In this document: piece after piece, positions 1 through 15,617 of the stretch
How the letters are laid out: the number at the start of each line of letters is the position of its first letter
How positions within the stretch are numbered: position 1 is the first letter of the stretch
UHGV virus genome: UHGV-2204636
Direction: 5' to 3' (one strand)
DNA: 15,617 nt
Source: a virus
Made by a program: the position numbers and the translations under genes
The notes under the pieces: generated by a model
Database searches by the model: none
Told to the model about the DNA's origin: nothing
Seen by the model: only the letters and a program-made list of their open reading frames with translations

Positions 1-8
1 AAGAAATA

Positions 9-38
9 GGGCTTCCACCTGGGAAGCCCTTTCTTTTT
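9..38. terminator. Rho-independent terminator hairpin (GGGCTTCC-loop-GGAAGCCC) with T-run on + strand; may act bidirectionally downstream of pspG
   Basis: Perfect 8-bp GC-rich inverted repeat at 9-16/22-29 followed by TTTCTTTTT on the + strand; on the minus strand it lies ~130 nt past the pspG stop. Confidence 0.5.
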
Positions 39-165
39 ATAGTTCGGCTGTATGTAGGGTACAGCACGATGAATCTGTTAGAGGCGCAATAGTGACAGAT
101 TTGATTATCAATTCCTATTTTGTTCTAAGGATAAAACCTTAGGTTGTGATCATCCGCACAATCCC

Positions 166-408
166 TTAGTAACGCCAGCGGTCATAACGCTGATATTTCG
201 GCACTTTTGGTGCTTTAATCGCCTTAATAACCCACACCACCGCAATCGCCAGTAGTAACCACGGCAGCAACTTAATCATCAATGCCAGCATACCGCCGAG
301 GAACATAATGGCCGTCGCCACAACCAGCGCGGCGATAATGCCCAGCAACGAAACGCCGGTGACCATCAGCATGACAAAAAAGCCAATCACAAAAAGTAGT
401 TCCAGCAT
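166..408 (-). CDS. pspG: Phage shock protein G, small inner-membrane protein (80 aa)
   Basis: Translation from the internal ATG at 408 (MLELLFVIGFFVMLMVTGVSLLGIIAALVV...KVPKYQRYDRWRY) is two hydrophobic helices and matches my recollection of E. coli PspG; GGGAG Shine-Dalgarno 6 nt upstream; the longer ORF to 618 is an upstream in-frame extension with no coding character. Confidence 0.88.
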   Translation of the reverse strand: MLELLFVIGFFVMLMVTGVSLLGIIAALVVATAIMFLGGMLALMIKLLPWLLLAIAVVWVIKAIKAPKVPKYQRYDRWRY

Positions 409-443
409 GATGCACTCCCAAATATGAAATCTCTTGCTGGCAT

Positions 444-459
444 TACAAGAATCATGCCA
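444..459 (-). promoter_or_regulatory. Candidate sigma54 (-24/-12) promoter of pspG: TGGCATG-N4-TTGTA
   Basis: Minus-strand sequence TGGCATGATTCTTGTA about 35-50 nt upstream of the pspG ATG; pspG is known to be PspF/sigma54-dependent. The -12 element is TTGT rather than the consensus TTGC. Confidence 0.45.
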
Positions 460-480
460 AAAATAATCTATTGATTTAAC

Positions 481-511
481 AGCAAAACGCCCCGCGACGG
501 TGCGCAGGGCG
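481..511 (-). terminator. Rho-independent terminator downstream of dusA
   Basis: Minus-strand hairpin CGCCCTGCG-caccgt-CGCGGGGCG (+ coordinates 488-511) followed by TTTTGCT, about 30 nt after the dusA stop codon. Confidence 0.5.
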
Positions 512-541
512 TGGTGAATTTGACTATTTTTTGGTGAAAAG

Positions 542-1579
542 TTAACGCTTATCCGCCACCAGTTTGAGCGCGTGTTCCAGCACATTAATGTCTGCACCCG
601 CTTTATGGGCATTTTCACTTAAATAACGCCGCCACTGCCGCGCGCCAGGAATACCCTGGAACAAGCCCAACATATGCCGGGTAATATGACCGAGATACGT
701 CCCCTGGCTGAGTTCACGCTCAATGTACGGATACATGGCGCGCACTACCGCCACCGGATCGGCATCGATATCCGAGGAACCAAAGATCTCCCGGTCTACC
801 GCCGCCAGAATACCCGGATTCTGATACGCCTCGCGCCCGACCATCACGCCATCCATATGTTGCAGGTGTGCTTTGGCCTCTTCCAGCGACTTGATACCAC
901 CGTTAATCGACATTGTCAGATGCGGAAAGTCACGCTTCAGTTGATACACACGCGGATAATCGAGCGGCGGGATCTCACGGTTTTCTTTCGGACTTAACCC
1001 CGAAAGCCAGGCTTTACGTGCATGGATGATGAACATCTCACACTCGCCTTTGCCGGAAACGGTGTTGATGAAATCGCAGAGAAATTCATAGCTGTCCTGG
1101 TCGTCGATGCCAATACGCGTTTTCACCGTCACCGGAATCGACACCACATCGCGCATCGCTTTCACGCAGTCGGCAACCAGCTGCGCATTACCCATCAGAC
1201 ACGCACCAAACATGCCGTTCTGCACCCGGTCAGACGGGCAGCCGACATTCAGGTTGATCTCATCATATCCACGCGCTTCTGCCAGCTTCGCACACTGTGC
1301 CAGCGCCGCCGGATCGCTACCGCCGAGTTGCAACGCTACCGGATGTTCTTCTTCACTGTACGCCAGGTAATCACCTTTACCGTGAATAATCGCCCCTGTG
1401 GTCACCATTTCGGTATACAGCAACGTATTGCGGGAAAGCAGACGCAAGAAATAGCGGCAATGTCTGTCCGTCCAGTCGAGCATAGGAGCAATGCTAAACC
1501 GAGAATTCCAGTAAACACCAGTTTTTTCAGGCATCACGCTGGTTTGATTAATTTTTTGTGTTTCATGATTATCGTGCAT
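542..1579 (-). CDS. dusA: tRNA-dihydrouridine synthase A; 5' end probably supplied by the integrated element; alternative start at 1534 (MPEKTG...)
   Basis: 345-aa ORF with the Dus TIM-barrel hallmarks ([31 protein letters not shown]); matches E. coli DusA as I recall it. No strong SD before either candidate start. Confidence 0.9.
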
Positions 1580-1611
1580 TTTTGAACATTTCAGGCTATT
1601 TTTCTCGCGTT

Positions 1612-1648
1612 AGGTTCCCGCACAGGTTCCCACGTTTTATGGGAACCC
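1612..1648. promoter_or_regulatory. Three GGTTCCC(A/G) motifs in the dusA-int divergent intergenic region: two direct copies plus an 8-bp inverted repeat GGTTCCCA-N7-TGGGAACC
   Basis: Motif at 1614-1620, 1626-1632 and inverted at 1641-1647, between the divergent dusA and integrase starts; candidate operator or recombinase/RDF binding sites. Confidence 0.3.
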
Positions 1649-1667
1649 GAAATAACGAGGTCGTGTA

Positions 1668-2765
1668 ATGGCGTACTATAACATAGAGAAACGACTAAAA
1701 TCCGATGGCACACCACGCTATCGCTGTAATGTGATTATCAAAGAAAAAGGTGTTATCACTTACAGGGAAAGCAAAACATTCCCTAAACATGCTCATGCCA
1801 AAACATGGGGCACACAGAAAGTGATGGAATTAGATCTATATGGCATTCCATCATCAAATGCAGTTGACGGACTTACAGTCCGTGACTTACTACACAAATA
1901 TTTAAATGACCCAAATGCCGGAGGTAAAGCAGGCCGTACTAAAAGATATGTGCTGGAACTGCTTATGGATAGTGACATCTCCGCGATCAAACTATCTGAA
2001 CTGACAGAAAATGACGTAATTGAACATTGCAGGCTAAGAAACAACGCTGGTGCAGGTCCTGCAACAGTCAGCCACGATGTTAGTTATCTTGGCAGTGTTC
2101 TGGATGCGGCCAAACCTGTATACGGAATTAATTACACATCAAACCCGGCGAAAAGCGCTCGCCCATATCTACTTAAACTTGGTTTGATTGGTAAATCAAA
2201 CCGTCGTAATCGTAGACCAGCATCTGATGAACTGGACATGCTCATTGCAGGCCTTCAACAACGATCTACTCATAAATGCTCAAAAATTCCGTTCGTTGAT
2301 ATCCTCAAATTTTCTGTATGGTCCTGTATGCGAATCGGAGAAGTATGCCGGTTACGATGGGAAGATCTCGACCAGGAACAAAAATCTATACTCGTAAGAG
2401 ACAGGAAAGATCCACGCAAAAAGGAAGGTAACCACATGAAAGTAGCCTTGCTTGGGGAAGCCTGGGATATCGTCCAACGACAGCCCCAAAAATCGGAATT
2501 CATTTTTCCATATAACAGCACTTCTGTTACTGCGGGATTTCAGAGAGTAAGAAGCAAATTAGGTATTAAGGATCTGCGATACCATGATTTGCGTAGAGAA
2601 GGGGCAAGTCGCTTATTTGAGGCTGGTTTTAGTATTGAGGAAGTCGCCCAAGTTACAGGGCATCGTTCATTAAACGTGCTATGGCAGGTATATACCGAAC
2701 TGTATCCGAAATCTTTACATAATCGTTTTGAAGAGCTCCAAAGGAGCAGAAATAAGACCTCTTGA
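1668..2765 (+). CDS. int: Tyrosine recombinase / phage integrase, in the position of a dusA-associated integrase
   Basis: 365-aa ORF with a GAGG SD; C-terminal catalytic signature (...RYHDLRREGASR... GHRSLNVLWQVY) typical of tyrosine integrases; divergent from and adjacent to the 5' end of dusA. Confidence 0.9.
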   Translation: MAYYNIEKRLKSDGTPRYRCNVIIKEKGVITYRESKTFPKHAHAKTWGTQKVMELDLYGIPSSNAVDGLTVRDLLHKYLNDPNAGGKAGRTKRYVLELLMDSDISAIKLSELTENDVIEHCRLRNNAGAGPATVSHDVSYLGSVLDAAKPVYGINYTSNPAKSARPYLLKLGLIGKSNRRNRRPASDELDMLIAGLQQRSTHKCSKIPFVDILKFSVWSCMRIGEVCRLRWEDLDQEQKSILVRDRKDPRKKEGNHMKVALLGEAWDIVQRQPQKSEFIFPYNSTSVTAGFQRVRSKLGIKDLRYHDLRREGASRLFEAGFSIEEVAQVTGHRSLNVLWQVYTELYPKSLHNRFEELQRSRNKTS

Positions 2766-2811
2766 CACTGTTTATCCATACAGTTAAAAATAATGCTGTA
2801 TACAAACACAG
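2762..2811 (+). promoter_or_regulatory. sigma70-type promoter (TTGACA -35, TAAAAA -10 at 17 bp) with a LexA SOS box CTGTATACAAACACAG
   Basis: Perfect -35 hexamer at 2762-2767 overlapping the int stop; CTGT-N8-ACAG with AT-rich spacer at 2796-2811, between the -10 and the RBS (GGAGGG) of the dinI-like gene. Confidence 0.6.
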
Positions 2812-2826
2812 TATGGAGGGACTTTT

Positions 2827-3075
2827 ATGCGTATTGAAATCTGCATAGCCAAAGAAAAAATGACTAAAATGCCAACCGGTGCTGTGGATGCGTTAAAGGA
2901 AGAATTAACCCGACGCATCAGTAAGCGTTATGACGATGTTGAGGTGTTAGTAAAAGCCACCAGCAATGATGGCCTTTCTGTTACACGCACCGCAGATAAG
3001 GATTCTGCAAAAACTTTTGTTCAGGAGACTCTGAAAGATACCTGGGAATCTGCTGACGAGTGGTTTGTTCACTAA
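2827..3075 (+). CDS. DinI-family damage-inducible protein (prophage DinI-like)
   Basis: 82-aa product [11 protein letters not shown]...[16 protein letters not shown] aligns by eye with E. coli DinI (MRIEVTIAK...ETWESADDWFV); strong SD; preceded by a LexA box. Confidence 0.85.
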
Positions 3076-3328
3076 TAAACACGTAAAATCTGTAACGGCT
3101 GGAAATCATTCAATACTCGCACTATCGAAAGTTCACCAGCCAACCGCAGCGCGTTCTTGCATACGACGTGGCTGCGGTCTCAACTCCGTCCCCCACCAAT
3201 CATGATTGGGCAGTACCAGTACAGCACTAGTAAAAACTGGAAATAAGCAGTCTCAGCAAAATACCGGCCAGACGGTGAGAAGACAAAAAAGATACGCAAA
3301 GTAGCCGCGGCCCTTAGTGACATGAAAT

Positions 3329-3349
3329 CCCGCTATACGGGCTTTTTTG
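3329..3349 (+). terminator. Weak terminator-like hairpin (CCCG-ctata-CGGG) followed by CTTTTTTGT
   Basis: Short 4-bp GC stem with a T6 run, inside the 350-bp non-coding gap downstream of the dinI-like gene. Confidence 0.3.
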
Positions 3350-3423
3350 TATCTGCACACGATTGATTATTAGGTCCGTATAGCTAATAGTGGTCTTAAC
3401 CTACATATAGAATCAGAGACTTT

Positions 3424-4119
3424 ATGAAAAAGGAAATACTCAAGGCTCTTTGCCCTACATGCGGTGGGTTACGTAACTGCACTGTGCATGGGAAGCTAAC
3501 CACTAGCTGGGAGGATTCCCAATATCCAGTTTATGGGTACCATTACCATCACCTACTCCAATGCAATGGCTGTGATACTGTCTTCTATCACCACAACGAA
3601 CACTTCAGTGAGCATACTACCCACGAATATCGTGATGGTGAATTTGTAGAAACGCCTATAGATATGATCACTACCTATCCTGCCGCTGAAACATTTCAAG
3701 CTCCGATATGGTTATCCAAGCTTGAATCAGTTGATCGTCAGCTCTTTCAAATATTTAATGAAATGTATTCTTCATATACTTCTGACCATTTCATTCTTTC
3801 GTCCATCGGTTTACGGACGATTTTTGATCGAACTGCTGAACTGTTACAAATTCACCCCGGTTTGCCGCTTGGTGAAAAAGTTGAAAAATTAAAACAAGAT
3901 GGAGTCATAGGCGACACTGAGGCATGCGTTATATCTTCAGTAATTGATGCAGGAAACGCCGCCGCACATCGCAGTTGGAGCCCGAATAAAAGTGAGTTCG
4001 AACAAATGCTAGAAGCTATAGAAAGTTTTGTCCAAAGAACTATCTTGGGCAAAAAATCACTTGAACATATAACCAAACAACTCCCACCTCGGGTTACAAG
4101 ACCTAAAAATAGTGCATAA
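3424..4119 (+). CDS. Hypothetical protein: N-terminal 4-Cys zinc ribbon (CPTC...CNGC) plus C-terminal DUF4145/HEPN-like helical domain; candidate defence or abortive-infection cargo gene
   Basis: 231-aa ORF, visibly AT-richer than the flanking tail genes; CxxC-N32-CxxC plus a His-rich stretch at the N-terminus; C-terminal LGEKVEKLKQDGVI...IDAGNAAAHRS resembles the conserved core of DUF4145 as I recall it (unverified). Confidence 0.75.
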   Translation: MKKEILKALCPTCGGLRNCTVHGKLTTSWEDSQYPVYGYHYHHLLQCNGCDTVFYHHNEHFSEHTTHEYRDGEFVETPIDMITTYPAAETFQAPIWLSKLESVDRQLFQIFNEMYSSYTSDHFILSSIGLRTIFDRTAELLQIHPGLPLGEKVEKLKQDGVIGDTEACVISSVIDAGNAAAHRSWSPNKSEFEQMLEAIESFVQRTILGKKSLEHITKQLPPRVTRPKNSA

Positions 4120-4145
4120 TCCGCGATCATCAATGTGGCGTAAGG

Positions 4146-4702
4146 CTATGGTTTACTTGCTACAGGGAATTTTTTATACACCGTTGAAATACCCAGATCA
4201 TAAATCAGTGCGACTTGCTGCTGATATATTCCCGATTCAATCAACCTGCCAGCCTGCCCCCATTGTTCTACTGTCAGCTTTGGCTTTCGCCCACCGTTCC
4301 TCCCTTCTTGTCGTGCTGCGGCAAAGCCGCCCTAGTACGTTCGACAATAAACTCTCGCTCCATTTCAGCCAGGGCACCCATCACATGAAAGAAAAAGCGC
4401 CCCATTGGTGTGCTGGTATCAATAGCATCCGTCAGGCTGCGAAAATTAACGCCACGTTCGCGCAACTCTTCCACCAGCACGACAAGATGCCGCATACTGC
4501 GCCCCAGTCGGTCCAGTTTCCAGACCACCAGCGTGTCACCTGCCGATAATGTCCTGAGCAGCTTTTTCAGTCCTGGTCTGTCGGACTTTGTACCGCTTAT
4601 CTTGTCTTCAAAAATCAGCTCACATCCTGCACAGTTCAACGCATTACGTTGTAGATCGGTGTTCTGGTCATTTGTTGATACGCGAACATAGCCAATAAGC
4701 AT
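4146..4702 (-). pseudogene. pin: Serine recombinase / DNA invertase of the Pin/Gin/Hin/Cin family, interrupted by a 1-nt frameshift near 4320-4323
   Basis: Frame A (4322-4702) encodes MLIGYVRVSTNDQNTDLQ...GRFFFHVMGALAEMEREFIVERTRAAL (catalytic domain, Ser in VRVSTNDQ). Frame C (4146-4322) encodes AAARQEGRNGGRKPKLTVEQWGQAGRLIESGIYQQQVALIYDLGISTVYKKFPVASKP (HTH domain), matching e14 Pin. Total length 557 nt is not a multiple of 3. Confidence 0.7.
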
Positions 4703-4731
4703 GATAGCTCCTCCTGACAAAAACAGGAACG

Positions 4732-5103
4732 ATGCCATTTGCGCGCTATTTCTGCATTTTCATAAACGTTGGTTTGGGAGAAGCGGCAAAACGGAATGTG
4801 GGAACAGGGAAAAATCAGATACCTGATATGTCAGCTTATTCATCAGGATCTGGCTGGCAAAAATTGCCTGATGGTTCAATTGAACAGTGGGGAAGAATTA
4901 ATTTCCCGTATAACGCCGCGGCGGTATCTACAAATGTGACTTTCACCATTCCTTTTACGCAGGAGCCAGACGTAGTGATTGTATATGACGGCGGTTTTGG
5001 TGGTGGGAATATGTGGGGCGCAACTAACTGGACGAAAACAGGTTTCGTTGCTCATTGTAACTATGGCTTTGAAGGTGGAGCCTTCTACGCGAAAGGGCGT
5101 TAA
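4732..5103 (+). CDS. Silent alternative tail-fibre C-terminal cassette (Sv'-like); the ATG at 4732 is probably fortuitous, the cassette is expressed only after inversion
   Basis: ORF shares the VGLGE junction with the expressed fibre gene at the crossover site, then diverges (AAKRNVGTGKNQ...); no independent N-terminal fibre domain. Confidence 0.55.
   Translation: MPFARYFCIFINVGLGEAAKRNVGTGKNQIPDMSAYSSGSGWQKLPDGSIEQWGRINFPYNAAAVSTNVTFTIPFTQEPDVVIVYDGGFGGGNMWGATNWTKTGFVAHCNYGFEGGAFYAKGR
4757..4782. other. Invertase crossover site (gix/pix-like 26-bp imperfect palindrome), invertase-proximal copy
   Basis: TTTTCATAAACG-TT-GGTTTGGGAGAA; its reverse complement shares TTCTCCCAAACCAA with the site at 6573-6598; resembles hix/gix half-sites. 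Confidence 0.55.
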
Positions 5104-5105
5104 TT

Positions 5106-5546
5106 ATGAAATATTTGTATGTTGATAATCTGGCGTACCCTTATGCCCTCCAGTCTGTTTACGCTGCAAAAGGCCAATGGCCCGAAGGTAAAGGCGTGGA
5201 TATAGACGAAGCTATTTTCAGGGAATATTTCCATGATACGCCGCCTGACGGTAAGTACAGAATTACCGGAGACGATGGAATGCCAGCATGGGCAGATGTT
5301 CCACCGCCAACACGTGAAGAACAAATTGCATCAGCCGAAACTAAAAAGCAGCAATTGATTAATCAGGCCAACGATTATATGAACAGTAGACAATGGGCTG
5401 GTAAAGCGGCTATTGGTCGTCTGAAAGGTGAGGAACTGGCGCAATATAATTTGTGGCTGGATTATCTGGACGCACTGGAGCTGGTCGATACTTCCAGTGC
5501 ACCAGATATTGAATGGCCTACTCCTCCGGCAGTTCAGGCCAGATGA
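5106..5546 (+). CDS. Tail fibre assembly protein (Tfa / Mu U'-like), partner of the silent cassette
   Basis: 146-aa product with the conserved Tfa C-terminal motif (...NLWLDYLDALELVDTSSAPDIEWPTPP); immediately follows the cassette ORF. Confidence 0.85.
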   Translation: MKYLYVDNLAYPYALQSVYAAKGQWPEGKGVDIDEAIFREYFHDTPPDGKYRITGDDGMPAWADVPPPTREEQIASAETKKQQLINQANDYMNSRQWAGKAAIGRLKGEELAQYNLWLDYLDALELVDTSSAPDIEWPTPPAVQAR

Positions 5547-6120
5547 CATCCGGCGCGGTGCTGGTATCTGTTGCCGTCACCGCGTCAATGTAATCCAGCA
5601 CAGCGTTAAGTCGGGTTGTTTCTGCCTGCGTCAACTTCCGTCCGGCCTGTAATTTCAGCTGAATCAGACTAATGGAAGCCATTGCTGCATCAATCAGTGA
5701 CTGGCGCTGTGCTTCTGCTGCGTCTACTGCGGCACTATGCTGTGCCTCAGTATCCGTCACCCATTTCTCACCATCCCATTTATCGTATGGCGTTAACGGG
5801 GCGATAGTGGTTGTATTTTCGGGGTAATCACCCAGAGCTGTGATTTCTTTGGCGTCTCCCGTTTCGGTGTTATAGACGATTTCACCGCGATGGTCTGGCA
5901 CATATTCCCATGAGTTTAAATCTGCCGAACGGCAGATTGCATAACCAGCCTTATGTATACCAGGTTCATCCAGACAGGAATATGCCGGGATACCAACACC
6001 AACGGCAAGATATTCATTTGAAGTGGAAATATATTCCCGAGTTTCACCATCATAGCTATAGACGGTAATATCCCCCGCCTTCGTGGCAATAAGCTCGCTA
6101 TTTAATACAGCGTTATCCAT
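5518..6120 (-). CDS. Tail fibre assembly protein (Tfa / Mu U-like), partner of the expressed fibre
   Basis: 200-aa product with C-terminal ...LNAVLDYIDAVTATDTSTAPDVIWPELPEE motif; convergent with and overlapping the U'-like gene by 29 nt. Confidence 0.85.
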   Translation of the reverse strand: MDNAVLNSELIATKAGDITVYSYDGETREYISTSNEYLAVGVGIPAYSCLDEPGIHKAGYAICRSADLNSWEYVPDHRGEIVYNTETGDAKEITALGDYPENTTTIAPLTPYDKWDGEKWVTDTEAQHSAAVDAAEAQRQSLIDAAMASISLIQLKLQAGRKLTQAETTRLNAVLDYIDAVTATDTSTAPDVIWPELPEE

Positions 6121-6878
6121 TATTCAGCCCTCACGATAAAGTTAAATGCAATATTTCGCGCACGTGTTTCCGTTGATGTTCTGGCAACAAGTGATGCATC
6201 AAAATAATAATTCGCCTGTTTATATGTACCACCTATCGCAATTGGTGTGAGATTTGGTTGCACTATTGAAGAGGTAAATGCGCCGAAAGTATTATTATTT
6301 GTCCCCGTGGTCATATCAAAAAAGCTACCTGTAATATTTTGCAGCGTATCGCTCTGAGCACTCAATAACGCTCGCCCACTGTCCACTCCACGCCCATCAT
6401 CCCAGCCACGAATAAACTCACCCCGCAGATCTGGCAGCACAAGACCGGGGTAAACCAGTGCCAGCTTCGGATAATTTTTAGCTGCAAATGGAGCGCCGTT
6501 ACATTTCAGCCATCCTGTTGGTGGAGTGGCTAAAGGCCACGGAACAGGCACACCAACGGGTAATGCCGAACCTTCTCCCAAACCAAGATTTCCGAGAGCC
6601 GTTTTCACGGTGCCATCCGATTTGATATCGCCAAACGGATTTGAGCGACTCAGTAACAGCGCGTTTAGTGCTGTTAATAACTGGTTTTTTTTAGAAGGAT
6701 CAACATTAATACCGGCAGCGTTCAGGACAGTAATAAGCTCCGACTGCGCATCTCTGACAGCCCCCTGCACGTTATTCAGATGCTCAGCATCAACAATGGT
6801 CCCCAGCTCACCTGTGAGCGGATTACCATCATGGAAAAGATTATCCGGCGTCTGCACCGGTGGCATTAAGGGCCGCAT
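6120..6878 (-). CDS. Tail fibre protein (constant N-terminus about 6586-6878 plus currently expressed variable C-terminus 6120-6585)
   Basis: 252-aa ORF; start overlaps the stop of the upstream gene (TAATG); contains the crossover site at the GLGE codons. Confidence 0.85.
6573..6598. other. Invertase crossover site (26-bp imperfect palindrome) inside the tail fibre gene
   Basis: TTCTCCCAAACC-AA-GATTTCCGAGAG; inverted relative to the site at 4757-4782. Confidence 0.55.
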
Positions 6879-7450
6879 TATTCATTCTCCTGATATGCGA
6901 AGTAGCAAAATGTATGGGCTGGTTTGAGATCACGGAAGACGTCTTCAATAATCGGATCACCAAACGTTGTCAGGCGCTCACCTGCAGCTGAACTGCCTGA
7001 GCGAAAGCGATAGGATTGAGTTCCTGAGTTCTGAATATTGACGCGCCAGACCCAGATAATGTCTTCAACCCAGAGGCGATCACCGGCGCGGCCAACTCCC
7101 GCCCTGAAAGGTTGCGGTTCATCAATTGTGATGATGTAGCCAAGGTTGCTTGCCAACTGAGTAAAGTACGGAATACTGAGACCACCGACTTCAGCCAGTT
7201 TAGCCAGTACACGCTGCTGGCGTTGCTGGTATGTCGCACCTTCAGCAGGAGTAAGGTCCAGGACGCGTTCCCAGTCATACAAAAGGCTGCGTGCATAAAA
7301 TGGAGTAACTCCACCTTCAACAAGCCCTGCAGACGCATCGAGAGTCTCAAAAACACCTGATTCAGATCGCAATGATGCATCAAGCAGAGGCTGGCCCGGG
7401 CTGTACGAAACAAGTGGCAGCAGACGATTTAACAGCGTGAAGTAGCTCAT
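6878..7450 (-). CDS. Phage tail/baseplate protein, Mu gp48 / YmfQ (DUF2313)-like
   Basis: 190-aa ORF translationally coupled between the baseplate J-like gene and the fibre gene, the position occupied by gp48/YmfQ in Mu- and e14-type tails. Confidence 0.75.
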
Positions 7451-8514
7451 AGCAGCTCTACCTCAACGTTTCCTAATTTGAGCCATTCGACTTTCGTGGC
7501 ATCGATTATCGGTTGAATATTTGCCGATGGTGTAACGATGTCATAGTCGGTAATACCCGGAATTAGAGAAATCAATGTCCCCGCCTGGCTGCGAATAAAA
7601 GCCACTCCAGGCTCTCGGCGCGAGTCATCGTCCTCCAGCGTTCCGGCGACAGCCTGTTTGGCTGCTGCGAGGGTGATGCCCTCCAGTGATACCTTCACGA
7701 GGACGTCAAATGTACGGATGACAGGTATGAGCACCAGCGTGTTTTTTGCTGTAACAGGCCGGACATCGTCAATGTGAGCCTGCACCCTGTCGATCACATC
7801 CTGAGATGGCAGCCCACCTGCAGACGTGATCACAACATCAACGGTACCCGGCCCCCGCCGCAAAGGGTAAACATATGCGGCGGATACGCCTGATACCTCA
7901 AGCGCCCAGCGTTTGTAATCATATTTATTGCCGCCTGCAGGAGGTCGGCGGATGATTTCAAGCAGACGAGCAAGCAGCTCTGCATCCGTTTCCTCATCTG
8001 TTCCGCCAGTCATCAGGCCTACTGTCACTGTGCTGTCAAACCCATCAGGTGTTGTGGTCAGTGTGGCCGATGTGACGGAAGTGGTGTTACCAGTGGTTCC
8101 GGCCAGAGAAGACACTGCGTTTACCGATGATTTTCCATCTGACCCGACAATAATATCTTCGGTTGTTGTCCACGAAACACTGTCGCGTTTGAACACAAGA
8201 CCGGCAGCGGCCACCGCTCCTGGTTCGCCGGTAAACGTGGCAGGCCCGGAGGCGCTGTTGGCTGCTTTTTTGCTTAAACCACGTAAACGGGCGTGCAGAT
8301 AGAGGAATTCCGAATCAGCAGTATCCGGAAAGATCTGACGGACTATCCATCCCTGATGCTGATAAAGCCCCTCGGCAACACTGGCTACACTCGATGCCCG
8401 GATGTACCAGTCGCTGTCCGGGCCCAGCGTATCATCTGACAACTGCAGGAGATTTTTGATATCCCGCAGAATGTCAGTGCGTATTTGCGCGGCATTTTTG
8501 GTAATGAATGGCAT
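7447..8514 (-). CDS. Baseplate J-like protein (Mu gp47 / P2 gpJ family)
   Basis: 355-aa ORF; position and size fit baseplate J; 4-nt overlap with the downstream gene. Confidence 0.8.
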   Translation of the reverse strand: MPFITKNAAQIRTDILRDIKNLLQLSDDTLGPDSDWYIRASSVASVAEGLYQHQGWIVRQIFPDTADSEFLYLHARLRGLSKKAANSASGPATFTGEPGAVAAAGLVFKRDSVSWTTTEDIIVGSDGKSSVNAVSSLAGTTGNTTSVTSATLTTTPDGFDSTVTVGLMTGGTDEETDAELLARLLEIIRRPPAGGNKYDYKRWALEVSGVSAAYVYPLRRGPGTVDVVITSAGGLPSQDVIDRVQAHIDDVRPVTAKNTLVLIPVIRTFDVLVKVSLEGITLAAAKQAVAGTLEDDDSRREPGVAFIRSQAGTLISLIPGITDYDIVTPSANIQPIIDATKVEWLKLGNVEVELL

Positions 8515-8864
8515 CAGCTGACCTTAACCGGATATTTCCAGGTCTGCGGCGTTCCGCTCGCAGACGTGACGGTGATATGAAGCAGCATCCAGCCTTTTTG
8601 CCAGTGCTCTGCAGTAACGGAAATGGACTGGGCGCGACCGTCGTCAATAATCGGTTGCAGGGCCTGCCGCGAATACTGCACCGCGAGTTGTTGAACGCGA
8701 GACACATCCTTTTCGCGGCGGAGTGTATGCAAAAGAGAGCCCAGAGTTGGATCAGCCCACCATGAGCCAAGGGGCGTCATCAGCCGTAAGTAGACGGCAT
8801 TCGCTAAAGAGTCTGAGCTGTCGCCGGTATAATCGCCGGTCGTTGGATCAATCAACATTTCCAT
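8514..8864 (-). CDS. Baseplate protein, Mu gp46 / GP46-family (gpW/gp25-like)
   Basis: 116-aa ORF directly upstream of and overlapping the baseplate J-like gene; start region lies in a hairpin, so the exact start (8864 or 8858) is uncertain. Confidence 0.7.
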   Translation of the reverse strand: MEMLIDPTTGDYTGDSSDSLANAVYLRLMTPLGSWWADPTLGSLLHTLRREKDVSRVQQLAVQYSRQALQPIIDDGRAQSISVTAEHWQKGWMLLHITVTSASGTPQTWKYPVKVS

Positions 8865-8953
8865 GCCGTAATACTACCGGCATGGAAATTTAAATTATCG
8901 GTGAAGGGGTTCAGTGGGTATTGCTTTTGAAGGAGAACTTACGTTACCACAAA

Positions 8954-9559
8954 TTACATTTGCTGATTAGGTTTCTGCGTTGTGCCTGCATCACCGCCGT
9001 GGTCGTGGTCGTGACCGTCATAAGTCTCACGCATGGTGTTCAGCGTAGACTTGCCGTCAGCGACTTCATTACTGCCTTTCAGCAATGGTGTATCAAAATC
9101 TGCCCGCTCTGAGGCTGTGGTTTTATACGTTTTGGTATTAACAATATGTTGTTCGGTATTCACCGTGTGCTTTTTAGTATTAACGATATATTCATCGCAG
9201 TTTACTTCAATTATTTTTCCGCGCTTCAGAATAATGTTGCTTCCTTCATCCGAATAAATGGCAAGCTCACCACTTTTCAGGCTCTTTAGCCTGTATGCAG
9301 CGTGTTCCGTGGCAATCACCACGCTATGACTGGTGCGCCCGTTAAGCGGGAGCACAATGGCTTTAGTCCCCCTGGGCGGGTTGGATGTAAAACCGTACTG
9401 CTGAAACATCTCCACATCCTGCAAAGACTCAGTGGCCAGACCTTTACCCTGAATGGTCTGAATATCACCACCGCTGTTAACCCTTATTAAAACGCCCCTG
9501 AAGGCCTTTCTTATACGGTTTAACGCCGTGTTAATACGAGAGTCAATTTTGTTCCACAT
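8954..9559 (-). CDS. Baseplate assembly protein V / spike (Mu gp45-like)
   Basis: 201-aa ORF following the hub gene; His/Asp-rich C-terminal tip (DGHDHDHGGD) typical of spike proteins. Confidence 0.75.
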   Translation of the reverse strand: MWNKIDSRINTALNRIRKAFRGVLIRVNSGGDIQTIQGKGLATESLQDVEMFQQYGFTSNPPRGTKAIVLPLNGRTSHSVVIATEHAAYRLKSLKSGELAIYSDEGSNIILKRGKIIEVNCDEYIVNTKKHTVNTEQHIVNTKTYKTTASERADFDTPLLKGSNEVADGKSTLNTMRETYDGHDHDHGGDAGTTQKPNQQM

Positions 9560-10760
9560 CGATAATCTCCAGCTCTTTATTTACTTTGGCGCGACGCTTA
9601 CGTGATTTGCGTTTTTTCGGATAAGCATCCGGTATCCATATTCCATCCTCTTTGAGCCGCAGGGTGGTAATGGTGTTGTCTGGACGACCACCTGAAAACT
9701 CTCTTCCCATGAGGAAGTAAATGTCATCAATGCCATGTGGCTCGCTTCGGACACGAATACGCTGGCCCGGTTGCCATAACTGACCGTTCTCCATGCGATG
9801 GCCTTTAACAATTACTGTCAGATCAAACCCGTTCAGACGGGCGTCAGCCATGGCCTTTCTCGCGCGATAATCAACCTGCGCCTGATTATCAGCATCACCA
9901 GCAACCATAATCTGCGGACGATAGAAAGGTACGGTACTGTCGCGAACGGTACTACGTAAGCCATGAAAGCCATTCTCTGCAGAGCCGGTGCTGTCATAAA
10001 TTGCGTCGGCATCATCATCGTCTTCAGCCTCAGCGCTCTGATCATCAACGTCAATAACTTCCAGTCTTCCTGACTTTTTCCCCTGGCCGTGTCCCTGTGC
10101 CAGCATTGTCAGTTCAGAGAACGCACCGGTAATGGATGACCGGTCACTGAGATCGAGGACATTATTTCCCCGACCGTCACGATTCAGAACAAGCGTGGCT
10201 ACAGGGTCTTTTGTGTAATCCGGCCCTCCAATTACCAGCGTGCCATCTGGCTCAAACCATGGCCATAACCCGCGTGCAGCAGCTGCACGCTCAAGGGTAT
10301 CCCACGCACGTTCTCCGGGCTCCACGCTGACCTTGTCATTACGCAGGGATGACTCAGCCTCGATGCGGATGTTCGTTATCCCCAGCGGTCTGACAACCTG
10401 GGCGATCACCTCTTCAAGACTGAGCTGGCGGGAGGTAAAAACGGGTGAAGCGCAGTCAACAAGCACGGCTGCACCATCGCGACCGGAAAGAGATAAAGAA
10501 ACCTGCTGACGGGATACCCGGCGCTGAACCACATCCACCCGACCGGACATGACAACATCATTACCCACCCTGACCAGCACCGGCACACCACGTTTAATGG
10601 CCGGAGGGAAAATACCATCAGGCAGCCCAAGCGTTACGCTCCATGCATCGGAGGGGATCAGAAAATCGGAGTCAATCTGATAGCGGCTCCATGCACTATG
10701 GATTTTGCCATCAATAACCAGGCTCACTGTATTCTGCGAATCTTTATCTTGAGTAGGCAT
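9543..10760 (-). CDS. Baseplate hub / tail protein (Mu gp44, phage late control D family)
   Basis: 405-aa ORF overlapping its neighbours by 17 nt on both sides; conserved position between the DNA-circularisation protein and gpV-like genes. Confidence 0.8.
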   Translation of the reverse strand: MPTQDKDSQNTVSLVIDGKIHSAWSRYQIDSDFLIPSDAWSVTLGLPDGIFPPAIKRGVPVLVRVGNDVVMSGRVDVVQRRVSRQQVSLSLSGRDGAAVLVDCASPVFTSRQLSLEEVIAQVVRPLGITNIRIEAESSLRNDKVSVEPGERAWDTLERAAAARGLWPWFEPDGTLVIGGPDYTKDPVATLVLNRDGRGNNVLDLSDRSSITGAFSELTMLAQGHGQGKKSGRLEVIDVDDQSAEAEDDDDADAIYDSTGSAENGFHGLRSTVRDSTVPFYRPQIMVAGDADNQAQVDYRARKAMADARLNGFDLTVIVKGHRMENGQLWQPGQRIRVRSEPHGIDDIYFLMGREFSGGRPDNTITTLRLKEDGIWIPDAYPKKRKSRKRRAKVNKELEIIDVEQN

Positions 10761-12075
10761 TCAGAACGTCACCGGCTTTGATATTGTTAGGATTACGTAG
10801 TGTCGGATTGAGACGCAGCAACTCGGCGGCGCGCGTGTAGTCCTCATACCACAGGTGGGCCAGCAAATGCAGGTTTGTGTCGGACAATACCACTCGCGTA
10901 GTCAGTGGTGGTCTGCTGGTAATAACCGCTGAGCCCAGCTCCTGAACGGTCAGGGCGATATCCTTGAGACCTTCAACCACGGGTTGCCAGGTCACGCCAC
11001 CCGGTGTTTCACCGGCGCTCACGTTTTGCGTATCGGCAGCAAAGGTGTCCCGCGTCTGGTCGATTGCCGTCTGAATGGCCGTCCTGGTGTCGTTGGTGAT
11101 CTGCTCAATATCGACTGGAGACAGAATATCGCTGATGCTGCTGTCACTGAGTATGTCGGAAGCATCAAGCGCCAGCTGGATTGCAACCTGGATTTTTACC
11201 GCCGTTACCAGCTCAGTAATATCCGAGGTTGATGAGCCTGCCGGAACAGCAACAGCAACAGTCTTTTGCCCTGTCACTATCTGCTGAGGTAATGCGGCCA
11301 CATCCTGCAGATTGTTACGGCCATTCTTCCAGTCGGCCATCACGATGCCCGCTGTACCGGAAACGTCTGAGGACTGTGAATAGCTTCCTGGGTTATTACT
11401 GACACTTGATTTGGACTGAAGCGACGTCAGACTCAGCGCACTCTGCAGGTCATTCATGAACGATTTTGGGTAATTAACAAAATCCGAGGTGGTACTGACA
11501 AATCCCGTCAGTTCCCCCTTAAGCACGGTCACCATATTCAGCGTCGTGGTTGCCAGCGATTTCGCTTTTTTCATCCACTTTTTCGCTGTACGCAGAGGCG
11601 AGAGAATATTGTCGATGGCCGTCTGGGCTTTCTCCAGAGCGGATTGCGCCTGGTTGAAAACGATATCAGCTTTCGACAGCGGGAAATCGCTGCCAAAGAA
11701 AGGCAGATTAAGTCCCCCCTGGATAAAGACCACTTCGACAACGCAGTAATCAACGTTCTCCGCTTCATGCGATGCCTGATACTCAATGCACTGCATGCCC
11801 GTCATGGAGCCGAAAACGGGATGAATTAATTCTGCGCTACCGCGAGTATCCAGTGCGGCCAGAAACGCCTGCAGCCGCACATCATAATCATCACCCCAGA
11901 AAAGGACTGTCATCCGCAGGTTACGAGGCTTGCGGCCAAGATCATCAACATCACCACCGTCGACATAGGGATACTCATACGTCGCAATGTCGCGACTGGC
12001 GCTGTCACGGGTATTAACCACATCAAAGCGGACGCCCCTGAATGAGGCATCCTGTAATGAATCTTCCCAGCTCAC
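10744..12075 (-). CDS. DNA circularisation protein (Mu gp43 / N-like)
   Basis: 443-aa ORF immediately downstream of the tape measure gene (4-nt overlap), the canonical position in Mu-like tails. Confidence 0.75.
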   Translation of the reverse strand: MSWEDSLQDASFRGVRFDVVNTRDSASRDIATYEYPYVDGGDVDDLGRKPRNLRMTVLFWGDDYDVRLQAFLAALDTRGSAELIHPVFGSMTGMQCIEYQASHEAENVDYCVVEVVFIQGGLNLPFFGSDFPLSKADIVFNQAQSALEKAQTAIDNILSPLRTAKKWMKKAKSLATTTLNMVTVLKGELTGFVSTTSDFVNYPKSFMNDLQSALSLTSLQSKSSVSNNPGSYSQSSDVSGTAGIVMADWKNGRNNLQDVAALPQQIVTGQKTVAVAVPAGSSTSDITELVTAVKIQVAIQLALDASDILSDSSISDILSPVDIEQITNDTRTAIQTAIDQTRDTFAADTQNVSAGETPGGVTWQPVVEGLKDIALTVQELGSAVITSRPPLTTRVVLSDTNLHLLAHLWYEDYTRAAELLRLNPTLRNPNNIKAGDVLNAYSR

Positions 12076-14213
12076 TGCGGGCCTCCTGTTGAGCCGCGAA
12101 CGGATTGTTCGCCGTTGTATTCATTAACAGCTGATGCAATTTCACGTCCGTCTAATACCAGCTTTGTGGTGAGGTTAATGGGCTGTGATTTTTGTTGCTG
12201 TTGGGGCAAAAGATAAGACGGCACGCCTGTTGTTGCTGGTGTGTTTTGCCCCATCGTGGCCGGAGAACTCCACCATGATTTGACCTCATCCACGACATCC
12301 AGCAATCCGGGGCGGGCTTTTACTGCATCCAGCATGCGTGCTGACTCACTGGAATAGTTGTCAACCTTAAGCCGCGCACGTGCATCAGCATCACCTCGCT
12401 CAACATGAACAAGTGGCGCATCCTGCATACCCTGATAGAGGGCCAGTGGGGCTAATACCTTGCCAGCTCCGCCACGAATAACGGACCAGGCACGCCCAAG
12501 AGCAGATCCCCCTGCAGTCGGCACTCCACCGCCAGGAGAACCAGGCATTTTTATTCCGCCGCCAGTAAGGAAGTTGAGCCCGGCAAAAGCTACAGCCGCC
12601 GCTGTCATGGCTTTAATGCCCGTGGTGGCACCTGAAATAGCAGTTGTTAATTCAGGATATTCTTTAGCGTAATCAGAAAGTTTTGACGTCAAATCACCAT
12701 ATAAATCGGCGACAGGTTTCATTGCATCCTGCTCAGAGAACATTTTCTCTGATTCAAATTGTTGTGATTTAAAATCATTAGTTGATGAGATCACATCATA
12801 TGAAGCAGCACCAGCGCCAACGGAATCACGCGTTCCTGAAATCTGCTCCTTAATGAAGTCTTTTTTCATTATGCTTGTTTTTAGTGCGGTACTGGCCTGC
12901 TGGTCAGCAACTATTTTCGATGTAATTGAGGAAACTATAATATCCAGTGAGGCAAGGATATCTTTCTCCTTGTCCGTCCCTTTAAATTTCGTAGCCTGAG
13001 CCCGTAATTTCTTCACTCGTGGGTCGGCTGAAACAATACCTGATACTGCATTGGTGAATGCATCAGAAGTATTTACGCCTGAAAGTCGCTGGTCAGCCAT
13101 ATAATCAGCATAGGCAAGCATCCTTCCGTCTTTAGTCCTGAATCTTTTATTTTTTAACGCATTCTGAGTGTCAGCACTGGTGTATTTATCAAGCAGGTTA
13201 TTAACGTTTGTTGATGCAGCGCTATTATCACCTGCTGTTTCAGCGTTAGCCTGTAGCATTGCGAGAATTACATCCAAATCTTTTAACCCTGACATACCTA
13301 CAGCGTTAGCTTTTGTCATGGTTAAAGGTAATGAACCAGCCATATCAGCAAGTTCATATTTACCATTCTCACCAGACCTGATGGTTTTATCAAATACCGC
13401 TGGCAAATCCTCAGCCTTTATATCAAAGTTCTTAATTGCACCAATAGCAATACGAGCAAGGTCATTAGGGTTTGCACCTGAGGCCGTAGCATAACGAGTA
13501 ATATCCGGCAGGATTTTTAATGCCGTTTTATCATCAAGACCACCTGCGAAAAGCGAATTAATAGTTTCCTGTGCAGCCTCCGGTGTTCCACCGCCATAAC
13601 GAACAGCCCCACGGATTGCATTATTGATCTCAGGTATTTTCTTAATACGGTCTGGCGCTGAGAGGTTGTTATAAGCGGTATTTGCAATCTCAGCATTACG
13701 CCGTTCGTAAGCCATCTGACGCTGAACCGGGTCTTTTATAATCATACCCGCAGCAGTTAACCCACCGGCTACTGCTGCCACGGTTGAACCTGCAGCACGG
13801 AATCGCTGCATGCGCGTCATTGAGTCATTGACGCCGCCAAGCTCAGTTCGCAGCGCTTTGACCCTGTCAGTCATGGCCCTGAAAGCCCGGTTCTGCTCAT
13901 TTGCGGACAGCATACCTGTGCGGGTAAGGCGATTATAGGCCGCCATGGTCTGCTGTATTTCGCGCTGTATTTCGCGCTCTGAGCGAATGCCAAGAGTTGC
14001 TCGCGCCGAACTGGCGCGACGGTATTCCTCAATCAGAGAACGGGAGGCACGAATCGCTGTGGTTGAGTTCTGCTGACGGGATTTCGCCAGCTCATCATCG
14101 GTTTTTTGCGCCGCTTTGGTATCCCGGCTGATGCCCTGGAGTGCCTGTTTAAGCACTTTGGAGCCGGTATCACGGGCAAGCAGCTGCAGCGCCAGTTGTA
14201 AGTTACGCGCCAT
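12072..14213 (-). CDS. Tail tape measure protein
   Basis: 713-aa ORF, Ala/Gly/Gln-rich and predicted helical, with a GGAG SD; preceded by the chaperone gene and its frameshift extension. Confidence 0.85.
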   Translation of the reverse strand: MARNLQLALQLLARDTGSKVLKQALQGISRDTKAAQKTDDELAKSRQQNSTTAIRASRSLIEEYRRASSARATLGIRSEREIQREIQQTMAAYNRLTRTGMLSANEQNRAFRAMTDRVKALRTELGGVNDSMTRMQRFRAAGSTVAAVAGGLTAAGMIIKDPVQRQMAYERRNAEIANTAYNNLSAPDRIKKIPEINNAIRGAVRYGGGTPEAAQETINSLFAGGLDDKTALKILPDITRYATASGANPNDLARIAIGAIKNFDIKAEDLPAVFDKTIRSGENGKYELADMAGSLPLTMTKANAVGMSGLKDLDVILAMLQANAETAGDNSAASTNVNNLLDKYTSADTQNALKNKRFRTKDGRMLAYADYMADQRLSGVNTSDAFTNAVSGIVSADPRVKKLRAQATKFKGTDKEKDILASLDIIVSSITSKIVADQQASTALKTSIMKKDFIKEQISGTRDSVGAGAASYDVISSTNDFKSQQFESEKMFSEQDAMKPVADLYGDLTSKLSDYAKEYPELTTAISGATTGIKAMTAAAVAFAGLNFLTGGGIKMPGSPGGGVPTAGGSALGRAWSVIRGGAGKVLAPLALYQGMQDAPLVHVERGDADARARLKVDNYSSESARMLDAVKARPGLLDVVDEVKSWWSSPATMGQNTPATTGVPSYLLPQQQQKSQPINLTTKLVLDGREIASAVNEYNGEQSVRGSTGGPQ

Positions 14214-14216
14214 GGA

Positions 14217-14740
14217 TTATCTCCGTTTGCCGACTTTCTTCCGGCGTTGCGATTTGACAGTGCGGGTTGTGCGGGTGGTAGTTTGCCCGGTTTTCTTTCC
14301 ATGTAACCGGGCAAGTGCTTCGGTGTAGCCGTCGAGTTCCGTTCGGGTCATGCTTCCGATTTGTTGTTCACTGATACCGTATCGCCCGAGGGCGAGGACG
14401 AGGGTTCGGTACCCGGTGAGCTTTTGTTCAAATCCATCCGCTTTTTTTTAATGGCTTCAATCTGAGCATCGATGAGATCGAAATCATCATCATTCAGCTC
14501 GTTAAGGAGCAGCTCCGCCGTAATTTCTTCCTTTGGCACATCTCCGAGGGCAGTAATCGCACACGCCATTACCGCAACACGGTAATACATGTTTGCGGCT
14601 GCGCCTTCGGTAGTGCCGCAGGCTTCATCGGTTGCCCGCAGCGCTTCAATGGTATCGCTCACCACAGGCAGCCTGACGGCAAAGTCAAAATGGACTTTAT
14701 CACCGTATTTAACGCCATATAAAAGCTGCTGCTTTTCCAT
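14217..14740 (-). CDS. Tail assembly chaperone, -1 frameshift-extended isoform (G-T / E+E' analogue)
   Basis: After the slippery site the -1 frame stays open for ~76 codons (ADGFEQKLTGYRTLVLALGRYGISEQQIGSMTRTELDGYTEALARLHGKK...KRR) and stops at 14217-14219, one codon before the tape measure ATG. Confidence 0.5.
14348..14740 (-). CDS. Tail assembly chaperone (lambda G / P2 E / Mu gp41 analogue), zero-frame product
   Basis: 130-aa acidic ORF between the tube and tape measure genes; contains an A AAA AAG slippery heptamer near its 3' end. Confidence 0.75.
   Translation of the reverse strand: MEKQQLLYGVKYGDKVHFDFAVRLPVVSDTIEALRATDEACGTTEGAAANMYYRVAVMACAITALGDVPKEEITAELLLNELNDDDFDLIDAQIEAIKKKRMDLNKSSPGTEPSSSPSGDTVSVNNKSEA
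14441..14447 (-). promoter_or_regulatory. Programmed -1 ribosomal frameshift slippery heptamer A AAA AAG
   Basis: Minus strand reads GCC ATT AAA AAA AAG CGG in the chaperone frame (dnaX-type heptamer). Confidence 0.5.
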
Positions 14741-15115
14741 TTATTCCTCCACCCGACGAAGCGCATTCATGGTGATATCGCGCTTCGCTTCGTTGTCGAC
14801 GGTATACTGAGCCCCGGCCTGAGTGCTGAAGCAGTCCAGGTAAGAAACACGTTTACCGCTGCTGTTCAGTGGATACTGGGTGATTTTCGCACCTTCAATA
14901 CCGCCCCAGTTCAGGTCGCCGGACTCAGGGATGACTACCGTAACGGTCAGCTGGATCTCTTCGATGCCACGGGAGAAGCCTTTGGCGCGGCCCGTTTTGT
15001 TCATCGTCTTCACAAGCTTTCGCCCGGTGGTCACATCTTCCTTGAGGTCGGTCACTTCAATTTCCTGGCCGTCGACTTCCATGACGATCGCGCCAACATA
15101 TTCTTCAAGAGCCAT
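14741..15115 (-). CDS. Tail tube protein (Mu gpM-like)
   Basis: 124-aa ORF between the sheath and chaperone genes; its stop abuts the chaperone start. Confidence 0.75.
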   Translation of the reverse strand: MALEEYVGAIVMEVDGQEIEVTDLKEDVTTGRKLVKTMNKTGRAKGFSRGIEEIQLTVTVVIPESGDLNWGGIEGAKITQYPLNSSGKRVSYLDCFSTQAGAQYTVDNEAKRDITMNALRRVEE

Positions 15116-15128
15116 TCTGGTTTACTCC

Positions 15129-15617
15129 TCAGAGCAGCAAATCAATTCGACCGGCAAAGACGTGCAGGCCATTCACAACATCCGCAGGAATGCGACCGTT
15201 CAACTGGTTAACATCCTGCAGATCGCGCTCAACAATAAGACCGTCTTTGTTGGCATCCACCTCCTCGACAATCTCCAGCTCCTCCAGCTTGTAAAGCACA
15301 TCAAGCAGTTCGCTGCGCACCTTCGGCGGCGTCCTTGAGCTGAGCTTATCGCGCGGGAATCGCAGAGCGATGCGTTCACGGCAGGCCTTGCGCACGTAGT
15401 CCAGCGTTCGGATGGTGGTGATATCCAGCAGCGCCACATCATCCACGCCCTGGGCGTTTTTGGTGTAGGTGCTGATAGCGCGAACGATCTGCACTTTGTC
15501 ACCGGGGCCAATCTCAAACGGCGTAAGACCATTACGCAGGGCGTTCTCCTGCTCGGTTCGCCCTGGCTGACTTTCCACTGCAGTCACATCCAGCGTGCTC
15601 ATCGCAAGGGTGTTCAG
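15129..15617 (-). CDS. Tail sheath protein, C-terminal part (gene continues beyond the window end)
   Basis: Reading frame open to the window edge (…LNTLAMSTLDVTA…); position upstream of the tube gene. Confidence 0.75.
   Translation of the reverse strand: MNTLAMSTLDVTAVESQPGRTEQENALRNGLTPFEIGPGDKVQIVRAISTYTKNAQGVDDVALLDITTIRTLDYVRKACRERIALRFPRDKLSSRTPPKVRSELLDVLYKLEELEIVEEVDANKDGLIVERDLQDVNQLNGRIPADVVNGLHVFAGRIDLLL

Follow-up and report, generated by a model that had tools for sequence, protein, structure and literature searches.

The window, that is, the whole stretch of DNA analysed here (15,617 nucleotides), carries near its left end two divergent genes followed by a long run of phage genes, and the features are collected in Table 1. 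The minus-strand open reading frame is identified as dusA, which serves in tRNA modification, by the Dus domain PF01207 in Pfam (E 2.2e-104) and by its match to the DusA equivalog NF008774 in NCBIfam (559 bits), and the plus-strand open reading frame encodes a tyrosine integrase (gene int, protein Int) that matches PF00589, Phage_integrase, over residues 188-346 (E 8.4e-21). As an earlier note on this DNA had observed, the two start codons face away from each other across 88 bp, and the listing of open reading frames and the sequence agree on a gap of exactly that length. The phage genes that the note saw continuing rightward of int are likewise present, and comprise a DinI-like gene, a DUF4145 gene, a Pin/Gin-type invertase and genes for tail fibre, baseplate, tape measure, tube and sheath. 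An Rfam scan of the whole window gave no family at the gathering score, PADLOC matched neither the DUF4145 nor the DinI-like cargo protein to a defence system, and no toxin genes were seen in the window.

Table 1. Features of the dusA-integrase locus and of the adjoining prophage, in window coordinates.
Feature	Position	Strand	Remarks
dusA open reading frame, chimeric, intact	542-1579	minus	345 aa, K-12 length; ORF listing, Pfam, NCBIfam
Host-derived part of dusA	542-1475	minus	ORF nt 105-1038; 98.8% identity to K-12, 11/934 mismatches
Extended imperfect att repeat TCGGTTTAGCnTTGCnCCnATGCTCGAnnGGAnGnAC	1466-1502	minus	Codons for RFS(I/V)APMLDWTD; four-way alignment
attL common core ATGCTCGA (plus strand TCGAGCAT)	1476-1483	minus	8 bp; dusA ORF nt 97-104, codons 33-35
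phi-dusA', phage-supplied dusA 5' end	1484-1579	minus	ORF nt 1-96, residues 1-32; 81% identity to native dusA (78/96)
Divergent control region, phage-derived (P arm of att site)	1580-1667		88 bp between int and dusA start codons
GGGAACC, direct copy 2	1613-1619	minus	Candidate arm-type integrase-binding site
GGGAACC, direct copy 1	1625-1631	minus	Candidate arm-type site; 12-nt spacing
GGGAACC, inverted copy	1641-1647	plus	Candidate arm-type site
Tyrosine integrase open reading frame	1668-2765	plus	365 aa; PF00589
Visible remainder of prophage	2827-15617		Runs off right end of window
DinI-like cargo gene	2827-3075		
DUF4145 cargo gene	3424-4119		
Pin/Gin invertase, truncated	4146-4738		
Invertible tail-fibre segment	about 4764-6591		
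Mu-type baseplate, tape-measure, tube and sheath genes	right of tail-fibre segment		

Judged by its sequence, the integrase is a member of the dusA-associated integrase (DAI) family (Farrugia 2015; Durand 2021). It is 98.6-99.5% identical to the integrases of mEp460, phi1720a-02, phiSTEC1575-Stx2k and Lys8385Vzw (98.6% over 365 aa for mEp460 and 99.2% for phi1720a-02), and 36% and 34% identical to those of BcepIL02 and DC1, respectively, over more than 94% of its length. Since mEp460, BcepIL02 and DC1 were all named as DAI homologues by Farrugia et al. 2015 (PMC4482086), the earlier assignment of this protein to a family of integrases that targets dusA is upheld. Four traits of the family are found at the locus, namely a tyrosine recombinase domain, homology to known members, divergence from the 5' end of dusA, and a junction that leaves an intact 345-aa reading frame. 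Residues R222 (MRIGE), H306-x-x-R309 (YHDLRR), H332 (GHRS) and Y342 are invariant in four integrases of 68-99% identity and, on motif inspection, form the putative catalytic RHRH tetrad and nucleophilic tyrosine. Published accounts to date treat the integrases of this family as Rci-like recombinases and give them a 21-bp target motif.

Compared with K-12 DNA, the dusA reading frame changes abruptly at the core: nt 1-96 hold 18 mismatches in 96 positions, nt 97-104 none in 8, and nt 105-1038 only 11 in 934, a step that is far beyond chance (Fisher exact p = 9e-13 for 18/96 vs 11/934). The protein follows the same pattern, in agreement with the impression that its N-terminus is unlike that of K-12 before the two converge: nine of the first 32 residues are changed (G3D, S5H, M7T, A15V, D21G, H23Y, S25N, G26S and V30I), T271I is the single change thereafter, and the beta-1 strand motif RFS(I/V)APMLDW is preserved in the chimeric DusA. 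The earlier note had held that the element supplies a replacement 5' end for the gene, and such a piece is indeed found, in frame and of equal length, and adjoins int in the attP of free mEp460 as well. The 88-bp region between the start codons is also like the mEp460 attP, and is unrelated to the DNA upstream of K-12 dusA (23/100 matches, ungapped).

The four att sites were compared with one another, using K-12 as attB, the free phage mEp460 as attP, the window as attL, and, as attR, the genome L001, which does not differ from the window at the junction. The core ATGCTCGA is the only stretch identical in all four, and arm-specific bases flank it on both sides. In the left arm, attL matches attP at 173/180 positions (a span that includes phi-dusA') and attR matches attB at 180/180; in the right arm, attL matches attB at 177/180 and attR matches attP at 58/60, whereas the cross-combinations of arms match at just 100/180 and 20/60. 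On these alignments the core is the strand-exchange region and holds the crossover. The comparison with an uninterrupted K-12 dusA, which the earlier note had proposed, hence places attL in this 8-bp core, and the junction falls within the first ~100 bp of the gene as anticipated there, at most 4 bp from the start that the note gave the insertion. The core agrees as well with attB of Citrobacter rodentium, TCCAGTCGAGCATGGGAGC, and with the core of 7 bases published for phi1720a-02 (PMC6328086), the counterpart of the phi1720a-02 site in the window being TCCAGTCGAGCATAGGAGC at 1471-1489, and the extended repeat is the equivalent of the 21-bp, semi-conserved motif that Farrugia et al. described for attL and attR (PMC4482086). 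Natural host alleles of the core are ATGCTTGA and ATGTTAGA, and attL is of host type from core position 4 or 6 onward; the linkage between core alleles and downstream SNPs is mixed (14 vs 4) and does not fix the cleavage positions within the core.

A displaced dusA 5' fragment with a core repeat had been expected at the other prophage end, and it is found ~39 kb away in sibling genomes, the far end of the present prophage lying outside the 15.6-kb window. Three siblings carry window positions 1400-2800 at 100% identity, each with a 100% attR ~39 kb away, in which a native dusA 5' fragment is followed by ATGCTCGA and the phage arm. In L001, the fragment is annotated as a partial 'tRNA-dihydrouridine synthase' pseudogene at 40544-40648, the distance from core to core is 39,069 bp, and the attR variant is present in 210 genomes. 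The attR predicted for the present prophage would read ...GGTTTAGCGTTGCACCA-ATGCTCGA-TAGGATGTACCGTTTTTG..., a dusA 5' fragment with ATGCTCGA and TAGGATGTACCG. Across attP from int, a gene of the PrtN family (PF11112) is encoded in L001, mEp460 and YeP1 (E 3e-23 to 3e-24). A PrtN homologue occurs in 64% of DAI islands (Farrugia et al. 2015, PMC4482086), excision as circles, with native dusA restored, has been shown for islands of Acinetobacter and Pseudomonas (PMC4482086), and the role of RdfN, a member of the PrtN family, as excision factor has been shown for IMEVchUSA3 (Durand et al. 2021, PMC8409611).

The int and dusA junction is present in 728 of 5426 complete E. coli genomes. No genome colinear over at least 80% of the whole window was found among the complete E. 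coli genomes searched, so the rest of this prophage may differ from that of L001. A scan of IMG/VR with the integrase alignment returned 80 loci, almost all of one E. coli lineage and 88-100% identical, with 49 in the attL form and 3 in the attP form; because this set was too uniform for diversity, diverse attP sites were drawn from GenBank phage records.

Window positions 1476-1483 are very probably the attL site of a temperate phage with an integrase of the mEp460 type, put into E. coli dusA by a dusA-associated integrase. At first sight, the divergent DusA N-terminus could pass for an ordinary allele, with the island upstream of an untouched dusA and the junction outside the gene, in that the chimeric reading frame has the length of K-12 DusA and 23 of its first 32 residues are unchanged. 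Yet it is exactly at ORF nt 97-104 that the mismatch density falls, from 18.8% to 1.2%, the same 5' piece adjoins int in free mEp460, where it continues into phage DNA and not into dusA, and the native 5' piece sits displaced ~39 kb off in sibling lysogens, which together leave this reading a vanishingly small probability; plain allelic variation of dusA was ruled out by the four-way att comparison. A more serious rival, which we regard as unlikely, is that the prophage is cryptic or in decay and locked at dusA, with real att anatomy in a copy past excising or making particles. The Pin/Gin invertase is cut to 154 aa and has lost the HTH, PGAP labels it 'frameshifted' in L001 along with two further pseudogenes, and the tail module of the window (about 6.7-15.6 kb) is colinear with none of the dusA prophages in 5426 complete genomes, so that recombination has reshuffled it; the view of the prophage is moreover confined to 15.6 kb. 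However, the invertase defect is common to apparently complete 39-kb siblings and has no effect on integration or excision, the structural reading frames in the window are all open, and attL retains an intact core and intact arm heptamers. The int reading frame is full length with its putative catalytic residues all kept, and its product is 99% identical to the Int of mEp460, PhiR40_1 and phi1720a-02, which are phages isolated as virions or induced.

In the attL reading, the attP of the circular phage consists of the ~100-nt phi-dusA' (81% identical to that of the host), the core ATGCTCGA and the phage right arm; chromosomal dusA has the same core at codons 33-35, and Int would recombine the two. 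The attL product comprises int, the 88-bp control region, phi-dusA', the core and host dusA nt 105-1038 in succession, which yields an intact, in-frame DusA of 345 aa, and the attR product, ~39 kb rightward in siblings, carries the displaced native dusA 5' end, then the core, then the right arm of the phage. The PrtN-family gene that adjoins attR would be the excision factor RdfN of the family, and excision by Int and RdfN would restore native dusA. The present comparisons show the att anatomy, whether each segment comes from phage or host, and, through near-identity, the family membership; activity is carried over from experimental work with near-identical or related elements, namely from phi1720a-02 (integration 100 bp into dusA and a circular attP), from the requirement for RdfN, and from the new promoter of IMEVchUSA3.

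The earlier note had credited the element with a replacement promoter for dusA; a sigma-70 promoter and terminator scan of both strands over 1350-1850 gave 0 matches, and the claim derives from experimental work on another dusA element, IMEVchUSA3, for which a new dusA promoter has been reported (PMC8409611). In a lysogen, weak signals carried by the phage, within the 88-bp region or past it, may drive transcription of dusA.

The heptamer GGGAACC occurs three times in the whole 15.6-kb window, and all copies lie within 35 bp between the two start codons. Among 10 phage sequences and two Acinetobacter elements taken from a published supplement, heptamer positions are shared and the sequence differs, with 7 distinct heptamers in the 10 phage sequences, and each full attP has heptamers in its P arm and in its P' arm. 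In all 7 full attP sites, the P arm has one inverted and two direct copies at 12-nt spacing, and the P' arm has two copies at 11-nt spacing, 45-70 nt past the core. By chance, direct repeats of a 7-mer with a spacing of 10-13 nt are expected in 1.4-2% of cases per 100 nt, and they were observed in 8 of 10. A chance repeat was rejected for GGGAACC, given its confinement to this one cluster and the conservation of position across lineages. The heptamers are not mentioned in Farrugia 2015 or Durand 2021; repeated att-arm heptamers are not described in PMC4482086, and the word 'arm' appears 0 times in its main text.

From layout and sequence, the heptamers are probably arm-type sites of the integrase, and are named here as candidates. 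Five lineage-specific heptamers, three of them at 1613-1647, would be bound by the N-terminal domain of Int and give a lambda-like att site of ~300 bp. The domain itself is weakly hinted at in the N-terminal ~60 aa of Int, a possible arm-binding domain: in relaxed Pfam searches, PF14657 (Arm-DNA-bind_4) scored below threshold in four of eight homologues, with an E value of 0.042, and was absent from the protein of the window, and PF24624 (Int_N) scored below threshold on Int residues 72-165 (E 0.029). A PDB profile search for an arm-binding domain in Int gave spurious matches alone (E above 0.1), and a single-sequence AlphaFold model of Int was unusable (pLDDT 42, pTM 0.26). This want of a firm arm-binding domain in Int (Pfam, PDB profile search, AlphaFold) speaks for the alternative that the heptamers are operators, through which a transcription factor or RdfN controls divergent int and dusA promoters, as do their location exactly between the int and dusA start codons and the presence across attP of a gene for RdfN/PrtN, a DNA-binding protein. 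Operators are nonetheless rather doubtful, for a heptamer pair 11 nt apart in the P' arm of every full attP is the layout of integrase arm sites and not of a promoter operator, and a mini-element of only attP and int integrates at dusA (PMC8409611). Moreover, heptamer identity follows the residues of the Int N-terminal hairpin: YeP1 and Kp4887-1 have GGGGTGC in common along with the motif GKY-x-(Y/H)-REN, and BcepIL02 and GP4 have GTAGCAA in common along with LMRDGK. A broader arm-site proposal, tentative and with almost even prospects, is that dusA-associated integrases are heterobivalent integrases of the lambda type, whose five fixed-position attP heptamers are read by, and co-evolve with, the N-terminal hairpin of Int. 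The three GGGAACC sites take up the 88 bp from the start of int to the phage-supplied start of dusA, so that Int occupancy would, in this proposal, also set int autoregulation and the host DusA level in every lysogen.

The arrangement of a dusA-targeting attL is already known, having been described and tested for nearly identical phages. A close comparison is mEp460 (JQ182728), which shares the Int/attP module (left arm, phi-dusA', core and heptamers; 173/180 to the phage part of the window) and the same DinI-like gene downstream of int. As a lambdoid siphovirus, however, mEp460 bears a side tail fibre like that of lambda, whereas the prophage of the window has a Mu/P2-type contractile tail with an invertible fibre segment, and the two have the integration module alone in common. 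The Stx2dact phage phi1720a-02 (KF030445) was shown by experiment to insert 100 bp into dusA of Citrobacter rodentium with an in-frame, phage-encoded phi-dusA', its 7-base core lying inside TCCAGTCGAGCATGGGAGC, and excised attP circles were detected (PMC6328086); it differs in carrying stx2 and lambdoid late genes and in its host species. The islands of the DAI family show no essential difference: there too a tyrosine recombinase diverges from the 5' end of dusA, semi-conserved att repeats span the APM(L/M)DW codons, the island replaces the beta-1 strand along with the dusA 5' end, and a PrtN homologue is encoded at the opposite end of an island of about 40 kb (PMC4482086). Similarly, IMEVchUSA3 and other Vibrio dusA islands use the same target and carry RdfN across attP from int; unlike phages, they are SGI1-like mobilisable islands under AcaCD from IncC plasmids, with a distantly related Int (PMC8409611).

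For lambda Int and attP, the likeness would lie in a short core, in repeated arm motifs in the P and P' arms over about 230-300 bp, and in a separate small directionality factor. The N-terminal domain of Int, however, has no detectable sequence relationship to that of lambda, and the core of the dusA phages is set within a protein-coding gene, which receives a new 5' end from the phage. A further difference is that int and the excision factor stand on opposite sides of attP, so integration separates one from the other. The SXT/R391 ICE, inserted in the 5' end of prfC, belongs to an unrelated integrase lineage with an unrelated target, and is a conjugative element and not a phage.

The main value of the attL finding is that it confirms good annotation practice: dusA is a phage-host chimera in roughly 13% of complete E. 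coli genomes, and a 105-bp 'partial tRNA-dihydrouridine synthase' pseudogene ~39 kb off marks the other end of the prophage. As the integration module is common to Stx2-converting phages, att sites defined to the base pair are of use in typing prophages and in the design of excision assays. For the family, the position-conserved and lineage-specific heptamers offer a testable model for integrase assembly on attP, and suggest how integrase binding might couple to the expression of the repaired dusA.

The arrangement proposed in the earlier note, in which an integrase start codon lies 88 bp from, and divergent to, that of dusA with phage genes continuing rightward, is recovered at the coordinates tabulated below by ORF listing and Pfam; rightward of int follow DinI-like, DUF4145, Pin/Gin-type invertase, tail-fibre, baseplate, tape-measure, tube, and sheath genes. 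In order to locate attL, as had been suggested, by alignment against an uninterrupted K-12 dusA, four att partners were compared, namely attB of K-12 MG1655, attP of the free phage mEp460, attL of the window, and attR of E. coli MEI148-20EC, a sibling genome that is 100% identical to the window across 1400-2800. By alignment and base counting, the partners pair up around an 8-bp block, ATGCTCGA: attL agrees with attP (173/180) and attR with attB (180/180) on its left, and attL with attB (177/180) and attR with attP (58/60) on its right, whereas the cross-combinations are loosely similar or unrelated (100/180 and 20/60). This reciprocal pattern is as expected of site-specific exchange partners around the block, and it places the junction within the first ~100 bp of dusA, as predicted.

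Features of the window, with the secondary integration junction from other genomes
Feature	Position	Strand	Remarks
pspG	166-408	minus	
dusA	542-1579	minus	345 aa; PF01207 Dus, E 2e-104 (Pfam); DusA also by NCBIfam
att core ATGCTCGA	1476-1483		dusA ORF nt 97-104, inside PMLD codons; four-way att alignment
int-dusA gap	1580-1667		88 bp, start codons divergent
GGGAACC, direct copies	1613-1619 and 1625-1631		12 nt apart
GGGAACC, inverted copy	1641-1647		
int	1668-2765	plus	365-aa ORF; PF00589 Phage_integrase, E 8e-21 (Pfam)
DinI-like cargo gene	2827-3075		PF06183; also adjoins int in mEp460
DUF4145 cargo gene	3424-4119		Cys-rich segment at protein N-terminus
Pin/Gin-family serine invertase, truncated	4146-4738	minus	154 aa; resolvase N-terminal domain only, without C-terminal HTH
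20-nt inverted repeat AAACGTTGGTTTGGGAGAAG / CTTCTCCCAAACCAAGATTT	4764-4783 and 6572-6591		90% complementary; flanks ~1.8 kb
Mosaic breakpoint	6641-6772		
Secondary-site junction	L034 (IMG/VR locus) 400-1012; NZ_CP024131.1 4612527-4613139		

Mismatches between the window dusA and K-12 number 18/96 ahead of the core, 0 within it, and 11/934 beyond it (Fisher p = 9e-13); on the strength of this step and of the att match pattern, dusA nt 1-96 (1484-1579) is phage DNA and the remainder host DNA. The chimeric DusA keeps the K-12 length and the RFS(I/V)APMLDW strand and carries 9 substitutions among residues 1-32, so the impression that its N-terminus departs from K-12 before converging was correct, as was the view that the element supplies a replacement 5' end. 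An element-borne dusA promoter, by comparison, rests on analogy, because a consensus scan of 1350-1850 on either strand found no sigma-70-type promoter.

The right prophage end falls outside the window, and attR is described from sibling genomes; the displaced dusA 5' fragment and core repeat anticipated at the far end are present there, ~39 kb away. In MEI148-20EC, the native dusA 5' fragment (40544-40648, a partial tRNA-dihydrouridine synthase pseudogene in the PGAP annotation) encodes MHGNSEMQ...APMLD before passing into phage DNA and a stop, and the core-to-core distance from attL to attR is 39,069 bp. All three genomes (3/3) that are 100% identical to window 1400-2800 carry a 100% attR match ~39 kb off, and the MEI148-20EC attR variant is present in 210 genomes. 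On the prophage side of attR, close to it, is a PrtN-family gene (PF11112; rdfN), with counterparts in mEp460 and Yersinia phage YeP1. Between rdfN and attR in MEI148-20EC, 39355-40403 holds a Panacea-domain protein and an adjoining small hypothetical gene, a pair that may be PanA-type toxin-antitoxin cargo; in mEp460 the corresponding position is taken by two other small ORFs, so this is a variable moron slot beside attP.

The prophage is also carried by hosts whose dusA allele has ATGCTTGA or ATGTTAGA in place of ATGCTCGA (IMG/VR L075, L027, L057, L039, and others), and in these attL has host-type bases starting at core position 4 or 6; the exchange point appears to lie at or beside ATG(C), and mismatches elsewhere in the core seem to be tolerated. 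In three lysogens (IMG/VR L050, L058, and L080), the phage-supplied dusA 5' end (phi-dusA'), ~90-190 nt upstream of int, is itself chimeric, being phage-type over ORF nt 1 to ~60 and of native K-12 type between ~nt 62 and the core. This pattern suggests that the phage and host 5' segments, which are 81% identical, have undergone homologous recombination or gene conversion as well as the site-specific core exchange. One secondary integration site lies outside dusA, near yjdP/rpiB, where ...GCTCCTATGC marks the end of the same int and phi-dusA' segment before the foreign DNA begins; ATGCGTGGCTGGGCGCACAG there bears a loose resemblance to the dusA site, and the junction is rare (1/5426 complete E. 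coli genomes).

The identification as a dusA-associated integrase (DAI) arrangement is upheld by the att comparison, the junction position, and the 98.6-99.5% identity of the window Int to those of mEp460, phi1720a-02 (Stx2dact), phiSTEC1575-Stx2k, Lys8385Vzw, and several induced ECOR phages. The DAI family was defined by Farrugia et al. 2015 (PMC4482086), who named mEp460 among phage-borne homologues and described a single site in the dusA 5' end, att repeats that are semi-conserved, a replaced 5' end and beta-1 strand, frequent PrtN homologues, and islands excised as circles. Balasubramanian et al. 2019 (PMC6328086) demonstrated insertion of phi1720a-02 in the dusA gene of C. rodentium, 100 bp from its start, with a 7-base core inside TCCAGTCGAGCATGGGAGC (compared with TCCAGTCGAGCATAGGAGC at window 1471-1489) and an in-frame phi-dusA', and sequenced the excised attP circles. 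Durand et al. 2021 (PMC8409611) showed that RdfN, the PrtN homologue, is the excision factor, and that a dusA element brings with it a new N-terminus and a new promoter, the latter weaker. The window junction is accordingly an already known system, with near-identical integrases characterised experimentally, and the arrangement is common (728/5426 complete E. coli genomes; 49 attL and 3 attP forms among the IMG/VR loci examined).

Beyond the integration module, window 1-6641 matches dusA prophages at 94-99%, the best match to 6772-15617 (baseplate to sheath) is a tail module elsewhere on the FDAARGOS_1303 chromosome (93.8%), and the window as a whole is colinear with none of the complete E. 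coli genomes; the prophage is therefore a mosaic. Both cargo genes sit in the stretch from int to the tail genes, and neither protein matched a PADLOC defence model. The segment bounded by the 20-nt inverted repeat contains an alternative C-terminus of the tail fibre (4732-5103), a pair of opposed tail-fibre assembly genes, and the fibre-gene 3' end (6120-6878); the repeat resembles pix/gix, the crossover sites that border an invertible host-range segment. The identical invertase region in MEI148-20EC is "frameshifted" according to PGAP; tail-fibre switching is probably frozen, barring another invertase in trans, and the truncation bears on this switching, not on integration.

The heptamer GGGAACC occurs only three times in the window, all inside 35 bp between the int and dusA start codons, and in mEp460 and MEI148-20EC, GGGAGCC and GGGAACC stand 11 nt apart in the other arm, ~45-65 nt past the core. 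Other DAI phages have a different heptamer at the same positions, altered in concert at all sites: GGGGTGC in YeP1 and Klebsiella Kp4887-1 (Int 68% and 51.5% identical to the window), GGTGTCC in Morganella IME1369_02 (68%), GGGAGAC in Salinivibrio SMHB1 (55.6%), GTAGCAA in BcepIL02, GP4, and JBD90 (35-36%), and GTGGTAA in Pseudomonas phage Haddon (32%); sequences printed in the Farrugia supplement give GGTGTAA for A. baumannii D1279779 and GGTGCAA for the dusB element of A. baumannii ACICU. A 7-mer direct repeat with 10-13-nt spacing arises in 1.4-2% of shuffled 100-nt upstream regions, as against 8/10 observed, and SNPs of the E. coli lineage in the 88-bp region hit spacers and spare the heptamers.

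Heptamer identity tracks Int residues ~20-35, where GKY-x-(Y/H)-REN is common to YeP1 and Kp4887-1 and LMRDGK to BcepIL02 and GP4; judged from these sequences, the heptamers are best read as candidate arm-type sites of a lambda-like heterobivalent integrase. A rival reading would make them operators bound by RdfN or by some other regulator. Pfam searches of Int gave sub-threshold hints of an arm-binding domain, and a PDB profile search gave no match. The word "arm" is absent from Farrugia 2015 (PMC4482086) and Durand 2021 (PMC8409611), and a full-text literature search for dusA with "arm-type" returned incidental mentions only, a description of such sites elsewhere being possible. The residual value of the analysis lies in the base-pair-exact att coordinates and in the model of the heptamers as arm-type sites.

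Follow-up and report, generated by a model that had tools for sequence, protein, structure and literature searches.

Few integrase families in Proteobacteria are as widespread as the DusA-associated integrases, which carry Stx phages, SGI1-like resistance islands and numerous further prophages. The integrases of Tn916 and Tn1549 are heterobivalent and possess an N-terminal arm-binding domain containing a three-stranded sheet. The arm-type sites of lambda Int are P1, P2 and P'1-P'3 (Landy reviews).

For the DusA elements, both the 21-bp semi-conserved core repeats and the recombination directionality factor (RDF) RdfN have been defined (Farrugia et al. 2015, PMC4482086; Durand et al. 2021, PMC8409611). 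A mini-element with attP and int only remains integrated in dusA and needs a supply of RdfN to excise, and a related island supplies a new, weaker dusA promoter (PMC8409611). The Int of the 97%-identical phage phi1720a-02 is needed for attP formation, and a 7-base core has been described for the same phage family (PMC6328086). In the KplE1 prophage, which uses IntS and TorI, the attL arm overlaps the int promoter and IntS represses its own promoter via the arm sites (Panis et al. 2010, PMC2951348). The word 'arm' is absent from the main texts of Farrugia 2015 (PMC4482086) and Durand 2021 (PMC8409611) and from the phi1720a-02 study (PMC6328086). Since the searchable literature describes no arm sites for DusA-associated integrases, the five outer attP sites reported below, their geometry and their covariation with the integrase are an addition to it.

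The repeat cluster at the dusA junction

The window, by which we mean the whole 15,617-bp stretch of viral DNA that was analysed, carries dusA, encoding tRNA dihydrouridine synthase A (542-1579, minus strand; Pfam Dus, E=2e-104), and, divergent from it, the gene for a DusA-associated tyrosine integrase of 365 residues (int, 1668-2765, plus strand; Pfam Phage_integrase, E=8e-21). We aligned the K-12 attB, both prophage junctions of NZ_CP184839 (locus L001) and the attP of mEp460 and SKA5. The sole stretch identical in attB, attP and both junctions is 8 bp long and gives the crossover core at 1476-1483, which reads TCGAGCAT (ATGCTCGA on the dusA strand). The dusA gene is chimeric after integration: its codons 1-32 (1484-1579, minus strand) match the attP of free phage and not the K-12 attB, and the native 5' end has been displaced to the far prophage end (L001 7853-7957). 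From 1484 rightwards all of the sequence is phage DNA, namely the surrogate for dusA codons 1-32, which forms the bulk of the long, int-proximal arm between core and repeats, then an 88-bp gap with the repeats, and then int. Hence, with the core at 1476-1483, the repeats are phage DNA located 136-172 bp from it. With int divergent from dusA, a crossover in the 5' part of dusA, and one 5' end supplied and the other displaced, the element falls within the DusA-associated integrase family. The junction is of the E. coli dusA::prophage type, which is present in 728 of 5,426 complete genomes.

Several junctions elsewhere depart from this arrangement. Sixteen of them (L011, L013, L020 and 13 other IMG/VR loci, including L057) have the core TCAAGCAT in place of TCGAGCAT, a variant that is either a host polymorphism or a marker of the position of strand exchange. 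In L057 the phage side of the core carries the native-type dusA sequence CATTGGTGCAACGC, and the core of L038 reads TCTAACAT. In L033 (IMG/VR UViG_2558860274_000005) the sequence that meets this int arm about 190 bp upstream of int is not dusA (…GCCCAGCCACGCAT|AGGAGC…), suggesting that integration took place at a secondary site whose core is degenerate.

An earlier note on this DNA, made from its letters, had reported three copies of GGTTCCC within 37 bp, two direct and one inverted, between the divergent starts of int and dusA. Both parts of this description were confirmed, the copies by exact search and a repeat finder and their placement by the 88-bp intergenic gap from the dusA ATG (1579, minus strand) to the int ATG (1668, plus strand), which holds all three. 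The heptamers lie at 1613-1619 and 1625-1631 on the plus strand and at 1641-1647 on the minus strand, and the cluster region as a whole (1610-1649) reads ttAGGTTCCCgcacAGGTTCCCAcgttttaTGGGAACCcg. An exact search found no fourth copy in the 15,617 bp, and allowing one mismatch gave no extra copy close to the cluster.

The repeat finder returned a direct pair, AGGTTCCC, with a spacing of 12 bp, and a perfect inverted pair, GGTTCCCA/TGGGAACC, of 8 bp each with a spacer of 7 bp. We refer to the copies as R1, R2 and R3. R1 (AGGTTCCC, 1612-1619, plus strand) starts at +136 from the first base of the core and is here proposed as an arm-type site; R2 (AGGTTCCC, 1624-1631, plus strand) follows 12 bp, or about one helical turn, further on at +148; and the inverted R3 (TGGGAACCC, or GGGTTCCCA on the minus strand; 1640-1648) is at +165. 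R2 and R3 form the perfect 8-bp palindrome around the 7-bp spacer. From the end of R3 to the int ATG there are 20 bp, with a Shine-Dalgarno sequence, GAGG, at 1657-1660. Among 69 near-identical haplotypes of the E. coli type, all eight polymorphic positions fall outside the heptamers, a distribution that is not significant (P=0.10), and the spacer between R2 and R3 is the most polymorphic portion of the region.

Downstream, int is followed directly by a DinI-like gene (2827-3075) and then by a DUF4145 gene (3424-4119); the annotation of mEp460 places a promoter between int and dinI. The window matches NZ_CP184839 up to 4783 only, apart from an inverted block. This block, 5484-6586, matches the related prophage in inverted orientation at 93.7% identity (region 4732-6600; compare L001 43382-44484). 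Genes for tail fibres and tail-fibre assembly adjoin it on both strands, and at this place the related prophage has a gene for an invertase, frameshifted in NZ_CP184839; the block looks like an invertible host-range segment in the opposite state. From about 6.6 kb onwards (6600-15617) the tail and baseplate region has a different mosaic make-up. Among the complete E. coli genomes of the collection, none had a single location covering 80% of the window, and the best match for 6772-15617, at 93.8% identity, is at another locus.

Repeat copies in each attP arm, and motif covariation with the integrase

The earlier note had proposed a search for further copies at the other prophage end, and this search was positive in close relatives whose int/attP module is 98-100% identical. 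In the attP of mEp460 and SKA5, and likewise at the far L001 prophage junction, two copies lie 51 and 62 bp beyond the core with the sequence (C/G)(A/G)GGTTCCCaatAGG(C/A)TCCC and in the same orientation as R1 and R2. The full attP of mEp460 and SKA5 consequently contains five copies, at -62 and -51 on one side of the core and at +136, +148 and +165 (inverted) on the other. AGGYTCCC occurs five times in the 49.5 kb of L001, and four of these are inside the two att arms. Beyond the outer edge of the -62 copy (~1436 in L002 and L003), mEp460, SKA5 and the NZ_CP184839 prophage are no longer similar, which implies a boundary of a shared recombination module; the portable module appears, from this comparison, to end at the outermost arm site. 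In the same comparison the cargo between attP and the PrtN gene varies, with two small ORFs in one case and a Panacea-domain gene plus an ORF in the other. The qPCR primers used for the phi1720a-02 attP, CTTTGGATAGGTTCCCAATAGGC and GGGTTCCCATAAAACGTGGG (PMC6328086), anneal on the far-arm repeats and on R3/R2; the amplicon covers nearly all of the five-site attP, with R1 just outside it. The repeats beneath these primers are not discussed in that study (PMC6328086).

Across more distant elements the positions are retained and the motif changes. In six elements with integrases 55-98% identical to that of the window, copies are found at -62/-51, at +136/+148 and, in some, at +164, constant to within about 1 bp, with the motifs AGGTTCCC, AGCACCCC, AGGACACC, AGTCTCCC and AGTACCCC. 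The same holds for relatives with 52-70% integrase identity, in which site positions are kept to about 1 bp and the motif has changed. Examples come from free phage genomes whose integrases are 55-68% identical. Yersinia YeP2 has AGCACCCC at -61 and -50, with int-arm copies at +136, +148 and, inverted, +164. Morganella IME1369_02 has AGGACACC at -62 and AGCACCCC at -51, and its int arm carries copies at +136, +148 and +163 (inverted). In Salinivibrio SMHB1 the far arm has AGTCTCCC at -61 and the int arm copies at +136 and +147, and in a tectivirus-like prophage of Vibrio AGTACCCC is found at -51 with int-arm copies at +135 and +146. The position of R1 is occupied by the lineage-specific motif in the attP of YeP2, Morganella, SMHB1 and the Vibrio element (Vibrio PE). 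Klebsiella Kp4887-1 and Shewanella M16-3 each have a motif of their own, again on both arms.

We then counted repeat pairs upstream of int in 71 loci, each from a different species, with integrases 52-99% identical. A pair was defined as an 8-mer repeated with 0-1 mismatch at a spacing of 10-13 bp no more than 85 nt upstream of int. Such a pair was present in 61 of the 71 species-level loci (86%), compared with 7 of 284 control windows inside int (2.5%) and 11 of 198 further upstream (5.6%). The proximal direct copy lies 12-49 nt from the int ATG across lineages, and 12-20 nt from it where R3 is absent. An inverted third copy at +163 to +165 is found in mEp460, SKA5, YeP2 and Morganella and in about one third of 78 loci with the repeat pair; the Vibrio, Salinivibrio and Klebsiella-phage lineages lack it. 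The earlier note would have given up its interpretation had the motif been missing from related elements; sites at the same positions are instead near-universal among elements with DusA integrases. A scan of IMG/VR added little diversity, as nearly all matches were near-identical E. coli loci.

Different motif classes occur within one genus and even within one genome, so that a host factor is ruled out as the binding protein. Two DusA-type integrases per genome are present in Xenorhabdus hominickii (L112, L124), X. bakwenae (L123, L127) and X. lircayensis (L106, L122). In X. hominickii the motif is GTACACCA at L112 and AGCACCCC at L124, and this pair suggests that orthogonal Int/arm-site specificities operate in one cell.

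The AlphaFold2 (AF2) model of the integrase has a mean pLDDT of 85.8. It predicts an N-terminal domain of residues 1-58 (1668-1841, plus strand), our proposed arm-binding domain, with beta strands at 2-10, 16-26 and 29-38 and a helix at 41-58, at a pLDDT of about 90-95 both in the full-length model and when the domain was modelled alone. Next come a linker modelled with low confidence and the core-binding and catalytic domains, for which Foldseek gave its best matches to Tn1549 Int (E=1.5e-10); full-length lambda Int was also matched. Alignments to full-length lambda Int chains extended over 357-373 columns versus 289-297 for lambda Int(75-356); hence the N-terminal domains appear to be aligned as well. 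A fold search with residues 1-68 alone gave no direct structural match, and the same residues had no match in Pfam (E<=10), NCBIfam or a PDB profile search. Neither the lambda N-terminal domain nor the lambda site consensus has detectable sequence similarity to its counterpart here.

The motif follows this N-terminal domain. Motif similarity correlated with the identity of residues 1-58 when residues 70-350 were controlled for (partial r 0.51, permutation p<=0.0005), while the converse partial correlation, of residues 70-350 with the motif, was -0.15. At matched C-terminal identity, the N-terminal domain was shared at 79% in same-motif pairs versus 54% in different-motif pairs. As the repeats are no more than about 40 bp from the codons of this domain, part of the correlation may reflect linkage during mosaic exchange. 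Integrases starting MAYYNIEKRL go with AGG(T/C)TCCC, MAYYSIEKR with CAGCACCC, MAYYTI(D/S)KR with AGGACACC, MAYYNI(V/M)KRP with GTACACCA, MAHYIIEKR with CAGGATCC and MASFTVEKRK with GTATCCCA.

Possible roles of the repeats

These data are consistent with a model, which we consider likely, where the repeats are the arm-type (accessory) sites of a heterobivalent, lambda-like DusA-associated integrase. Two tandem sites (-62 and -51) occupy the short far arm, and the tandem +136 and +148 sites together with the inverted +165 site occupy the long arm, which also carries the substitute 5' end that the phage provides for dusA. The N-terminal sheet/helix domain of Int would bind the arm sites, with the core-binding and catalytic domains holding the TCGAGCAT core in dusA, and Int would in this way bridge arms and core to give an intasome of fixed geometry, as lambda Int does on P1/P2 and P'1-P'3. 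Following integration, R1-R3 stay on the long arm beside int, and the other two sites would be found at the far prophage end. The earlier note had left three options, namely integrase arm-type sites, a site for an RDF or excisionase, and a repressor operator. The far-arm copies and the covariation with the N-terminal domain speak for the first of these, and an operator for a host repressor or LexA is disfavoured by motifs that differ within a genus or genome.

The protein bound might alternatively be RdfN, a PrtN-family factor that would bend the arms for excision. RdfN is the experimentally shown RDF of dusA-specific elements (PMC8409611) and is encoded near their far end. We found an RdfN/PrtN gene in all eight elements that were checked (the E. 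coli prophage, mEp460, YeP2, Morganella, Vibrio PE, SMHB1, Kp4887-1 and ZY1, of which SMHB1 and ZY1 are P2-like), through PF11112 in five (E=1e-19 to 1e-24), tblastn in SMHB1 and Kp4887-1, and annotation in ZY1; RdfN would therefore be expected to co-vary with the element too. Tandem direct repeats at helical spacing are also a typical pattern for RDF sites, the X1/X1.5/X2 sites of lambda Xis being an example. Characterised RDFs, however, bind one arm, between the arm sites and the core, whereas the copies here are on both arms and are the outermost conserved elements of attP. Moreover the motif class tracks the N-terminal domain of Int specifically. In a comparison of six phages (15 pairs, underpowered), motif similarity had a correlation of 0.03 with RdfN identity versus 0.22 with N-domain identity. 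Binding by RdfN would also leave the conserved N-terminal domain of Int with no candidate target in attP. Since the sites occupy the outer ends of attP in both arms, since the five are split 2 + 3 in a lambda-like manner, and since the conserved N-terminal domain would otherwise lack a target, we infer that Int rather than RdfN binds them, and regard RdfN sites as unlikely.

Explanations confined to the int-proximal cluster fare less well. The R2/R3 palindrome has features of an operator for a dimeric phage or host regulator (CI-like, LexA or similar) with no relation to recombination: its two 8-bp halves are perfectly inverted and 7 bp apart, it lies between divergent genes with int starting 20 bp away, and a DinI-like, SOS-related gene lies downstream of int. 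Its half-site, however, is the motif of R1/R2 and of the two far-arm copies, found on the opposite side of the core at a distance of 200 bp, the direct pair is kept without the inverted copy in many lineages, and the spacer is where the region varies most, all of which makes such an operator improbable. No LexA box was seen in the cluster by eye, and a host regulator such as LexA is not supported, as the motif varies among elements of the same host genus or genome. It is still less probable that the palindrome acts as an RNA hairpin affecting translation or stability, in the 5' leader of int or an antisense dusA leader. The 8-bp R2/R3 stem does appear in the predicted minimum-free-energy fold of both strands, but the folding energies are unexceptional (z = -0.44 and -1.77), neither leader matches an Rfam family, R1 and the far-arm copies would be left unexplained, and the inverted copy is missing in many lineages. 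In several Xenorhabdus lineages the inverted copy is CAGGTCCCC against a direct copy of CAGCACCCC or CAGAACCCC, with central mismatches that would break the stem. With no Rfam family, unexceptional energies and a stem that is not conserved, we rejected the RNA explanation. As for a functionless repeat arisen by chance, finding a 7-mer three times in 15.6 kb is not unusual (at least three copies of GGTTCCC in 29 of 200 shuffles), and some 7-mer triplet cluster of this kind arises in about 6% of dinucleotide shuffles (18 of 300). Yet the cluster is the only site in the window where any 7-mer occurs three times, on either strand, inside 37 bp, and its position persists through motif turnover across some 70 species-level loci and in both attP arms, so that chance is a negligible explanation.

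If the repeats are arm-type sites of Int, they may also bear on expression of the two flanking genes, as the earlier note had proposed in suggesting that the cluster could couple int expression to a dusA promoter supplied by the phage. A sigma-70 scan of 1350-1900 gave no site on either strand, and no terminators were found in that interval; with the scan empty, no promoter could be assigned confidently. A speculative -10 for int, TATTTT (1597-1602, plus strand; low confidence), is in a T-rich block 10 bp upstream of R1, and no acceptable -35 was found for it. As judged by eye, this block is conserved upstream of int in Enterobacterales-type loci, and its other strand is the A-rich leader of dusA.

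The sole promoter-like element with comparative support is located inside the int start codons and outside the repeat cluster. It is a candidate extended -10 (TGnTATAGT) directed toward dusA, TATGTTATAGT, at 1675-1685 on the minus strand (also L004 4576-4590), in int codons 3-6, and it was not called by the sigma-70 scan. In 45 Enterobacterales-type loci the synonymous codons at this point are constrained: TAT is used at codon 4 in 35 of 41 (background 56%, p=5e-5); codon 5 has the form A-n-C, with serine encoded as AGC in 19 of 24 (background 18%, p=2e-10); and codon 6 is ATA, a rare isoleucine codon, in 37 of 43 (background 28%, p=2e-15). Codons 2, 3 and 9, unlike codons 4-6, vary freely. 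The region upstream of native K-12 dusA has TTATGGTATAGTAC at a similar distance. It is possible from this that TATGTTATAGT is a native-like dusA promoter that the phage supplies from within the start of int. If so, R3-R1 would be at about +20 to +55 of the dusA leader, which would give a concrete geometry for coupling int and dusA.

Because the cluster fills the gap, with R3 20 bp before the ATG, any protein bound to it must sit in the int promoter or leader. Bound there, Int would probably damp int transcription, as autoregulation, and perhaps, more speculatively, the phage-supplied dusA transcript as well. The cluster is probably also an operator in the leaders of int and dusA, and coupled expression of the two genes appears geometrically plausible. 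A more specific proposal places the cluster between non-canonical promoters that face each other, a weak int promoter just upstream of R1 and the dusA extended -10 in int codons 3-6; occupancy by Int would then set expression of int and dusA together and put dusA under the recombination state of the prophage. We regard this joint arrangement as doubtful.

In the excised circle (L001 47674 to 7957-9146), the phage-borne dusA' ORF and any promoter that drives it would point across attP towards the far-arm cargo, which is on the same strand and in L001 consists of a Panacea-domain gene and the next ORF. One promoter may in that case serve phage genes when the element is excised and dusA when it is integrated.

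Comparison with known systems

For work on these elements, the five-site geometry (-62, -51, +136, +148 and +165) would define a minimal functional attP of about 240 bp, and it would account for the exchange of the module between phages as one block bounded by the outer repeat. The lineage-specific motifs predict orthogonal Int/arm-site specificities, of potential use in integration vectors, and the arm-site geometry offers a simple means to delimit DusA elements in genomes. The repeats also mark the exact DNA where int and the rebuilt dusA could be co-regulated.

The closest parallel in site layout is with lambda. In both there are five short sites outside the core, split 2 + 3 over the two arms, with a tandem set about 50-80 bp out on the short arm and the others about 110-150 bp out on the long arm. 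Lambda Int also has a small, separate domain at its N-terminus, made of three beta strands and a helix, and a domain of this make-up is predicted here by AF2. The differences are that int adjoins the long arm here and P' in lambda; that the long arm here encodes a surrogate for the first 32 codons of a host gene; that the RDF here is of the PrtN family and is encoded across attP, whereas the lambda type has an adjacent xis gene; and that the N-terminal domain here has no detectable sequence relatives. The integrase has the same domain order as Tn1549 Int, with the difference that the solved Tn1549 constructs do not include the arm domain.

KplE1 provides a comparison for the position of the sites relative to int. 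In both cases int abuts the att region, sites for a recombination protein would lie in the promoter or leader of int, and int and the RDF gene share no promoter. In contrast to KplE1, autoregulation of int is here only inferred, with no canonical promoter predicted, and the sites are also in the leader of a host gene, dusA, which the element rebuilds. With the DusA elements described previously, the locus shares an int divergent from dusA, a crossover in the conserved 5' part of dusA, a new 5' end and promoter, and a PrtN-like RdfN. Collectively, arm-type sites are of a familiar kind and their proposed placement for DusA-associated integrases is new, a result that is ordinary in principle and useful in detail.

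Follow-up and report, generated by a model that had tools for sequence, protein, structure and literature searches.

A DinI-like gene that lies between a phage integrase gene and inserted downstream DNA, behind a LexA box, raises the question of what this gene is wired to do: modulate the RecA of its host, tune the switch of its own prophage, or simply lead a transcript whose real payload lies further downstream. The gene was examined in a window of 15,617 nt (the whole stretch analysed, from virus genome UHGV-2204636), which contains part of a prophage integrated into a chromosome of the E. coli type. The integrase gene (1668-2765, plus strand; Pfam Phage_integrase, E = 8.4e-21) is of the dusA type; dusA itself (542-1579, minus strand; Pfam Dus, E = 2e-104) adjoins it on one side and the dinI cassette follows on the other. 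The integrase stop codon, TGA at 2763-2765, falls inside the -35 hexamer of the dinI promoter (2762-2767), and the integrase shares 98% identity with the int-dinI module of phage mEp460. An initial annotation, made by reading the sequence, had described a DinI-family ORF next to an integrase, and this description was correct: the ORF is prophage-borne, and the positions given for the -35, a LexA box at 2796-2811, the RBS and the ORF were all recovered exactly. The interpretation attached to them is, as a whole, partly supported. Positions 2762-3179 probably constitute a horizontally mobile SOS cassette of ~420 bp that comprises a dual-LexA sigma-70 promoter, a gene of the dinI family and a structured 3' end, and from which DinI would be produced when DNA is damaged.

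On the plus strand, the promoter has a TTGACA -35 hexamer at 2762-2767, identified by a promoter scan (10 of 12 matches) and annotated as such in mEp460 and VT1-Sakai, and a -10 region, TAAAAAT, at 2785-2791, which is weak whether read as TAAAAA with a 17-nt spacer or as AAAAAT with an 18-nt spacer. The transcription start is predicted near 2797-2799, and a Shine-Dalgarno sequence, GGAGGG, is readable at 2815-2820, 6 nt before the ATG at 2827. Two exact matches to CTGT-N8-ACAG overlap these elements. Box 1, CTGTTTATCCATACAG (2768-2783), abuts the -35 hexamer and fills the spacer between the -35 and -10, and box 2, CTGTATACAAACACAG (2796-2811), covers the predicted start. Box 2 is the LexA box that had been noted between the TTGACA and the RBS, and it is real; the accompanying picture of LexA control through a single site does not stand, box 1 having been overlooked.

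The two matches to CTGT-N8-ACAG in the 15.6-kb window, both in the dinI promoter and within one 44-bp stretch, compare with an expectation of 0.26. Boxes were scored with a weight matrix derived from 38 distinct boxes upstream of distant dinI orthologues (44-51% identical), used in place of the exact Lewis heterology index. Box 1 (19.8 bits) and box 2 (18.2 bits) rank first and second in the window, the next best 20-mer scores 2.1 bits, and the classical uvrA-ssb box scores 19.0 bits on the same matrix. Relative to the 20-mer LexA consensus TACTGTATATATATACAGTA, box 1 has 5 mismatches and box 2 has 4. Among 28 distinct promoter variants from close relatives, the CTGT/ACAG half-sites and the -10 region are the least variable positions, changing at 0.014 (box 1), 0.005 (box 2) and 0.011 (-10) per position per sequence, as compared with 0.23 for promoter positions not assigned to any element.

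The same order of elements, -35, box 1, -10, box 2, RBS and ATG, is shared by E. coli, Shigella, Erwinia, Mixta and Trabulsiella; Pantoea has it too, with a box 2 that is degenerate. Box 1 directly follows TTGACA in all six genera, and 13 of the 14 listed promoters with two boxes retain the hexamer. The TTGACA-CTGT start is retained while the box-to-box spacing drifts from 24 to 29 bp across genera, which makes cooperative, phase-dependent binding of LexA unlikely. More widely, a CTG-N10-CAG box occurs no more than 120 nt upstream in 73 out of 80 diverse dinI loci, drawn from different species; the background rate is 0.04 per 120 nt. That the boxes are chance palindromes, in a promoter outside LexA control, is an explanation to which we give next to no credence: its sole point in favour is that LexA binding here is inferred from homologues, and against it stand the excess of matches, their confinement to 44 bp and their retention across genera even though the flanking sequences diverge. 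Judged by sequence, LexA-type operators appear to be present at this promoter far beyond chance. As detailed below, homologous promoters are subject to LexA control, from which we infer that the cassette promoter is also bound by LexA and SOS-inducible.

The ORF at 2827-3075 (plus strand) encodes 82 aa and matches Pfam DinI (PF06183) with E = 1.1e-19 and 71 bits, against a cut-off of 24.2, over profile positions 1-63 of 63. It also matches PHROG 189, 'RecA filament binding protein DinI' (E = 1.4e-30), and PDB entries 1GHH/7YWA (E = 3.8e-13 over residues 1-81), with 49% identity to E. coli DinI (1GHH). The residues through which E. coli DinI contacts the RecA filament have been established by cryo-EM: a pocket of L13, L21, W71, W77 and F78 and an acidic patch of E24, E69 and D76 (PMC9926225). 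In an alignment, L13/L21/E24/E69/W71/D76/W77/F78 correspond to M15/L23/E26/D71/W73/E78/W79/F80 in the prophage protein, so that all eight positions are kept, five as identical residues and three as conservative replacements. By homology, the prophage protein is expected to bind RecA. The chromosomal dinI genes of E. coli and other Enterobacterales, members of the same family with the RecA contacts in common, are likewise under LexA control, from a box that precedes the ATG by 33-41 nt. Most of them have one strong box in a different promoter context, in contrast to the paired boxes and the fixed TTGACA-CTGT junction of the prophage clade. A preprint on chromosomal dinI and lexA (bioRxiv 2022.08.08.503262) was set aside as a precedent, as its subject is not the cassette.

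DinI-like modules also occur in phage antirepressors. Tum of coliphage 186 and the split tum of PSP3 and Fels-2 resemble the gene described here in being LexA-controlled phage genes with such a module, and Tum-type and DinI-type proteins share the 151-position profile of PHROG 189; in Tum, the DinI-like part is the second half (PMC3121763). The 82-aa protein could, on these grounds, be an antirepressor of the prophage repressor and not a RecA modulator, but this is highly improbable. The whole of Tum spans about 146 aa, and the protein here has no counterpart of its N-terminal, antirepressor half; the match to PHROG 189 is limited to positions 71-149, the DinI half, which does not fit a protein of the Tum type. 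Furthermore, the RecA-contact residues are kept, the S24-type repressor encoded by relatives is cleavable, which would make an antirepressor superfluous, and the activity in PSP3 maps to the separate upstream gene and not to the DinI half, according to a personal communication cited in PMC3121763.

The cassette, from -35 hexamer to terminator hairpin, is sharply bounded. Homology with the cassettes of other phages begins at 2759-2762 and ends at 3145-3182. Of 5,426 complete E. coli genomes, 1,409 (26%) contain a near-full copy, with copies in up to eight places in one genome, and the cassette is found in prophages of the lambdoid, Stx and Mu-tailed types, integrated at dusA, yehV and elsewhere. 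The Stx1 phage VT1-Sakai (AP000400; gene H0001), mEp460, cdtI, SKA5 and many Stx1/Stx2 phages carry the same cassette, 89-98% identical in nucleotide sequence from the -35 to ~100 nt past the stop codon, and in the same position, next to the tail-fibre genes at the end of the prophage. What sets the window apart is a dusA-type integrase fused to the cassette and, on the far side, a DUF4145 insertion. The VT1-Sakai record marks a promoter in front of dinI and, at the site homologous to box 2, a 'putative SOS box'; records of this type annotate this one box and leave box 1 unannotated. Box 1 of VT1-Sakai has CTGG where the window has CTGT.

[quoted passage not shown] 2011, PMC3121763), in which a prophage dinI homologue also directly follows a LexA box. 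Their regulation by LexA was established by experiment (PMC3121763, PMC8072944): expression increases 23-, 14- and 4.6-fold, respectively, with nalidixic acid (PMC8072944), and the DinI protein accumulates after mitomycin C (PMC3121763). LexA control has also been reported for the dinI of PhiKO2, as cited in PMC7556043. The Gifsy-1 protein is 42.5% identical to the protein here, and the Gifsy genes have one LexA box in the early-right region, as opposed to two boxes at the prophage end. The Gifsy operon also carries an antirepressor gene and irsA, and neither has a homologue in the window; tblastn with STM2621.1n (GfoA-like antirepressor) and STM2620 (IrsA-like) of Gifsy-1 gave no match in the window better than E = 3.

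The right end of the cassette is structured. Immediately downstream of a conserved TAAAAT, an alignment and consensus fold predict a first stem-loop in the 3'-UTR (3097-3141, plus strand), with a GGCUGG/CCAGCC stem and the invariant loop CAUUCAAUACUCGCACUAUCGAA. It is followed by a second, terminator-type hairpin (3142-3179, plus strand), which forms the right end of the cassette and is marked by compensatory pairs. Given the indels in this hairpin among 93 variants of the element, folding was done sequence by sequence and not from a global alignment; 191 of 201 copies retain the hairpin, with many different stems. Many relatives have T-rich tails after the hairpin, and the copy here lacks a U-tract. 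Between E. coli and Pantoea, this 3' element is more conserved than the dinI coding region, and it also occurs without dinI, in the b region of lambda (24162-24265). By eye, neither a -35 nor an extended -10 that would give the element its own promoter was seen in the dinI or the lambda context. Searches of Rfam found no family in the window at gathering thresholds, and chance, sub-threshold matches alone at E <= 5 in 2700-3450; no literature was found on small RNAs between ea31 and ea47 of lambda. There is a slim chance that the element of ~85 nt (3097-3179) is a functional RNA, SOS-inducible from the dual-LexA promoter. It may then be a regulatory RNA derived from the 3'-UTR, as is DinR of Klebsiella, or a retroregulatory processing site, and the payload of the cassette would in part be RNA. 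In the case of DinR, derived from the 3'-UTR of Klebsiella dinI (PMC10907235), the 3' end of the dinI transcript is likewise conserved and structured, and closes with a terminator hairpin. The two have no sequence relationship, the element here has no Rfam match, and, set against DinR, it occurs without dinI as well.

Downstream of the cassette, a gene at 3424-4119 (plus strand) encodes a DUF4145/zinc-ribbon protein (Pfam DUF4145, E = 8.8e-10; PHROG 1305, E = 5e-43). The initial annotation regarded it as an orphan gene that read-through from dinI might co-induce. The anatomy of the region does not support this. The gene is inserted cargo, has no LexA box of its own (CTGT-N8-ACAG, whole window) and lies behind two hairpins, the terminator-type hairpin of the cassette and a short hairpin at 3329-3348 (plus strand; CCCG-CUAUA-CGGG, then C and UUUUUU), recognized by sequence and fold as a possible second terminator; its stem was flagged by the scan on the minus strand. 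With these two hairpins in the way, co-induction of the DUF4145 gene with dinI is unproven and, on balance, unlikely. PADLOC returned no match for either the DinI-like or the DUF4145 protein.

A broader form of the same idea is that the LexA promoter is mainly an SOS switch for a downstream payload, here the DUF4145 gene, in a Gifsy-like operon. In Gifsy, dinI is indeed the first gene of an antirepressor operon (PMC3121763), and the VT1-Sakai record names a 'putative promoter of H0001 and H0002 genes'. The missing U-tract of the hairpin after dinI could favour read-through, a simple scan found no plus-strand consensus promoter in the gap between dinI and the DUF4145 gene, and the only plus-strand promoter match nearby is inside the dinI coding region. 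We nevertheless consider such a switch unlikely. The DUF4145 segment is an insertion of ~980 bp that is absent from cassette-bearing relatives of the SKA5 type, in which sequence matching 4162 onward resumes ~10 bp after the cassette and for which the SKA5 annotation includes no DUF4145 gene. At least 80% of an int-dinI-DUF4145 query is present in just 29 genomes, as against the 1,409 with the cassette, and both hairpins, the second with its six U residues, intervene. The Gifsy-1 antirepressor and IrsA searches were, as noted, negative, and the 46-aa ORF that follows dinI (3065-3205) has no PHROG match; these results do not fit an operon of the Gifsy dinI-antirepressor-irsA type.

The preferred explanation is thus a self-contained cassette with DinI as its product. 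In an undamaged cell, LexA dimers on box 1, in the spacer, and on box 2, over the start, would exclude RNA polymerase from a promoter that, without LexA, would otherwise be strong. Following DNA damage, active RecA would stimulate self-cleavage of LexA, both operators would be freed and DinI would be produced. This prophage DinI would supplement that of the host in dampening the co-protease activity of RecA, a negative feedback on the SOS response, and possibly also limit cleavage of the S24-type repressor of the prophage. The immunity region lies outside the window, and this repressor is known from relatives: E. coli LWY6 and phage SKA5, both close, encode an HTH + Peptidase_S24 immunity repressor, which makes it plausible that a RecA-dependent repressor is open to influence by extra DinI. 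Relatives of the prophage also encode a 105-aa protein that corresponds to the DNA-binding domain of LexA alone; on a more remote and improbable reading, it would be uncleavable and could shut the two operators again late in induction.

A further question is whom the cassette benefits. The initial annotation proposed that the gene tunes repressor cleavage and so the timing of induction. The S24 repressor of relatives provides a plausible target, but prophage induction was not significantly altered by non-polar deletions of dinI in Gifsy-1 and Gifsy-3 (PMC3121763), so that tuning is unproven even in the best-studied case. With the Gifsy-1 protein just 42.5% identical, this precedent binds the two-box clade only loosely, and any effect of the cassette on induction timing is speculative. 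The Gifsy result also fits a different beneficiary: extra SOS-induced DinI might spare the lysogen some of the mutagenesis and toxicity of the SOS response, for instance during exposure to quinolones, making the cassette a moron whose selective benefit has little link to the phage's own switch. Movement of the cassette independently of phage type and attachment site, and its frequency and copy number in E. coli, agree with this, and a prophage DinI-like gene is among the accessory genes associated with the evolution of quinolone resistance (PMC10575684). Every host, however, already has a chromosomal dinI, and the molecular mechanism is the same as in the preferred explanation and differs just in who profits. 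We regard a benefit to the host as a genuine possibility, although we lean against it.

Prophage dinI genes behind LexA boxes are common among enterobacterial prophages and have been described before, and what the present analysis adds is modest: two operators instead of one, in a layout that extends across genera, and a cassette with sharp boundaries, of which roughly one in four complete E. coli genomes contains a near-full copy. The idea that prophage dinI copies influence the SOS balance is likewise already in the literature. If the proposed mechanism is true, every copy of the cassette adds SOS-induced DinI, and many E. coli have several; after exposure to antibiotics such as quinolones, the balance between repair, mutagenesis and the induction of lambda-type prophages, Stx phages among them, could then shift.

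The promoter of the 82-codon dinI-like ORF (2827-3075, plus strand) starts with a -35 hexamer, TTGACA (2762-2767), that encloses the stop codon (TGA, 2763-2765) of the tyrosine integrase gene (1668-2765, plus strand). The initial annotation placed this hexamer, a LexA box CTGTATACAAACACAG at 2796-2811, the GGAGGG at 2815-2820 and the ATG at 2827, and these coordinates are exact. The LexA box is, however, not single, as a second, CTGTTTATCCATACAG (2768-2783), had been overlooked. This box 1 directly adjoins the -35 hexamer and fills 16 of the 17-18 spacer bases ahead of the -10 sequence, TAAAAA or AAAAAT at 2785-2791. The centre of box 2, the box originally reported, lies 28 bp beyond the centre of box 1, and box 2 spans the predicted transcription start. 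The 15.6-kb window contains two matches to CTGT-N8-ACAG, both in the dinI promoter, with 0.26 expected by chance. With a weight matrix derived from 38 distinct boxes upstream of distant dinI orthologues, the consensus of which is the classical TACTGTATATATATACAGTA, boxes 1 and 2 score 19.8 and 18.2 bits, respectively, the next best 20-mer of the window 2.1 bits, and the well-known uvrA-ssb operator (in comparison locus L002) 19.0 bits. The original LexA-box observation is confirmed and improved.

In 73 of 80 dinI-family loci from different species, a CTG-N10-CAG box is present in the 120 nt that precede the start codon; its background frequency in the flanks is 0.04 per 120 nt. Of the seven boxless loci, at least six (Yersinia) appear to be downstream operon genes and may represent a split-tum arrangement. 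Loci with a protein 55-98% identical to that of the window share the layout TTGACA, box 1, A/T-rich -10, box 2, ribosome-binding site and ATG; they are found in E. coli, Shigella, Trabulsiella, Erwinia and Mixta, and in Pantoea with a degenerate box 2. The distance between the boxes varies from 24 to 29 bp across these loci and, judged from this sequence comparison, such drift suggests that the two operators act independently and not through phase-dependent cooperativity. In 28 distinct close promoter variants, the rate of change per position and sequence is 0.005-0.014 for the -10 and for the half-sites (eight positions per box), compared to 0.23 for unassigned promoter positions. The loci L104-L164 have single-box dinI promoters, many of which are flanked by the two arms of an inverted repeat, CCCCCTGTTG ... 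ACAGGGGG, with the ribosome-binding site within the 3′ arm (for example L164, Salmonella, -70 to -1). These appear to be chromosomal dinI genes, and the repeat is absent from the prophage dinI clade.

The encoded protein belongs to the DinI family, as annotated initially, scoring 71 bits against Pfam DinI (cut-off 24.2) and matching PHROG 189 ‘RecA filament binding protein DinI’. With E. coli DinI (PDB 1GHH/7YWA) it shares 49% identity. In the RecA-DinI cryo-EM structure, L13, L21, W71, W77 and F78 of DinI form the pocket that takes RecA F203, and E24, E69 and D76 an acidic patch (PMC9926225). The HMMER alignment gives M15, L23, W73, W79 and F80, and E26, D71 and E78, as the equivalents, so that five of the RecA-contact positions are identical and three conservatively replaced. 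A Tum-type protein, as in phage 186, was considered and rejected, because the protein aligns with PHROG 189 solely in the C-terminal half of the profile, the DinI half, and therefore lacks the antirepressor half (PMC3121763).

The window starts in E. coli-type chromosome with dusA (542-1579, minus strand; Pfam Dus, E = 2e-104), the 5′-end of which is the integration site of a prophage (window 1-1667). At the far prophage end in relatives (L166, and annotated also in SKA5) there is a leftover dusA 5′ fragment, and this is the arrangement of dusA-integrating prophages. With L166, the host lexA-dinF locus is seen ~4 kb past that other end. Downstream of dinI are a DUF4145 gene (3424-4119, plus strand) and a Gin/Pin-type invertase gene (4146-4738, minus strand) adjoining the tail-fibre segment; to its right are tail-fibre genes, followed by additional minus-strand ORFs with matches in relatives to Mu-type baseplate, DNA-circularisation and tape-measure genes. 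The invertase ORF has just 154 aa, and RefSeq lists its identical counterpart in E. coli 730V1 and a related copy in LWY6 as frameshifted pseudogenes, so the invertible tail-fibre segment may be locked. The window is nowhere contiguous in the complete E. coli genomes of the collection, where at most 50% of it is covered at a single place; its bases 1-6641 match other prophages than bases 6772-15617 do, and the prophage is therefore a mosaic unrepresented in that collection.

Wherever the neighbour is not a dusA-type integrase, homology with other phages starts at 2759-2762, the -35 hexamer, and it stops at 3145-3182, delimiting a cassette of ~420 bp. The lambdoid phage mEp460, in which the promoter is annotated, carries the cassette, 98% identical including the integrase. 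SKA5, cdtI and dozens of Stx1 and Stx2 phages have it as well, mostly at the prophage end beside tail-fibre genes. Among 5426 complete E. coli genomes, 1409 have a copy (≥80% covered), and in some genomes at least part of the cassette is matched at up to 8 places. The ~85 nt downstream of dinI (3097-3179) fold as two stem-loops, SL1 and SL2. Of 201 copies, 191 retain the SL2 hairpin, with a wide variety of stems, and the SL1 loop, CAUUCAAUACUCGCACUAUCGAA, is invariant, Pantoea included. Identity between the window and Pantoea is 87% in this element, compared to 70% in the dinI coding sequence and 42% at third codon positions. SL2 is a covarying terminator hairpin, but termination does not explain the SL1 loop. 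Phage lambda also has the element, which matches no Rfam family, between ea31 and ea47 of its b region (minus strand, 24162-24265), and at least 120 IMG/VR contigs contain it, mostly with no dinI ORF upstream.

The DUF4145 gene, initially called an orphan and proposed to be reached by read-through from dinI, lies within a ~980-bp insertion (3183-4161) missing from SKA5-type relatives, in which sequence matching 4162 onward resumes ~10 bp past the cassette; the SKA5 annotation has no DUF4145 gene. The insertion looks like variable cargo that separates the invertase from the dinI cassette. The protein matches PHROG 1305 ‘DNA binding protein’ but nothing in PADLOC, and two CxxC pairs at its N-terminus suggest a zinc ribbon. 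Two hairpins precede the gene, the cassette's own (3142-3179) and a short CCCG/CGGG stem followed by U6 (3329-3348), and the CTGT-N8-ACAG search of the window found no LexA box nearby, so the proposed read-through is without support. The first terminator looks weakened in the window, as the U-tract next to it in mEp460 and loci L087 and L088 is replaced by UCUCAACUCC; co-induction of the DUF4145 gene with dinI is for this reason conceivable, although unlikely.

LexA bound at box 1 would keep RNA polymerase out of the -35/-10 spacer, and at box 2 would block initiation. RecA-stimulated LexA cleavage would release this promoter with its perfect -35, and DinI would then occupy the RecA filament groove, where LexA, UmuD and lambda CI also bind (PMC9926225), reinforcing the damping of RecA co-protease activity by the host's DinI. 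An effect on prophage repressor cleavage is possible, as two close relatives, phage SKA5 and the E. coli LWY6 prophage, the latter with the same site and int-dinI-DUF4145 order, encode an HTH plus Peptidase_S24 repressor. This first half of the initial interpretation is reasonable and its read-through part weak. Non-polar deletion of the Gifsy-1 or Gifsy-3 dinI, however, did not significantly affect induction (PMC3121763), and an equally good reading is that the cassette favours the lysogen rather than the phage switch, for which there is one reported association with quinolone-resistance evolution (PMC10575684). Close relatives also encode, outside the window, a 105-aa protein (L166:30440-30757 and L165:8484-8810, both minus strand) that is a LexA DNA-binding domain alone (Pfam LexA_DNA_bind, E = 2.8e-19; 51% identity with residues 1-68 of the host LexA). 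Having no cleavage domain, it might work as a non-cleavable LexA and restore repression at SOS boxes, both dinI boxes among them.

Upstream of dinI, the VT1-Sakai record (AP000400) labels a ‘putative SOS box’ (LexA protein binding), which is homologous to box 2, as well as a ‘putative promoter of H0001 and H0002 genes’. For the more distant Gifsy homologues, LexA control has been demonstrated by experiment, as mitomycin C induction is lost when the LexA box is replaced and DinI protein builds up upon mitomycin C (PMC3121763), and the three Gifsy dinI genes are induced 23-, 14- and 4.6-fold by nalidixic acid (PMC8072944). The din-like gene of PhiKO2, likewise adjoining a tail-fibre gene, is reported as LexA-regulated in work cited in PMC7556043. 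In the records and literature consulted, we found no annotation or mention of a second operator in the prophage dinI clade. Given the VT1-Sakai annotation, the Gifsy experiments and the PhiKO2 report, SOS-controlled prophage dinI is an established kind of feature, and the cassette is an ordinary, widespread and previously annotated SOS unit.

Follow-up and report, generated by a model that had tools for sequence, protein, structure and literature searches.

A non-coding gap behind a DinI-like prophage gene, probably assembled from a lambdoid terminator module and a decayed ssrA 3' end

What is the origin of the non-coding gap of 348 nt (positions 3076-3423) in the viral genome UHGV-2204636, in which an initial annotation had recognized three symmetry elements and suspected a regulatory region or a small RNA? 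The window, that is the whole stretch of 15,617 nucleotides that was analysed, covers the left end of a prophage that resides in dusA. An identical locus is present in Escherichia coli strain 720632 and in about 34 further complete genomes. From left to right the genes are dusA (542-1579, minus strand), a tyrosine integrase (1668-2765, plus strand), a DinI-like gene (2827-3075, plus strand), the gap, a DUF4145-domain gene (3424-4119, plus strand), a Pin-type invertase and, beyond it, tail-fibre and Mu-like baseplate/tail genes on the minus strand. The integrase, the only one seen in the window, starts 89 nt from the 5' end of dusA; integrases at this position constitute a described family (PMC4482086). 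The DinI-like protein (82 aa) affiliates with Pfam PF06183 (E = 1e-19) and is labelled 'DinI-like family protein' in RefSeq at the identical locus. The DUF4145 protein, whose gene was termed the orphan gene in the initial annotation, affiliates with PF13643 (E = 9e-10). The gap is the 3' flank of the DinI-like gene. Upstream of this gene, a pattern scan located two LexA (SOS) boxes of the form CTGT-N8-ACAG at 2768-2783 and 2796-2811 (plus strand), the only two matches in the whole window (0.26 expected). Both overlap the promoter-like site of the DinI-like gene (TTGACA/-10, 2762-2791, plus strand), and with this arrangement the plus-strand transcription entering the gap would be expected to be SOS-inducible.

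The three elements are present as annotated. The hairpin at 3143-3178 has two perfectly complementary 8-bp arms, ACCGCAGC (3143-3150) and GCTGCGGT (3171-3178), separated by 20 nt; in the RNAfold prediction the stem grows to 13 pairs with one bulge (-18.8 kcal/mol). The palindrome CCAATCATGATTGG (3196-3209) is perfect and the sole palindrome of at least 14 nt in the window. The terminator-like site comprises CCCG/CGGG (3329-3332 and 3338-3341) and T6 at 3343-3348, and since it has only 4 pairs, the stem at 3329-3341 misses the 5-pair rule of the terminator scanner on the plus strand. Taken on their own, the elements are merely mildly unusual in statistical terms. One 14-nt palindrome is expected per 15.6-kb window, at least one being found in 65% of dinucleotide shuffles. 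When the 348-nt gap itself is shuffled, such a palindrome turns up in only 1.3% of cases and an 8-bp stem with a loop of at most 20 nt in 6.7%. In overall folding the gap shows no advantage over its shuffles (z = -0.9 on the plus and -1.1 on the minus strand). The reality of the elements hence rests on their conservation in homologues.

The earlier statement that the gap holds no ORF worth calling stands in substance: neither of the two short ORFs, a TTG ORF of 46 aa (3065-3205, plus strand) and an ATG ORF of 47 aa (3180-3323, minus strand), is conserved in homologues, the latter varying from 8 to 47 aa in differing frames. Rfam yielded no family at the gathering score in the whole window, and at E <= 10 the region 2900-3600 gave chance-level matches and a partial hairpin of CssrB. 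ARAGORN detected no tRNA or tmRNA in the window. The suggestion of an antitoxin-like RNA finds no support, with neither a conserved short ORF nor an Rfam family at threshold.

BLAST divided the gap cleanly into two unrelated pieces. The three elements are consequently not one unit, and the proposal of a regulatory region for the orphan gene fails on this composition. We consider it likely that the gap is the 3' untranslated/terminator region of the SOS-controlled DinI-like gene and that it was assembled from two recombined pieces, a module known from lambdoid phages and the end of an ssrA locus.

The first piece is a conserved non-coding module of about 100 nt (about 3077-3187, plus strand; covariance-model match of 133.8 bits). 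Homology begins at GTAAAATC (about 3083), 8 nt past the stop codon of the DinI-like gene, and ends at the base of the hairpin at 3143-3178, in the following named hairpin 2. The module is 87-97% identical to positions 24162-24262 of phage lambda, to 20941-21041 of HK97 and to copies in Stx phages. In HK97 it directly follows the annotated sib site and faces a convergent tfa gene, in the Stx phages it directly follows dinI, and in lambda it lies between two CDSs which we take to be ea31 and ea47. Among 5426 complete E. coli genomes, 2927 carry it, in up to 7 copies each, and a pattern scan of IMG/VR matched at least 120 contigs. Among the matches listed, 87 fetched loci contained the true module. 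Of the 73 loci whose flank was long enough, again among the matches listed, 35 have a DinI-like gene as immediate upstream neighbour in the same orientation, while the remaining loci in this set present at least six other upstream contexts, some resembling degraded dinI 3' ends. Past hairpin 2 the listed matches continue into unrelated sequence families with 24 distinct tails. In two loci (L107 and L064) one cargo gene is flanked by a truncated copy on one side and a full copy on the other, which fits a role of the module as cassette border or terminator. The module may be seen as a lambdoid cassette that marks the 3' border of accessory genes in the region between integrase and tail fibres.

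The structure of the module was examined in a covariance-model alignment of 61 distinct copies among the matches listed. This alignment replaced RNAalifold on a MAFFT alignment, which missed the second helix owing to misalignment of the bulge. Hairpin 1 (3097-3141, plus strand; GGCTGG...CCAGCC with a weak, AU-rich interior) is near-invariant in sequence, and in its helix (3097-3102 with 3136-3141) no pair is changed on both sides. Hairpin 2 (3143-3178, plus strand) is the hairpin of the initial annotation and the putative terminator stem of the module. Six of its 11 pairs have changes on both sides, and the covariation exceeds that of 500 out of 500 shuffles and of all slid controls. This covariance analysis across homologous loci, which the initial annotation had proposed, bears out its view that the region is not mere spacer: the hairpin has been maintained in evolution through compensatory changes. 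On the plus strand, at least five T within the 8 nt after helix 2 were counted in 39 of the 61 distinct variants among the matches listed (e.g. GCGGTTTTTCTTTT and GCGGCTTTTTAC), and the minus strand offers TT only after the helix. By this asymmetry, helix 2 looks like an intrinsic terminator in the sense of dinI and int in most lineages. The wobble counts on the plus strand, 37 G-U versus 22 A-C cells, do not by themselves settle the strand. The U-tract is absent after hairpin 2 of the window, where the tail TCTCAACT has three T in 8 nt.

Two side observations concern the module. Its first half shows far stronger conservation than termination would demand, a hint at a further function. PGAP sometimes labels a minus-strand frame of the module as 'capsid/nucleocapsid protein'. 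This frame was considered as a protein and rejected upon reading the sequences, a TAA breaking it in the variants with GTTAAC.

The most serious alternative is that the SOS-induced dinI-like mRNA is processed at its 3' end into a small RNA that corresponds to the module (3083-3178), in the manner of DinR, with the region of hairpin 1 as seed and hairpin 2 with the U-tail as Hfq-binding terminator. A precedent exists in Klebsiella, where RNase E releases DinR from the dinI mRNA, which is under LexA control (PMC10907235), and the layout of LexA boxes, dinI-like gene and module is the same here. The AU-rich 5' stretch, the invariant hairpin, the covarying terminator hairpin, the U-tail in 39 of 61 variants (among the matches listed) and the very wide distribution, with as many as 7 copies in one genome, would all suit such an RNA, and the near-invariant 60 nt around hairpin 1 could represent a trans-acting seed or a protein-binding element. 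Several observations speak against it. The promoter is not conserved: TAAAAT (3084-3089) is a possible -10 element, but no conserved -35 element accompanies it and the upstream sequences vary. The module also occurs behind unrelated sequence (the b region of lambda, sib of HK97), helix 1 is devoid of covariation, no Rfam family matches at threshold, and the copy in the window lacks the U-tail that small RNAs of the Hfq type need. The best duplex with the translation start of E. coli ftsZ (-19.9 kcal/mol) is equalled or beaten by 48% of shuffles, and 32% of shuffles do as well when the whole 3' UTR is used; the complementarity is at chance level. The literature searched with the module sequence contained no mention of it, and searches on CssrB and on DinI-like genes with a small RNA returned nothing relevant. 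A small RNA of the DinR type is for these reasons regarded as unlikely. We are equally doubtful about the broader form of this proposal, in which the module is an undescribed family of prophage small RNAs from SOS-induced dinI-like or accessory transcripts and the ssrA copy is perhaps kept for recombination or mimicry. If the module were indeed a small RNA linked to the SOS response, the interplay of prophage and host would have an additional RNA layer in most E. coli strains.

The second piece of the gap (about 3178-3349) leads to a different source. The segment 3183-3365 is about 80% identical to a single-copy locus situated under or next to the annotated ssrA in 4197 of 5426 E. coli genomes, and the piece is 81% identical to the flank of an annotated 'tmRNA pseudogene / attP' in phage LLS. 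It starts with a degenerate ssrA (tmRNA) 3' end (3178-3198, plus strand), in which the T-loop, the 3' half of the T-stem, the 3' strand of the acceptor and CCA can be assigned. In the alignment, the window reads T-CTCAACTCCGTC, a gap of 3 nt and CCCCACCA versus G-TTCAACTCCCGCCAGCTCCACCA in native ssrA; over another span of the same end, TCTCAACTCCGTC, the gap and CCCCACCA align with native GTTCAACTCCCGCCAGCTCCACCA. The last ~20 nt of the tmRNA gene are thus represented with a 3-nt deletion and substitutions. 

The palindrome begins precisely where tmRNA genes verified with ARAGORN in Klebsiella, Raoultella, Leclercia and several species of Escherichia come to their end, which identifies it as the CCA end of the tmRNA together with the first 11 nt of the 3' trailer. 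It is unchanged in all native ssrA loci aligned (E. coli E62, other Escherichia species, Klebsiella, Raoultella and Leclercia) as well as at the CP4-57 attR of strain K-12 and in phage LLS; in two collection scans the palindrome was part of the search pattern. RNase E has been reported to cut at the 3' end of tmRNA (PMC4191395), and the palindrome might serve in this processing.

The copy of the ssrA 3' trailer (3199-3349, plus strand) is 74-84% identical to native trailers, which in four genera were found directly behind tmRNA genes called by ARAGORN. A consensus of 39 pairs, in which compensatory changes are seen, is common to the native trailers. Of these pairs, 37-39 are present in native loci, 38 in phage LLS and 32 in the window. 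The trailer ends with a putative intrinsic terminator (stem 3329-3341, T6 3343-3348, plus strand), which is weakened in the window: its energy amounts to -6.3 kcal/mol, versus -15.1 to -18.1 kcal/mol in native loci and -18.6 kcal/mol in LLS. On account of this difference, the 'weak hairpin plus T6' of the initial annotation is best read as a decayed ssrA terminator. In strain K-12, the same trailer follows psaA, a 14-nt pseudo-ssrA at the right end (attR) of CP4-57. A near-identical native donor of the window-type trailer was not found, the best candidate reaching 84%; the search comprised a GTDB pattern scan (13 loci at 74-82%) and two metagenome scans (nothing, or at most 84%). The segment is not a tmRNA gene, as there is neither a full-length tmRNA nor an Rfam match at threshold. 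By alignment it is an ssrA 3' fragment contiguous with the ssrA trailer and terminator. The ssrA gene is a recurrent target for the integration of islands and prophages (PMC5148205, PMC3146451).

The junction of the two pieces lies in a shared motif, GCGG.T.TCAAC at the end of the module and GCGGGTTCAAC in the T-arm of the tmRNA, and joining the module to the ssrA piece at this motif would have cost hairpin 2 its U-tract. The composite of module, ssrA 3' end, trailer and terminator recurs in several alleles in prophages that sit at dusA, at prfC or near paoD, and variable cargo follows in each case. The allele of the window was also found in two further loci (L044 and L061) and in metagenome contigs. 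A second allele (L077) belongs to a dusA prophage and is followed by an acyltransferase; compared with positions 166-3348 of the window it is 96% identical overall and about 76% in the trailer. Other alleles come from Shigella flexneri and E. coli (L110, L136 and L139), and in one (L072) hairpin 2 is deleted. The alleles L062 and L157 retain an intact TTCAACTCCCGCCAGCTCCACCA. The L062-type junction with the intact 23-nt ssrA end was detected in 284 of 5426 genomes; this persistence is more than a simple dead relic predicts. Two prophages of this type were examined, one next to prfC and the other near paoD, neither of them at ssrA. One carries an AAA ATPase and the other a type II restriction-modification system, in both cases followed by invertase and tail-fibre genes.

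In every allele, the host-derived stretch stops at the T-run of the terminator. Phage LLS has the arrangement int, a gene, tmRNA fragment/attP, trailer and terminator. From the boundary at the T-run and this arrangement, the segment is read as the remains of an attP region of the ssrA type. An ancestor that integrated into ssrA would have carried an ssrA end, trailer and terminator beside its attP so that integration rebuilt a terminated ssrA gene. Its integrase module would later have been exchanged, with the remains of the ssrA-type attP kept and decaying. As the prophage resides in dusA and its integrase adjoins this gene, the ssrA piece is best understood as a relic, most likely left from an old phage attachment site. 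The copy in the window has a broken acceptor/T-arm, a disrupted trailer hairpin and a terminator stem of 4 bp, a state of decay in keeping with such a history. Capture of a prophage-host junction is a possible origin of the piece.

For the expression of the locus, the preferred reading of a composite 3' region implies that hairpin 2 would not stop dinI transcripts and that the weakened ssrA-type terminator would stop only part of them. Given the lost U-tract and the weak terminator, SOS-driven read-through from dinI into the DUF4145 gene is plausible; both termination and read-through are predictions from the nucleotide sequence.

Rather than being a relic, the ssrA-like segment might still act as a secondary attachment site, or it might be kept because it mimics the tmRNA 3' end with its trailer, for instance as a decoy for pre-tmRNA processing. 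The persistence of the composite in hundreds of genomes would agree with this, as would the intact TTCAACTCCCGCCAGCTCCACCA in some copies (L062, L157), the strong terminators of some copies and the far greater variation of the trailer alleles relative to their flanks, which suggests repeated exchange with ssrA loci. In the window, however, the tmRNA part has suffered the 3-nt deletion and substitutions, the trailer has lost 7 of its 39 pairs and the terminator most of its stem, and hairpin 2 would probably out-compete a T-arm-like fold. The only integrase seen adjoins dusA and the element sits in dusA. A functional attP would hardly be expected of a segment whose identity block with ssrA is interrupted and which goes along with no ssrA insertion. 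We regard both variants of this alternative as very improbable.

An equally slim chance is given to the palindrome and its neighbouring elements forming an operator/promoter region that controls the DUF4145 gene. The elements do lie upstream of this gene, and a perfect 14-bp palindrome is rare in 348 nt (1.3% of shuffles). The palindrome is nonetheless placed 215 nt upstream of the ATG and also upstream of a terminator, with no promoter-like site nearby. Identical copies exist at native ssrA loci and in phage LLS, where the DUF4145 gene is absent, and in related prophages the palindrome precedes other cargo (acyltransferase, restriction-modification system, AAA ATPase). The operator suggested in the initial annotation is therefore not borne out: the palindrome was inherited with the ssrA sequence and stands before unrelated cargo.

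The DUF4145 gene itself belongs to a separate rare cassette, a cargo in a variable slot. The homology of the window with the alleles L077, L062 and L110 and with native loci ends at the T-run, and the remaining 74 nt (3350-3423, plus strand) are unrelated to both pieces; they form the 5' flank of the cassette with a ribosome-binding site and possibly a weak promoter. The cassette (3351-4140) was found in only 34 of 5426 genomes, at an identity of at least 99% in all of them. No site passed the promoter scan of 3350-3423. By eye, TTGATT-17-AATAGT is a weak promoter candidate ahead of the gene. Neither the DUF4145 gene nor two other cargo genes had a match in PADLOC. 

Lastly, chance symmetry in spacer DNA, to which the ordinary folding energy of the whole gap (z about -1) and the expectation of one 14-nt palindrome per window might point, is refuted by the comparative data and keeps next to no credibility, every element having homologues at conserved positions and hairpin 2 covarying.

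The composite origin implies that the three symmetry elements are inherited parts of recycled sequences rather than a purpose-built regulatory region. The locus would record a swap of integration modules, in which the ssrA flank was retained by phages that now reside at dusA, prfC and elsewhere. Furthermore, a widespread, unannotated lambdoid cassette marks the border of a hotspot for cargo and defence genes. Both landmarks help to delimit accessory cassettes in prophages and to avoid false calls of small RNAs, operators and genes.

Among known systems, CssrB (Rfam RF02799, chromosome-encoded Shigella sRNA B) is a distant one: its model aligns well with the reverse complement of hairpin 2 over the final ~40 nt, but this match is on the minus strand, the remainder of the model is unmatched, and the 18.6 bits (E = 0.23) stay below the gathering score of 76. 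Ten related loci likewise had no CssrB at the gathering threshold. The sib element of lambda and HK97 is related by position, as the HK97 module starts directly after sib on the int-sense strand; the module is nonetheless a separate sequence, which in lambda is found in the b region at a distance of about 3 kb. DinR of K. pneumoniae (PMC10907235) shares with the window a LexA-controlled gene of the dinI type followed by a structured 3' region, which ends in a terminator hairpin in most homologues of the module. In contrast to DinR, the gene here is a prophage paralogue of dinI, the complementarity to ftsZ does not exceed chance and the module also follows genes other than dinI; the likeness is one of layout.

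Closer counterparts are the intrinsic terminators of accessory ('moron') cassettes. Similar to these, the module has a GC-rich, covarying stem directly behind an accessory gene and a U-tract in most homologues, and its copies bracket cargo genes. It differs in the U-tract being absent after hairpin 2 of the window and in the ~60 nt of near-invariant hairpin-1 sequence that travel with the stem and are unexplained by termination. For the second piece, the counterparts are the tmRNA pseudogene with attP of phage LLS and psaA of strain K-12. They have in common with the window an ssrA 3' part that ends in CCA, the same palindrome, the same trailer of ~150 nt and a homologous terminator, and in LLS the segment also lies downstream of the integrase gene in the same orientation. 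Unlike them, the copy in the window is degenerate, has the lambdoid module and not further ssrA sequence joined to its 5' side, and belongs to a prophage that uses dusA and not ssrA; for these reasons it cannot be filed as a working attP. Both kinds of element, the terminator cassette and the ssrA attachment fragment, are already known in principle.

Between the ssrA-derived terminator, the weakened terminator behind a degenerate tmRNA 3' end, and the genes for the Pin-type invertase and the tail fibres lies a cargo hotspot. In the window, this slot (3350-4740) contains a DUF4145 gene, which was found in 34 of 5426 E. coli genomes and for which PADLOC returned no match. The slot was also located in the comparison loci L077 (9122-10168), L144 (6442-9477), L145 (6303-10161) and L107 (1789-2793). 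Its content in relatives is an acyltransferase, an AAA ATPase with an SRAP pseudogene, or a type II restriction-modification system together with a GIY-YIG protein. The cargo of L107, a ClpP/SDH-protease-like gene, is flanked by two copies of the module, the non-coding lambdoid cassette of about 100 nt that follows the DinI-like gene. Such paired copies, about 1.6 kb apart with a cargo gene in between, are present in L107 (1482-1591 and 3084-3193) and L064 (12253-12362 and 10651-10760); in both loci, the copy nearer to dinI is missing its first ~40 nt but retains the terminator hairpin and T-run.

The Pin/Gin-type invertase (window 4274-4738, minus strand) adjoins the tail-fibre genes. On its flanks, ORFs for tail fibre and assembly oppose each other, which suggests that a host-range segment can be inverted here. 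In the locus of strain 720632, whose gap sequence equals that of the window, the invertase is annotated as frameshifted.

On the other side of the module, the only two LexA boxes of the window (2768-2783, CTGTTTATCCATACAG; 2796-2811, CTGTATACAAACACAG) flank the -10 of a TTGACA promoter upstream of the DinI-like gene (2762-2811). This placement suggests a prophage accessory gene under tight SOS control.

An undamaged ssrA 3' end directly follows the module in L157 (972-1008 and upstream; GCGGGTTCAACTCCCGCCAGCTCCACCA) and L062 (901-1040). Either could mark a live attP site, or else an attR junction, of a phage that carries the module and integrates at ssrA. In L006 (1207-1360), in the native ssrA loci L130, L132-L135, L137 and L138, and in L160 (2973-3146), the ~150 nt 3' of the mature tmRNA end are conserved; the comparison spans Escherichia, Klebsiella, Raoultella and Leclercia. 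Several hairpins in this stretch show compensatory changes, and the palindrome overlapping the CCA end is invariant. This conservation suggests that the stretch helps to process or stabilise pre-tmRNA. The conserved sequence carries no annotation.

RefSeq/PGAP occasionally places a 'capsid protein' or 'nucleocapsid protein' on the minus strand of the non-coding module, as a short ORF or pseudogene (L128, 2490-2576; L129, 2487-2636). These annotations appear spurious, since a stop codon breaks the frame in other module variants. The minus strand of the window (3145-3268) gave a sub-threshold Rfam match (18.6 bits) to the Shigella sRNA CssrB. The match stems from the 3' hairpin of CssrB, a homologue of hairpin 2 (the covarying terminator stem of the module) read as its reverse complement; by this homology, hairpin 2 may end a minus-strand transcript in some contexts.

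Follow-up and report, generated by a model that had tools for sequence, protein, structure and literature searches.

The gene at positions 3424–4119 of the 15,617-nucleotide stretch of DNA analysed here (the window) encodes a 231-residue protein in which an N-terminal Cys4 zinc-binding domain is joined to a C-terminal DUF4145 domain of the HEPN type. It is optional cargo of prophages integrated at dusA, and the closest known system to its product is RAZR (ring-activated zinc-finger RNase, formerly PD-T7-4), a validated abortive-infection protein from E. coli. We propose, with modest confidence and on the analysis described below, that the protein acts alone in anti-phage defence of the abortive-infection type, probably by cleaving RNA with a HEPN active site that has been rewired relative to that of RAZR.

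The reading frame starts with an ATG and gives 231 amino acids in both the list of open reading frames and the translation; its product is annotated in RefSeq as WP_001514810.1, 'DUF4145 domain-containing protein'. A first, sequence-only reading of this DNA had picked out the frame as visibly richer in A and T than the tail module, and the base composition agrees, with a GC content of 0.41–0.42 over the gene and 0.50–0.57 over the tail module. Among 5,426 complete E. coli genomes, 34 (0.6%) carry a copy, the copies being at least 99.7% identical. Comparison with four orthologues gave a pN of ∼0.2 and a pS of ∼0.8 (synonymous sites are saturated between the orthologues, and pN/pS is given in place of per-domain dN/dS), indicating that the frame encodes a protein under purifying selection.

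PHROG 1305 matches the protein at 5e-43 and carries the label 'DNA binding protein', which was set aside as evidence since the annotation itself is untested. Nothing useful was obtained from the NCBIfam models, no homologue was present in 50,697 deposited phage genomes even at E <= 10 and a literature search found no mention of WP_001514810. The features of the gene are as follows.

3424..4119, + strand: zinc-ribbon plus DUF4145/HEPN gene, including the stop codon (open-reading-frame list, translation, RefSeq)
3424..3678, + strand: N-terminal zinc-binding domain, residues 1–85, the presumed sensor (cysteine conservation, AF2 domain model)
3451–3453, 3460–3462, 3562–3564 and 3571–3573, + strand: codons of the Cys4 set C10, C13, C47 and C50
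3679..3711, + strand: interdomain linker, residues 86–96 (near-invariant P86, P94 and W96; no secondary structure in the AF2 model)
3712..4047, + strand: HEPN (DUF4145) domain, residues 97–208
3814..3828, + strand: helix-2 motif R131-T-I-F-D135 (conservation in 166 sequences; R131 aligns with RAZR R105)
3943..3981, + strand: I174-D-A-G-N-A-A-A-H182-R183-S-W185-S, the variant active-site motif, where HEPN helix 3 ends
3943–3945, + strand: codon of Ile174, in the place of RAZR Arg146
3967–3969, + strand: codon of His182, the equivalent of RAZR His154

Domain structure and family conservation

The zinc domain was modelled by AF2 as four long β-strands (residues 18–30, 37–47, 53–70 and 73–85), with a pLDDT of 90 for this domain modelled alone and 83 for the full-length protein. 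The sequence-only reading had noted a four-cysteine ribbon and a His-rich patch in this part of the protein. The ribbon is upheld by the family alignment, in which C10, C13, C47 and C50 are conserved in 92–98% of 166 sequences; the His-rich patch (residues 40–67), together with C19, is conserved only within the enterobacterial subclade. A Foldseek search of the PDB with the zinc-domain model gave nothing better than E = 0.09 and hence no structural match to any entry, in a library that may lack the chains of the RAZR structure (PDB code 9Y9C).

The C-terminal domain is a HEPN-type four-helix up–down bundle in which helices 2 and 3 are separated by an insert, the helices of the AF2 model spanning residues 105–119, 123–140, 149–158, 164–181 and 189–208. 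The resemblance of this region to DUF4145, previously suggested by eye, was confirmed by a profile comparison in which Pfam DUF4145 (PF13643; HEPN/KNTase_C clan) aligns with residues 115–199 over profile positions 4–87 of 88 with a score of 39 bits (E = 8.8e-10), above the cut-off of 23.1. The histidine expected at the end of helix 3 is present as H182, which directly follows helix 164–181. The acidic residue of helix 2, a described feature of HEPN domains (PMC3710099), is present as D135 in helix 123–140, one turn from the invariant R131.

When 1.84 billion representative proteins were searched with a profile, 2,696 clusters reached E <= 1e-3 and 289 of them E <= 1e-30, and nearly all of the best 150 matches align end to end. 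Among the 166 aligned sequences, R131 is found in every one, position 135 is Asp in 160 and Glu in six, H182 and W185 are invariant (100%), and K152 and R183 are conserved in 99% and 98% (162 sequences), respectively. Further invariant or near-invariant residues are G49, P86, P94, W96, Y115, T132, A176, G177, A179–A181, P187, E200 and P221, and D175 is retained at the position described as the 'polar residue after R'. Position 174 is occupied by Thr (57 sequences), Val (54), Ile (45) or Ala (8) and by Arg or Lys in none of the 166; neither residue occurs anywhere within positions 172–182 of these sequences, and the canonical HEPN arginine is thus absent. The Rx4-6H motif of HEPN domains takes the form Rx7H in DUF4145 and RAZR. 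For comparison, the motif is kept in only ∼80% of DUF4145 proteins (PMC3710099). Variation within the protein is greatest in the zinc domain, with a mean pairwise identity of 29% versus 41% for the HEPN domain.

The family also includes longer relatives, and all ten of those tested match DUF4145. Their N-terminal extensions gave only weak extra zinc-ribbon matches (Lar-like), and one of them carries a domain common to the N-termini of DRT reverse-transcriptase models.

Comparison with RAZR and other HEPN proteins

RAZR is a single protein from E. coli UMB1727 (PDB code 9Y9C; PMC13017515; PMC9519451) in which a Cys4 zinc-finger domain at the N-terminus is followed by a DUF4145 HEPN domain at the C-terminus (PMC13017515). 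As a validated abortive-infection system, it assembles into a 24-mer around phage rings formed by the portal or Gp77 and then cleaves ssRNA non-specifically; the R146A and H154A substitutions each abolish defence, and the zinc domain sets the phage specificity (PMC13017515). The protein described here resembles RAZR in being the product of a single gene of ∼220–230 residues, with a Cys4 zinc domain at the N-terminus that starts with CPxC, a linker rich in proline, a DUF4145 HEPN domain towards the C-terminus and a conserved proline in the C-terminal tail. In each of them, sequence varies most within the zinc domain, and both are found beside integrases on mobile elements.

The RAZR sequence (9y9c_OA, residues 97–168) was retrieved only by means of a hand-written DUF4145-like consensus, a query that served for retrieval alone. 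Since the resulting 72-residue query returned only fragments of at most 125 residues, an N-terminal (P0208) and a C-terminal (P0186) fragment were used instead, and the published RAZR landmarks V21, AGN68-70, Q140, R146, H154, D179, D180 and R184 were confirmed on the recovered sequences. Alignment of the HEPN halves with the RAZR-family fragments by hhalign gave an E of 0.0026 over 111 collinear columns, and alignment of the zinc domain with the RAZR-family N-terminus gave a P of 0.0013 over 43 columns, with both cysteine pairs (CPxC...CxxC) in register. The hhalign probabilities are low (12–19%) although the P-values are ∼0.002; the homology to RAZR is therefore remote, yet consistent across both halves of the protein.

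The PADLOC model for PD-T7-4 (PDLC04109) does not match the protein at E <= 1; of 142 relatives, it matches just four, the best at E = 0.021, and a sequence search of the PDB with the protein and two family profiles gave no meaningful match. Judged from these comparisons, the protein is not a member of the RAZR family and belongs to a separate large family with the same layout. The sequence-only reading had found no assignable function for it; a functional analogue is now available in RAZR (PMC13017515).

The two proteins differ in the active site, in the oligomerization residues and in the zinc domain. With the motif register set by hhalign and the PDB 9y9c_OA sequence, H182, G177-N178 and R131 align with H154, G149-N150 and R105 of RAZR. 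The catalytic R146, which is invariant in the RAZR-family alignment, is replaced by I174, and by Ile, Val, Thr or Ala across the family, so that only the histidine is kept of a catalytic pair (R146 and H154) of which both members are needed for defence in RAZR. The invariant H-P-G of RAZR becomes H-R-G/S-W-x-P. Residues D179, D180 and R184, which form the dimer–dimer salt bridge of RAZR and are needed for its higher-order oligomers (PMC13017515), correspond to Q204, R205 and G209 in a region where the alignment is of low confidence. The zinc domain, with its four long strands, is ∼20 residues longer than that of RAZR, which is a short, RPB9-like ribbon.

These substitutions bear directly on the proposal, made in the sequence-only reading, that the protein targets nucleic acid. 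As no member of the family has the canonical HEPN arginine, this part of the proposal is less secure, and RNase activity is not assured, since R146A abolishes RAZR defence and the equivalent position is never Arg or Lys in the 166 sequences. The strong conservation of polar residues (R131, D135 at 96%, K152, H182, R183 and W185) nevertheless speaks for an active site and against decay of the domain. Other HEPN families have the histidine only, namely c2405/AbiTii-HEPN, in the DUF4145-like clade, and PaREP1/8; other conserved basic residues have been proposed as compensation in these, and HEPN inactivity is predicted only where conserved polar residues are wholly absent (PMC3710099; Anantharaman et al., 2013). 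The present protein is like them in having the histidine at the end of helix 3, no arginine of the Rx4-6H type and other conserved basic residues. It is unlike them in that the N-terminus of AbiTii is different and PaREP1/8 are archaeal stand-alone proteins, neither having a zinc ribbon or an H-R-x-W-x-P motif. By this polar-residue criterion, the HEPN domain looks active but rewired.

A mechanism can be outlined by analogy with RAZR. Carried as optional cargo in a Mu/P2-tailed prophage at dusA, at the end where the integrase lies, the gene would supply a self-contained anti-phage protein, expressed constitutively at a low level from a weak promoter of its own. The variable N-terminal Cys4 zinc domain would recognize a protein, or an assembly of proteins, from a superinfecting phage, and binding would reposition HEPN domains that are paired across a dimer interface. 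The HEPN domains would then cleave RNA and shut down translation, so that the infected cell is lost and the phage is stopped. The missing guanidinium group may be supplied by R183, immediately after the histidine, by R131 of helix 2 or by both.

The family-wide absence of the arginine that is essential in RAZR also fits a defence or exclusion factor with a non-catalytic HEPN domain, which would bind RNA or the ribosome or would serve in scaffolding or oligomerization. Precedents for such domains are MtlR and the C-terminal domains of nucleotidyltransferases (PMC3710099), and the defence context of the gene suits this explanation equally well. We nevertheless consider it rather unlikely, given that an invariant, solvent-facing H182 at the canonical position, beside R183, W185 and D175, is a pattern more typical of a catalytic centre and that loss of activity is predicted only for domains without any conserved polar residues (PMC3710099).

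Defence by a zinc-finger HEPN protein has a precedent other than RAZR. DS-38 (HEP2, WP_001313577.1) is a validated single-protein zinc finger plus HEPN defence system of E. coli that came from DefensePredictor, and only its HEPN domain superposes on PD-T7-4, its zinc domain being distinct (PMC13092281; bioRxiv 10.1101/2025.01.08.631726). The present protein stands in a similar relation to RAZR. Identity with DS-38 itself was rejected, as DS-38 is set apart by its length (366 residues) and its accession. HepT/MNT and other minimal HEPN toxins (PDB codes 5yep, 7ae8 and 2hsb) are two-gene toxin–antitoxin pairs with a canonical Rx4H, whereas the zinc-ribbon/HEPN gene has neither a partner nor a form that is free of the zinc domain. 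A search for a toxin–antitoxin partner found no neighbouring open reading frame conserved across loci and no tandem-repeat antitoxin RNA.

A link between DUF4145 proteins and defence or the exclusion of plasmids has been drawn in three further cases: BxaP (PMC10799925), Ishtar (bioRxiv 10.64898/2026.07.06.735840) and a gene at the end of an M. abscessus PICI (PMC10465359). Like the present protein, all three contain a DUF4145 HEPN domain, and each has been implicated in defence; the PICI gene, as the zinc-ribbon/HEPN gene does, lies at the very edge of a mobile element (PMC10465359). They differ in domain order and in partner domains, and none has an N-terminal Cys4 ribbon. As DUF4145 HEPN proteins are reported to block RP4 conjugation (bioRxiv 10.64898/2026.07.06.735840), the protein could conceivably act against other mobile elements, as an anti-plasmid factor like Ishtar, or in some other prophage conflict such as toxin-like stabilization; a position beside the integrase and att site is typical of generic morons (gtr, umuDC, NleG). 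A role of this kind seems improbable. In Ishtar, the HEPN domain is N-terminal and the C-terminal domain is of another kind, with no N-terminal zinc ribbon; the zinc-ribbon/HEPN gene has neither a repeat RNA nor an antitoxin-like partner beside it, and the closest architecture, that of RAZR, is anti-phage.

The dusA locus and its cargo slot

The prophage that carries the zinc-ribbon/HEPN gene is integrated at dusA in the E. coli chromosome. The order of genes is dusA (− strand), a tyrosine integrase, a DinI-like gene, the zinc-ribbon/HEPN gene and a Pin/Gin-type invertase on the opposite strand, beyond which lie tail-fibre genes and then baseplate genes of the Mu/P2 type. The features that flank the gene in the window are the following.

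2827–3075: DinI-family gene, the upstream flank of the zinc-ribbon/HEPN gene (Pfam E = 1.1e-19)
3076..3348, + strand: shared non-coding leader, 3′ of dinI and outside the cargo, ending with a hairpin and T-run (3329–3348)
3349..3423, + strand: cargo-specific 5′ region, with a presumed weak promoter of its own and a presumed ribosome-binding region
4146..4702, − strand: Pin/Gin-type invertase, frameshifted in the window and convergent with the zinc-ribbon/HEPN gene (Pfam Resolvase E = 6.9e-49)

The placement of the gene between an SOS-controlled dinI-like gene and an invertase, as first read, holds, both neighbours having Pfam matches and the dinI-like gene having two LexA-box matches (CTGT-N8-ACAG) that can be read from the sequence at 2768–2783 and 2796–2811. 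RefSeq flags the invertase as 'frameshifted'. The frameshift is also present in several strains, and in others, e.g. SX12, the invertase is intact.

The DNA 5′ of the gene had been described as 350 bp of structured non-coding sequence. It is non-coding over 348 bp (3076–3423), where the longest open reading frame is at most 47 residues, but the structure did not hold up: folding is no better than chance, with a z-score of −0.88 and 15 of 100 shuffles folding as well or better. No Rfam family, no tandem or direct repeats and no conservation between orthologous loci were found in this upstream DNA, and a regulatory or antitoxin RNA 5′ of the gene was rejected on these grounds. No tRNA genes were called near the orthologues.

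The first ∼100 nt of the leader, 3′ of dinI, are present in 2,927 of the 5,426 E. coli genomes. In strain 190, ∼270 nt of the leader also lie 5′ of a type II R-M pair, and the similarity ends at ∼3348, just past the hairpin; this abrupt stop points to a cargo-specific segment of ∼3349–4145. A σ70 scan 5′ of position 3424 gave no match above the threshold. Candidate promoter hexamers, TTGATT (3363–3368) and TAATAG (3385–3390) separated by a 16-nt spacer, match at eight of 12 positions and fall below that threshold.

An integrase and dinI backbone is present at dusA in 711 of the 5,426 E. coli genomes, as against 34 with the zinc-ribbon/HEPN gene, and what lies 3′ of dinI varies. The slot is empty in the dusA prophages of D53-1 and PMV-1, contains three DUF1076 (NleG-like) genes in O157:H7 and contains a SLATT and reverse-transcriptase pair in PK8217. 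In another strain, the ∼100-nt leader element is located between an Avs2 gene and pinE. The gene is therefore optional cargo of dusA prophages, and the earlier suggestion of a variable cargo locus is borne out by this comparison.

In Citrobacter, Enterobacter and Atlantibacter, orthologues (63–84% identity) occupy the outermost position in prophages whose tails are of the P2, lambdoid or P22 type, and have int, umuDC, dinI and gtr genes as neighbours. With homologues in such different prophages and a copy in only 34 of 5,426 E. coli genomes, a fixed synteny that would go with a structural or lysogeny role, named at the outset as the observation that would speak against cargo, is not seen. Distant relatives adjoin an AbiTii gene, or Mrr and a second DUF4145 gene, and one adjoins a Gabija-like pair of an AAA_15/21 ATPase and UvrD, assigned through Pfam. 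The computational checks proposed for the reading of the gene as a putative single-gene defence moron thus support it.

The locus also allows two further explanations to be judged. In E. coli, the gene always lies beside the Pin-type invertase of the same prophage, as might be expected if it served in prophage housekeeping, through control of the adjacent invertase and tail-fibre switch or in lysogeny; this is very improbable, as related dusA prophages do without the gene (711 backbones and 34 copies), orthologues reside in prophages that have no invertase at all and the adjacent invertase is a pseudogene in the window. Least probable of all is a decaying or functionless hitchhiker, to which the rarity (0.6%) and near-clonality of the gene in E. 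coli and its pseudogene neighbour could be attributed, but which is at odds with a very large family of full-length relatives with invariant motifs and with strong purifying selection.

Implications for HEPN-based defence

RAZR has made it clear that the shape of ring-like phage assemblies can be sensed by a small zinc-finger HEPN protein (PMC13017515). RAZR-like zinc-finger HEPN abortive-infection proteins are thus already known; what is new here is a separate large family with an apparently different zinc domain and no arginine of the RAZR type. It is much larger than the RAZR family, has the same layout and is not flagged by the models used to find defence systems (PADLOC 2.0).

The locus further defines a concrete cargo slot, in the order dusA–int–dinI–leader–[cargo]–invertase/tail fibre. 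As its contents vary among E. coli strains, with the zinc-ribbon/HEPN gene, a SLATT and reverse-transcriptase pair or NleG-like genes in the slot and Avs2 at the leader element, the slot should be useful for mining defence genes.

With a family that lacks the arginine required by RAZR, nature provides a means to ask how the active site of a HEPN domain can be reconstructed, or which role such a domain can fulfil without this arginine. More tentatively, and as a possibility that we hold to be doubtful in its full extent, the family may be a separate, large sister of RAZR in which the HEPN site has been rebuilt around H-R-x-W-x-P, the zinc domain is a new and larger β-sheet fold and the assemblies sensed are phage structures other than the portal and Gp77 rings. 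If so, it would represent either HEPN nucleases with a catalytic arrangement not described before or an effector that does not cut nucleic acid, and would constitute a second, mechanistically distinct family of assembly-activated immune proteins, widespread at the ends of prophages.

Probable SOS control of the dinI-like gene

The gene that encodes the zinc-ribbon/DUF4145 protein (WP_001514810.1) lies downstream of a dinI-like gene, which is directly preceded by two sequences matching the LexA box, CTGT-N8-ACAG.

Window 2768–2783: LexA-box match
Window 2796–2811: LexA-box match

A TTGACA/-10 promoter match is located upstream of the same gene (window 2762–2811) and, because both LexA-box matches overlap it, the dinI-like gene is, as judged from these motifs, very probably under SOS control. 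A hairpin with a T-run (window 3329–3348) separates the dinI-like gene from the DUF4145 gene.

Invertase and tail-fibre genes

The other side of the DUF4145 gene is occupied by an invertase and tail-fibre genes.

Window 4146–4702, minus strand: Pin/Gin-type invertase, adjoining the DUF4145 gene
Window 4732–5103 (plus), 5106–5546 (plus) and 5518–6120 (minus): tail-fibre C-terminal and tail-fibre-assembly genes, beside the invertase

The opposed tail-fibre genes next to the invertase (window 4732–6120) are arranged as in an invertible host-range cassette of the G-segment type. In the window and in several strains the invertase carries a frameshift; strain SX12 has an intact version of 185 aa. 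In the strain of the window, tail-fibre switching is probably locked. The SX12 record NZ_CP142787.1, deposited as 'plasmid pSX12-2' (55.6 kb), carries chromosomal alr-dnaB-qorA-pspG-dusA together with a prophage end. This record appears to be a piece of chromosome wrongly assigned to a plasmid, not a plasmid-borne copy of the DUF4145 gene.

Relatives and other DUF4145 loci

One relative in the family, P0122, possesses an additional N-terminal domain of ∼100 aa (residues 8–119). This region matches the N-termini of the PADLOC models for the defence-associated reverse transcriptases RT_UG29 and RTasDnaG-like (E ∼1e-13), a similarity that points to a putative adaptor domain common to defence proteins. 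A Rahnella locus (L015) contains two distinct DUF4145 genes (1304–2050 and 6001–6764) separated by 4 kb. A gene for an Mrr-type nuclease lies between the two, and the locus resembles a small defence island.

The leader and variable cargo

The dinI-like gene is followed by a non-coding leader.

Window 3076–3348: non-coding leader of ∼270 nt, 3′ of the dinI-like gene

Its first ∼100 nt are found in ∼2900 of 5426 E. coli genomes, and in another strain this element, beside pinE, is adjoined by an Avs2 gene (locus L010, 1–4656). The entire leader also occurs 5′ of a type II restriction–modification pair in strain 190 (locus L008, 4001–4277), where the likeness to the window stops directly after the conserved hairpin and T-run. 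No Rfam family matched the leader (window 3076–3348). In some records, part of it is labelled by RefSeq as a 'capsid protein' pseudogene fragment. The leader may serve as a recombination landmark at which cargo is exchanged, or it may be a small transcript that lacks annotation.

The dusA-int-dinI slot itself holds three genes of the NleG-like effector type (DUF1076) in O157:H7 (locus L013, 5069–7066) and a SLATT and reverse-transcriptase pair in strain PK8217 (locus L014, 5130–7029). It is a variable cargo hotspot and merits mining.

Follow-up and report, generated by a model that had tools for sequence, protein, structure and literature searches.

Can a tail-fibre switch still be thrown when the invertase gene beside it is broken? 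The question is raised by the window analyzed here, a stretch of 15,617 nt from the virus genome UHGV-2204636. An earlier interpretation made from the DNA letters alone (the sequence-only reading) had proposed that a Pin/Gin-type invertase is inactivated by a single-base frameshift, and that the tail-fibre switch is probably locked, unless another invertase acts in trans or the frameshift is a sequencing error. The answer we prefer, with a probability of roughly 0.7, is that the locus is an orphaned tail-fibre switch of the e14/Mu type that can still be flipped in trans.

The prophage end adjoins dusA (542..1579, minus strand), with a tyrosine integrase gene at 1668..2765, and we take window positions 542-2765 to represent the known dusA-associated integration arrangement. 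A gene for a DUF4145 protein (3424-4119, plus strand) is found between a DinI-like gene and the invertase, and its product is identical (WP_001514810.1) in nearly all relatives, even in those with diverged neighbours. The DUF4145 and DinI-like proteins gave no PADLOC matches, and the DUF4145 gene may be a conserved accessory (moron) gene. The features of the switch are collected in Table 1.

Table 1. Coordinates and strands of the invertase pseudogene and of the tail-fibre switch, numbered from the first letter of the window.
Feature	Coordinates	Strand	Description	Basis
Pin/Gin-family serine DNA invertase pseudogene	4146..4702	-	557 nt, compared with 558 nt in intact orthologues	
Truncated ORF	4274..4702	-	142 aa; stop TGA 4276-4274	Translation, PF00239
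Out-of-frame remainder	4146..4328	-	G-R-K-P-K arm and HTH_7 domain	PF02796, translation
Site of 1-nt deletion	4327..4328	-	GG here, GGG in intact orthologues	DNA alignment
Invertase-proximal crossover site	4757..4782	-	TTCTCCCAAACC AA CGTTTATGAAAA	
Distal crossover site, inside tail-fibre gene	6573..6598	+	TTCTCCCAAACC AA GATTTCCGAGAG	
Invertible segment between central dinucleotides	4771..6584	.	1,814 bp	
Expressed tail fibre	6120..6878	-	252 aa; constant N-terminus outside segment plus cassette A (GEGSALP...)	
Tail-fibre assembly protein (Tfa), TfaE-like	5518..6120	-	200 aa; cognate to cassette A	Annotation of relatives
Silent fibre C-terminal cassette B (...AAKRN...)	4771..5103	+		In-silico inversion
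Silent tail-fibre assembly protein	5106..5546	+	146 aa; cognate to cassette B	

On the minus strand, the invertase pseudogene runs from an ATG at 4702-4700 to a TAG at 4148-4146, and the identical allele carries the label 'recombinase family protein, frameshifted' in RefSeq. The frame 0 product begins with 125 native residues (MLIGYVRVST...ERTRA), which make up the catalytic domain and most of helix E, and then continues for 17 out-of-frame residues. The 142-aa ORF product is matched by PF00239 (Resolvase; E 5e-49, Pfam), the nucleophilic serine of the YVRVS motif is present, and MLIGYVRVST is the same as residues 1-10 of Gin (4M6F). The remainder of the gene is without a start codon of its own, and no separate ORF is listed in the HTH frame, which encodes GGFAAARQEGRNGGRKPKLT...KKFPVASKP up to the terminal TAG and is matched by PF02796 (HTH_7; E 2e-11, Pfam). 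Being offset by one base, the HTH_7 domain is not in the same polypeptide as the catalytic domain. The addition of one G yields a 185-aa protein, residues 1-181 of which align with residues 1-181 of Gin (3UJ3/4M6F; E 1.1e-90), and the reading-frame break falls between helix E and the DNA-binding arm. The earlier description of two intact domains lying one nucleotide out of register is borne out by the Pfam matches and by the alignment with Gin, the signal being much stronger than chance would give.

A comparison with intact orthologues, which the sequence-only reading had suggested as a check, was made with two 558-nt references, UTAK-14 (WP_086563458.1) and CP8-3 (WP_021563296.1). The DNA alignment shows that one G is missing from a GGG run, with AGGGCGGGCTTTGCC in the intact orthologues and AGGGCGGCTTTGCC in the window. 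The deletion lies at 4328-4327 and not at 4320-4323, where the break had been placed, a shift of 4-8 nt that leaves the conclusion unaffected, and the restored reading across the lesion is R-A-G-F-A-A-A-R, as in the intact orthologues, instead of the proposed L-AAA-R. Hin, Gin and resolvase need their C-terminal domain to bind crossover sites, and for this reason the truncated product, which is without the minor-groove arm and the HTH, is predicted to be inactive and unable to bind the crossover sites.

A change in the length of a G run is a typical error type, and the frameshift could be an error of sequencing or assembly in a short homopolymer, with the invertase really being intact. However, the run is only 3 nt long, and the same deletion is found in independent genomes from different laboratories. 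Over the invertase region (661 nt) the window is 100% identical to four complete E. coli chromosomes, and an identical deletion occurs in 19/19 of the RefSeq complete E. coli genomes fetched from the lineage with the 557-nt gene, in every one of which PGAP calls the gene 'frameshifted'. Contigs were scanned with an exact pattern across the junction that allowed either allele, and the frameshift form was present in 8 of the 12 IMG/VR contigs containing the junction and in 5 of 8 metagenome contigs (13/20 together), some of these carriers being Illumina SPAdes assemblies. The deletion is also linked to a diagnostic substitution, E149G, that is common to all frameshift alleles and is absent from intact alleles and from Gin. 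Sequencing error was rejected on this linkage and on the recurrence of the allele in 32 independent sequences (19 genomes and 13 contigs); it has virtually no chance of being correct, and the proviso made for it can be dropped. The gene with the single-base frameshift recognized earlier is a genuine pseudogene. RefSeq already flags it, and the dead allele is the majority form in the prophage family, at about 60% of the copies sampled.

Among the frameshift alleles, the 3' half is near-invariant and the 5' half is mosaic. The linked E149G together with the near-invariant 3' half suggest a single origin, and the pattern indicates that the allele probably arose once and then spread through recombination. 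Its carriers occupy several chromosomal sites, beside dusA or prfC among others, and some relatives that share the invertase allele are located near hsdR-like genes. Over its first 323 nt (window 4380-4702), the pseudogene shows 100% identity to an intact gene of strain UTAK-5 (H125) that bears the annotation pinE.

A broken frame might still be read through. If a programmed -1 ribosomal frameshift or transcriptional slippage yielded some full-length invertase, a low level of function would be retained, and it would suit such recoding that the frameshift allele is the majority allele in the prophage family and that neither half is otherwise interrupted in any of the 32 copies examined. However, there is neither an X XXY YYZ slippery heptamer nor a long homopolymer at the lesion, and a TAG at 4334-4332 in the HTH frame, the target of the shift, confines any shift to the lesion spot and leaves two candidate codons, at neither of which would tRNA re-pairing be expected. 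Further lesions are found in the frameshift alleles only: the start codon changed from ATG to ATA, and the substitutions R68G, D12G and L118F, the last of which is carried by the allele in the window. Alteration of the start codon and of conserved catalytic positions (R68G, D12G) is unexpected under selection. The restriction of these extra lesions to frameshift alleles therefore points to a decaying pseudogene under relaxed constraint and argues against recoding. The sequence 3' of the lesion is near-invariant among frameshift alleles, with too little variation for a dN/dS-type test of constraint on the HTH part. Programmed frameshifting was rejected, given the absence of a slippery motif and the presence of damaging substitutions in the frameshift alleles, and a recoded, partly functional invertase is extremely improbable.

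The cis-acting parts of the switch are a different matter from the enzyme. The crossover sites implied by the sequence-only reading at 4757 and 6598 are real: a 20-nt inverted repeat extends to two 26-bp sites (4757-4782 and 6573-6598) in inverted orientation, both with an AA core. The invertase-proximal site is identical to that of strain 20KM0223N, where inversion took place. The outer half of the distal site (6587-6598) reads CTCTCGGAAATC (reverse complement) as against CTCTCGAAAACC in more than 20 relatives, a difference of two substitutions, of which one falls 2 nt away from the core and the other changes a fibre residue from E into G. These two outer-half substitutions might weaken the distal site for any invertase. 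The two opposed fibre-plus-Tfa alternatives are both intact, and when the segment is inverted in silico, cassette B becomes joined in frame to the constant N-terminus, so that a 208-aa fibre is encoded with the 146-aa Tfa behind it.

At least six fibre C-terminal cassettes are combined pairwise in one prophage backbone (window 4771-6584 and its equivalents in the relatives L001-L033), with the junctions GEGSALP, GEAAKRN, GEGANW, GEGAPAI, GEGSFG and one more, and these combinations indicate that cassettes have probably been swapped often, either at the crossover sites or close to them. A second short inverted repeat (5456-5473 / 5582-5599; 18 nt, 83%) coincides with the overlap of the convergent Tfa genes at their 3' ends, and it probably represents conserved Tfa C-termini and not a recombination site.

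Whether the segment has inverted since the enzyme was lost can be examined in two strains from Switzerland, 20KM0223N (dog) and MEI148-20EC (soil), which both carry the frameshift allele and have chromosome lengths 30 bp apart. Around the prophage, 40,661 aligned bp are identical between them except for the exact reverse-complement of a 1,757-bp segment. A T/G SNP in one inner half-site is carried along by the segment, whereas the outer half-sites keep their positions, so that the exchange is confined to the 7-nt sequence TTGGTTT, which includes the central dinucleotide. Such an exchange is the footprint of a serine invertase, the homology being too short for RecA. Judged from these sequences, the inversion in the clonal pair came after the frameshift.

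More widely too, carriers that have the A/B cassette pair in common occur in both orientations. The window expresses cassette A, and so do L028, L033, MEI148-20EC, 720632, LWY6 and TL20, whereas this cassette is silent in HH107, 47-1826, CFS3292, G5, 1332KP, 30345_1#279, PigCaeca_1, PEC301, ECZP248, S56 and 20KM0223N. Where a carrier has a single Pin/Gin-like locus (megablast level), the orientation is mostly the one that leaves cassette A silent; this fits rare flipping and is confounded by relatedness. It could be argued that the two orientations result from RecA homologous recombination or from horizontal replacement of the whole segment, with no invertase acting after the frameshift. The segments are indeed highly mosaic, at least six cassette types having been exchanged among relatives, and horizontal replacement could explain part of the population pattern, but not the clonal pair, the members of which differ by an exact inversion alone, with the exchange falling within a stretch too short for RecA. 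For that pair, homologous recombination was rejected as the cause of the inversion because the exchange is limited to 7 nt, and an origin of the orientations without any invertase is very unlikely. With an identical allele present in opposite orientations in a clonal pair, and both states common across carriers, the view that the switch is probably locked is not supported for this prophage family.

In three relatives the switch has been lost altogether, namely L008 (873.10), L015 (730V1) and L018 (DETEC-P61), either by deletion of crossover sites or by IS26 cutting the 5' end of the pseudogene, and 730V1 has a second, intact recombinase gene beside IS26. The expressed fibre is flagged by PGAP as 'incomplete, missing C-terminus' in several relatives (L007, L013, L014 and L016-L019), which may reflect either genuine breaks or artefacts of annotating the fused gene.

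Because both orientations occur despite a dead cognate enzyme, the exception allowed by the sequence-only reading, an invertase acting in trans, would be operative in this prophage family. The part of it that stands as observed is the occurrence of both orientations with the dead allele; the helper enzyme itself we infer. In this family the segment is most likely still being flipped by other invertases of the same cell, and the inversion in the clonal pair was presumably catalyzed in trans by the invertase of another resident element. In each of the 20KM0223N and MEI148-20EC chromosomes there is a second locus matching the invertase catalytic-domain DNA. Of 5,426 complete E. coli genomes, 2,843 contain pinQ/R-like genes (megablast level) and 1,900 contain Pin/Gin-like catalytic-domain DNA, so that a helper would be common, not universal.

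Small serine invertases of the Pin/Gin type use a Fis-dependent enhancer located in the 5' part of the invertase gene. A scan of the pseudogene for Fis-like 15-mers returned weak, non-diagnostic candidates alone. The possible enhancer region lies in the 661 nt that are identical to 20KM0223N and MEI148-20EC, whose segment inverted, and this 5' stretch of the pseudogene may still act as a Fis-dependent enhancer.

Loss of one G from the GGG run cuts the Pin/Gin-family invertase of this prophage short behind its catalytic domain, and in the model we propose the cis parts that are kept (two AA-core sites, two opposed cassettes and the 5' invertase DNA) would leave the segment a substrate. Flipping would then occur only with a compatible serine invertase supplied in trans from another prophage in the same cell, the candidate helper being a PinE-, PinQ- or PinR-type enzyme. 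The state captured in the window is the one in which cassette A, and with it the 252-aa fibre, is currently expressed.

The strain from which the window derives may differ from the family at large. None of the complete E. coli genomes spans the window collinearly, a 41-mer specific to it has no match in IMG/VR or among the GTDB species representatives, and the GTDB representatives also lack the junction pattern. If its cell holds no compatible invertase, or if the mutated distal site is unusable, the switch would be locked there and only the cassette-A fibre would be made. The cognate enzyme is without its DNA-binding domain, the distal site has its two outer-half substitutions, including the one 2 nt from the core, about half of complete E. 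coli genomes have no pinQ/R-like gene (megablast level), about 65% have no Pin/Gin-like catalytic-domain DNA, and the relatives 873.10, 730V1 and DETEC-P61 have lost the switch altogether. Against this, inversion happened in a lineage with an identical 661-nt invertase region, the silent cassette is fully intact, and the window is in the minority orientation compared with most A/B-cassette carriers, an observation suggestive of an inversion in its own lineage. A locked switch in this particular strain is thus possible but doubtful, and as the general reading we retain an orphaned switch still open to flipping in trans.

A broader proposal is that the prophage family has handed switching over to co-resident invertases (PinQ, PinR, PinE) and keeps the dead gene as a cis enhancer, the frameshift allele then being tolerated or even favoured and more than a product of decay. 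Though unlikely, this proposal would account for the pseudogene being the majority allele, for its spread over integration sites and cassette combinations, and for the integrity of both cassettes, and under it the rate of switching would be set by the prophage complement of the host or by phage-infection signals that induce pinQ. The practical point is that 'invertase pseudogene' does not equal 'locked switch'. Annotation pipelines and host-range predictions should count an invertible fibre segment as live whenever it has kept intact cis sites and the cell contains any compatible serine invertase. The high frequency of the dead allele poses a modest evolutionary question about the sharing of invertases between co-resident prophages, and the clonal pair with opposite orientations provides a clean natural control.

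The general importance of the finding is small; the situation is an ordinary one and is already documented. Earlier work has described an invertase without its HTH next to a segment still undergoing inversion; no report of the specific dusA-prophage allele was found in a literature search. What is added here is the demonstration in a clonal pair and the status of the dead allele as the majority form in a prophage family.

In its architecture, the repaired window protein shares PF00239 and PF02796 with Gin of Mu and with Pin (PinE) of e14, and the locus likewise resembles the G segment of Mu and the P segment of e14 in having the gene beside a segment of about 1.8 kb, with opposed fibre-plus-Tfa cassettes and 26-bp sites. 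The repeats of the e14 P segment, TTGGTTTGGGAGAAGG / CCTTCTCCCAAACCAA, are identical to the inner half-sites of the window. Unlike Gin and Pin, the window gene has a broken frame and the full-length enzyme is not encoded, and the element itself is neither e14 nor Mu, being an E. coli prophage of the myovirus type that lies beside dusA and carries Mu-like baseplate genes.

The closest precedent in behaviour is prophage Phi4 of EC958, in which the invertase is truncated and without PF02796, and both orientations of the segment were detected in PacBio reads (Forde et al. 2014, PMC4134206). The inversion of Phi4 was credited by those authors to an enzyme acting in trans, possibly the invertase of Phi1, and the 26-bp sites are near-identical (Forde et al., PMC4134206). 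The window-type prophage is similar in combining an HTH-less invertase with a segment found in both orientations, here among relatives. It differs in that the Phi4 gene is severely truncated, whereas the gene here is full length with a single-base frameshift; in that the two orientations of Phi4 were seen within the reads of one culture, and here in a clonal pair of assemblies; and in the core of the crossover sites, which is TC in Phi4 and AA, as in e14, in the window.

Exchange of invertases between elements has precedents as well. The e14 P segment is a substrate for three invertases, PinQ, PinR and PinE, which invert it at TTGGTTTGGGAGAAGG / CCTTCTCCCAAACCAA (Kirigo et al., PMC12529663), Pin complements Mu gin, and in Salmonella the Fin protein of Fels-2 acts on the Hin segment alongside Hin (both cited in PMC12529663). 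In the PinQ/PinR/PinE and Fin/Hin cases the cognate invertase is intact, whereas here it is dead, and the switch would depend wholly on outside enzymes.

Follow-up and report, generated by a model that had tools for sequence, protein, structure and literature searches.

The window, a 15,617-nucleotide stretch of the virus genome UHGV-2204636, very probably carries a Din-family, e14 P-segment-type switch of tail fiber host range, located in a prophage at the Escherichia coli dusA gene and left with a cis invertase that is predicted to be dead. Two alternative fiber C termini and two convergent Tfa assembly genes lie between its recombination sites, as a preliminary description of the sequence had proposed, and are seen both in the open reading frames (ORFs) and in their Pfam matches. 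Judged by Pfam, by sequence matches to the PDB, and by near-identical annotated relatives, the family assignments of the cassette genes are unambiguous. The features are compiled in Table 1.

Table 1. Coordinates of the cassette and its neighboring genes in the window
Feature	Position	Strand	Remarks
Pin-type serine DNA invertase pseudogene	4146..4702	-	1-bp deletion between 4328 and 4329 (GGGCGGGC -> GGGCGGC)
Residual invertase open frame, 142 aa	4274..4702	-	Resolvase domain only (PF00239, E=5e-49); Ser9 present
pixL, invertase-proximal 26-bp recombination site	4757..4782	.	Outer half 4757-4768, core TT 4769-4770, inner half 4771-4782
Invertible segment	4771..6584	.	1816 bp core to core; 1788 bp between repeat arms
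Silent alternative fiber C terminus, Gp53-like_C	4783..5103	+	PF21882; architectural counterpart of K-12 StfE2
Tfa146, assembly gene of silent tip, TfaP-like	5106..5546	+	PF02413, E=4e-32
Tfa200, assembly gene of expressed tip, TfaE-like	5518..6120	-	PF02413, E=1e-32
Expressed variable fiber C terminus, Collar domain, StfE-like	6120..6572	-	PF07484, E=6e-12; fused to constant part
pixR, 26-bp recombination site within fiber gene	6573..6598	.	Inner half 6573-6584, core AA 6585-6586, outer half 6587-6598
Constant fiber N terminus (97 codons), baseplate anchor	6587..6878	-	Homologous to e14 StfP N terminus
Mu gp48-like baseplate protein	6878..7450	-	PF10076; first gene of the Mu-like tail module reaching the window's right end

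Recombination sites, fiber tips, and assembly genes

In a repeat search, the pair 4757-4782 / 6573-6598 ranked as the best inverted repeat between positions 3500 and 8500, and the coordinates proposed for two inverted imperfect palindromes of 26 bp are exact. Read on the strand that places the inner half-site first, pixL is TTCTCCCAAACC AA CGTTTATGAAAA and pixR is TTCTCCCAAACC AA GATTTCCGAGAG. The two sites have 20 of 26 bases in common, including 14 contiguous ones that comprise the inner half-site and the 2-bp core. Each consists of 12-bp halves round a core that matches its partner (TT and AA), as is typical of Din sites, and on reading the sequence, 8 of 12 bases match between the two halves of either site. 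The shared 14-mer has two exact copies in the window, one per strand, against 0.16 expected by chance; this excess and the identity to known pix sites rule out a chance repeat. All 26 bases of pixL are identical in the pixL of K-12 e14 and in the dusA-prophage loci L014-L017 and L019. For pixR, the agreement with e14 is 24 of 26; its inner half and core equal those of e14, and its outer half, GATTTCCGAGAG, is of the Mu-like type and the same as at locus L010. The published e14 repeat (TTGGTTTGGGAGAAGG / CCTTCTCCCAAACCAA; Kirigo et al. 2025, PMC12529663) is present at both ends, with 16/16 matches for the right arm and 15/16 for the left.

The motif GLGE, at which the two fiber variants had been described as fused, occupies aa 99-102 of the 252-aa fiber and aa 14-17 of the 123-aa ORF 4732-5103, whose 13-aa leader MPFARYFCIFINV reads across pixL and whose Gp53-like_C domain spans aa 44-113. 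Both fiber frames indeed run through GLGE, but the point of fusion is the AA/TT crossover core ahead of this motif and not the motif's end. GLGE is encoded by the inner half-site, and the core (6585-6586 and 4769-4770) falls in the Leu/Val codon directly before it; hence, the variants diverge 12 bp past the core. An in-silico flip leaves the fiber in frame and changes its length from 252 to 208 aa, and all four ORFs of the segment are intact. Of the first 98 residues of the constant part, 94-96 are identical in the Mu-like prophages L004-L013 and L028, and in Mu-like relatives with other cassettes, the fibers part directly after ...TAL.NL.

Among PDB sequences, the expressed tip matches a phage short tail fiber (9cuy, E=9e-24) and the tip of T4 gp37 (2xgf, E=7e-16). 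Its assembly protein Tfa200 is 91% identical to K-12 TfaE, and the exact protein is present in P2-like and other prophages. The C-terminal 78 aa of Tfa146 are 73% identical to K-12 TfaP. Both assembly genes are convergent and overlap by 29 nt. Searches with the DUF4145 protein, the 123-aa ORF, and DinI gave no defence match in PADLOC and no specific family in NCBIfam.

In the proposed mechanism, the late tail operon would be transcribed leftward on the minus strand, from the constant fiber N terminus through pixR into whichever variable tip faces it and on to the assembly chaperone of this tip. The current orientation would thereby yield the 252-aa fiber with the Collar-domain tip together with Tfa200, and recombination at the AA/TT cores would invert the 1.8 kb to give the 208-aa fiber with the gp53-like tip together with Tfa146. 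A promoter and terminator scan of positions 4000-7000 found nothing over shuffle expectation that would account for the expression of either tip.

Invertase pseudogene and orientation of the segment

A frameshift in the adjacent invertase gene is evident from translation in three frames and from alignment to K-12 pinE and to an intact homologue from E. coli. Catalytic and HTH domains, which a Din-family invertase combines in one open frame, are separated herein, with HTH_7 out of frame at about 4146-4330 (PF02796, E=2e-11). Restoring one G results in a protein of 185 aa, with identities of 84.8% to PinE and 76% to Mu Gin. By its sequence, the gene is a Din-family member by descent but a pseudogene. 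That it is functional after all, the deletion being a sequencing error or the G run allowing a bypass through frameshifting or transcriptional slippage, is highly improbable. The deletion does lie within a short G run (GGGCGGGC), and the HTH frame downstream is still open and conserved; however, the sequence around the deletion is devoid of a canonical slippery heptamer, and the exact 142-aa product recurs in 1614 blocks of a public collection (NCBI, ENA, and other assemblies), including the closed chromosome CP138423.1. Since the identical truncated product is found in many independent assemblies, a read error is ruled out.

The invertase genes of the Gin, Hin, and Cin systems contain, toward their 5′ end, a Fis-bound recombinational enhancer that acts in cis. 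In the window, the first 200 nt of the gene are nearly invariant compared with pinE, and a Fis-like 15-mer, GAAGACAAGATAAGC, stands at the position of GAAGATAAATTAAGC in gin. A simple scan of the window, pinE, gin, and H1 for G-N13-C motifs with an A/T-rich center and a spacing of ~48 bp gave no clean pair of Fis sites. The 1-bp deletion would remove the DNA-binding domain of the invertase, and with it site binding and the contact to Fis, which in Hin is made through this domain (PMC3798978), and would render inversion in cis impossible. The term invertible, applied to the cassette from the start, is thus justified for its sites, genes, and reading frame but not in the sense of autonomous inversion, the cis invertase being frameshifted and deprived of its HTH_7 domain. 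With a dead cis invertase, any switching must be in trans; the cassette would either be locked or be switched only by another Din invertase of the same cell.

Relatives carry the segment in both orientations. In K-12 e14 and in phage SKA5, it is inverted with respect to the window, with collinear flanks. Among 5426 complete E. coli genomes, the invertase-side junction has the window orientation in 52 cases and is flipped in 579; these numbers represent junction types over many different prophages, many K-12 derivatives included, and are no count of switching events. P2-like prophages have the same cassette at 99.4-100% identity, in one orientation in L020/L022 and in the other in L021/L024/L025, and no resolvase gene was found within 8 kb of these loci.

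It is conceivable, although short of probable, that the cassette has been stuck with its Collar tip ON ever since the invertase was frameshifted, the differences in orientation then reflecting history or wholesale replacement of cassettes. An invertase without a DNA-binding domain is consistent with such a relic, as is a frameshift allele old enough to be very widespread; furthermore, cassettes at loci with this allele vary in sequence (79-96% identity) and not in orientation alone. On the other hand, both 26-bp sites are intact and the same as the working e14 sites over inner half and core, none of the four segment ORFs is damaged, and the exact cassette occurs in both orientations in prophages without an adjoining invertase. 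In addition, Din invertases work in trans (PMC12529663). These points argue against a locked relic.

Comparison with e14, Mu, and related systems

Gene order and content of the window match ymfQ-stfP-tfaP-tfaE-stfE-pinE of e14. As in e14, a constant part of ~97 aa lies outside the segment, two C termini and two convergent Tfa genes lie inside, and both fusions are in frame. The segment measures 1788 bp between the repeat arms in the window and 1797 bp in e14, the two fiber lengths are 252 and 208 aa compared with 263 and 209 aa, and the leaders of the silent ORF are alike (MPFARYFCIFINVGLGE in the window and MPFACYFFIFINVGLGE in e14). The architecture shared by Mu G, P1 C, and e14, to which the cassette had been likened, is hence present, specifically in its e14 form given the fully identical pixL and the same gene order, but the Mu G system proper is not. 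Likewise, the constant part of ~98 aa is shorter than Mu Sc (about 169 aa), as had been remarked, but it is not unusual, for GLGE lies at aa 98-101 in e14 StfP. Since the length of this part and the position of GLGE agree with StfP almost to the residue, a short constant part is the e14 norm and not a departure.

Unlike e14, the window has a frameshifted invertase; its segment is also turned round compared with the K-12 reference, so that the Collar/StfE-type tip is ON. Between the gp53-like tip and the K-12 StfP tip, identity is no more than ~36%. Both the constant N terminus and the tail module belong to the Mu-like transposable-phage lineage, and the fiber is ~33% identical overall to e14 StfP. 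Moreover, the prophage site is dusA in the window and icd in e14. For e14, it was shown that the P segment is inverted in trans by PinQ of prophage Qin (Kirigo et al. 2025, PMC12529663). StfE2 blocks phage adsorption, and the short ORF beside the invertase, composed of the leader and the gp53-like domain, can have a phenotype of its own (PMC12529663). In its current orientation, the window encodes a StfE2-like short ORF (4732-5103, 123 aa), but the gp53-like domain is divergent, with 35.6% identity to in-silico K-12 StfE2.

The Mu G/Gin system follows a common logic: a constant N terminus outside, two oppositely oriented tips inside, each with an assembly gene of its own, and an invertase adjoining. 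The upstream tail module of the window is also Mu-like (gp36-gp48 Pfam families). The Mu G segment proper, which has gix-type sites, is, however, ruled out by site sequence, Sc length, and segment size, with 509 nt (about 169 aa) for Sc and 3059 bp for the G segment compared with 97 aa and 1.8 kb in the window. Even with 2 mismatches allowed, the pix 14-mer has no match in the Mu region, and Mu itself has no DNA similarity to the window. P1 and p15B contain long inverted repeats or multiple segments, whereas in the window there is one segment only, bounded by minimal 26-bp sites. According to Sandmeier and co-workers in the 1990s, the P1 C/Cin and p15B Min-type systems reportedly exchange fiber modules. 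An identical cassette in P2-like prophages that ends at the 26-bp sites fits this view.

Mosaic flanks and possible implications for fiber exchange

On sequence evidence, the locus is a three-way mosaic of a dusA prophage, a cassette of the P2-like type, and a Mu-like tail module, jointed at the two sites. Positions 1-4783 are 99.9% identical to the dusA prophage L015. The segment matches the cassette of the P2-like prophage L020 at ~100% identity and those of L021-L025 at 99.4-99.7%, the identity stopping at both sites; one further myovirus-type prophage also contains a cassette with 99.4-100% identity. From 6586 to 15617, the window is 97-100% identical to Mu-like prophages; the exact protein of 6878..7450 recurs in Mu-like prophages whose insertion flanks are random, and together with the head genes Portal_Mu, Mu_F, and gpT. 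The change of affiliation maps within 15 bp, TTCTCCCAAACCAAG, that is, inner half-site and core. Since left flank, segment, and right flank each have different closest relatives, the 26-bp sites would mark the limits of horizontally exchanged modules.

An exact record of the 252-aa fiber was not found, the 76-nt hybrid junction is absent from three contig collections (genome, metagenome, and viral), and the exact junction of Mu-like constant region and cassette occurs in no complete E. coli genome. Because junction and fiber are found nowhere else, the flank combination may be an assembly artefact: if the source genome held the same 1.8-kb cassette in at least two prophages (dusA, Mu-like, and perhaps P2-like), the assembler could have crossed over between them. 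This is conceivable, although short of probable, and each real prophage would still hold an ordinary invertible cassette. The breakpoints fall at the ends of the cassette, which recurs in different prophage types with 99.4-100% identity. The nearest sequence, contig L031, is 100% identical over 6533-15617 and ends 55 nt inside the shared sequence, 40 nt past pixR; contig L032 ends 29 nt inside it, and both would thus stop as expected from k-mer assemblers that run into a repeat. However, inversion of the segment in the sampled population would lead one to expect contig breaks at the cassette just as much. Furthermore, Mu-like prophages naturally bear e14-type Collar cassettes at the same fusion point, as exemplified by L028 with a fiber of 250 aa, and so the right-hand junction is biologically ordinary.

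A real recombination of co-resident prophages at their pix sites by a trans invertase, through inter-prophage inversion or recombinase-mediated cassette exchange, is unlikely by a slight further degree. It would explain the change of affiliation within inner half-site and core and the hybrid nature of pixR, with its e14-type inner half and Mu-like outer half. It is also consistent with the dusA prophages L015 and L016, whose flanks are 99.9-100% identical and whose different cassettes are swapped exactly between the sites despite a dead invertase in both. Yet homologous recombination within the conserved flanks could have the same outcome, as could a donor whose flanks are identical; the junction reciprocal to the hybrid one was not observed, and a crossover during assembly accounts for the same pattern. 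Din invertases are also known from the Hin system to strongly prefer sites in cis on one supercoiled domain (PMC3798978). Only tentatively, and as an unlikely generalization, might pix sites be regarded as portable docking points at which cassettes and flanks are exchanged in trans between unrelated prophages (e14/SfV-like, Mu-like, and P2-like) in one cell, including those whose local invertase is dead. The window would then represent the left arm of a dusA prophage joined via a P2-like-type cassette to a transposable Mu-like tail module, which would imply that a Din invertase brought about a chromosomal rearrangement between prophages.

As a fiber switch, the e14-type segment offers nothing new; it is a textbook host-range cassette of the e14/Mu type. 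It does allow annotation of a stfP2-like fiber, tfaE-like and tfaP-like genes, a stfE2-like ORF, and a pin pseudogene, and it presents a very common E. coli dusA prophage with a dead invertase beside intact sites and cassettes. That near-identical dusA prophages contain different whole cassettes, exchanged precisely at the sites, points to trans invertases and site-delimited module exchange, which may be a routine route of fiber-tip turnover. The small ORF of the StfE2 type that e14 makes in one orientation has been credited with anti-phage activity (PMC12529663). By analogy, cassettes locked in that state, as in the window, may be kept to the benefit of the host.

Architecture of the cassette

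The locus shows the architecture of the e14 P segment, the invertible fibre cassette of the Escherichia coli K-12 prophage e14 (invertase pinE), at single-residue resolution. Two 26-bp sites, pixL next to the invertase gene and pixR inside the fibre gene, enclose four elements, namely two convergent Tfa genes and two alternative fibre C termini (tips); the preliminary description had given both the site positions and this content correctly. The sites share 14 bp (inner half and core), differ in their outer halves, and agree in 20 of 26 positions in total. They form the best-ranked inverted repeat of the region in a repeat search, and no further copy of the 14-mer exists beyond these two, which are on opposite strands (0.16 occurrences expected). 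When 4771-6584 is flipped in silico, the fibre frame stays open and the protein changes from 252 to 208 aa.

Features of the window (site sequences with the inner half first)
Feature	Position	Strand	Remark
pspG and most of dusA	1-1476		100% identity to many E. coli chromosomes
Integrase	1668-2765		97-98% identity to mEp460/SKA5-type int region
dinI	2827-3075		97-98% identity to mEp460/SKA5-type int region
DUF4145 gene	3424-4119
Serine invertase gene	4146-4702	-
pixL	4757-4782		TTCTCCCAAACC-AA-CGTTTATGAAAA
Silent Gp53-like_C fibre tip	4783-5103	+
Tfa146	5106-5546	+
Tfa200	5518-6120	-
Collar-domain tip	6120-6572	-	now joined to the constant part
pixR	6573-6598		TTCTCCCAAACC-AA-GATTTCCGAGAG
Fibre gene	6120-6878	-
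Mu gp48-like gene	6878-7450	-
Mu-like gp47, gp46, gp45, gp44, DNA-circulation, and tape-measure genes	to right end	-

Compared with K-12 e14, annotated as ymfQ-stfP-tfaP-tfaE-stfE-pinE, pixL is identical in 26 of 26 positions and pixR in 24 of 26, and the e14 repeat of Kirigo et al. 2025 (TTGGTTTGGGAGAAGG / CCTTCTCCCAAACCAA; PMC12529663) is found at both segment ends. GLGE occupies aa 98-101 in K-12 StfP and aa 99-102 in the window fibre, Tfa200 is 91% identical to TfaE, and the silent ORF has the short leader MPFACYFFIFINVGLGE in K-12 and MPFARYFCIFINVGLGE in the window. The constant fibre N terminus had been described as only ~98 aa and much shorter than Mu S; the number holds (Mu Sc has 509 nt, ~169 aa), but such a length is usual for e14-type cassettes. 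The ORF 4732-5103 (123 aa), which adjoins the invertase in the present orientation, consists of a 13-aa leader, GLGE, and a gp53-like domain. Architecturally, it corresponds to K-12 StfE2, reported in 2025 to block T2 adsorption (PMC12529663), with only ~36% identity between the gp53-like domains.

The divergence of the two fibres had been placed at the end of GLGE and equated with the core, which is not borne out. The inner half-site itself codes for GLGE (GGT TTG GGA GAA), and the 2-bp core falls in the preceding codon, which is Leu (CTT) or Val (GTT). The fibres of ten Mu-like prophages with the constant N terminus of the window (94-96 of the first 98 residues are the same) split right after ...TAL(E/G/K)NL and continue with GLGE, GLNE, QLER, HLEE, GLGD, GLRA, or GIKD. 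Hence, the real module boundary is the core and not the end of GLGE. In three other Mu-like loci (L027, L029, and L030; identical tape-measure protein, fibre start at 17336), similarity to the constant part stops near window position 6772 (~aa 35); matches are limited to 50 of the first 98 residues, and what follows downstream bears no relation to the window. In the Mu-like lineage, even the "constant" region is thus mosaic.

From what is known of the family, the tail late operon would read via the constant part into whichever tip faces it and on into the chaperone of that tip, and the silent tip would have neither its own promoter nor a proper start. Recombination would require a Din invertase dimer per site and a Fis-bound enhancer. 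As in gin, the latter probably lies within the invertase gene, in its 5' part, which is highly conserved; a motif scan of the invertase 5' region could not pin it down.

Truncated invertase and inversion in relatives

The adjacent serine invertase gene is dead, which the preliminary description had missed. A 1-base deletion between 4328 and 4329 (GGGCGGGC to GGGCGGC) becomes apparent when the gene is aligned with pinE and an intact E. coli homologue. The open frame stops after 142 aa and contains the Resolvase domain only, with the HTH_7 domain coded downstream and out of frame; re-inserting the missing base yields a 185-aa protein with 84.8% identity to PinE. A read error was rejected since 1614 public-collection blocks list the identical 142-aa product; all six places displayed show the order dusA, int, dinI, DUF4145, truncated invertase. 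The DNA-binding domain of an invertase recognizes the sites. In Hin, this domain is also the surface contacted by Fis (PMC3798978), and hence the truncated protein is presumably inactive. With the cis invertase dead, any inversion of this segment has to be performed by a different Din invertase of the same cell, for which PinQ of prophage Qin, inverting the e14 segment in trans, is a precedent (PMC12529663).

Compared with the collinear flanks, the segment is flipped in phage SKA5 and K-12 e14. With a 1.2-kb probe for the invertase-side junction and a match over ≥80% of its length, 52 complete E. coli genomes have the arrangement of the window and 579 the flipped one; K-12 relatives will make up many of the latter, and the figures count junction types, not events. 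P2-like prophages hold the same cassette (99.4-100% identity) with the gp53-like tip ON (L020 and L022) or the Collar tip ON (L021, L024, and L025). Inversion of the e14 segment in clonal cultures is documented (PMC4272514; PMC12529663). Relatives are thus found in both orientations rather than one, and the assignment as an invertible cassette stands.

In these five P2-like prophages, the cassette lies at ~7520-9365, with no resolvase gene within 8 kb of it. Relative to V-W-J-I-H and gpD/ogr, they have the sheath-tube-E-T-U block in inverted orientation, differing from the canonical P2 arrangement; possibly, a second and larger rearrangement was anchored at the cassette.

Mosaic joints at the sites

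The prophage sits in the 5' end of dusA, its DNA starting at ~1476 and continuing rightwards. Similarity of the mEp460/SKA5 type begins at 1476 within the dusA coding region (start codon 1579), and hence the phage provides a replacement dusA 5' end; the same 123-nt dus fragment adjoins the integrase in phage SKA5. The DUF4145 gene is convergent with the invertase gene and accompanies invertase and cassette in two prophage contexts: dusA prophages (L014-L019) and a bio/ybhB-region prophage (L001, 94.6% identical to and collinear with window 3083-6160). Its product has no match in PADLOC or NCBIfam. The tape-measure gene (12072-14213) contains a variable internal block, as 12662-13747 lacks DNA similarity in most Mu-like relatives (L004-L007, L009, and L013), where the protein has 713, 717, 722, or 746 aa.

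The window is a three-way mosaic with joints at the sites, which had been overlooked. With dusA prophages such as L015, in which an e14/SfV-like tail (YmfQ, 194 aa) follows the cassette, the left flank (1-4783) shares 99.9% identity. The segment shows ~100% identity to the cassette that P2-like L020 carries and matches that of dusA prophage L016 in its left half only. From 6586 (core) rightwards, 97-100% identity is shared with Mu-like transposable prophages in their tail module. These prophages have Portal_Mu, Mu_F, and gpT head genes, host flanks differing at every locus, and an intact 186-aa invertase of their own. In a base-level alignment, the affiliation changes within the 15-bp TTCTCCCAAACCAAG; accordingly, pixR is a hybrid, its inner half being of the e14 type and its outer half Mu-like and the same as in L010. 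A change exactly at the 26-bp sites is also seen between L015 and L016, from two E. coli isolates: their flanks are 99.9-100% identical and both invertases are frameshifted, whereas the cassettes (~8060-9946) are in opposite orientation with 79% identity.

The mosaic may reflect a real, trans-catalysed site-specific exchange between co-resident prophages, homologous exchange, or an assembly path that ran into the repeated 1.8-kb cassette in one prophage and continued out of it in a second; the last of these has to be taken seriously. No record exists of the hybrid fibre protein, none of three contig collections contains the 76-nt junction, and no complete E. coli genome spans it. Furthermore, L031, the sole contig 100% identical to the right part of the window, ends 55 nt inside the shared sequence and contig L032 29 nt, distances that may correspond to k-mer overlaps. 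Against an assembly join, Mu-like prophages with Collar-type e14 cassettes joined at the same point exist (L028), and hence the fibre of the window is itself biologically ordinary.

L031 (ending at window 6533) and L032 (99.6% identity, ending at 6559) are independent assemblies of the same Mu-like prophage, and their breaks inside the cassette suggest that it is multi-copy or orientation-heterogeneous in those samples.

The locus belongs to the e14/Pin class, as correctly spotted at the outset, an already well-understood kind of element, herein with a pseudogenized invertase and with flanks in an unusual combination that may be an artefact. The most interesting remaining reading would be a site-delimited, trans-catalysed swapping between unrelated prophages, affecting both fibre cassettes and flanks.

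Follow-up and report, generated by a model that had tools for sequence, protein, structure and literature searches.

In IS10 and IS50, fold-back inhibition of the transposase acts on externally initiated transcripts, as was reportedly described by Davis, Simons and Kleckner in 1985 and by Schulz and Reznikoff in 1991. Phage T4 genes e, soc, 49 and I-TevI each have an inhibitory hairpin, and the DNA coding for its 5′ strand houses the late promoter of the gene (PMC3014915). A hairpin also splits the ribosome-binding site of T4 gene 25, which encodes a baseplate wedge protein (PMC3014915). The late promoters of phage Mu have a −10 element, no −35 element, and a C site that is a 16-bp imperfect dyad centred at −43.5 (PMC2582627).

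The window analyzed here is a stretch of 15,617 nucleotides from the virus genome UHGV-2204636. Its gp46 gene (8514..8864, minus strand) encodes a baseplate wedge protein of 116 residues (PF07409). The gene before it on the same strand (8954..9559, stop codon at 8956–8954) encodes a gp45/V-like baseplate spike protein (PF06890, Phage_Mu_Gp45). The 89 nt between the two (8865..8953, minus strand) are read here as a late promoter region. The preliminary description called this stretch the only sizeable gap of the tail operon, which is true in effect, because the second annotated gap, 134 bp at 14214–14347, is coding via a −1 frameshift at A_AAA_AAG. A reading of the gap as an inert intercistronic spacer within one operon is not supported; the gap bears a late promoter signature of the Mor/C type. 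Gp46 is predicted to head a late baseplate/tail-fibre operon; the gp45/V-like gene would be the last to precede the promoter, and read-through transcripts would come from it. The start codon of gp46 lies in an RNA hairpin whose inverted repeat straddles the predicted transcription start. We consider it somewhat more probable than an even chance that the hairpin is an insulator, which ties gp46 translation to transcripts from the gene's own promoter.

The position of the start codon is well defined. Met1 of gp46 is invariant, and an N-terminus of the form M-[E/D]-x-L-[I/L]-D-P is conserved among 35 homologues, mostly without a Met at position 3. A start further upstream is forbidden by an in-frame TAG in the hairpin loop. 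Judged by this conservation, the ATG at 8864–8862 (minus strand) is the true gp46 start.

The inverted repeat covers 8857–8889 and, in the sense of the minus strand, forms 12 perfect pairs with an RNA folding energy of −18.6 kcal/mol. The 5′ arm ATTTCCATGCCG (8889–8878, minus strand) extends from −25 to −14 relative to the A of the ATG, the loop GTAGTATTA occupies 8877–8869 of the minus strand, and the 3′ arm CGGCATGGAAAT (8868–8857, minus strand) runs from −4 to +8 and includes the gp46 ATG. The perfect 8-bp repeat with a 9-nt spacer noticed earlier at 8861–8885 (CCATGCCG/CGGCATGG) is real and forms the inner part of this 12-bp stem; the observation that its downstream arm holds the start codon was correct as well. 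Minimum free energy and centroid folds of a 131-nt region contain the hairpin alike. No hairpin-type repeat in the window is longer, and 1% of 300 first-order Markov shuffles contained a stem of 12 bp or more, with a mean of 0.01 per window. In any transcript that includes both arms the AUG is fully paired, with an unpaired probability of 0.00. Opening it costs 23.4 kcal/mol, versus 6 to 15 kcal/mol for the other genes of the operon. Rfam covariance models gave 0 matches at E ≤ 1 across the whole window.

The hairpin is not an intrinsic (Rho-independent) terminator. Its stem is not followed by a U-tract on either strand, the tail after the stem being GUUGAUUGAU, and a consensus promoter and terminator scan of 8400–9400 identified no terminator-like site on the minus strand. 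The preliminary description, which had judged a terminator unlikely from the missing U-tract, is borne out. Several ways in which the gap might be translated were also rejected. The TGA inside the 16-mer described below was considered as a relic or backup stop, as a sign of a frameshift extension of V, and as part of a bypass like that of T4 gene 60. It lies outside both the V frame and the gp46 frame, it is preceded by only 9 open codons, and matching take-off and landing codons are lacking. An upstream AUG in the 5′ arm is no candidate start for a leader peptide, as this AUG itself is in the stem; moreover, stems and loops differ in length between relatives, so that its frame is not kept.

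Relatives were compared at 81 loci, with 78 starts anchored on ATG and GTG at the Erwinia locus (L010). At L047, L053 and L068 the tblastn match began past the start, and these were re-anchored by hand on a nearby upstream ATGG. Isolated phages show minimal DNA similarity, and a close gp46 is encoded in only 11 phage records. In 36 of 80 distant relatives the start codon lies in a helix of 9 bp or more; shuffling of the upstream 70 nt gave an expected mean of 2.2 and a maximum of 8. The stem sequences differ between relatives, and compensatory double changes occur in 10 of the 14 stem pairs. Conservation in related tail operons, the check proposed with the preliminary description, is thus found, with compensatory changes. 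In alignment A3, whose loci were selected for hairpin presence, 81.8% of the cells are paired versus 34–42% in slid controls, and 0 of 500 shuffles reached the observed value. The median folding energy of 30 start-codon hairpins is −19.2 kcal/mol. Two relatives start with GTG and have a compensating C in the 5′ arm: the Erwinia locus and Klebsiella phage ST405-OXA48phi1.1, a record outside the 81-locus set. Loop length ranges from 3 to 19 nt, and stem and loop sequences are variable except for an A..T pattern of −10 type. The hairpin is absent from 47 of the 81 loci.

The gap contains promoter-like elements in a fixed arrangement. A 16-bp imperfect dyad, ACTGAACCCCTTCACC (8900..8915, minus strand), occupies −51 to −36 and is the predicted site of a Mor/C-family activator. 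It is unique in the window, where 0.10 occurrences are expected at up to 3 mismatches. A −10-like hexamer, TAGTAT (8871..8876, minus strand), lies at −12 to −7, within the hairpin loop. There is no −35 element: GATAAT at −35 to −30 agrees with TTGACA at 1 of 6 positions, and the consensus sigma70 scan of 8400–9400 found no sense-strand promoter. The alternatives of CTGAAC as a sigma70 −35, or of GAAC as an ECF-type −35, were rejected, since the implied −10 at the protease promoter is CCCCGC and is unconserved elsewhere. The dyad is centred at −43.5 only if +1 is the predicted A of the ATG (8864).

These elements are conserved in relation to the start codon. In the 73 non-redundant loci, A-11 is present in 45, T-7 in 45 and C-1 in 53. 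The A-N3-T pattern ends 7–9 nt before the ATG in 73 of the 81 loci, versus 0–5 loci in neighbouring registers. The CTGA of the dyad starts between −52 and −48 in 46 of the 81 loci, against a background of 0.0054 per nt, and the dyad consensus across loci is ACTGAAcCCCtTCAnC. We infer that the gap would act as a late promoter that, like the Mor/C-type promoters of phage Mu, depends on an activator, here the predicted Mor/C-family one. From the promoter geometry, transcription would start at the A of the gp46 ATG or within 1–2 nt of it. The literature yielded no usable mapped transcription starts for the Mu-like prophages of this family.

The same arrangement is found at other operons. In an E. 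coli prophage with 96% identity, the 16-mer occurs exactly three times in 41 kb (sense strand, up to 2 mismatches), before the endolysin, protease and gp46 genes, each of which heads its operon (lysis, protease and gp46, in that order). At all three sites the −10-like hexamer is at nt 24–29 after the 16-mer, and each site has an inverted repeat with its 5′ arm upstream of or across the predicted start site. One Mor-family activator gene is annotated in this prophage (L082, 25056–25490), just upstream of the lysis genes, in a region outside the 15.6-kb window. No Com-like gene is annotated there. At the protease promoters of relatives the 16-mer recurs, the loop of an inverted repeat holds a TAnnnT hexamer, compensatory variants of the repeat occur, and the ATG comes immediately 3′ of the 3′ arm. 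At the endolysin promoters, which also show compensatory variants, the 5′ arm is at about −7 to +4 and spans the predicted start site, and the 3′ arm covers an SD-like GGAUGG or the AUG, 16–30 nt downstream. What the three promoter classes share is therefore a 5′ arm that the gene's predicted own transcript leaves out and a 3′ arm placed on the start of translation, rather than symmetry about the −10.

That symmetry at gp46 and protease invites an explanation at the level of DNA. On phage DNA that is supercoiled or being replicated, the repeat might be extruded as a hairpin or cruciform and modulate open-complex formation at Mor/C-type promoters. The inverted repeats would then be promoter parts that present or hide the −10, and Mor/C late transcription would be gated by DNA topology or replication. 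At both promoters the arms flank the −10-like hexamer in the loop, and in the triloop versions the loop is closed by a pair of A-11 with T-7. At Plys, PI and PP, the step at which Mu C acts is open-complex formation (PMC4461284), and Mu late transcription is coupled to replication via the sliding clamp (PMC12867686); both would agree with such a role. However, the endolysin repeat is off-centre from the −10, with its 3′ arm 16–30 nt downstream on the SD or AUG, and a triloop hairpin would bury A-11 and T-7. The repeat is also missing from more than half of the gp46 promoters of the family. A cruciform requires pairing on both strands, yet the interior non-Watson-Crick pairs of the sense strand in A3 are 14 G.U versus 3 A.C (two-sided binomial about 0.013), a count and a test that ignore the kinship of the loci. 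Only interior pairs were counted, because stem extension allowing both kinds gave 86 versus 85, an artefact of chance extension. We hold both the DNA-level role and the gating very unlikely. If the repeats were promoter parts, this widespread Mu-like family would drive its head-protease and baseplate operons via obligatorily leaderless mRNAs.

A protein might instead operate the hairpin. As a translational operator, the 16-mer RNA or the hairpin would be bound by a phage protein that opens or closes the start codon. The start codon lies within the hairpin, a conserved sequence lies 5′ of it, and Mu has such a device at mom. Yet stem and loop sequences vary freely, the A..T pattern of −10 type excepted, and the spacing from the 16-mer to the hexamer is fixed in the manner of a DNA element even where the hairpin is 30 nt further downstream. 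The imperfect dyad, at −43.5 from the predicted start, suits a dimeric Mor/C activator, and the related prophage is annotated with a Mor-family gene and without a Com-like one. An operator of this kind is extremely improbable.

The insulator reading accommodates the position of the arms. A Mor/C-type activator would bind the 16-bp dyad, and transcription would start at or near the A of the gp46 ATG. The resulting mRNA would be leaderless, with a free 5′ AUG and no Shine-Dalgarno sequence. The inverted repeat would straddle the start, with the 5′ arm upstream of +1 and the AUG in the 3′ arm. Both arms would be present only in read-through transcripts that come from the tail genes upstream, and there the 12-bp hairpin would bury the AUG and block initiation. 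Messages started at gp46 itself would be free of the 5′ arm, so that read-through RNA would be the hairpin's only target.

The translation signals of gp46 are in line with this proposal. Among 11 genes of the operon, gp46 is the only one that lacks a GGAG-type Shine-Dalgarno sequence. Across loci the median SD/anti-SD energy is −1.7 for gp46 and −5.9 for gp47. A 5′-terminal AUG has an unpaired probability of 0.63 in the window and a median of 0.69 across loci, versus 0.00 in the read-through context. The gp46 mRNA from its own promoter thus probably begins at the start codon and lacks the hairpin, as far as the sequence can tell. Two considerations speak against a leaderless gp46 message. E. 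coli translates leaderless mRNAs modestly, whereas the product of gp46 is a structural protein. The Erwinia and Klebsiella relatives start with GTG, which serves leaderless initiation in E. coli poorly.

The preliminary description had suggested a translational attenuator or RNase processing site. The polycistronic tail mRNA would then be translated, with the hairpin as a constitutive device setting gp46 dosage. Transcripts with both arms should exist, because V and gp46 are not separated by a terminator in the window, and on such transcripts the AUG is fully sequestered, which favours attenuation. So do the two GTG-start relatives, which would be hard to translate as leaderless mRNAs. But with no Shine-Dalgarno sequence and a stem of −18.6 kcal/mol (opening cost 23) initiation would be near nil, and gp46 is an essential baseplate component. 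Attenuation also leaves unexplained the conserved 16-mer at −43.5 from the predicted start, the fixed distance from ATG to hexamer in 73 of the 81 loci, and the recurrence at the lysis and protease operon heads. In 13 hairpin-less relatives a terminator precedes gp46, so their promoter must lie before gp46. As to RNase processing, a canonical RNase III site needs a stem longer than 12 bp, and the evidence favours neither an RNase site nor baseplate stoichiometry as the role of the hairpin. The part of the attenuator idea that stands is a stable hairpin that fully pairs the AUG on transcripts with both arms, while the gene's own mRNA is predicted to lack the 5′ arm. As a whole, constitutive attenuation or processing appears unlikely.

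The distribution of terminators bears on another role of the RNA. An upstream intrinsic-terminator-like hairpin was found at 0 of 34 hairpin loci versus 13 of 47 hairpin-less ones (Fisher p = 4.5e-4, kinship ignored). This mutual exclusion would be expected if the hairpin replaced an intrinsic terminator, serving as an exonuclease barrier or as an end-point after Rho-dependent termination, and thereby stabilised the upstream tail mRNA. The high stability of the hairpins (median −19.2) and the G.U bias of the sense strand suit such a role too, and it may coexist with insulation. In each of the three promoter classes, however, the 3′ arm is on the translation start of the following gene (AUG or SD), wherever that is located. 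It is never in the free spacer past the upstream stop codon, though 35 nt are unused there in the window. We regard a 3′-end or stability element as decidedly unlikely.

Insulation from read-through has its own difficulties. The transcripts entering gp46 are late too, and a benefit is obvious only for the lysis operon. Selection for a hairpin of −19 kcal/mol is not fully explained, because an internal AUG without a Shine-Dalgarno sequence would be poorly used anyway. The hairpin is also missing from the 47 loci mentioned above.

If the insulator proposal is true, a large Mu-like prophage family, ranging over Enterobacterales, Burkholderiales, Neisseriales, Pseudomonas, Pasteurellaceae and Desulfovibrio, would use leaderless mRNAs to express two of its three late operons. 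Many of its members would couple translation to promoter choice by a hairpin that forms only in read-through RNA. The device of T4 and the IS elements would reach a phage lineage and a promoter type that are both new to it, and gp46 would be a natural, conserved case of leaderless structural-gene expression in Gammaproteobacteria. For annotation, the largest gap of the tail operon would be an operon boundary with a definable predicted activator site, ACTGAAcCCCtTCAnC, which can be used for finding late promoters in such Mu-like prophages.

Compared with described systems, the locus resembles each in part. As in the com-mom translation inhibition structure (TIS) of Mu and the MS2 replicase operator, a hairpin contains the start codon of a phage gene. 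Those hairpins have conserved nucleotides recognised by a specific RNA-binding protein, which opens or closes them, whereas the stems and loops at gp46 vary, with no sign of a protein of this kind. T4 gene 25, likewise a baseplate wedge gene, also has a conserved hairpin at its start; that one lies between SD and AUG and enhances initiation, whereas gp46 has no SD and its AUG is in the stem.

The phage lambda cI mRNA made from PRM is leaderless. It shares with gp46 a 5′-terminal AUG (predicted here), the lack of a Shine-Dalgarno sequence, and a −10 ending 7 nt before the A. It differs in that the genes here are late structural and protease genes and that the feature, as a prediction only, is conserved across many Proteobacteria. 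In IS10 and IS50 transcription from the promoter of the element begins within an inverted repeat, and only read-through RNA hides the translation start, as proposed here. There the transposon is shielded from host promoters; here the repeat lies between operons of one phage.

The promoter itself is closest to those of Mu. Both have a −10 without a −35 and an imperfect dyad of 16 bp, whose centre is at −43.5 (counted from the predicted +1 in our case), both stand at the heads of lysis, head-protease and tail/baseplate operons, and in both systems a Mor-family activator gene directly precedes the lysis genes, the only Mor/C-family gene annotated in the related E. coli prophage. The Mu dyad reads ..CATAACCCC.. 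versus ACTGAACCCCTTCACC here, and the third promoter precedes gene P (gp44) in Mu and gp46 in this family. The Mu PI leader is about 25 nt long and includes an AGGA Shine-Dalgarno sequence, whereas here the ATG comes 7 nt after the −10. Mu gene I is no precedent for a 7-nt leader without SD, as the Mu record shows a later ATG, the AGGA, and that longer leader.

The T4 genes e (lysozyme), soc, 49 and I-TevI offer the nearest counterpart of the hairpin. Their promoters are of the gp55 type (TATAAATA), versus sigma70 with a Mor/C-type dyad here, in a Mu-like phage family, and their transcripts keep a leader with a Shine-Dalgarno sequence, whereas gp46 and protease are predicted, from sequence alone, to be leaderless. 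In both cases the SD and/or AUG are in a helix on longer transcripts initiated upstream, the gene's own late transcripts lack the 5′ strand and are translated (predicted here), and the arrangement is conserved among related phages. The copy at the lysis gene of the related E. coli prophage would be a direct functional parallel to T4 lysozyme.

The Mu-like tail/baseplate operon annotated on the minus strand of the window runs from the sheath, tube, chaperone, tape-measure and DNA-circularisation genes through gp44-like, gp45/V, gp46, gp47/J and gp48-like genes to the fibre. The stop codon of gp45/V (8956–8954) lies 89 nt before the gp46 ATG (8864–8862). Over this ATG the mRNA reads ATTTCCATGCCG-GTAGTATTA-CGGCATGGAAAT, a hairpin of 12 perfect pairs (8889–8857) with a computed RNA ΔG of −18.6 kcal/mol; the palindrome of the preliminary description is present and longer than stated. 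It is the longest hairpin-type repeat of the window, and stems of 12 bp or more were seen in just 1% of Markov shuffles (n = 300). Its 3′ arm contains the gp46 ATG, as had been proposed. This ATG is the true start, because M1 is invariant, the N-terminus M-[E/D]-x-L-[I/L]-D-P is kept in 35 PF07409 homologues and the loop contains a TAG in the gp46 frame. No U-tract follows the hairpin, bearing out the earlier view that it is unlikely to be a terminator, and an Rfam scan of the window gave no match.

The gap is identical in the 96%-identical prophage of E. coli FDAARGOS_1303. A profile search, with one genome per species, yielded 80 loci with gp46 at 52–84% identity, spanning Enterobacterales, Burkholderiales, Neisseriales, Pseudomonas, Pasteurellaceae, Desulfovibrio and others. 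In 36 of these 80 non-identical loci, the start codon is part of a helix with at least 9 consecutive pairs (G·U allowed), whereas with the upstream 70 nt shuffled such loci numbered 2.2 on average and never more than 8; the check that the preliminary description had suggested, conservation in related tail operons, thus supports the hairpin. More than half of the family is without it. The stem sequences vary, e.g. TTCCATACCGATA/TATCGGTATGGAA, CCATGCCCCGCA/TGCGGGGCATGG and TCCATGCACAGA/TCTGTGCATGGA.

Thirty of the start-codon hairpins have a median ΔG of −19.2 kcal/mol. An alignment of 30 hairpin-bearing loci was made by MAFFT with no structural information supplied. The named structure pairs 81.8% of cells, versus 34–42% with the partners slid; 10 of 14 pairs are changed on both sides (4–8 with partners slid, mean 6.8 in shuffles), and the covariation score of 0.369 (0.07–0.12 with partners slid) was attained by none of 500 shuffles. 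Since these loci were chosen for possessing the hairpin, 36 of 80 is the unbiased conservation figure. Two relatives, Erwinia sp. V71 (L010) and the isolated Klebsiella phage ST405-OXA48phi1.1 (L184, 880–903), start gp46 with GTG, and both carry a compensating C in the 5′ arm (CCAC/CCGC...GTGG), which is good covariation support for the hairpin and awkward for leaderless translation.

Right-aligning 81 upstream regions on the gp46 ATG revealed two further conserved elements. The first is a −10-like hexamer, TAGTAT in the window (8876–8871, minus strand, inside the hairpin loop), with A at −11 in 45, T at −7 in 45 and C at −1 in 53 of 73 non-redundant loci. The end of its A-N3-T is 7 nt upstream of the A of the ATG in 43 loci, 8 nt in 23 and 9 nt in 8 (together 73 of 81), versus 0–5 loci in neighbouring registers. 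The hexamer is also kept where the hairpin is absent (TAAAAT, CATAAT and TATCAT in Neisseriaceae and Pasteurellaceae). The second is a 16-bp imperfect dyad, ACTGAACCCCTTCACC (8915–8900, minus strand; family consensus ACTGAAcCCCtTCAnC), unique within the window; against a background of 0.0054 per nt, its CTGA begins at −52 to −48 in 46 of the 81 loci. It spans −51 to −36 and is therefore centred at −43.5, exactly the position of the Mu C site (PMC2582627) if the A of the ATG is the transcription start, as predicted. Mu late promoters have a −10 hexamer and lack a −35 (PMC2582627); in the window the −35 position reads GATAAT.

The whole E. coli prophage has one Mor-family activator gene, immediately upstream of the lysis genes. 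With at most 2 mismatches allowed, the 41 kb of this prophage contain exactly three sense-strand copies of the 16-mer, one each ahead of endolysin, head protease and gp46. This is the Mu pattern of late operon heads, and the hexamer is at a constant offset, nt 24–29 after the 16-mer (AATACT, TATCGT and TAGTAT, respectively). The gap is quite probably a Mor/C-type late promoter. In six Pseudomonas loci (L013, L024, L028, L029, L051 and L064; −60 to −35), all without the start-codon hairpin, a different element, cTTAAAC-N4-CTGA[A/T]A, lies about 10 nt nearer the ATG, presumably reflecting diverged activator specificity.

Among the 11 operon genes only gp46 is missing a GGAG-type Shine-Dalgarno sequence; opening its initiation region takes 23.4 kcal/mol, versus 6–15 for the others, and the median SD/anti-SD ΔG across loci is −1.7 for gp46 and −5.9 for gp47. 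Because the −10 ends 7 nt before the A and a C−1/A+1 dinucleotide follows, the gp46 transcript is predicted to begin AUGGAA.... As a 5′ end, the AUG has a probability of being unpaired of 0.63 in the window (median 0.69 across loci), against 0.00 with the upstream 70 nt in the transcript. In the E. coli prophage and its relatives, the protease gene has the 16-mer, a TAnnnT hexamer, an ATG 7–8 nt on and no Shine-Dalgarno, and is predicted from sequence to be leaderless too. Translation of leaderless mRNA in E. coli is modest, a weak point for leaderless gp46. Mu PI was rejected as a nearly leaderless precedent, the Mu gene I leader being about 25 nt with an AGGA Shine-Dalgarno. The preliminary interpretation stands as to a conserved start-codon hairpin that is no terminator, but it overlooked this probable late-promoter context with its predicted leaderless transcript.

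The repeat straddles the predicted start site, with the 5′ arm at −25 to −14 and the 3′ arm at −4 to +8; the 5′ arm would therefore be absent from gp46's own transcript. Folding would be confined to RNA that arrives by read-through from the V gene, and no terminator was found between V and the promoter within the window. The hairpin would then be an insulator acting on read-through RNA. An intrinsic-terminator-like hairpin lies upstream in none of 34 hairpin loci and in 13 of 47 hairpin-less ones (Fisher p = 4.5e-4, ignoring kinship), suggesting that the hairpin matters where read-through happens. Interior non-Watson-Crick pairs on the sense strand are G·U in 14 cases and A·C in 3 (two-sided binomial ~0.013, ignoring kinship of loci), in agreement with an RNA-level role. 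We lean slightly towards the full model, a late promoter plus a hairpin insulating against read-through RNA. Its weak points are that gp46 would gain no obvious benefit from being shielded from other late transcripts, that an internal AUG without SD would be weak anyway, and that the two GTG-start relatives and the lack of the hairpin in more than half of the family have to be accommodated. We have kept as less likely alternatives that the hairpin is a constitutive attenuator or a 3′-end stabiliser.

Terminator-like hairpins with a T-run between V and gp46 (−100 to −30; L065, L066, L070, L071, L073, L075, L079 and L081) were seen in Pasteurellaceae, Neisseria and some Desulfovibrio relatives. 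A GCTGAACA/ACTGAACA motif forms the loop in L070 and L075, and the L073 gap includes the Neisseria DNA-uptake sequence GCCGTCTGAA.

In the E. coli prophage (L082) the 16-mer and −10 spacing recur at 16343–16400 and 24490–24567, the heads of the protease and endolysin operons, and are shared by the relatives compared (L083–L102 and L103–L152). Both promoter classes show the gp46 arrangement, with compensatory variants. The protease repeats are GGTGCCG-tatcgt-CGGCACC|ATG, GGTGCTG-tacgct-CAGCACC and TGCTGC-...-GCAGCA. At endolysin, ACGCCATCC (about −5 to +4) pairs with GGATGGCGT, an SD-like element (+16 to +24); the partner of the SD-like GGAUGG, or of the AUG in other lineages, is a 5′ arm spanning the predicted start site. 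Variants are CACCATC/GATGGTG and TGACACC/GGTGTCA, the latter reaching the AUG about 30 nt downstream. Less probably, the gp46 repeat is a DNA-level element or a protein-bound operator, and both readings are retained. Against the former, the −10 does not lie at the centre of the endolysin repeat; what the promoter classes have in common is thus that the gene's own transcript lacks the 5′ arm and that the 3′ arm sits at the translation start, which favours an RNA-level role. For the lysis-gene copy in the E. coli prophage, insulation has an obvious rationale, guarding against premature lysis by middle-operon read-through.

Elsewhere in the window, the 134-bp "gap" ahead of the tape-measure gene is in fact coding sequence (14217–14447, minus strand): from a slippery A_AAA_AAG at 14447 the −1 frame is open to a TAA at 14219–14217, 3 nt before the tape-measure ATG, and the extension is the classical tail-assembly-chaperone frameshift product. 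A 10-bp hairpin, TTGCCCGGTT/AACCGGGCAA, lies within it (14283–14314). A dihydrouridine synthase (Dus) gene (542–1579, minus) adjoins a tyrosine integrase (1668–2765, plus) and DinI (2827–3075). The E. coli prophage with the 96%-identical tail module is transposable and Mu-like, has MuA/MuB and is inserted in ydbL; the element in the window may be mosaic and carry another integration module, possibly of dusA type. A plus-strand tail-fibre tip (4732–5103) and assembly gene (5106–5546) face a minus-strand fibre (6120–6878) and its assembly gene (5518–6120), a layout that resembles the Mu G segment and suggests an invertible cassette for host range. No invertase gene was seen in the window itself; in the E. 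coli relative, a recombinase gene occupies this position.

In phage Mu itself, a 7-bp repeat, CTGCTCA-N8-TGAGCAG, lies across the S1-mapped transcription start of PI (L183, 463–494), and the gene I start is overlapped by a 6-codon uORF (ATGATGAGCAGCAGGACATGA). Fold-back inhibition in IS10 and IS50 shares its logic with the proposed gp46 insulator. The same device as that proposed here is found in the T4 genes e, soc, 49 and I-TevI, whose longer early transcripts cover the SD/AUG with a helix (for lysozyme the effect is 100-fold); late transcripts are open because the late promoter sits within the DNA encoding the 5′ strand of the helix (PMC3014915). Unlike T4 and IS10/IS50, the present case concerns another phage family and a sigma70 plus Mor/C promoter type, with a leaderless start predicted at gp46 and the protease gene.

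Follow-up and report, generated by a model that had tools for sequence, protein, structure and literature searches.

The minus strand of the virus genome UHGV-2204636 carries a short gene between a tail tube gene and a tape measure gene, in a position that recalls the frameshifted pair G/GT of phage lambda and the class of long-tailed dsDNA phages described with it (Levin 1993; Xu, Hendrix and Duda 2004, both as cited in PMC5009743 and PMC2628397). The question raised by this locus is whether the gene is likewise read in two frames. For the stretch of 15,617 nucleotides analyzed here (the window), a first-pass annotation had proposed a textbook −1 programmed frameshift in a tail assembly chaperone of the G/GT type, with an extension ending one codon before the tape measure start. 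We therefore analyzed the gene order, the slip site, the related loci and the possible stimulatory elements.

The tail genes follow each other on the minus strand in the order sheath, tube, chaperone, tape measure (Table 1), and baseplate, fibre and fibre-assembly genes lie downstream of this module. The chaperone belongs to phrog_508, a family that also takes in gp41 of phage Mu (6e-49), and phrog_185 is common to the tube protein of the window and Mu gpM. With the Pfam family Gp41_Mu (PF23746), the chaperone gave E=1.4e-4 and 22.3 bits, under the gathering score of 27. Because hhalign, when run directly between the chaperone profile and Mu gp41, returned a probability of 1%, the link to Mu rests on the shared PHROG. 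The closest complete-genome match was an E. coli chromosome (94% identity), where the locus is part of a Mu-like prophage encoding Mor, a gp16 family protein, a DUF935 portal, a Mu gpT head protein and a DNA circularization protein. Judged by these gene families, the locus is the tail module of a Mu-like contractile-tailed prophage. The lineage itself is a widespread Mu-like prophage group of Enterobacteriaceae. Among deposited phages, megablast of the region gave no match, and tblastn of the predicted fusion protein matched one phage only, Klebsiella ST405-OXA48phi1.1. NCBIfam contained no meaningful match for the chaperone, the fusion or the extension.

Table 1 Features of the tail module and of the recoding site in the window.
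Feature	Coordinates	Strand	Remarks
Tail sheath, 3' part	15129..15617	-	Runs off the window; phrog_165 5.6e-63; Pfam Phage_sheath_1C 1.3e-16
Tail tube, 124 aa	14741..15115	-	phrog_185 5.6e-33; directly upstream of the chaperone
Tail assembly chaperone ORF (G-like), 130 aa	14348..14740	-	0 frame; ATG 14740 to TGA 14350-14348; phrog_508 3.2e-39
A8 homopolymer	14442..14449	-	K98-K99 and the first two bases of K100
Slippery heptamer A AAA AAG	14441..14447	-	X XXY YYZ register; 0-frame codons AAA 14446-14444 and AAG 14443-14441
Predicted -1-frame extension (T-like part)	14217..14441	-	74 sense codons, ADGFEQ...GKRR; TAA 14219-14217
Overlap of 0-frame tail and -1 extension	14348..14440	-	Selected frame is -1
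ATGA	14348..14351	-	Extension Met31 codon overlapping the chaperone TGA
GGAGA, Shine-Dalgarno of the tape measure gene	14220..14224	-	Inside the last two extension sense codons (CGG AGA)
Tail tape measure, 713 aa	12072..14213	-	phrog_794 3.8e-181; Pfam PhageMin_Tail 2.1e-16

Direct reading bore out the A AAA AAG heptamer that had been placed in the chaperone ORF, both in its position and in its register. Chaperone codons 97-101 are ATT AAA AAA AAG CGG, with G 14441 standing directly after the eight A residues, and the heptamer corresponds to codons 99-100 of 130, i.e. it lies in the 3' part of the upstream ORF. The T at 14450, just before the run, forms a -1-frame TAA (14450-14448) that closes the -1 frame directly 5' of the site. 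From there on the -1 frame is open, reading AAA AAA and then, past the heptamer, GCG GAT GGA... for 74 sense codons (ADGFEQKLTGYRTLVLALGRYGISEQQIGSMTRTELDGYTEALARLHGKKTGQTTTRTTRTVKSQRRKKVGKRR); the approximately 76 open codons of the first-pass annotation are recovered when the count starts at the frame opening. The predicted fusion is 174 aa long (100 chaperone and 74 extension residues). Its stop is separated from the tape measure ATG at 14213 by a 3-nt spacer, TCC (14216-14214), so the claim that the extension ends one codon before the tape measure start holds for the window. Extension residues 1-30 include the peptides ADGFEQK, LTGYR, TLVLALGR and YGISEQQIGSMTR, which only recoding can yield, and the sequence from Met31 onward begins TELDGYTEALAR.

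Such a frame configuration is unlikely by chance. In the tail genes of the window, -1 runs of at least 74 codons start at 1% of 3129 in-frame positions, the median being 8 codons. In all, 18 genes of the window contain 10 X XXY YYZ heptamers that are in frame; A AAA AAG is unique to the chaperone, and only at the chaperone site is the shifted product longer than the 0-frame product. Two other candidates were discarded. A 93-aa ORF (14033..14314, minus strand) overlaps the tape measure start and could be taken for the extension; it lies in the chaperone 0 frame, downstream of the chaperone stop (14740-14314 = 426 = 142 x 3), and is spurious in that role, in agreement with the warning in the first-pass annotation that it is in the wrong frame. 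A second A8 tract, in the tail fibre gene, was regarded as a chance occurrence, lacking conservation in the closest relative and leading to a shifted peptide that does not look protein-like.

In order to follow the site through related loci, we collected 87 chaperone homologues and assembled a comparative set of 67 loci (one genome per species and IMG/VR viral contigs, plus the E. coli locus), 66 of which were evaluable; the chaperones compared are 48-98% identical to the query protein. A slip site and an open -1 frame, which homologues should share if the proposal is right, were both present in 64/66 loci: A AAA AAG occurs at codon 99-104, and the -1 frame spans 68-76 codons, with its stop at a distance of -1, 0, 2 or 3 nt to the tape measure start. 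The two exceptions are a contig with nine A residues, which encodes an in-frame 174-aa fusion, and a contig that ends inside the gene. Even at 48% protein identity the slip site is retained, together with a -1 frame of conserved length that finishes beside the tape measure start, and the extension/tape measure junction (CGGAGATAA / GGGAGATAA) is kept in most relatives. The wobble bases of the lysine codons AAA-AAA-AAG are invariant in 48/48 unique sequences, 19 upstream wobble positions having an average entropy of 1.26 bits, and the base 5' of the A run is T in 45 of these 48 sequences and C in 3.

The two reading frames beyond the site differ in how they are conserved. Chaperone residues 1-100 are conserved, and residues 101-130 form an S/P/T-rich tail, the length of the 0-frame tail after the site varying from 9 to 30 aa among relatives. 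The extension is conserved over its full length, with G10, R12, L16, L18, G19, G22, M31, L36, G48, K50, S64 and R66 invariant. Over the 31 codons of the overlap, the entropy of the nucleotides is 0.68, 0.69 and 1.08 at the first, second and third positions of the -1-frame codons. Single-base codon differences are synonymous in 64% of cases when read in the -1 frame, compared with 16% for the 0 frame and 18% for the non-coding +1 frame. Beyond the slip site it is therefore the -1 frame that is under selection, and no selection on the 0-frame tail was detectable. From the slip site to Met31, the -1 frame contains no ATG, GTG or TTG in any of the 66 loci, and a -1-frame stop precedes the shift point by 2 codons in 58 loci and by 9 codons in 6. 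Because there is no start codon and the frame is closed upstream, the 30 conserved codons can be reached only from the chaperone frame.

These observations bear directly on the view that there is no recoding and that the ATG at 14351 starts an independent 44-aa protein (14351-14217) by translational coupling. This ATG, the codon of Met31, is invariant in 66/66 loci, and the chaperone stop overlaps it as ATGA in 31/66; GenBank MK388859 annotates a separate 38-codon CDS, 41-44-aa proteins are called in many genomes, and phrog_11893 was built from such ORFs. However, the 30 codons upstream of the ATG are conserved as a -1-frame protein (G10, R12, L16, L18, G19 and G22) with a synonymous signature, and they lack a start codon and are closed by the TAA just before the slip site. 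Furthermore, in the other 35/66 loci the 0-frame stop precedes the ATG by 8-50 nt, and no Shine-Dalgarno sequence is conserved at a workable spacing from it. In the alignment with the P2 E' domain, Met31 is matched by an internal Met, and for this reason it may be conserved on structural grounds. Independent initiation may occur at the Met31 ATG in addition to frameshifting; since it cannot account for the 30 conserved codons upstream, a separate small ORF is not a full explanation, and as a replacement for recoding we regard it as very unlikely. The reading that the A8 tract is a DNA-level artefact or phase-variable, and that the true gene is a single in-frame 174-aa ORF with nine A residues, is hardly credible. 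Fused A9 versions do exist (L012, and P0051 with 5 member sequences), but eight A residues are found in 64/66 loci, finished chromosomes of several genera among them, the 0-frame stop and tail persist in all lineages, and A7 variants are about as frequent as A9 variants, as homopolymer errors predict. Because these A7 and A9 variants exist in assemblies, the exact run length is weakly supported by any single assembly, a weakness that does not extend to the 64-locus majority.

The same 174-aa fusion could also arise by standard translation if RNA polymerase added one A on the A8 run to give an A9 mRNA. All of the unique sequences (48/48) have the eight-A run, one additional A leads to the identical protein (IKKKADGF...), as seen in the A9 variants L012 and P0051, the tract is indel-prone in assemblies with both A7 and A9 variants present, and ribosomal stimulators were not found. 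On the other hand, the efficient bacterial cases of polymerase slippage on record involve 9 consecutive A or T residues and not 8 (PMC5009743), and the run length of at least 9 A or T taken to indicate programmed transcriptional slippage in that work contrasts with the 8 A residues in 64/66 loci. Three lysine codons together with the need for the heptamer account fully for the run. Moreover, the third lysine codon is always AAG, although AAA would lengthen the run and favour slippage, and AAG in the A site is the hallmark of -1 ribosomal shifting by Lys-tRNA(UUU) (PMC4066793). The invariant AAG in place of AAA favours a ribosomal mechanism; we consider polymerase slippage unlikely as the source of the fusion and infer that the shift is probably ribosomal.

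Taken together, the evidence points, with a probability that we put at about 0.8, to a G/GT-type recoded tail assembly chaperone pair of a Mu-like contractile-tailed prophage. The proposed gene lies between the tube and tape measure genes on the same strand, with an in-register slip site in its 3' part and a shifted frame that ends at the tape measure start, is under purifying selection and has no start of its own. The gene order, the phrog_508 assignment (3e-39), the conserved site and frame and the selection on the -1 frame thus uphold the assignment to the G/GT type made in the first-pass annotation. According to this model, most ribosomes would translate the 130-aa chaperone and stop at its TGA. 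With Lys-tRNAs on AAA in the P site and AAG in the A site, a small fraction of ribosomes would slip back by one base, read on through GCG GAT GGA... and produce the 174-aa fusion, which terminates just 3 nt ahead of the tape measure gene. If the two products work like lambda G/GT and P2 E/E+E', the N-terminal part common to both would coat or bind the tape measure protein, and recruitment of the tube protein would fall to the extension; as in lambda and P2, both the chaperone and the fusion are expected to be absent from the virion.

The efficiency of the shift depends on whether elements other than the heptamer contribute. A check for a downstream stem-loop, suggested with the original proposal, found none: in the window itself, the 102 nt downstream did not fold more stably than shuffled sequences (z = -0.86), RNAalifold applied to 30 diverse sequences gave -0.33 kcal/mol with three invariant pairs and no covariation, and fold z-scores for the 60 nt downstream in 47 unique sequences had a mean of +0.15, none being below -2. 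By inspection of the upstream 45 nt, which vary among relatives, no SD-like element was common to 52 unique sequences. The site thus shows neither of the parts of a stimulated -1 PRF cassette (a stem-loop or pseudoknot 5-9 nt downstream, and/or an SD-like element 6-17 nt upstream). Because no conserved stem-loop or upstream SD is present, the word textbook applies to the heptamer only. A_AAA_AAG is among the three most efficient -1 motifs in E. coli, where it is under-represented in genes; motifs of this kind without stimulators yield about 0.3%, a figure that the most favourable 3' context raises to about 3.7% (PMC4066793). The supplement to the same study gives a tail assembly chaperone cluster with A_AAA_AAG as a true case. 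As no stimulator is present, the efficiency is probably 0.3% to a few per cent, with the heptamer alone driving the shift, and given the lack of conserved stimulators it may be very low. This range is of the order of the lambda G:GT ratio of about 30:1, a value reported together with the conservation of G-T frameshifting in long-tailed phages (PMC5009743). The site seems, from these alignments and predicted folds, to work without any stimulatory RNA element.

The resemblance to lambda is one of organization. As for G/GT, the interval from the major tail or tube gene to the tape measure gene contains a pair of ORFs that overlap, the first of which has a heptanucleotide -1 slip site in its 3' part. 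The shifted frame extends as far as the tape measure start, and a short abundant product and a rare long one with a common N-terminus are predicted. In contrast to lambda, the slip site is A AAA AAG instead of G GGA AAG, the tail is contractile, and the overlap is extensive: 30 0-frame codons follow the site, without selection at the amino-acid level. No sequence similarity of the window proteins to lambda G or T was detectable.

With Mu the locus has in common the chaperone family phrog_508, flanking sheath, tube (phrog_185) and tape measure genes of the same type, and a transposable-phage genome. The Mu chaperone gp41 uses a -2 frameshift (PMC5009743; PMC2628397), and the Mu gene lacks an X XXY YYZ heptamer in frame; it has only a G5 run, and its open frame is at offset +1/-2 after CGGGGGCG. 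Unlike in Mu, the open frame of the window is at -1 from A AAA AAG and does not follow the -2 pattern. The extension families also differ (phrog_12783 for Mu, phrog_11893 for the window, whose last 44 aa match that family at 1e-20), and a profile comparison of the Mu -2 extension with the window extension revealed no similarity. It is conceivable, though quite unlikely, that within phrog_508 the recoding mode and the C-terminal domain were swapped together, that a free 44-aa peptide is made in addition by termination-reinitiation at the invariant ATGA/Met31, and that polymerase slippage possibly contributes; in that case, chaperone stoichiometry would depend on three products and on two slippage mechanisms.

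The E/E+E' pair of P2 offers a further parallel, P2 also being a contractile-tail phage with a -1 shift and an extension that ends at or overlaps the tape measure gene T. Its slip site, T TTT TTG as annotated in NC_001895, differs from the heptamer of the window, and its E protein belongs to phrog_103 / PF10109, which the window chaperone, unlike E, does not match. In hhalign, the window extension and P2 E' were paired around a motif M[ST]xxEL with E=0.001 and a probability of 21.5%, which is below any threshold. The P2 -1 extension matches PF06528 at 2e-22; among 14 relatives, 3 match this family at E 0.04-0.11 and about 13 bits, against a gathering score of 23, and the window's own extension gave no match to it. 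The extension may thus be said to resemble P2 E' weakly, as a resemblance only.

The heptamer itself is that of E. coli dnaX and of IS911/IS3, with the same presumed slippage of Lys-tRNA(UUU). Sites of the dnaX/IS3 type owe their efficiencies of tens of per cent to an SD-like element upstream and a hairpin or pseudoknot downstream, whereas neither stimulator is conserved at the window site.

Structure prediction added little to these comparisons. The fusion, modelled from the single sequence P0051, gave a pLDDT of 45.6, and the chaperone, modelled from a 12-sequence alignment, a pLDDT of 57.7 and a pTM of 0.44, both being uninformative. MAFFT fusion alignments intended for deeper modelling were unusable, as they aligned the chaperone end (DFDLIDAQIEAIKKK) onto the extension (ELDGYTEALARLHGKK). 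Foldseek against the PDB, run with these low-confidence models, found nothing below E=1. A sequence-profile search of the PDB found nothing below E=0.9.

The sequence comparisons support the view that this is an ordinary, unannotated case of a well-known phage recoding event; its main value lies in annotation, and knowledge of tail assembly is unchanged by it. It would also provide a clean natural example of A AAA AAG apparently operating without a stimulatory RNA element, and it would mean that close relatives of Mu do not share its unusual -2 shift, a -1 shift being used within a Mu-like tail module. In public records, the extension is either unannotated or has its last 38-44 codons called as a separate hypothetical gene, and in RefSeq a gap of 134 nt precedes the tape measure gene. 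This gap and phrog_11893, listed in PHROGs with unknown function, should be replaced by the chaperone and its frameshifted 174-aa fusion. In some public assemblies, the A7 and A9 variants of the homopolymer lead to spurious fused or truncated proteins.

Directly before the A8 run in the tail assembly chaperone gene, on its 5' side, the wobble position (14450, minus strand, and homologous sites) held T in 45 of the 48 unique sequences and C in 3. This T spans four codon families (ATT, CTT, GTT and GCT) and forms a TAA in the -1 frame. An influence of the E site or of sequence context on shifting may account for the preference, as may the avoidance of a longer A run.

Forms of the chaperone tract with nine or seven A residues were found among public assemblies, the sequences concerned being the homologous chaperones P0051, P0074, P0063, P0078, P0080, P0085 and P0088-P0091 and the related locus L012 (L012:1793-1802). 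P0051 and L012 carry an in-frame 174-aa fusion; the other products are chaperones cut short as ...KKSG or chimeric +1/-1 ORFs. Homopolymer sequencing errors are the most likely source of these A7 and A9 versions, and genuine variation in tract length is conceivable.

Compared as protein, the final helix of the chaperone part, DDFDLIDAQIEAIKKK (14441-14500), is similar to a segment of the -1-frame extension, TELDGYTEALARLHGKK (14290-14350). MAFFT repeatedly paired the two with each other because of this closeness. The likeness could be a chance helix-helix similarity or the trace of an ancient internal duplication. At 14211-14219, the extension shares a reading frame with the tape measure gene in the window, and TAA TCC alone lies between them. 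Other lineages have a gap of -1, 0 or 2 nt, and the shared frame is not conserved; therefore, a fusion of extension and tape measure by stop-codon read-through is unlikely to be meaningful.

The tail fibre gene (6120-6878) holds another A8 tract (6684-6693, minus strand). It reads TCT AAA AAA AAC, with an in-frame A AAA AAC and a -1-frame TAA directly 5', the same arrangement as in the chaperone tract. The -1 frame that follows is open for 61 codons, and its peptide is rich in W, R and C and non-coding in appearance. The tract is absent from the closest relative, L001, whose homology to the window's fibre gene is confined to the first 107 nt. Its occurrence in the fibre gene is probably due to chance.

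The region 4274-6878 looks like an invertible host-range switch resembling the Mu G segment: the invertase gene adjoins the inverted repeats, one of which lies within the fibre gene, and the alternative fibre C-terminus and second fibre-assembly gene are oriented opposite to the active pair.

Features of the fibre region and of the left end of the window
Feature	Coordinates	Strand	Match
pspG, host gene	166-618	minus	
dusA, host gene	542-1579	minus	
Tyrosine integrase	1668-2765	plus	
DUF4145 protein	3424-4119	plus	
Gin-like DNA invertase	4274-4738	minus	phrog_125, 2e-75
Inverted repeats, 20 nt, 1.8 kb apart	4764-4783 and 6572-6591		
Alternative fibre C-terminus	4732-5103	plus	
Second fibre-assembly gene	5106-5546	plus	
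Active pair, fibre and fibre-assembly	5518-6878	minus	

The left end of the window (166-4119) looks like a dusA-associated integrative element abutting the end of the Mu-like prophage, whereas the E. coli relative has ydbL next to the prophage end.
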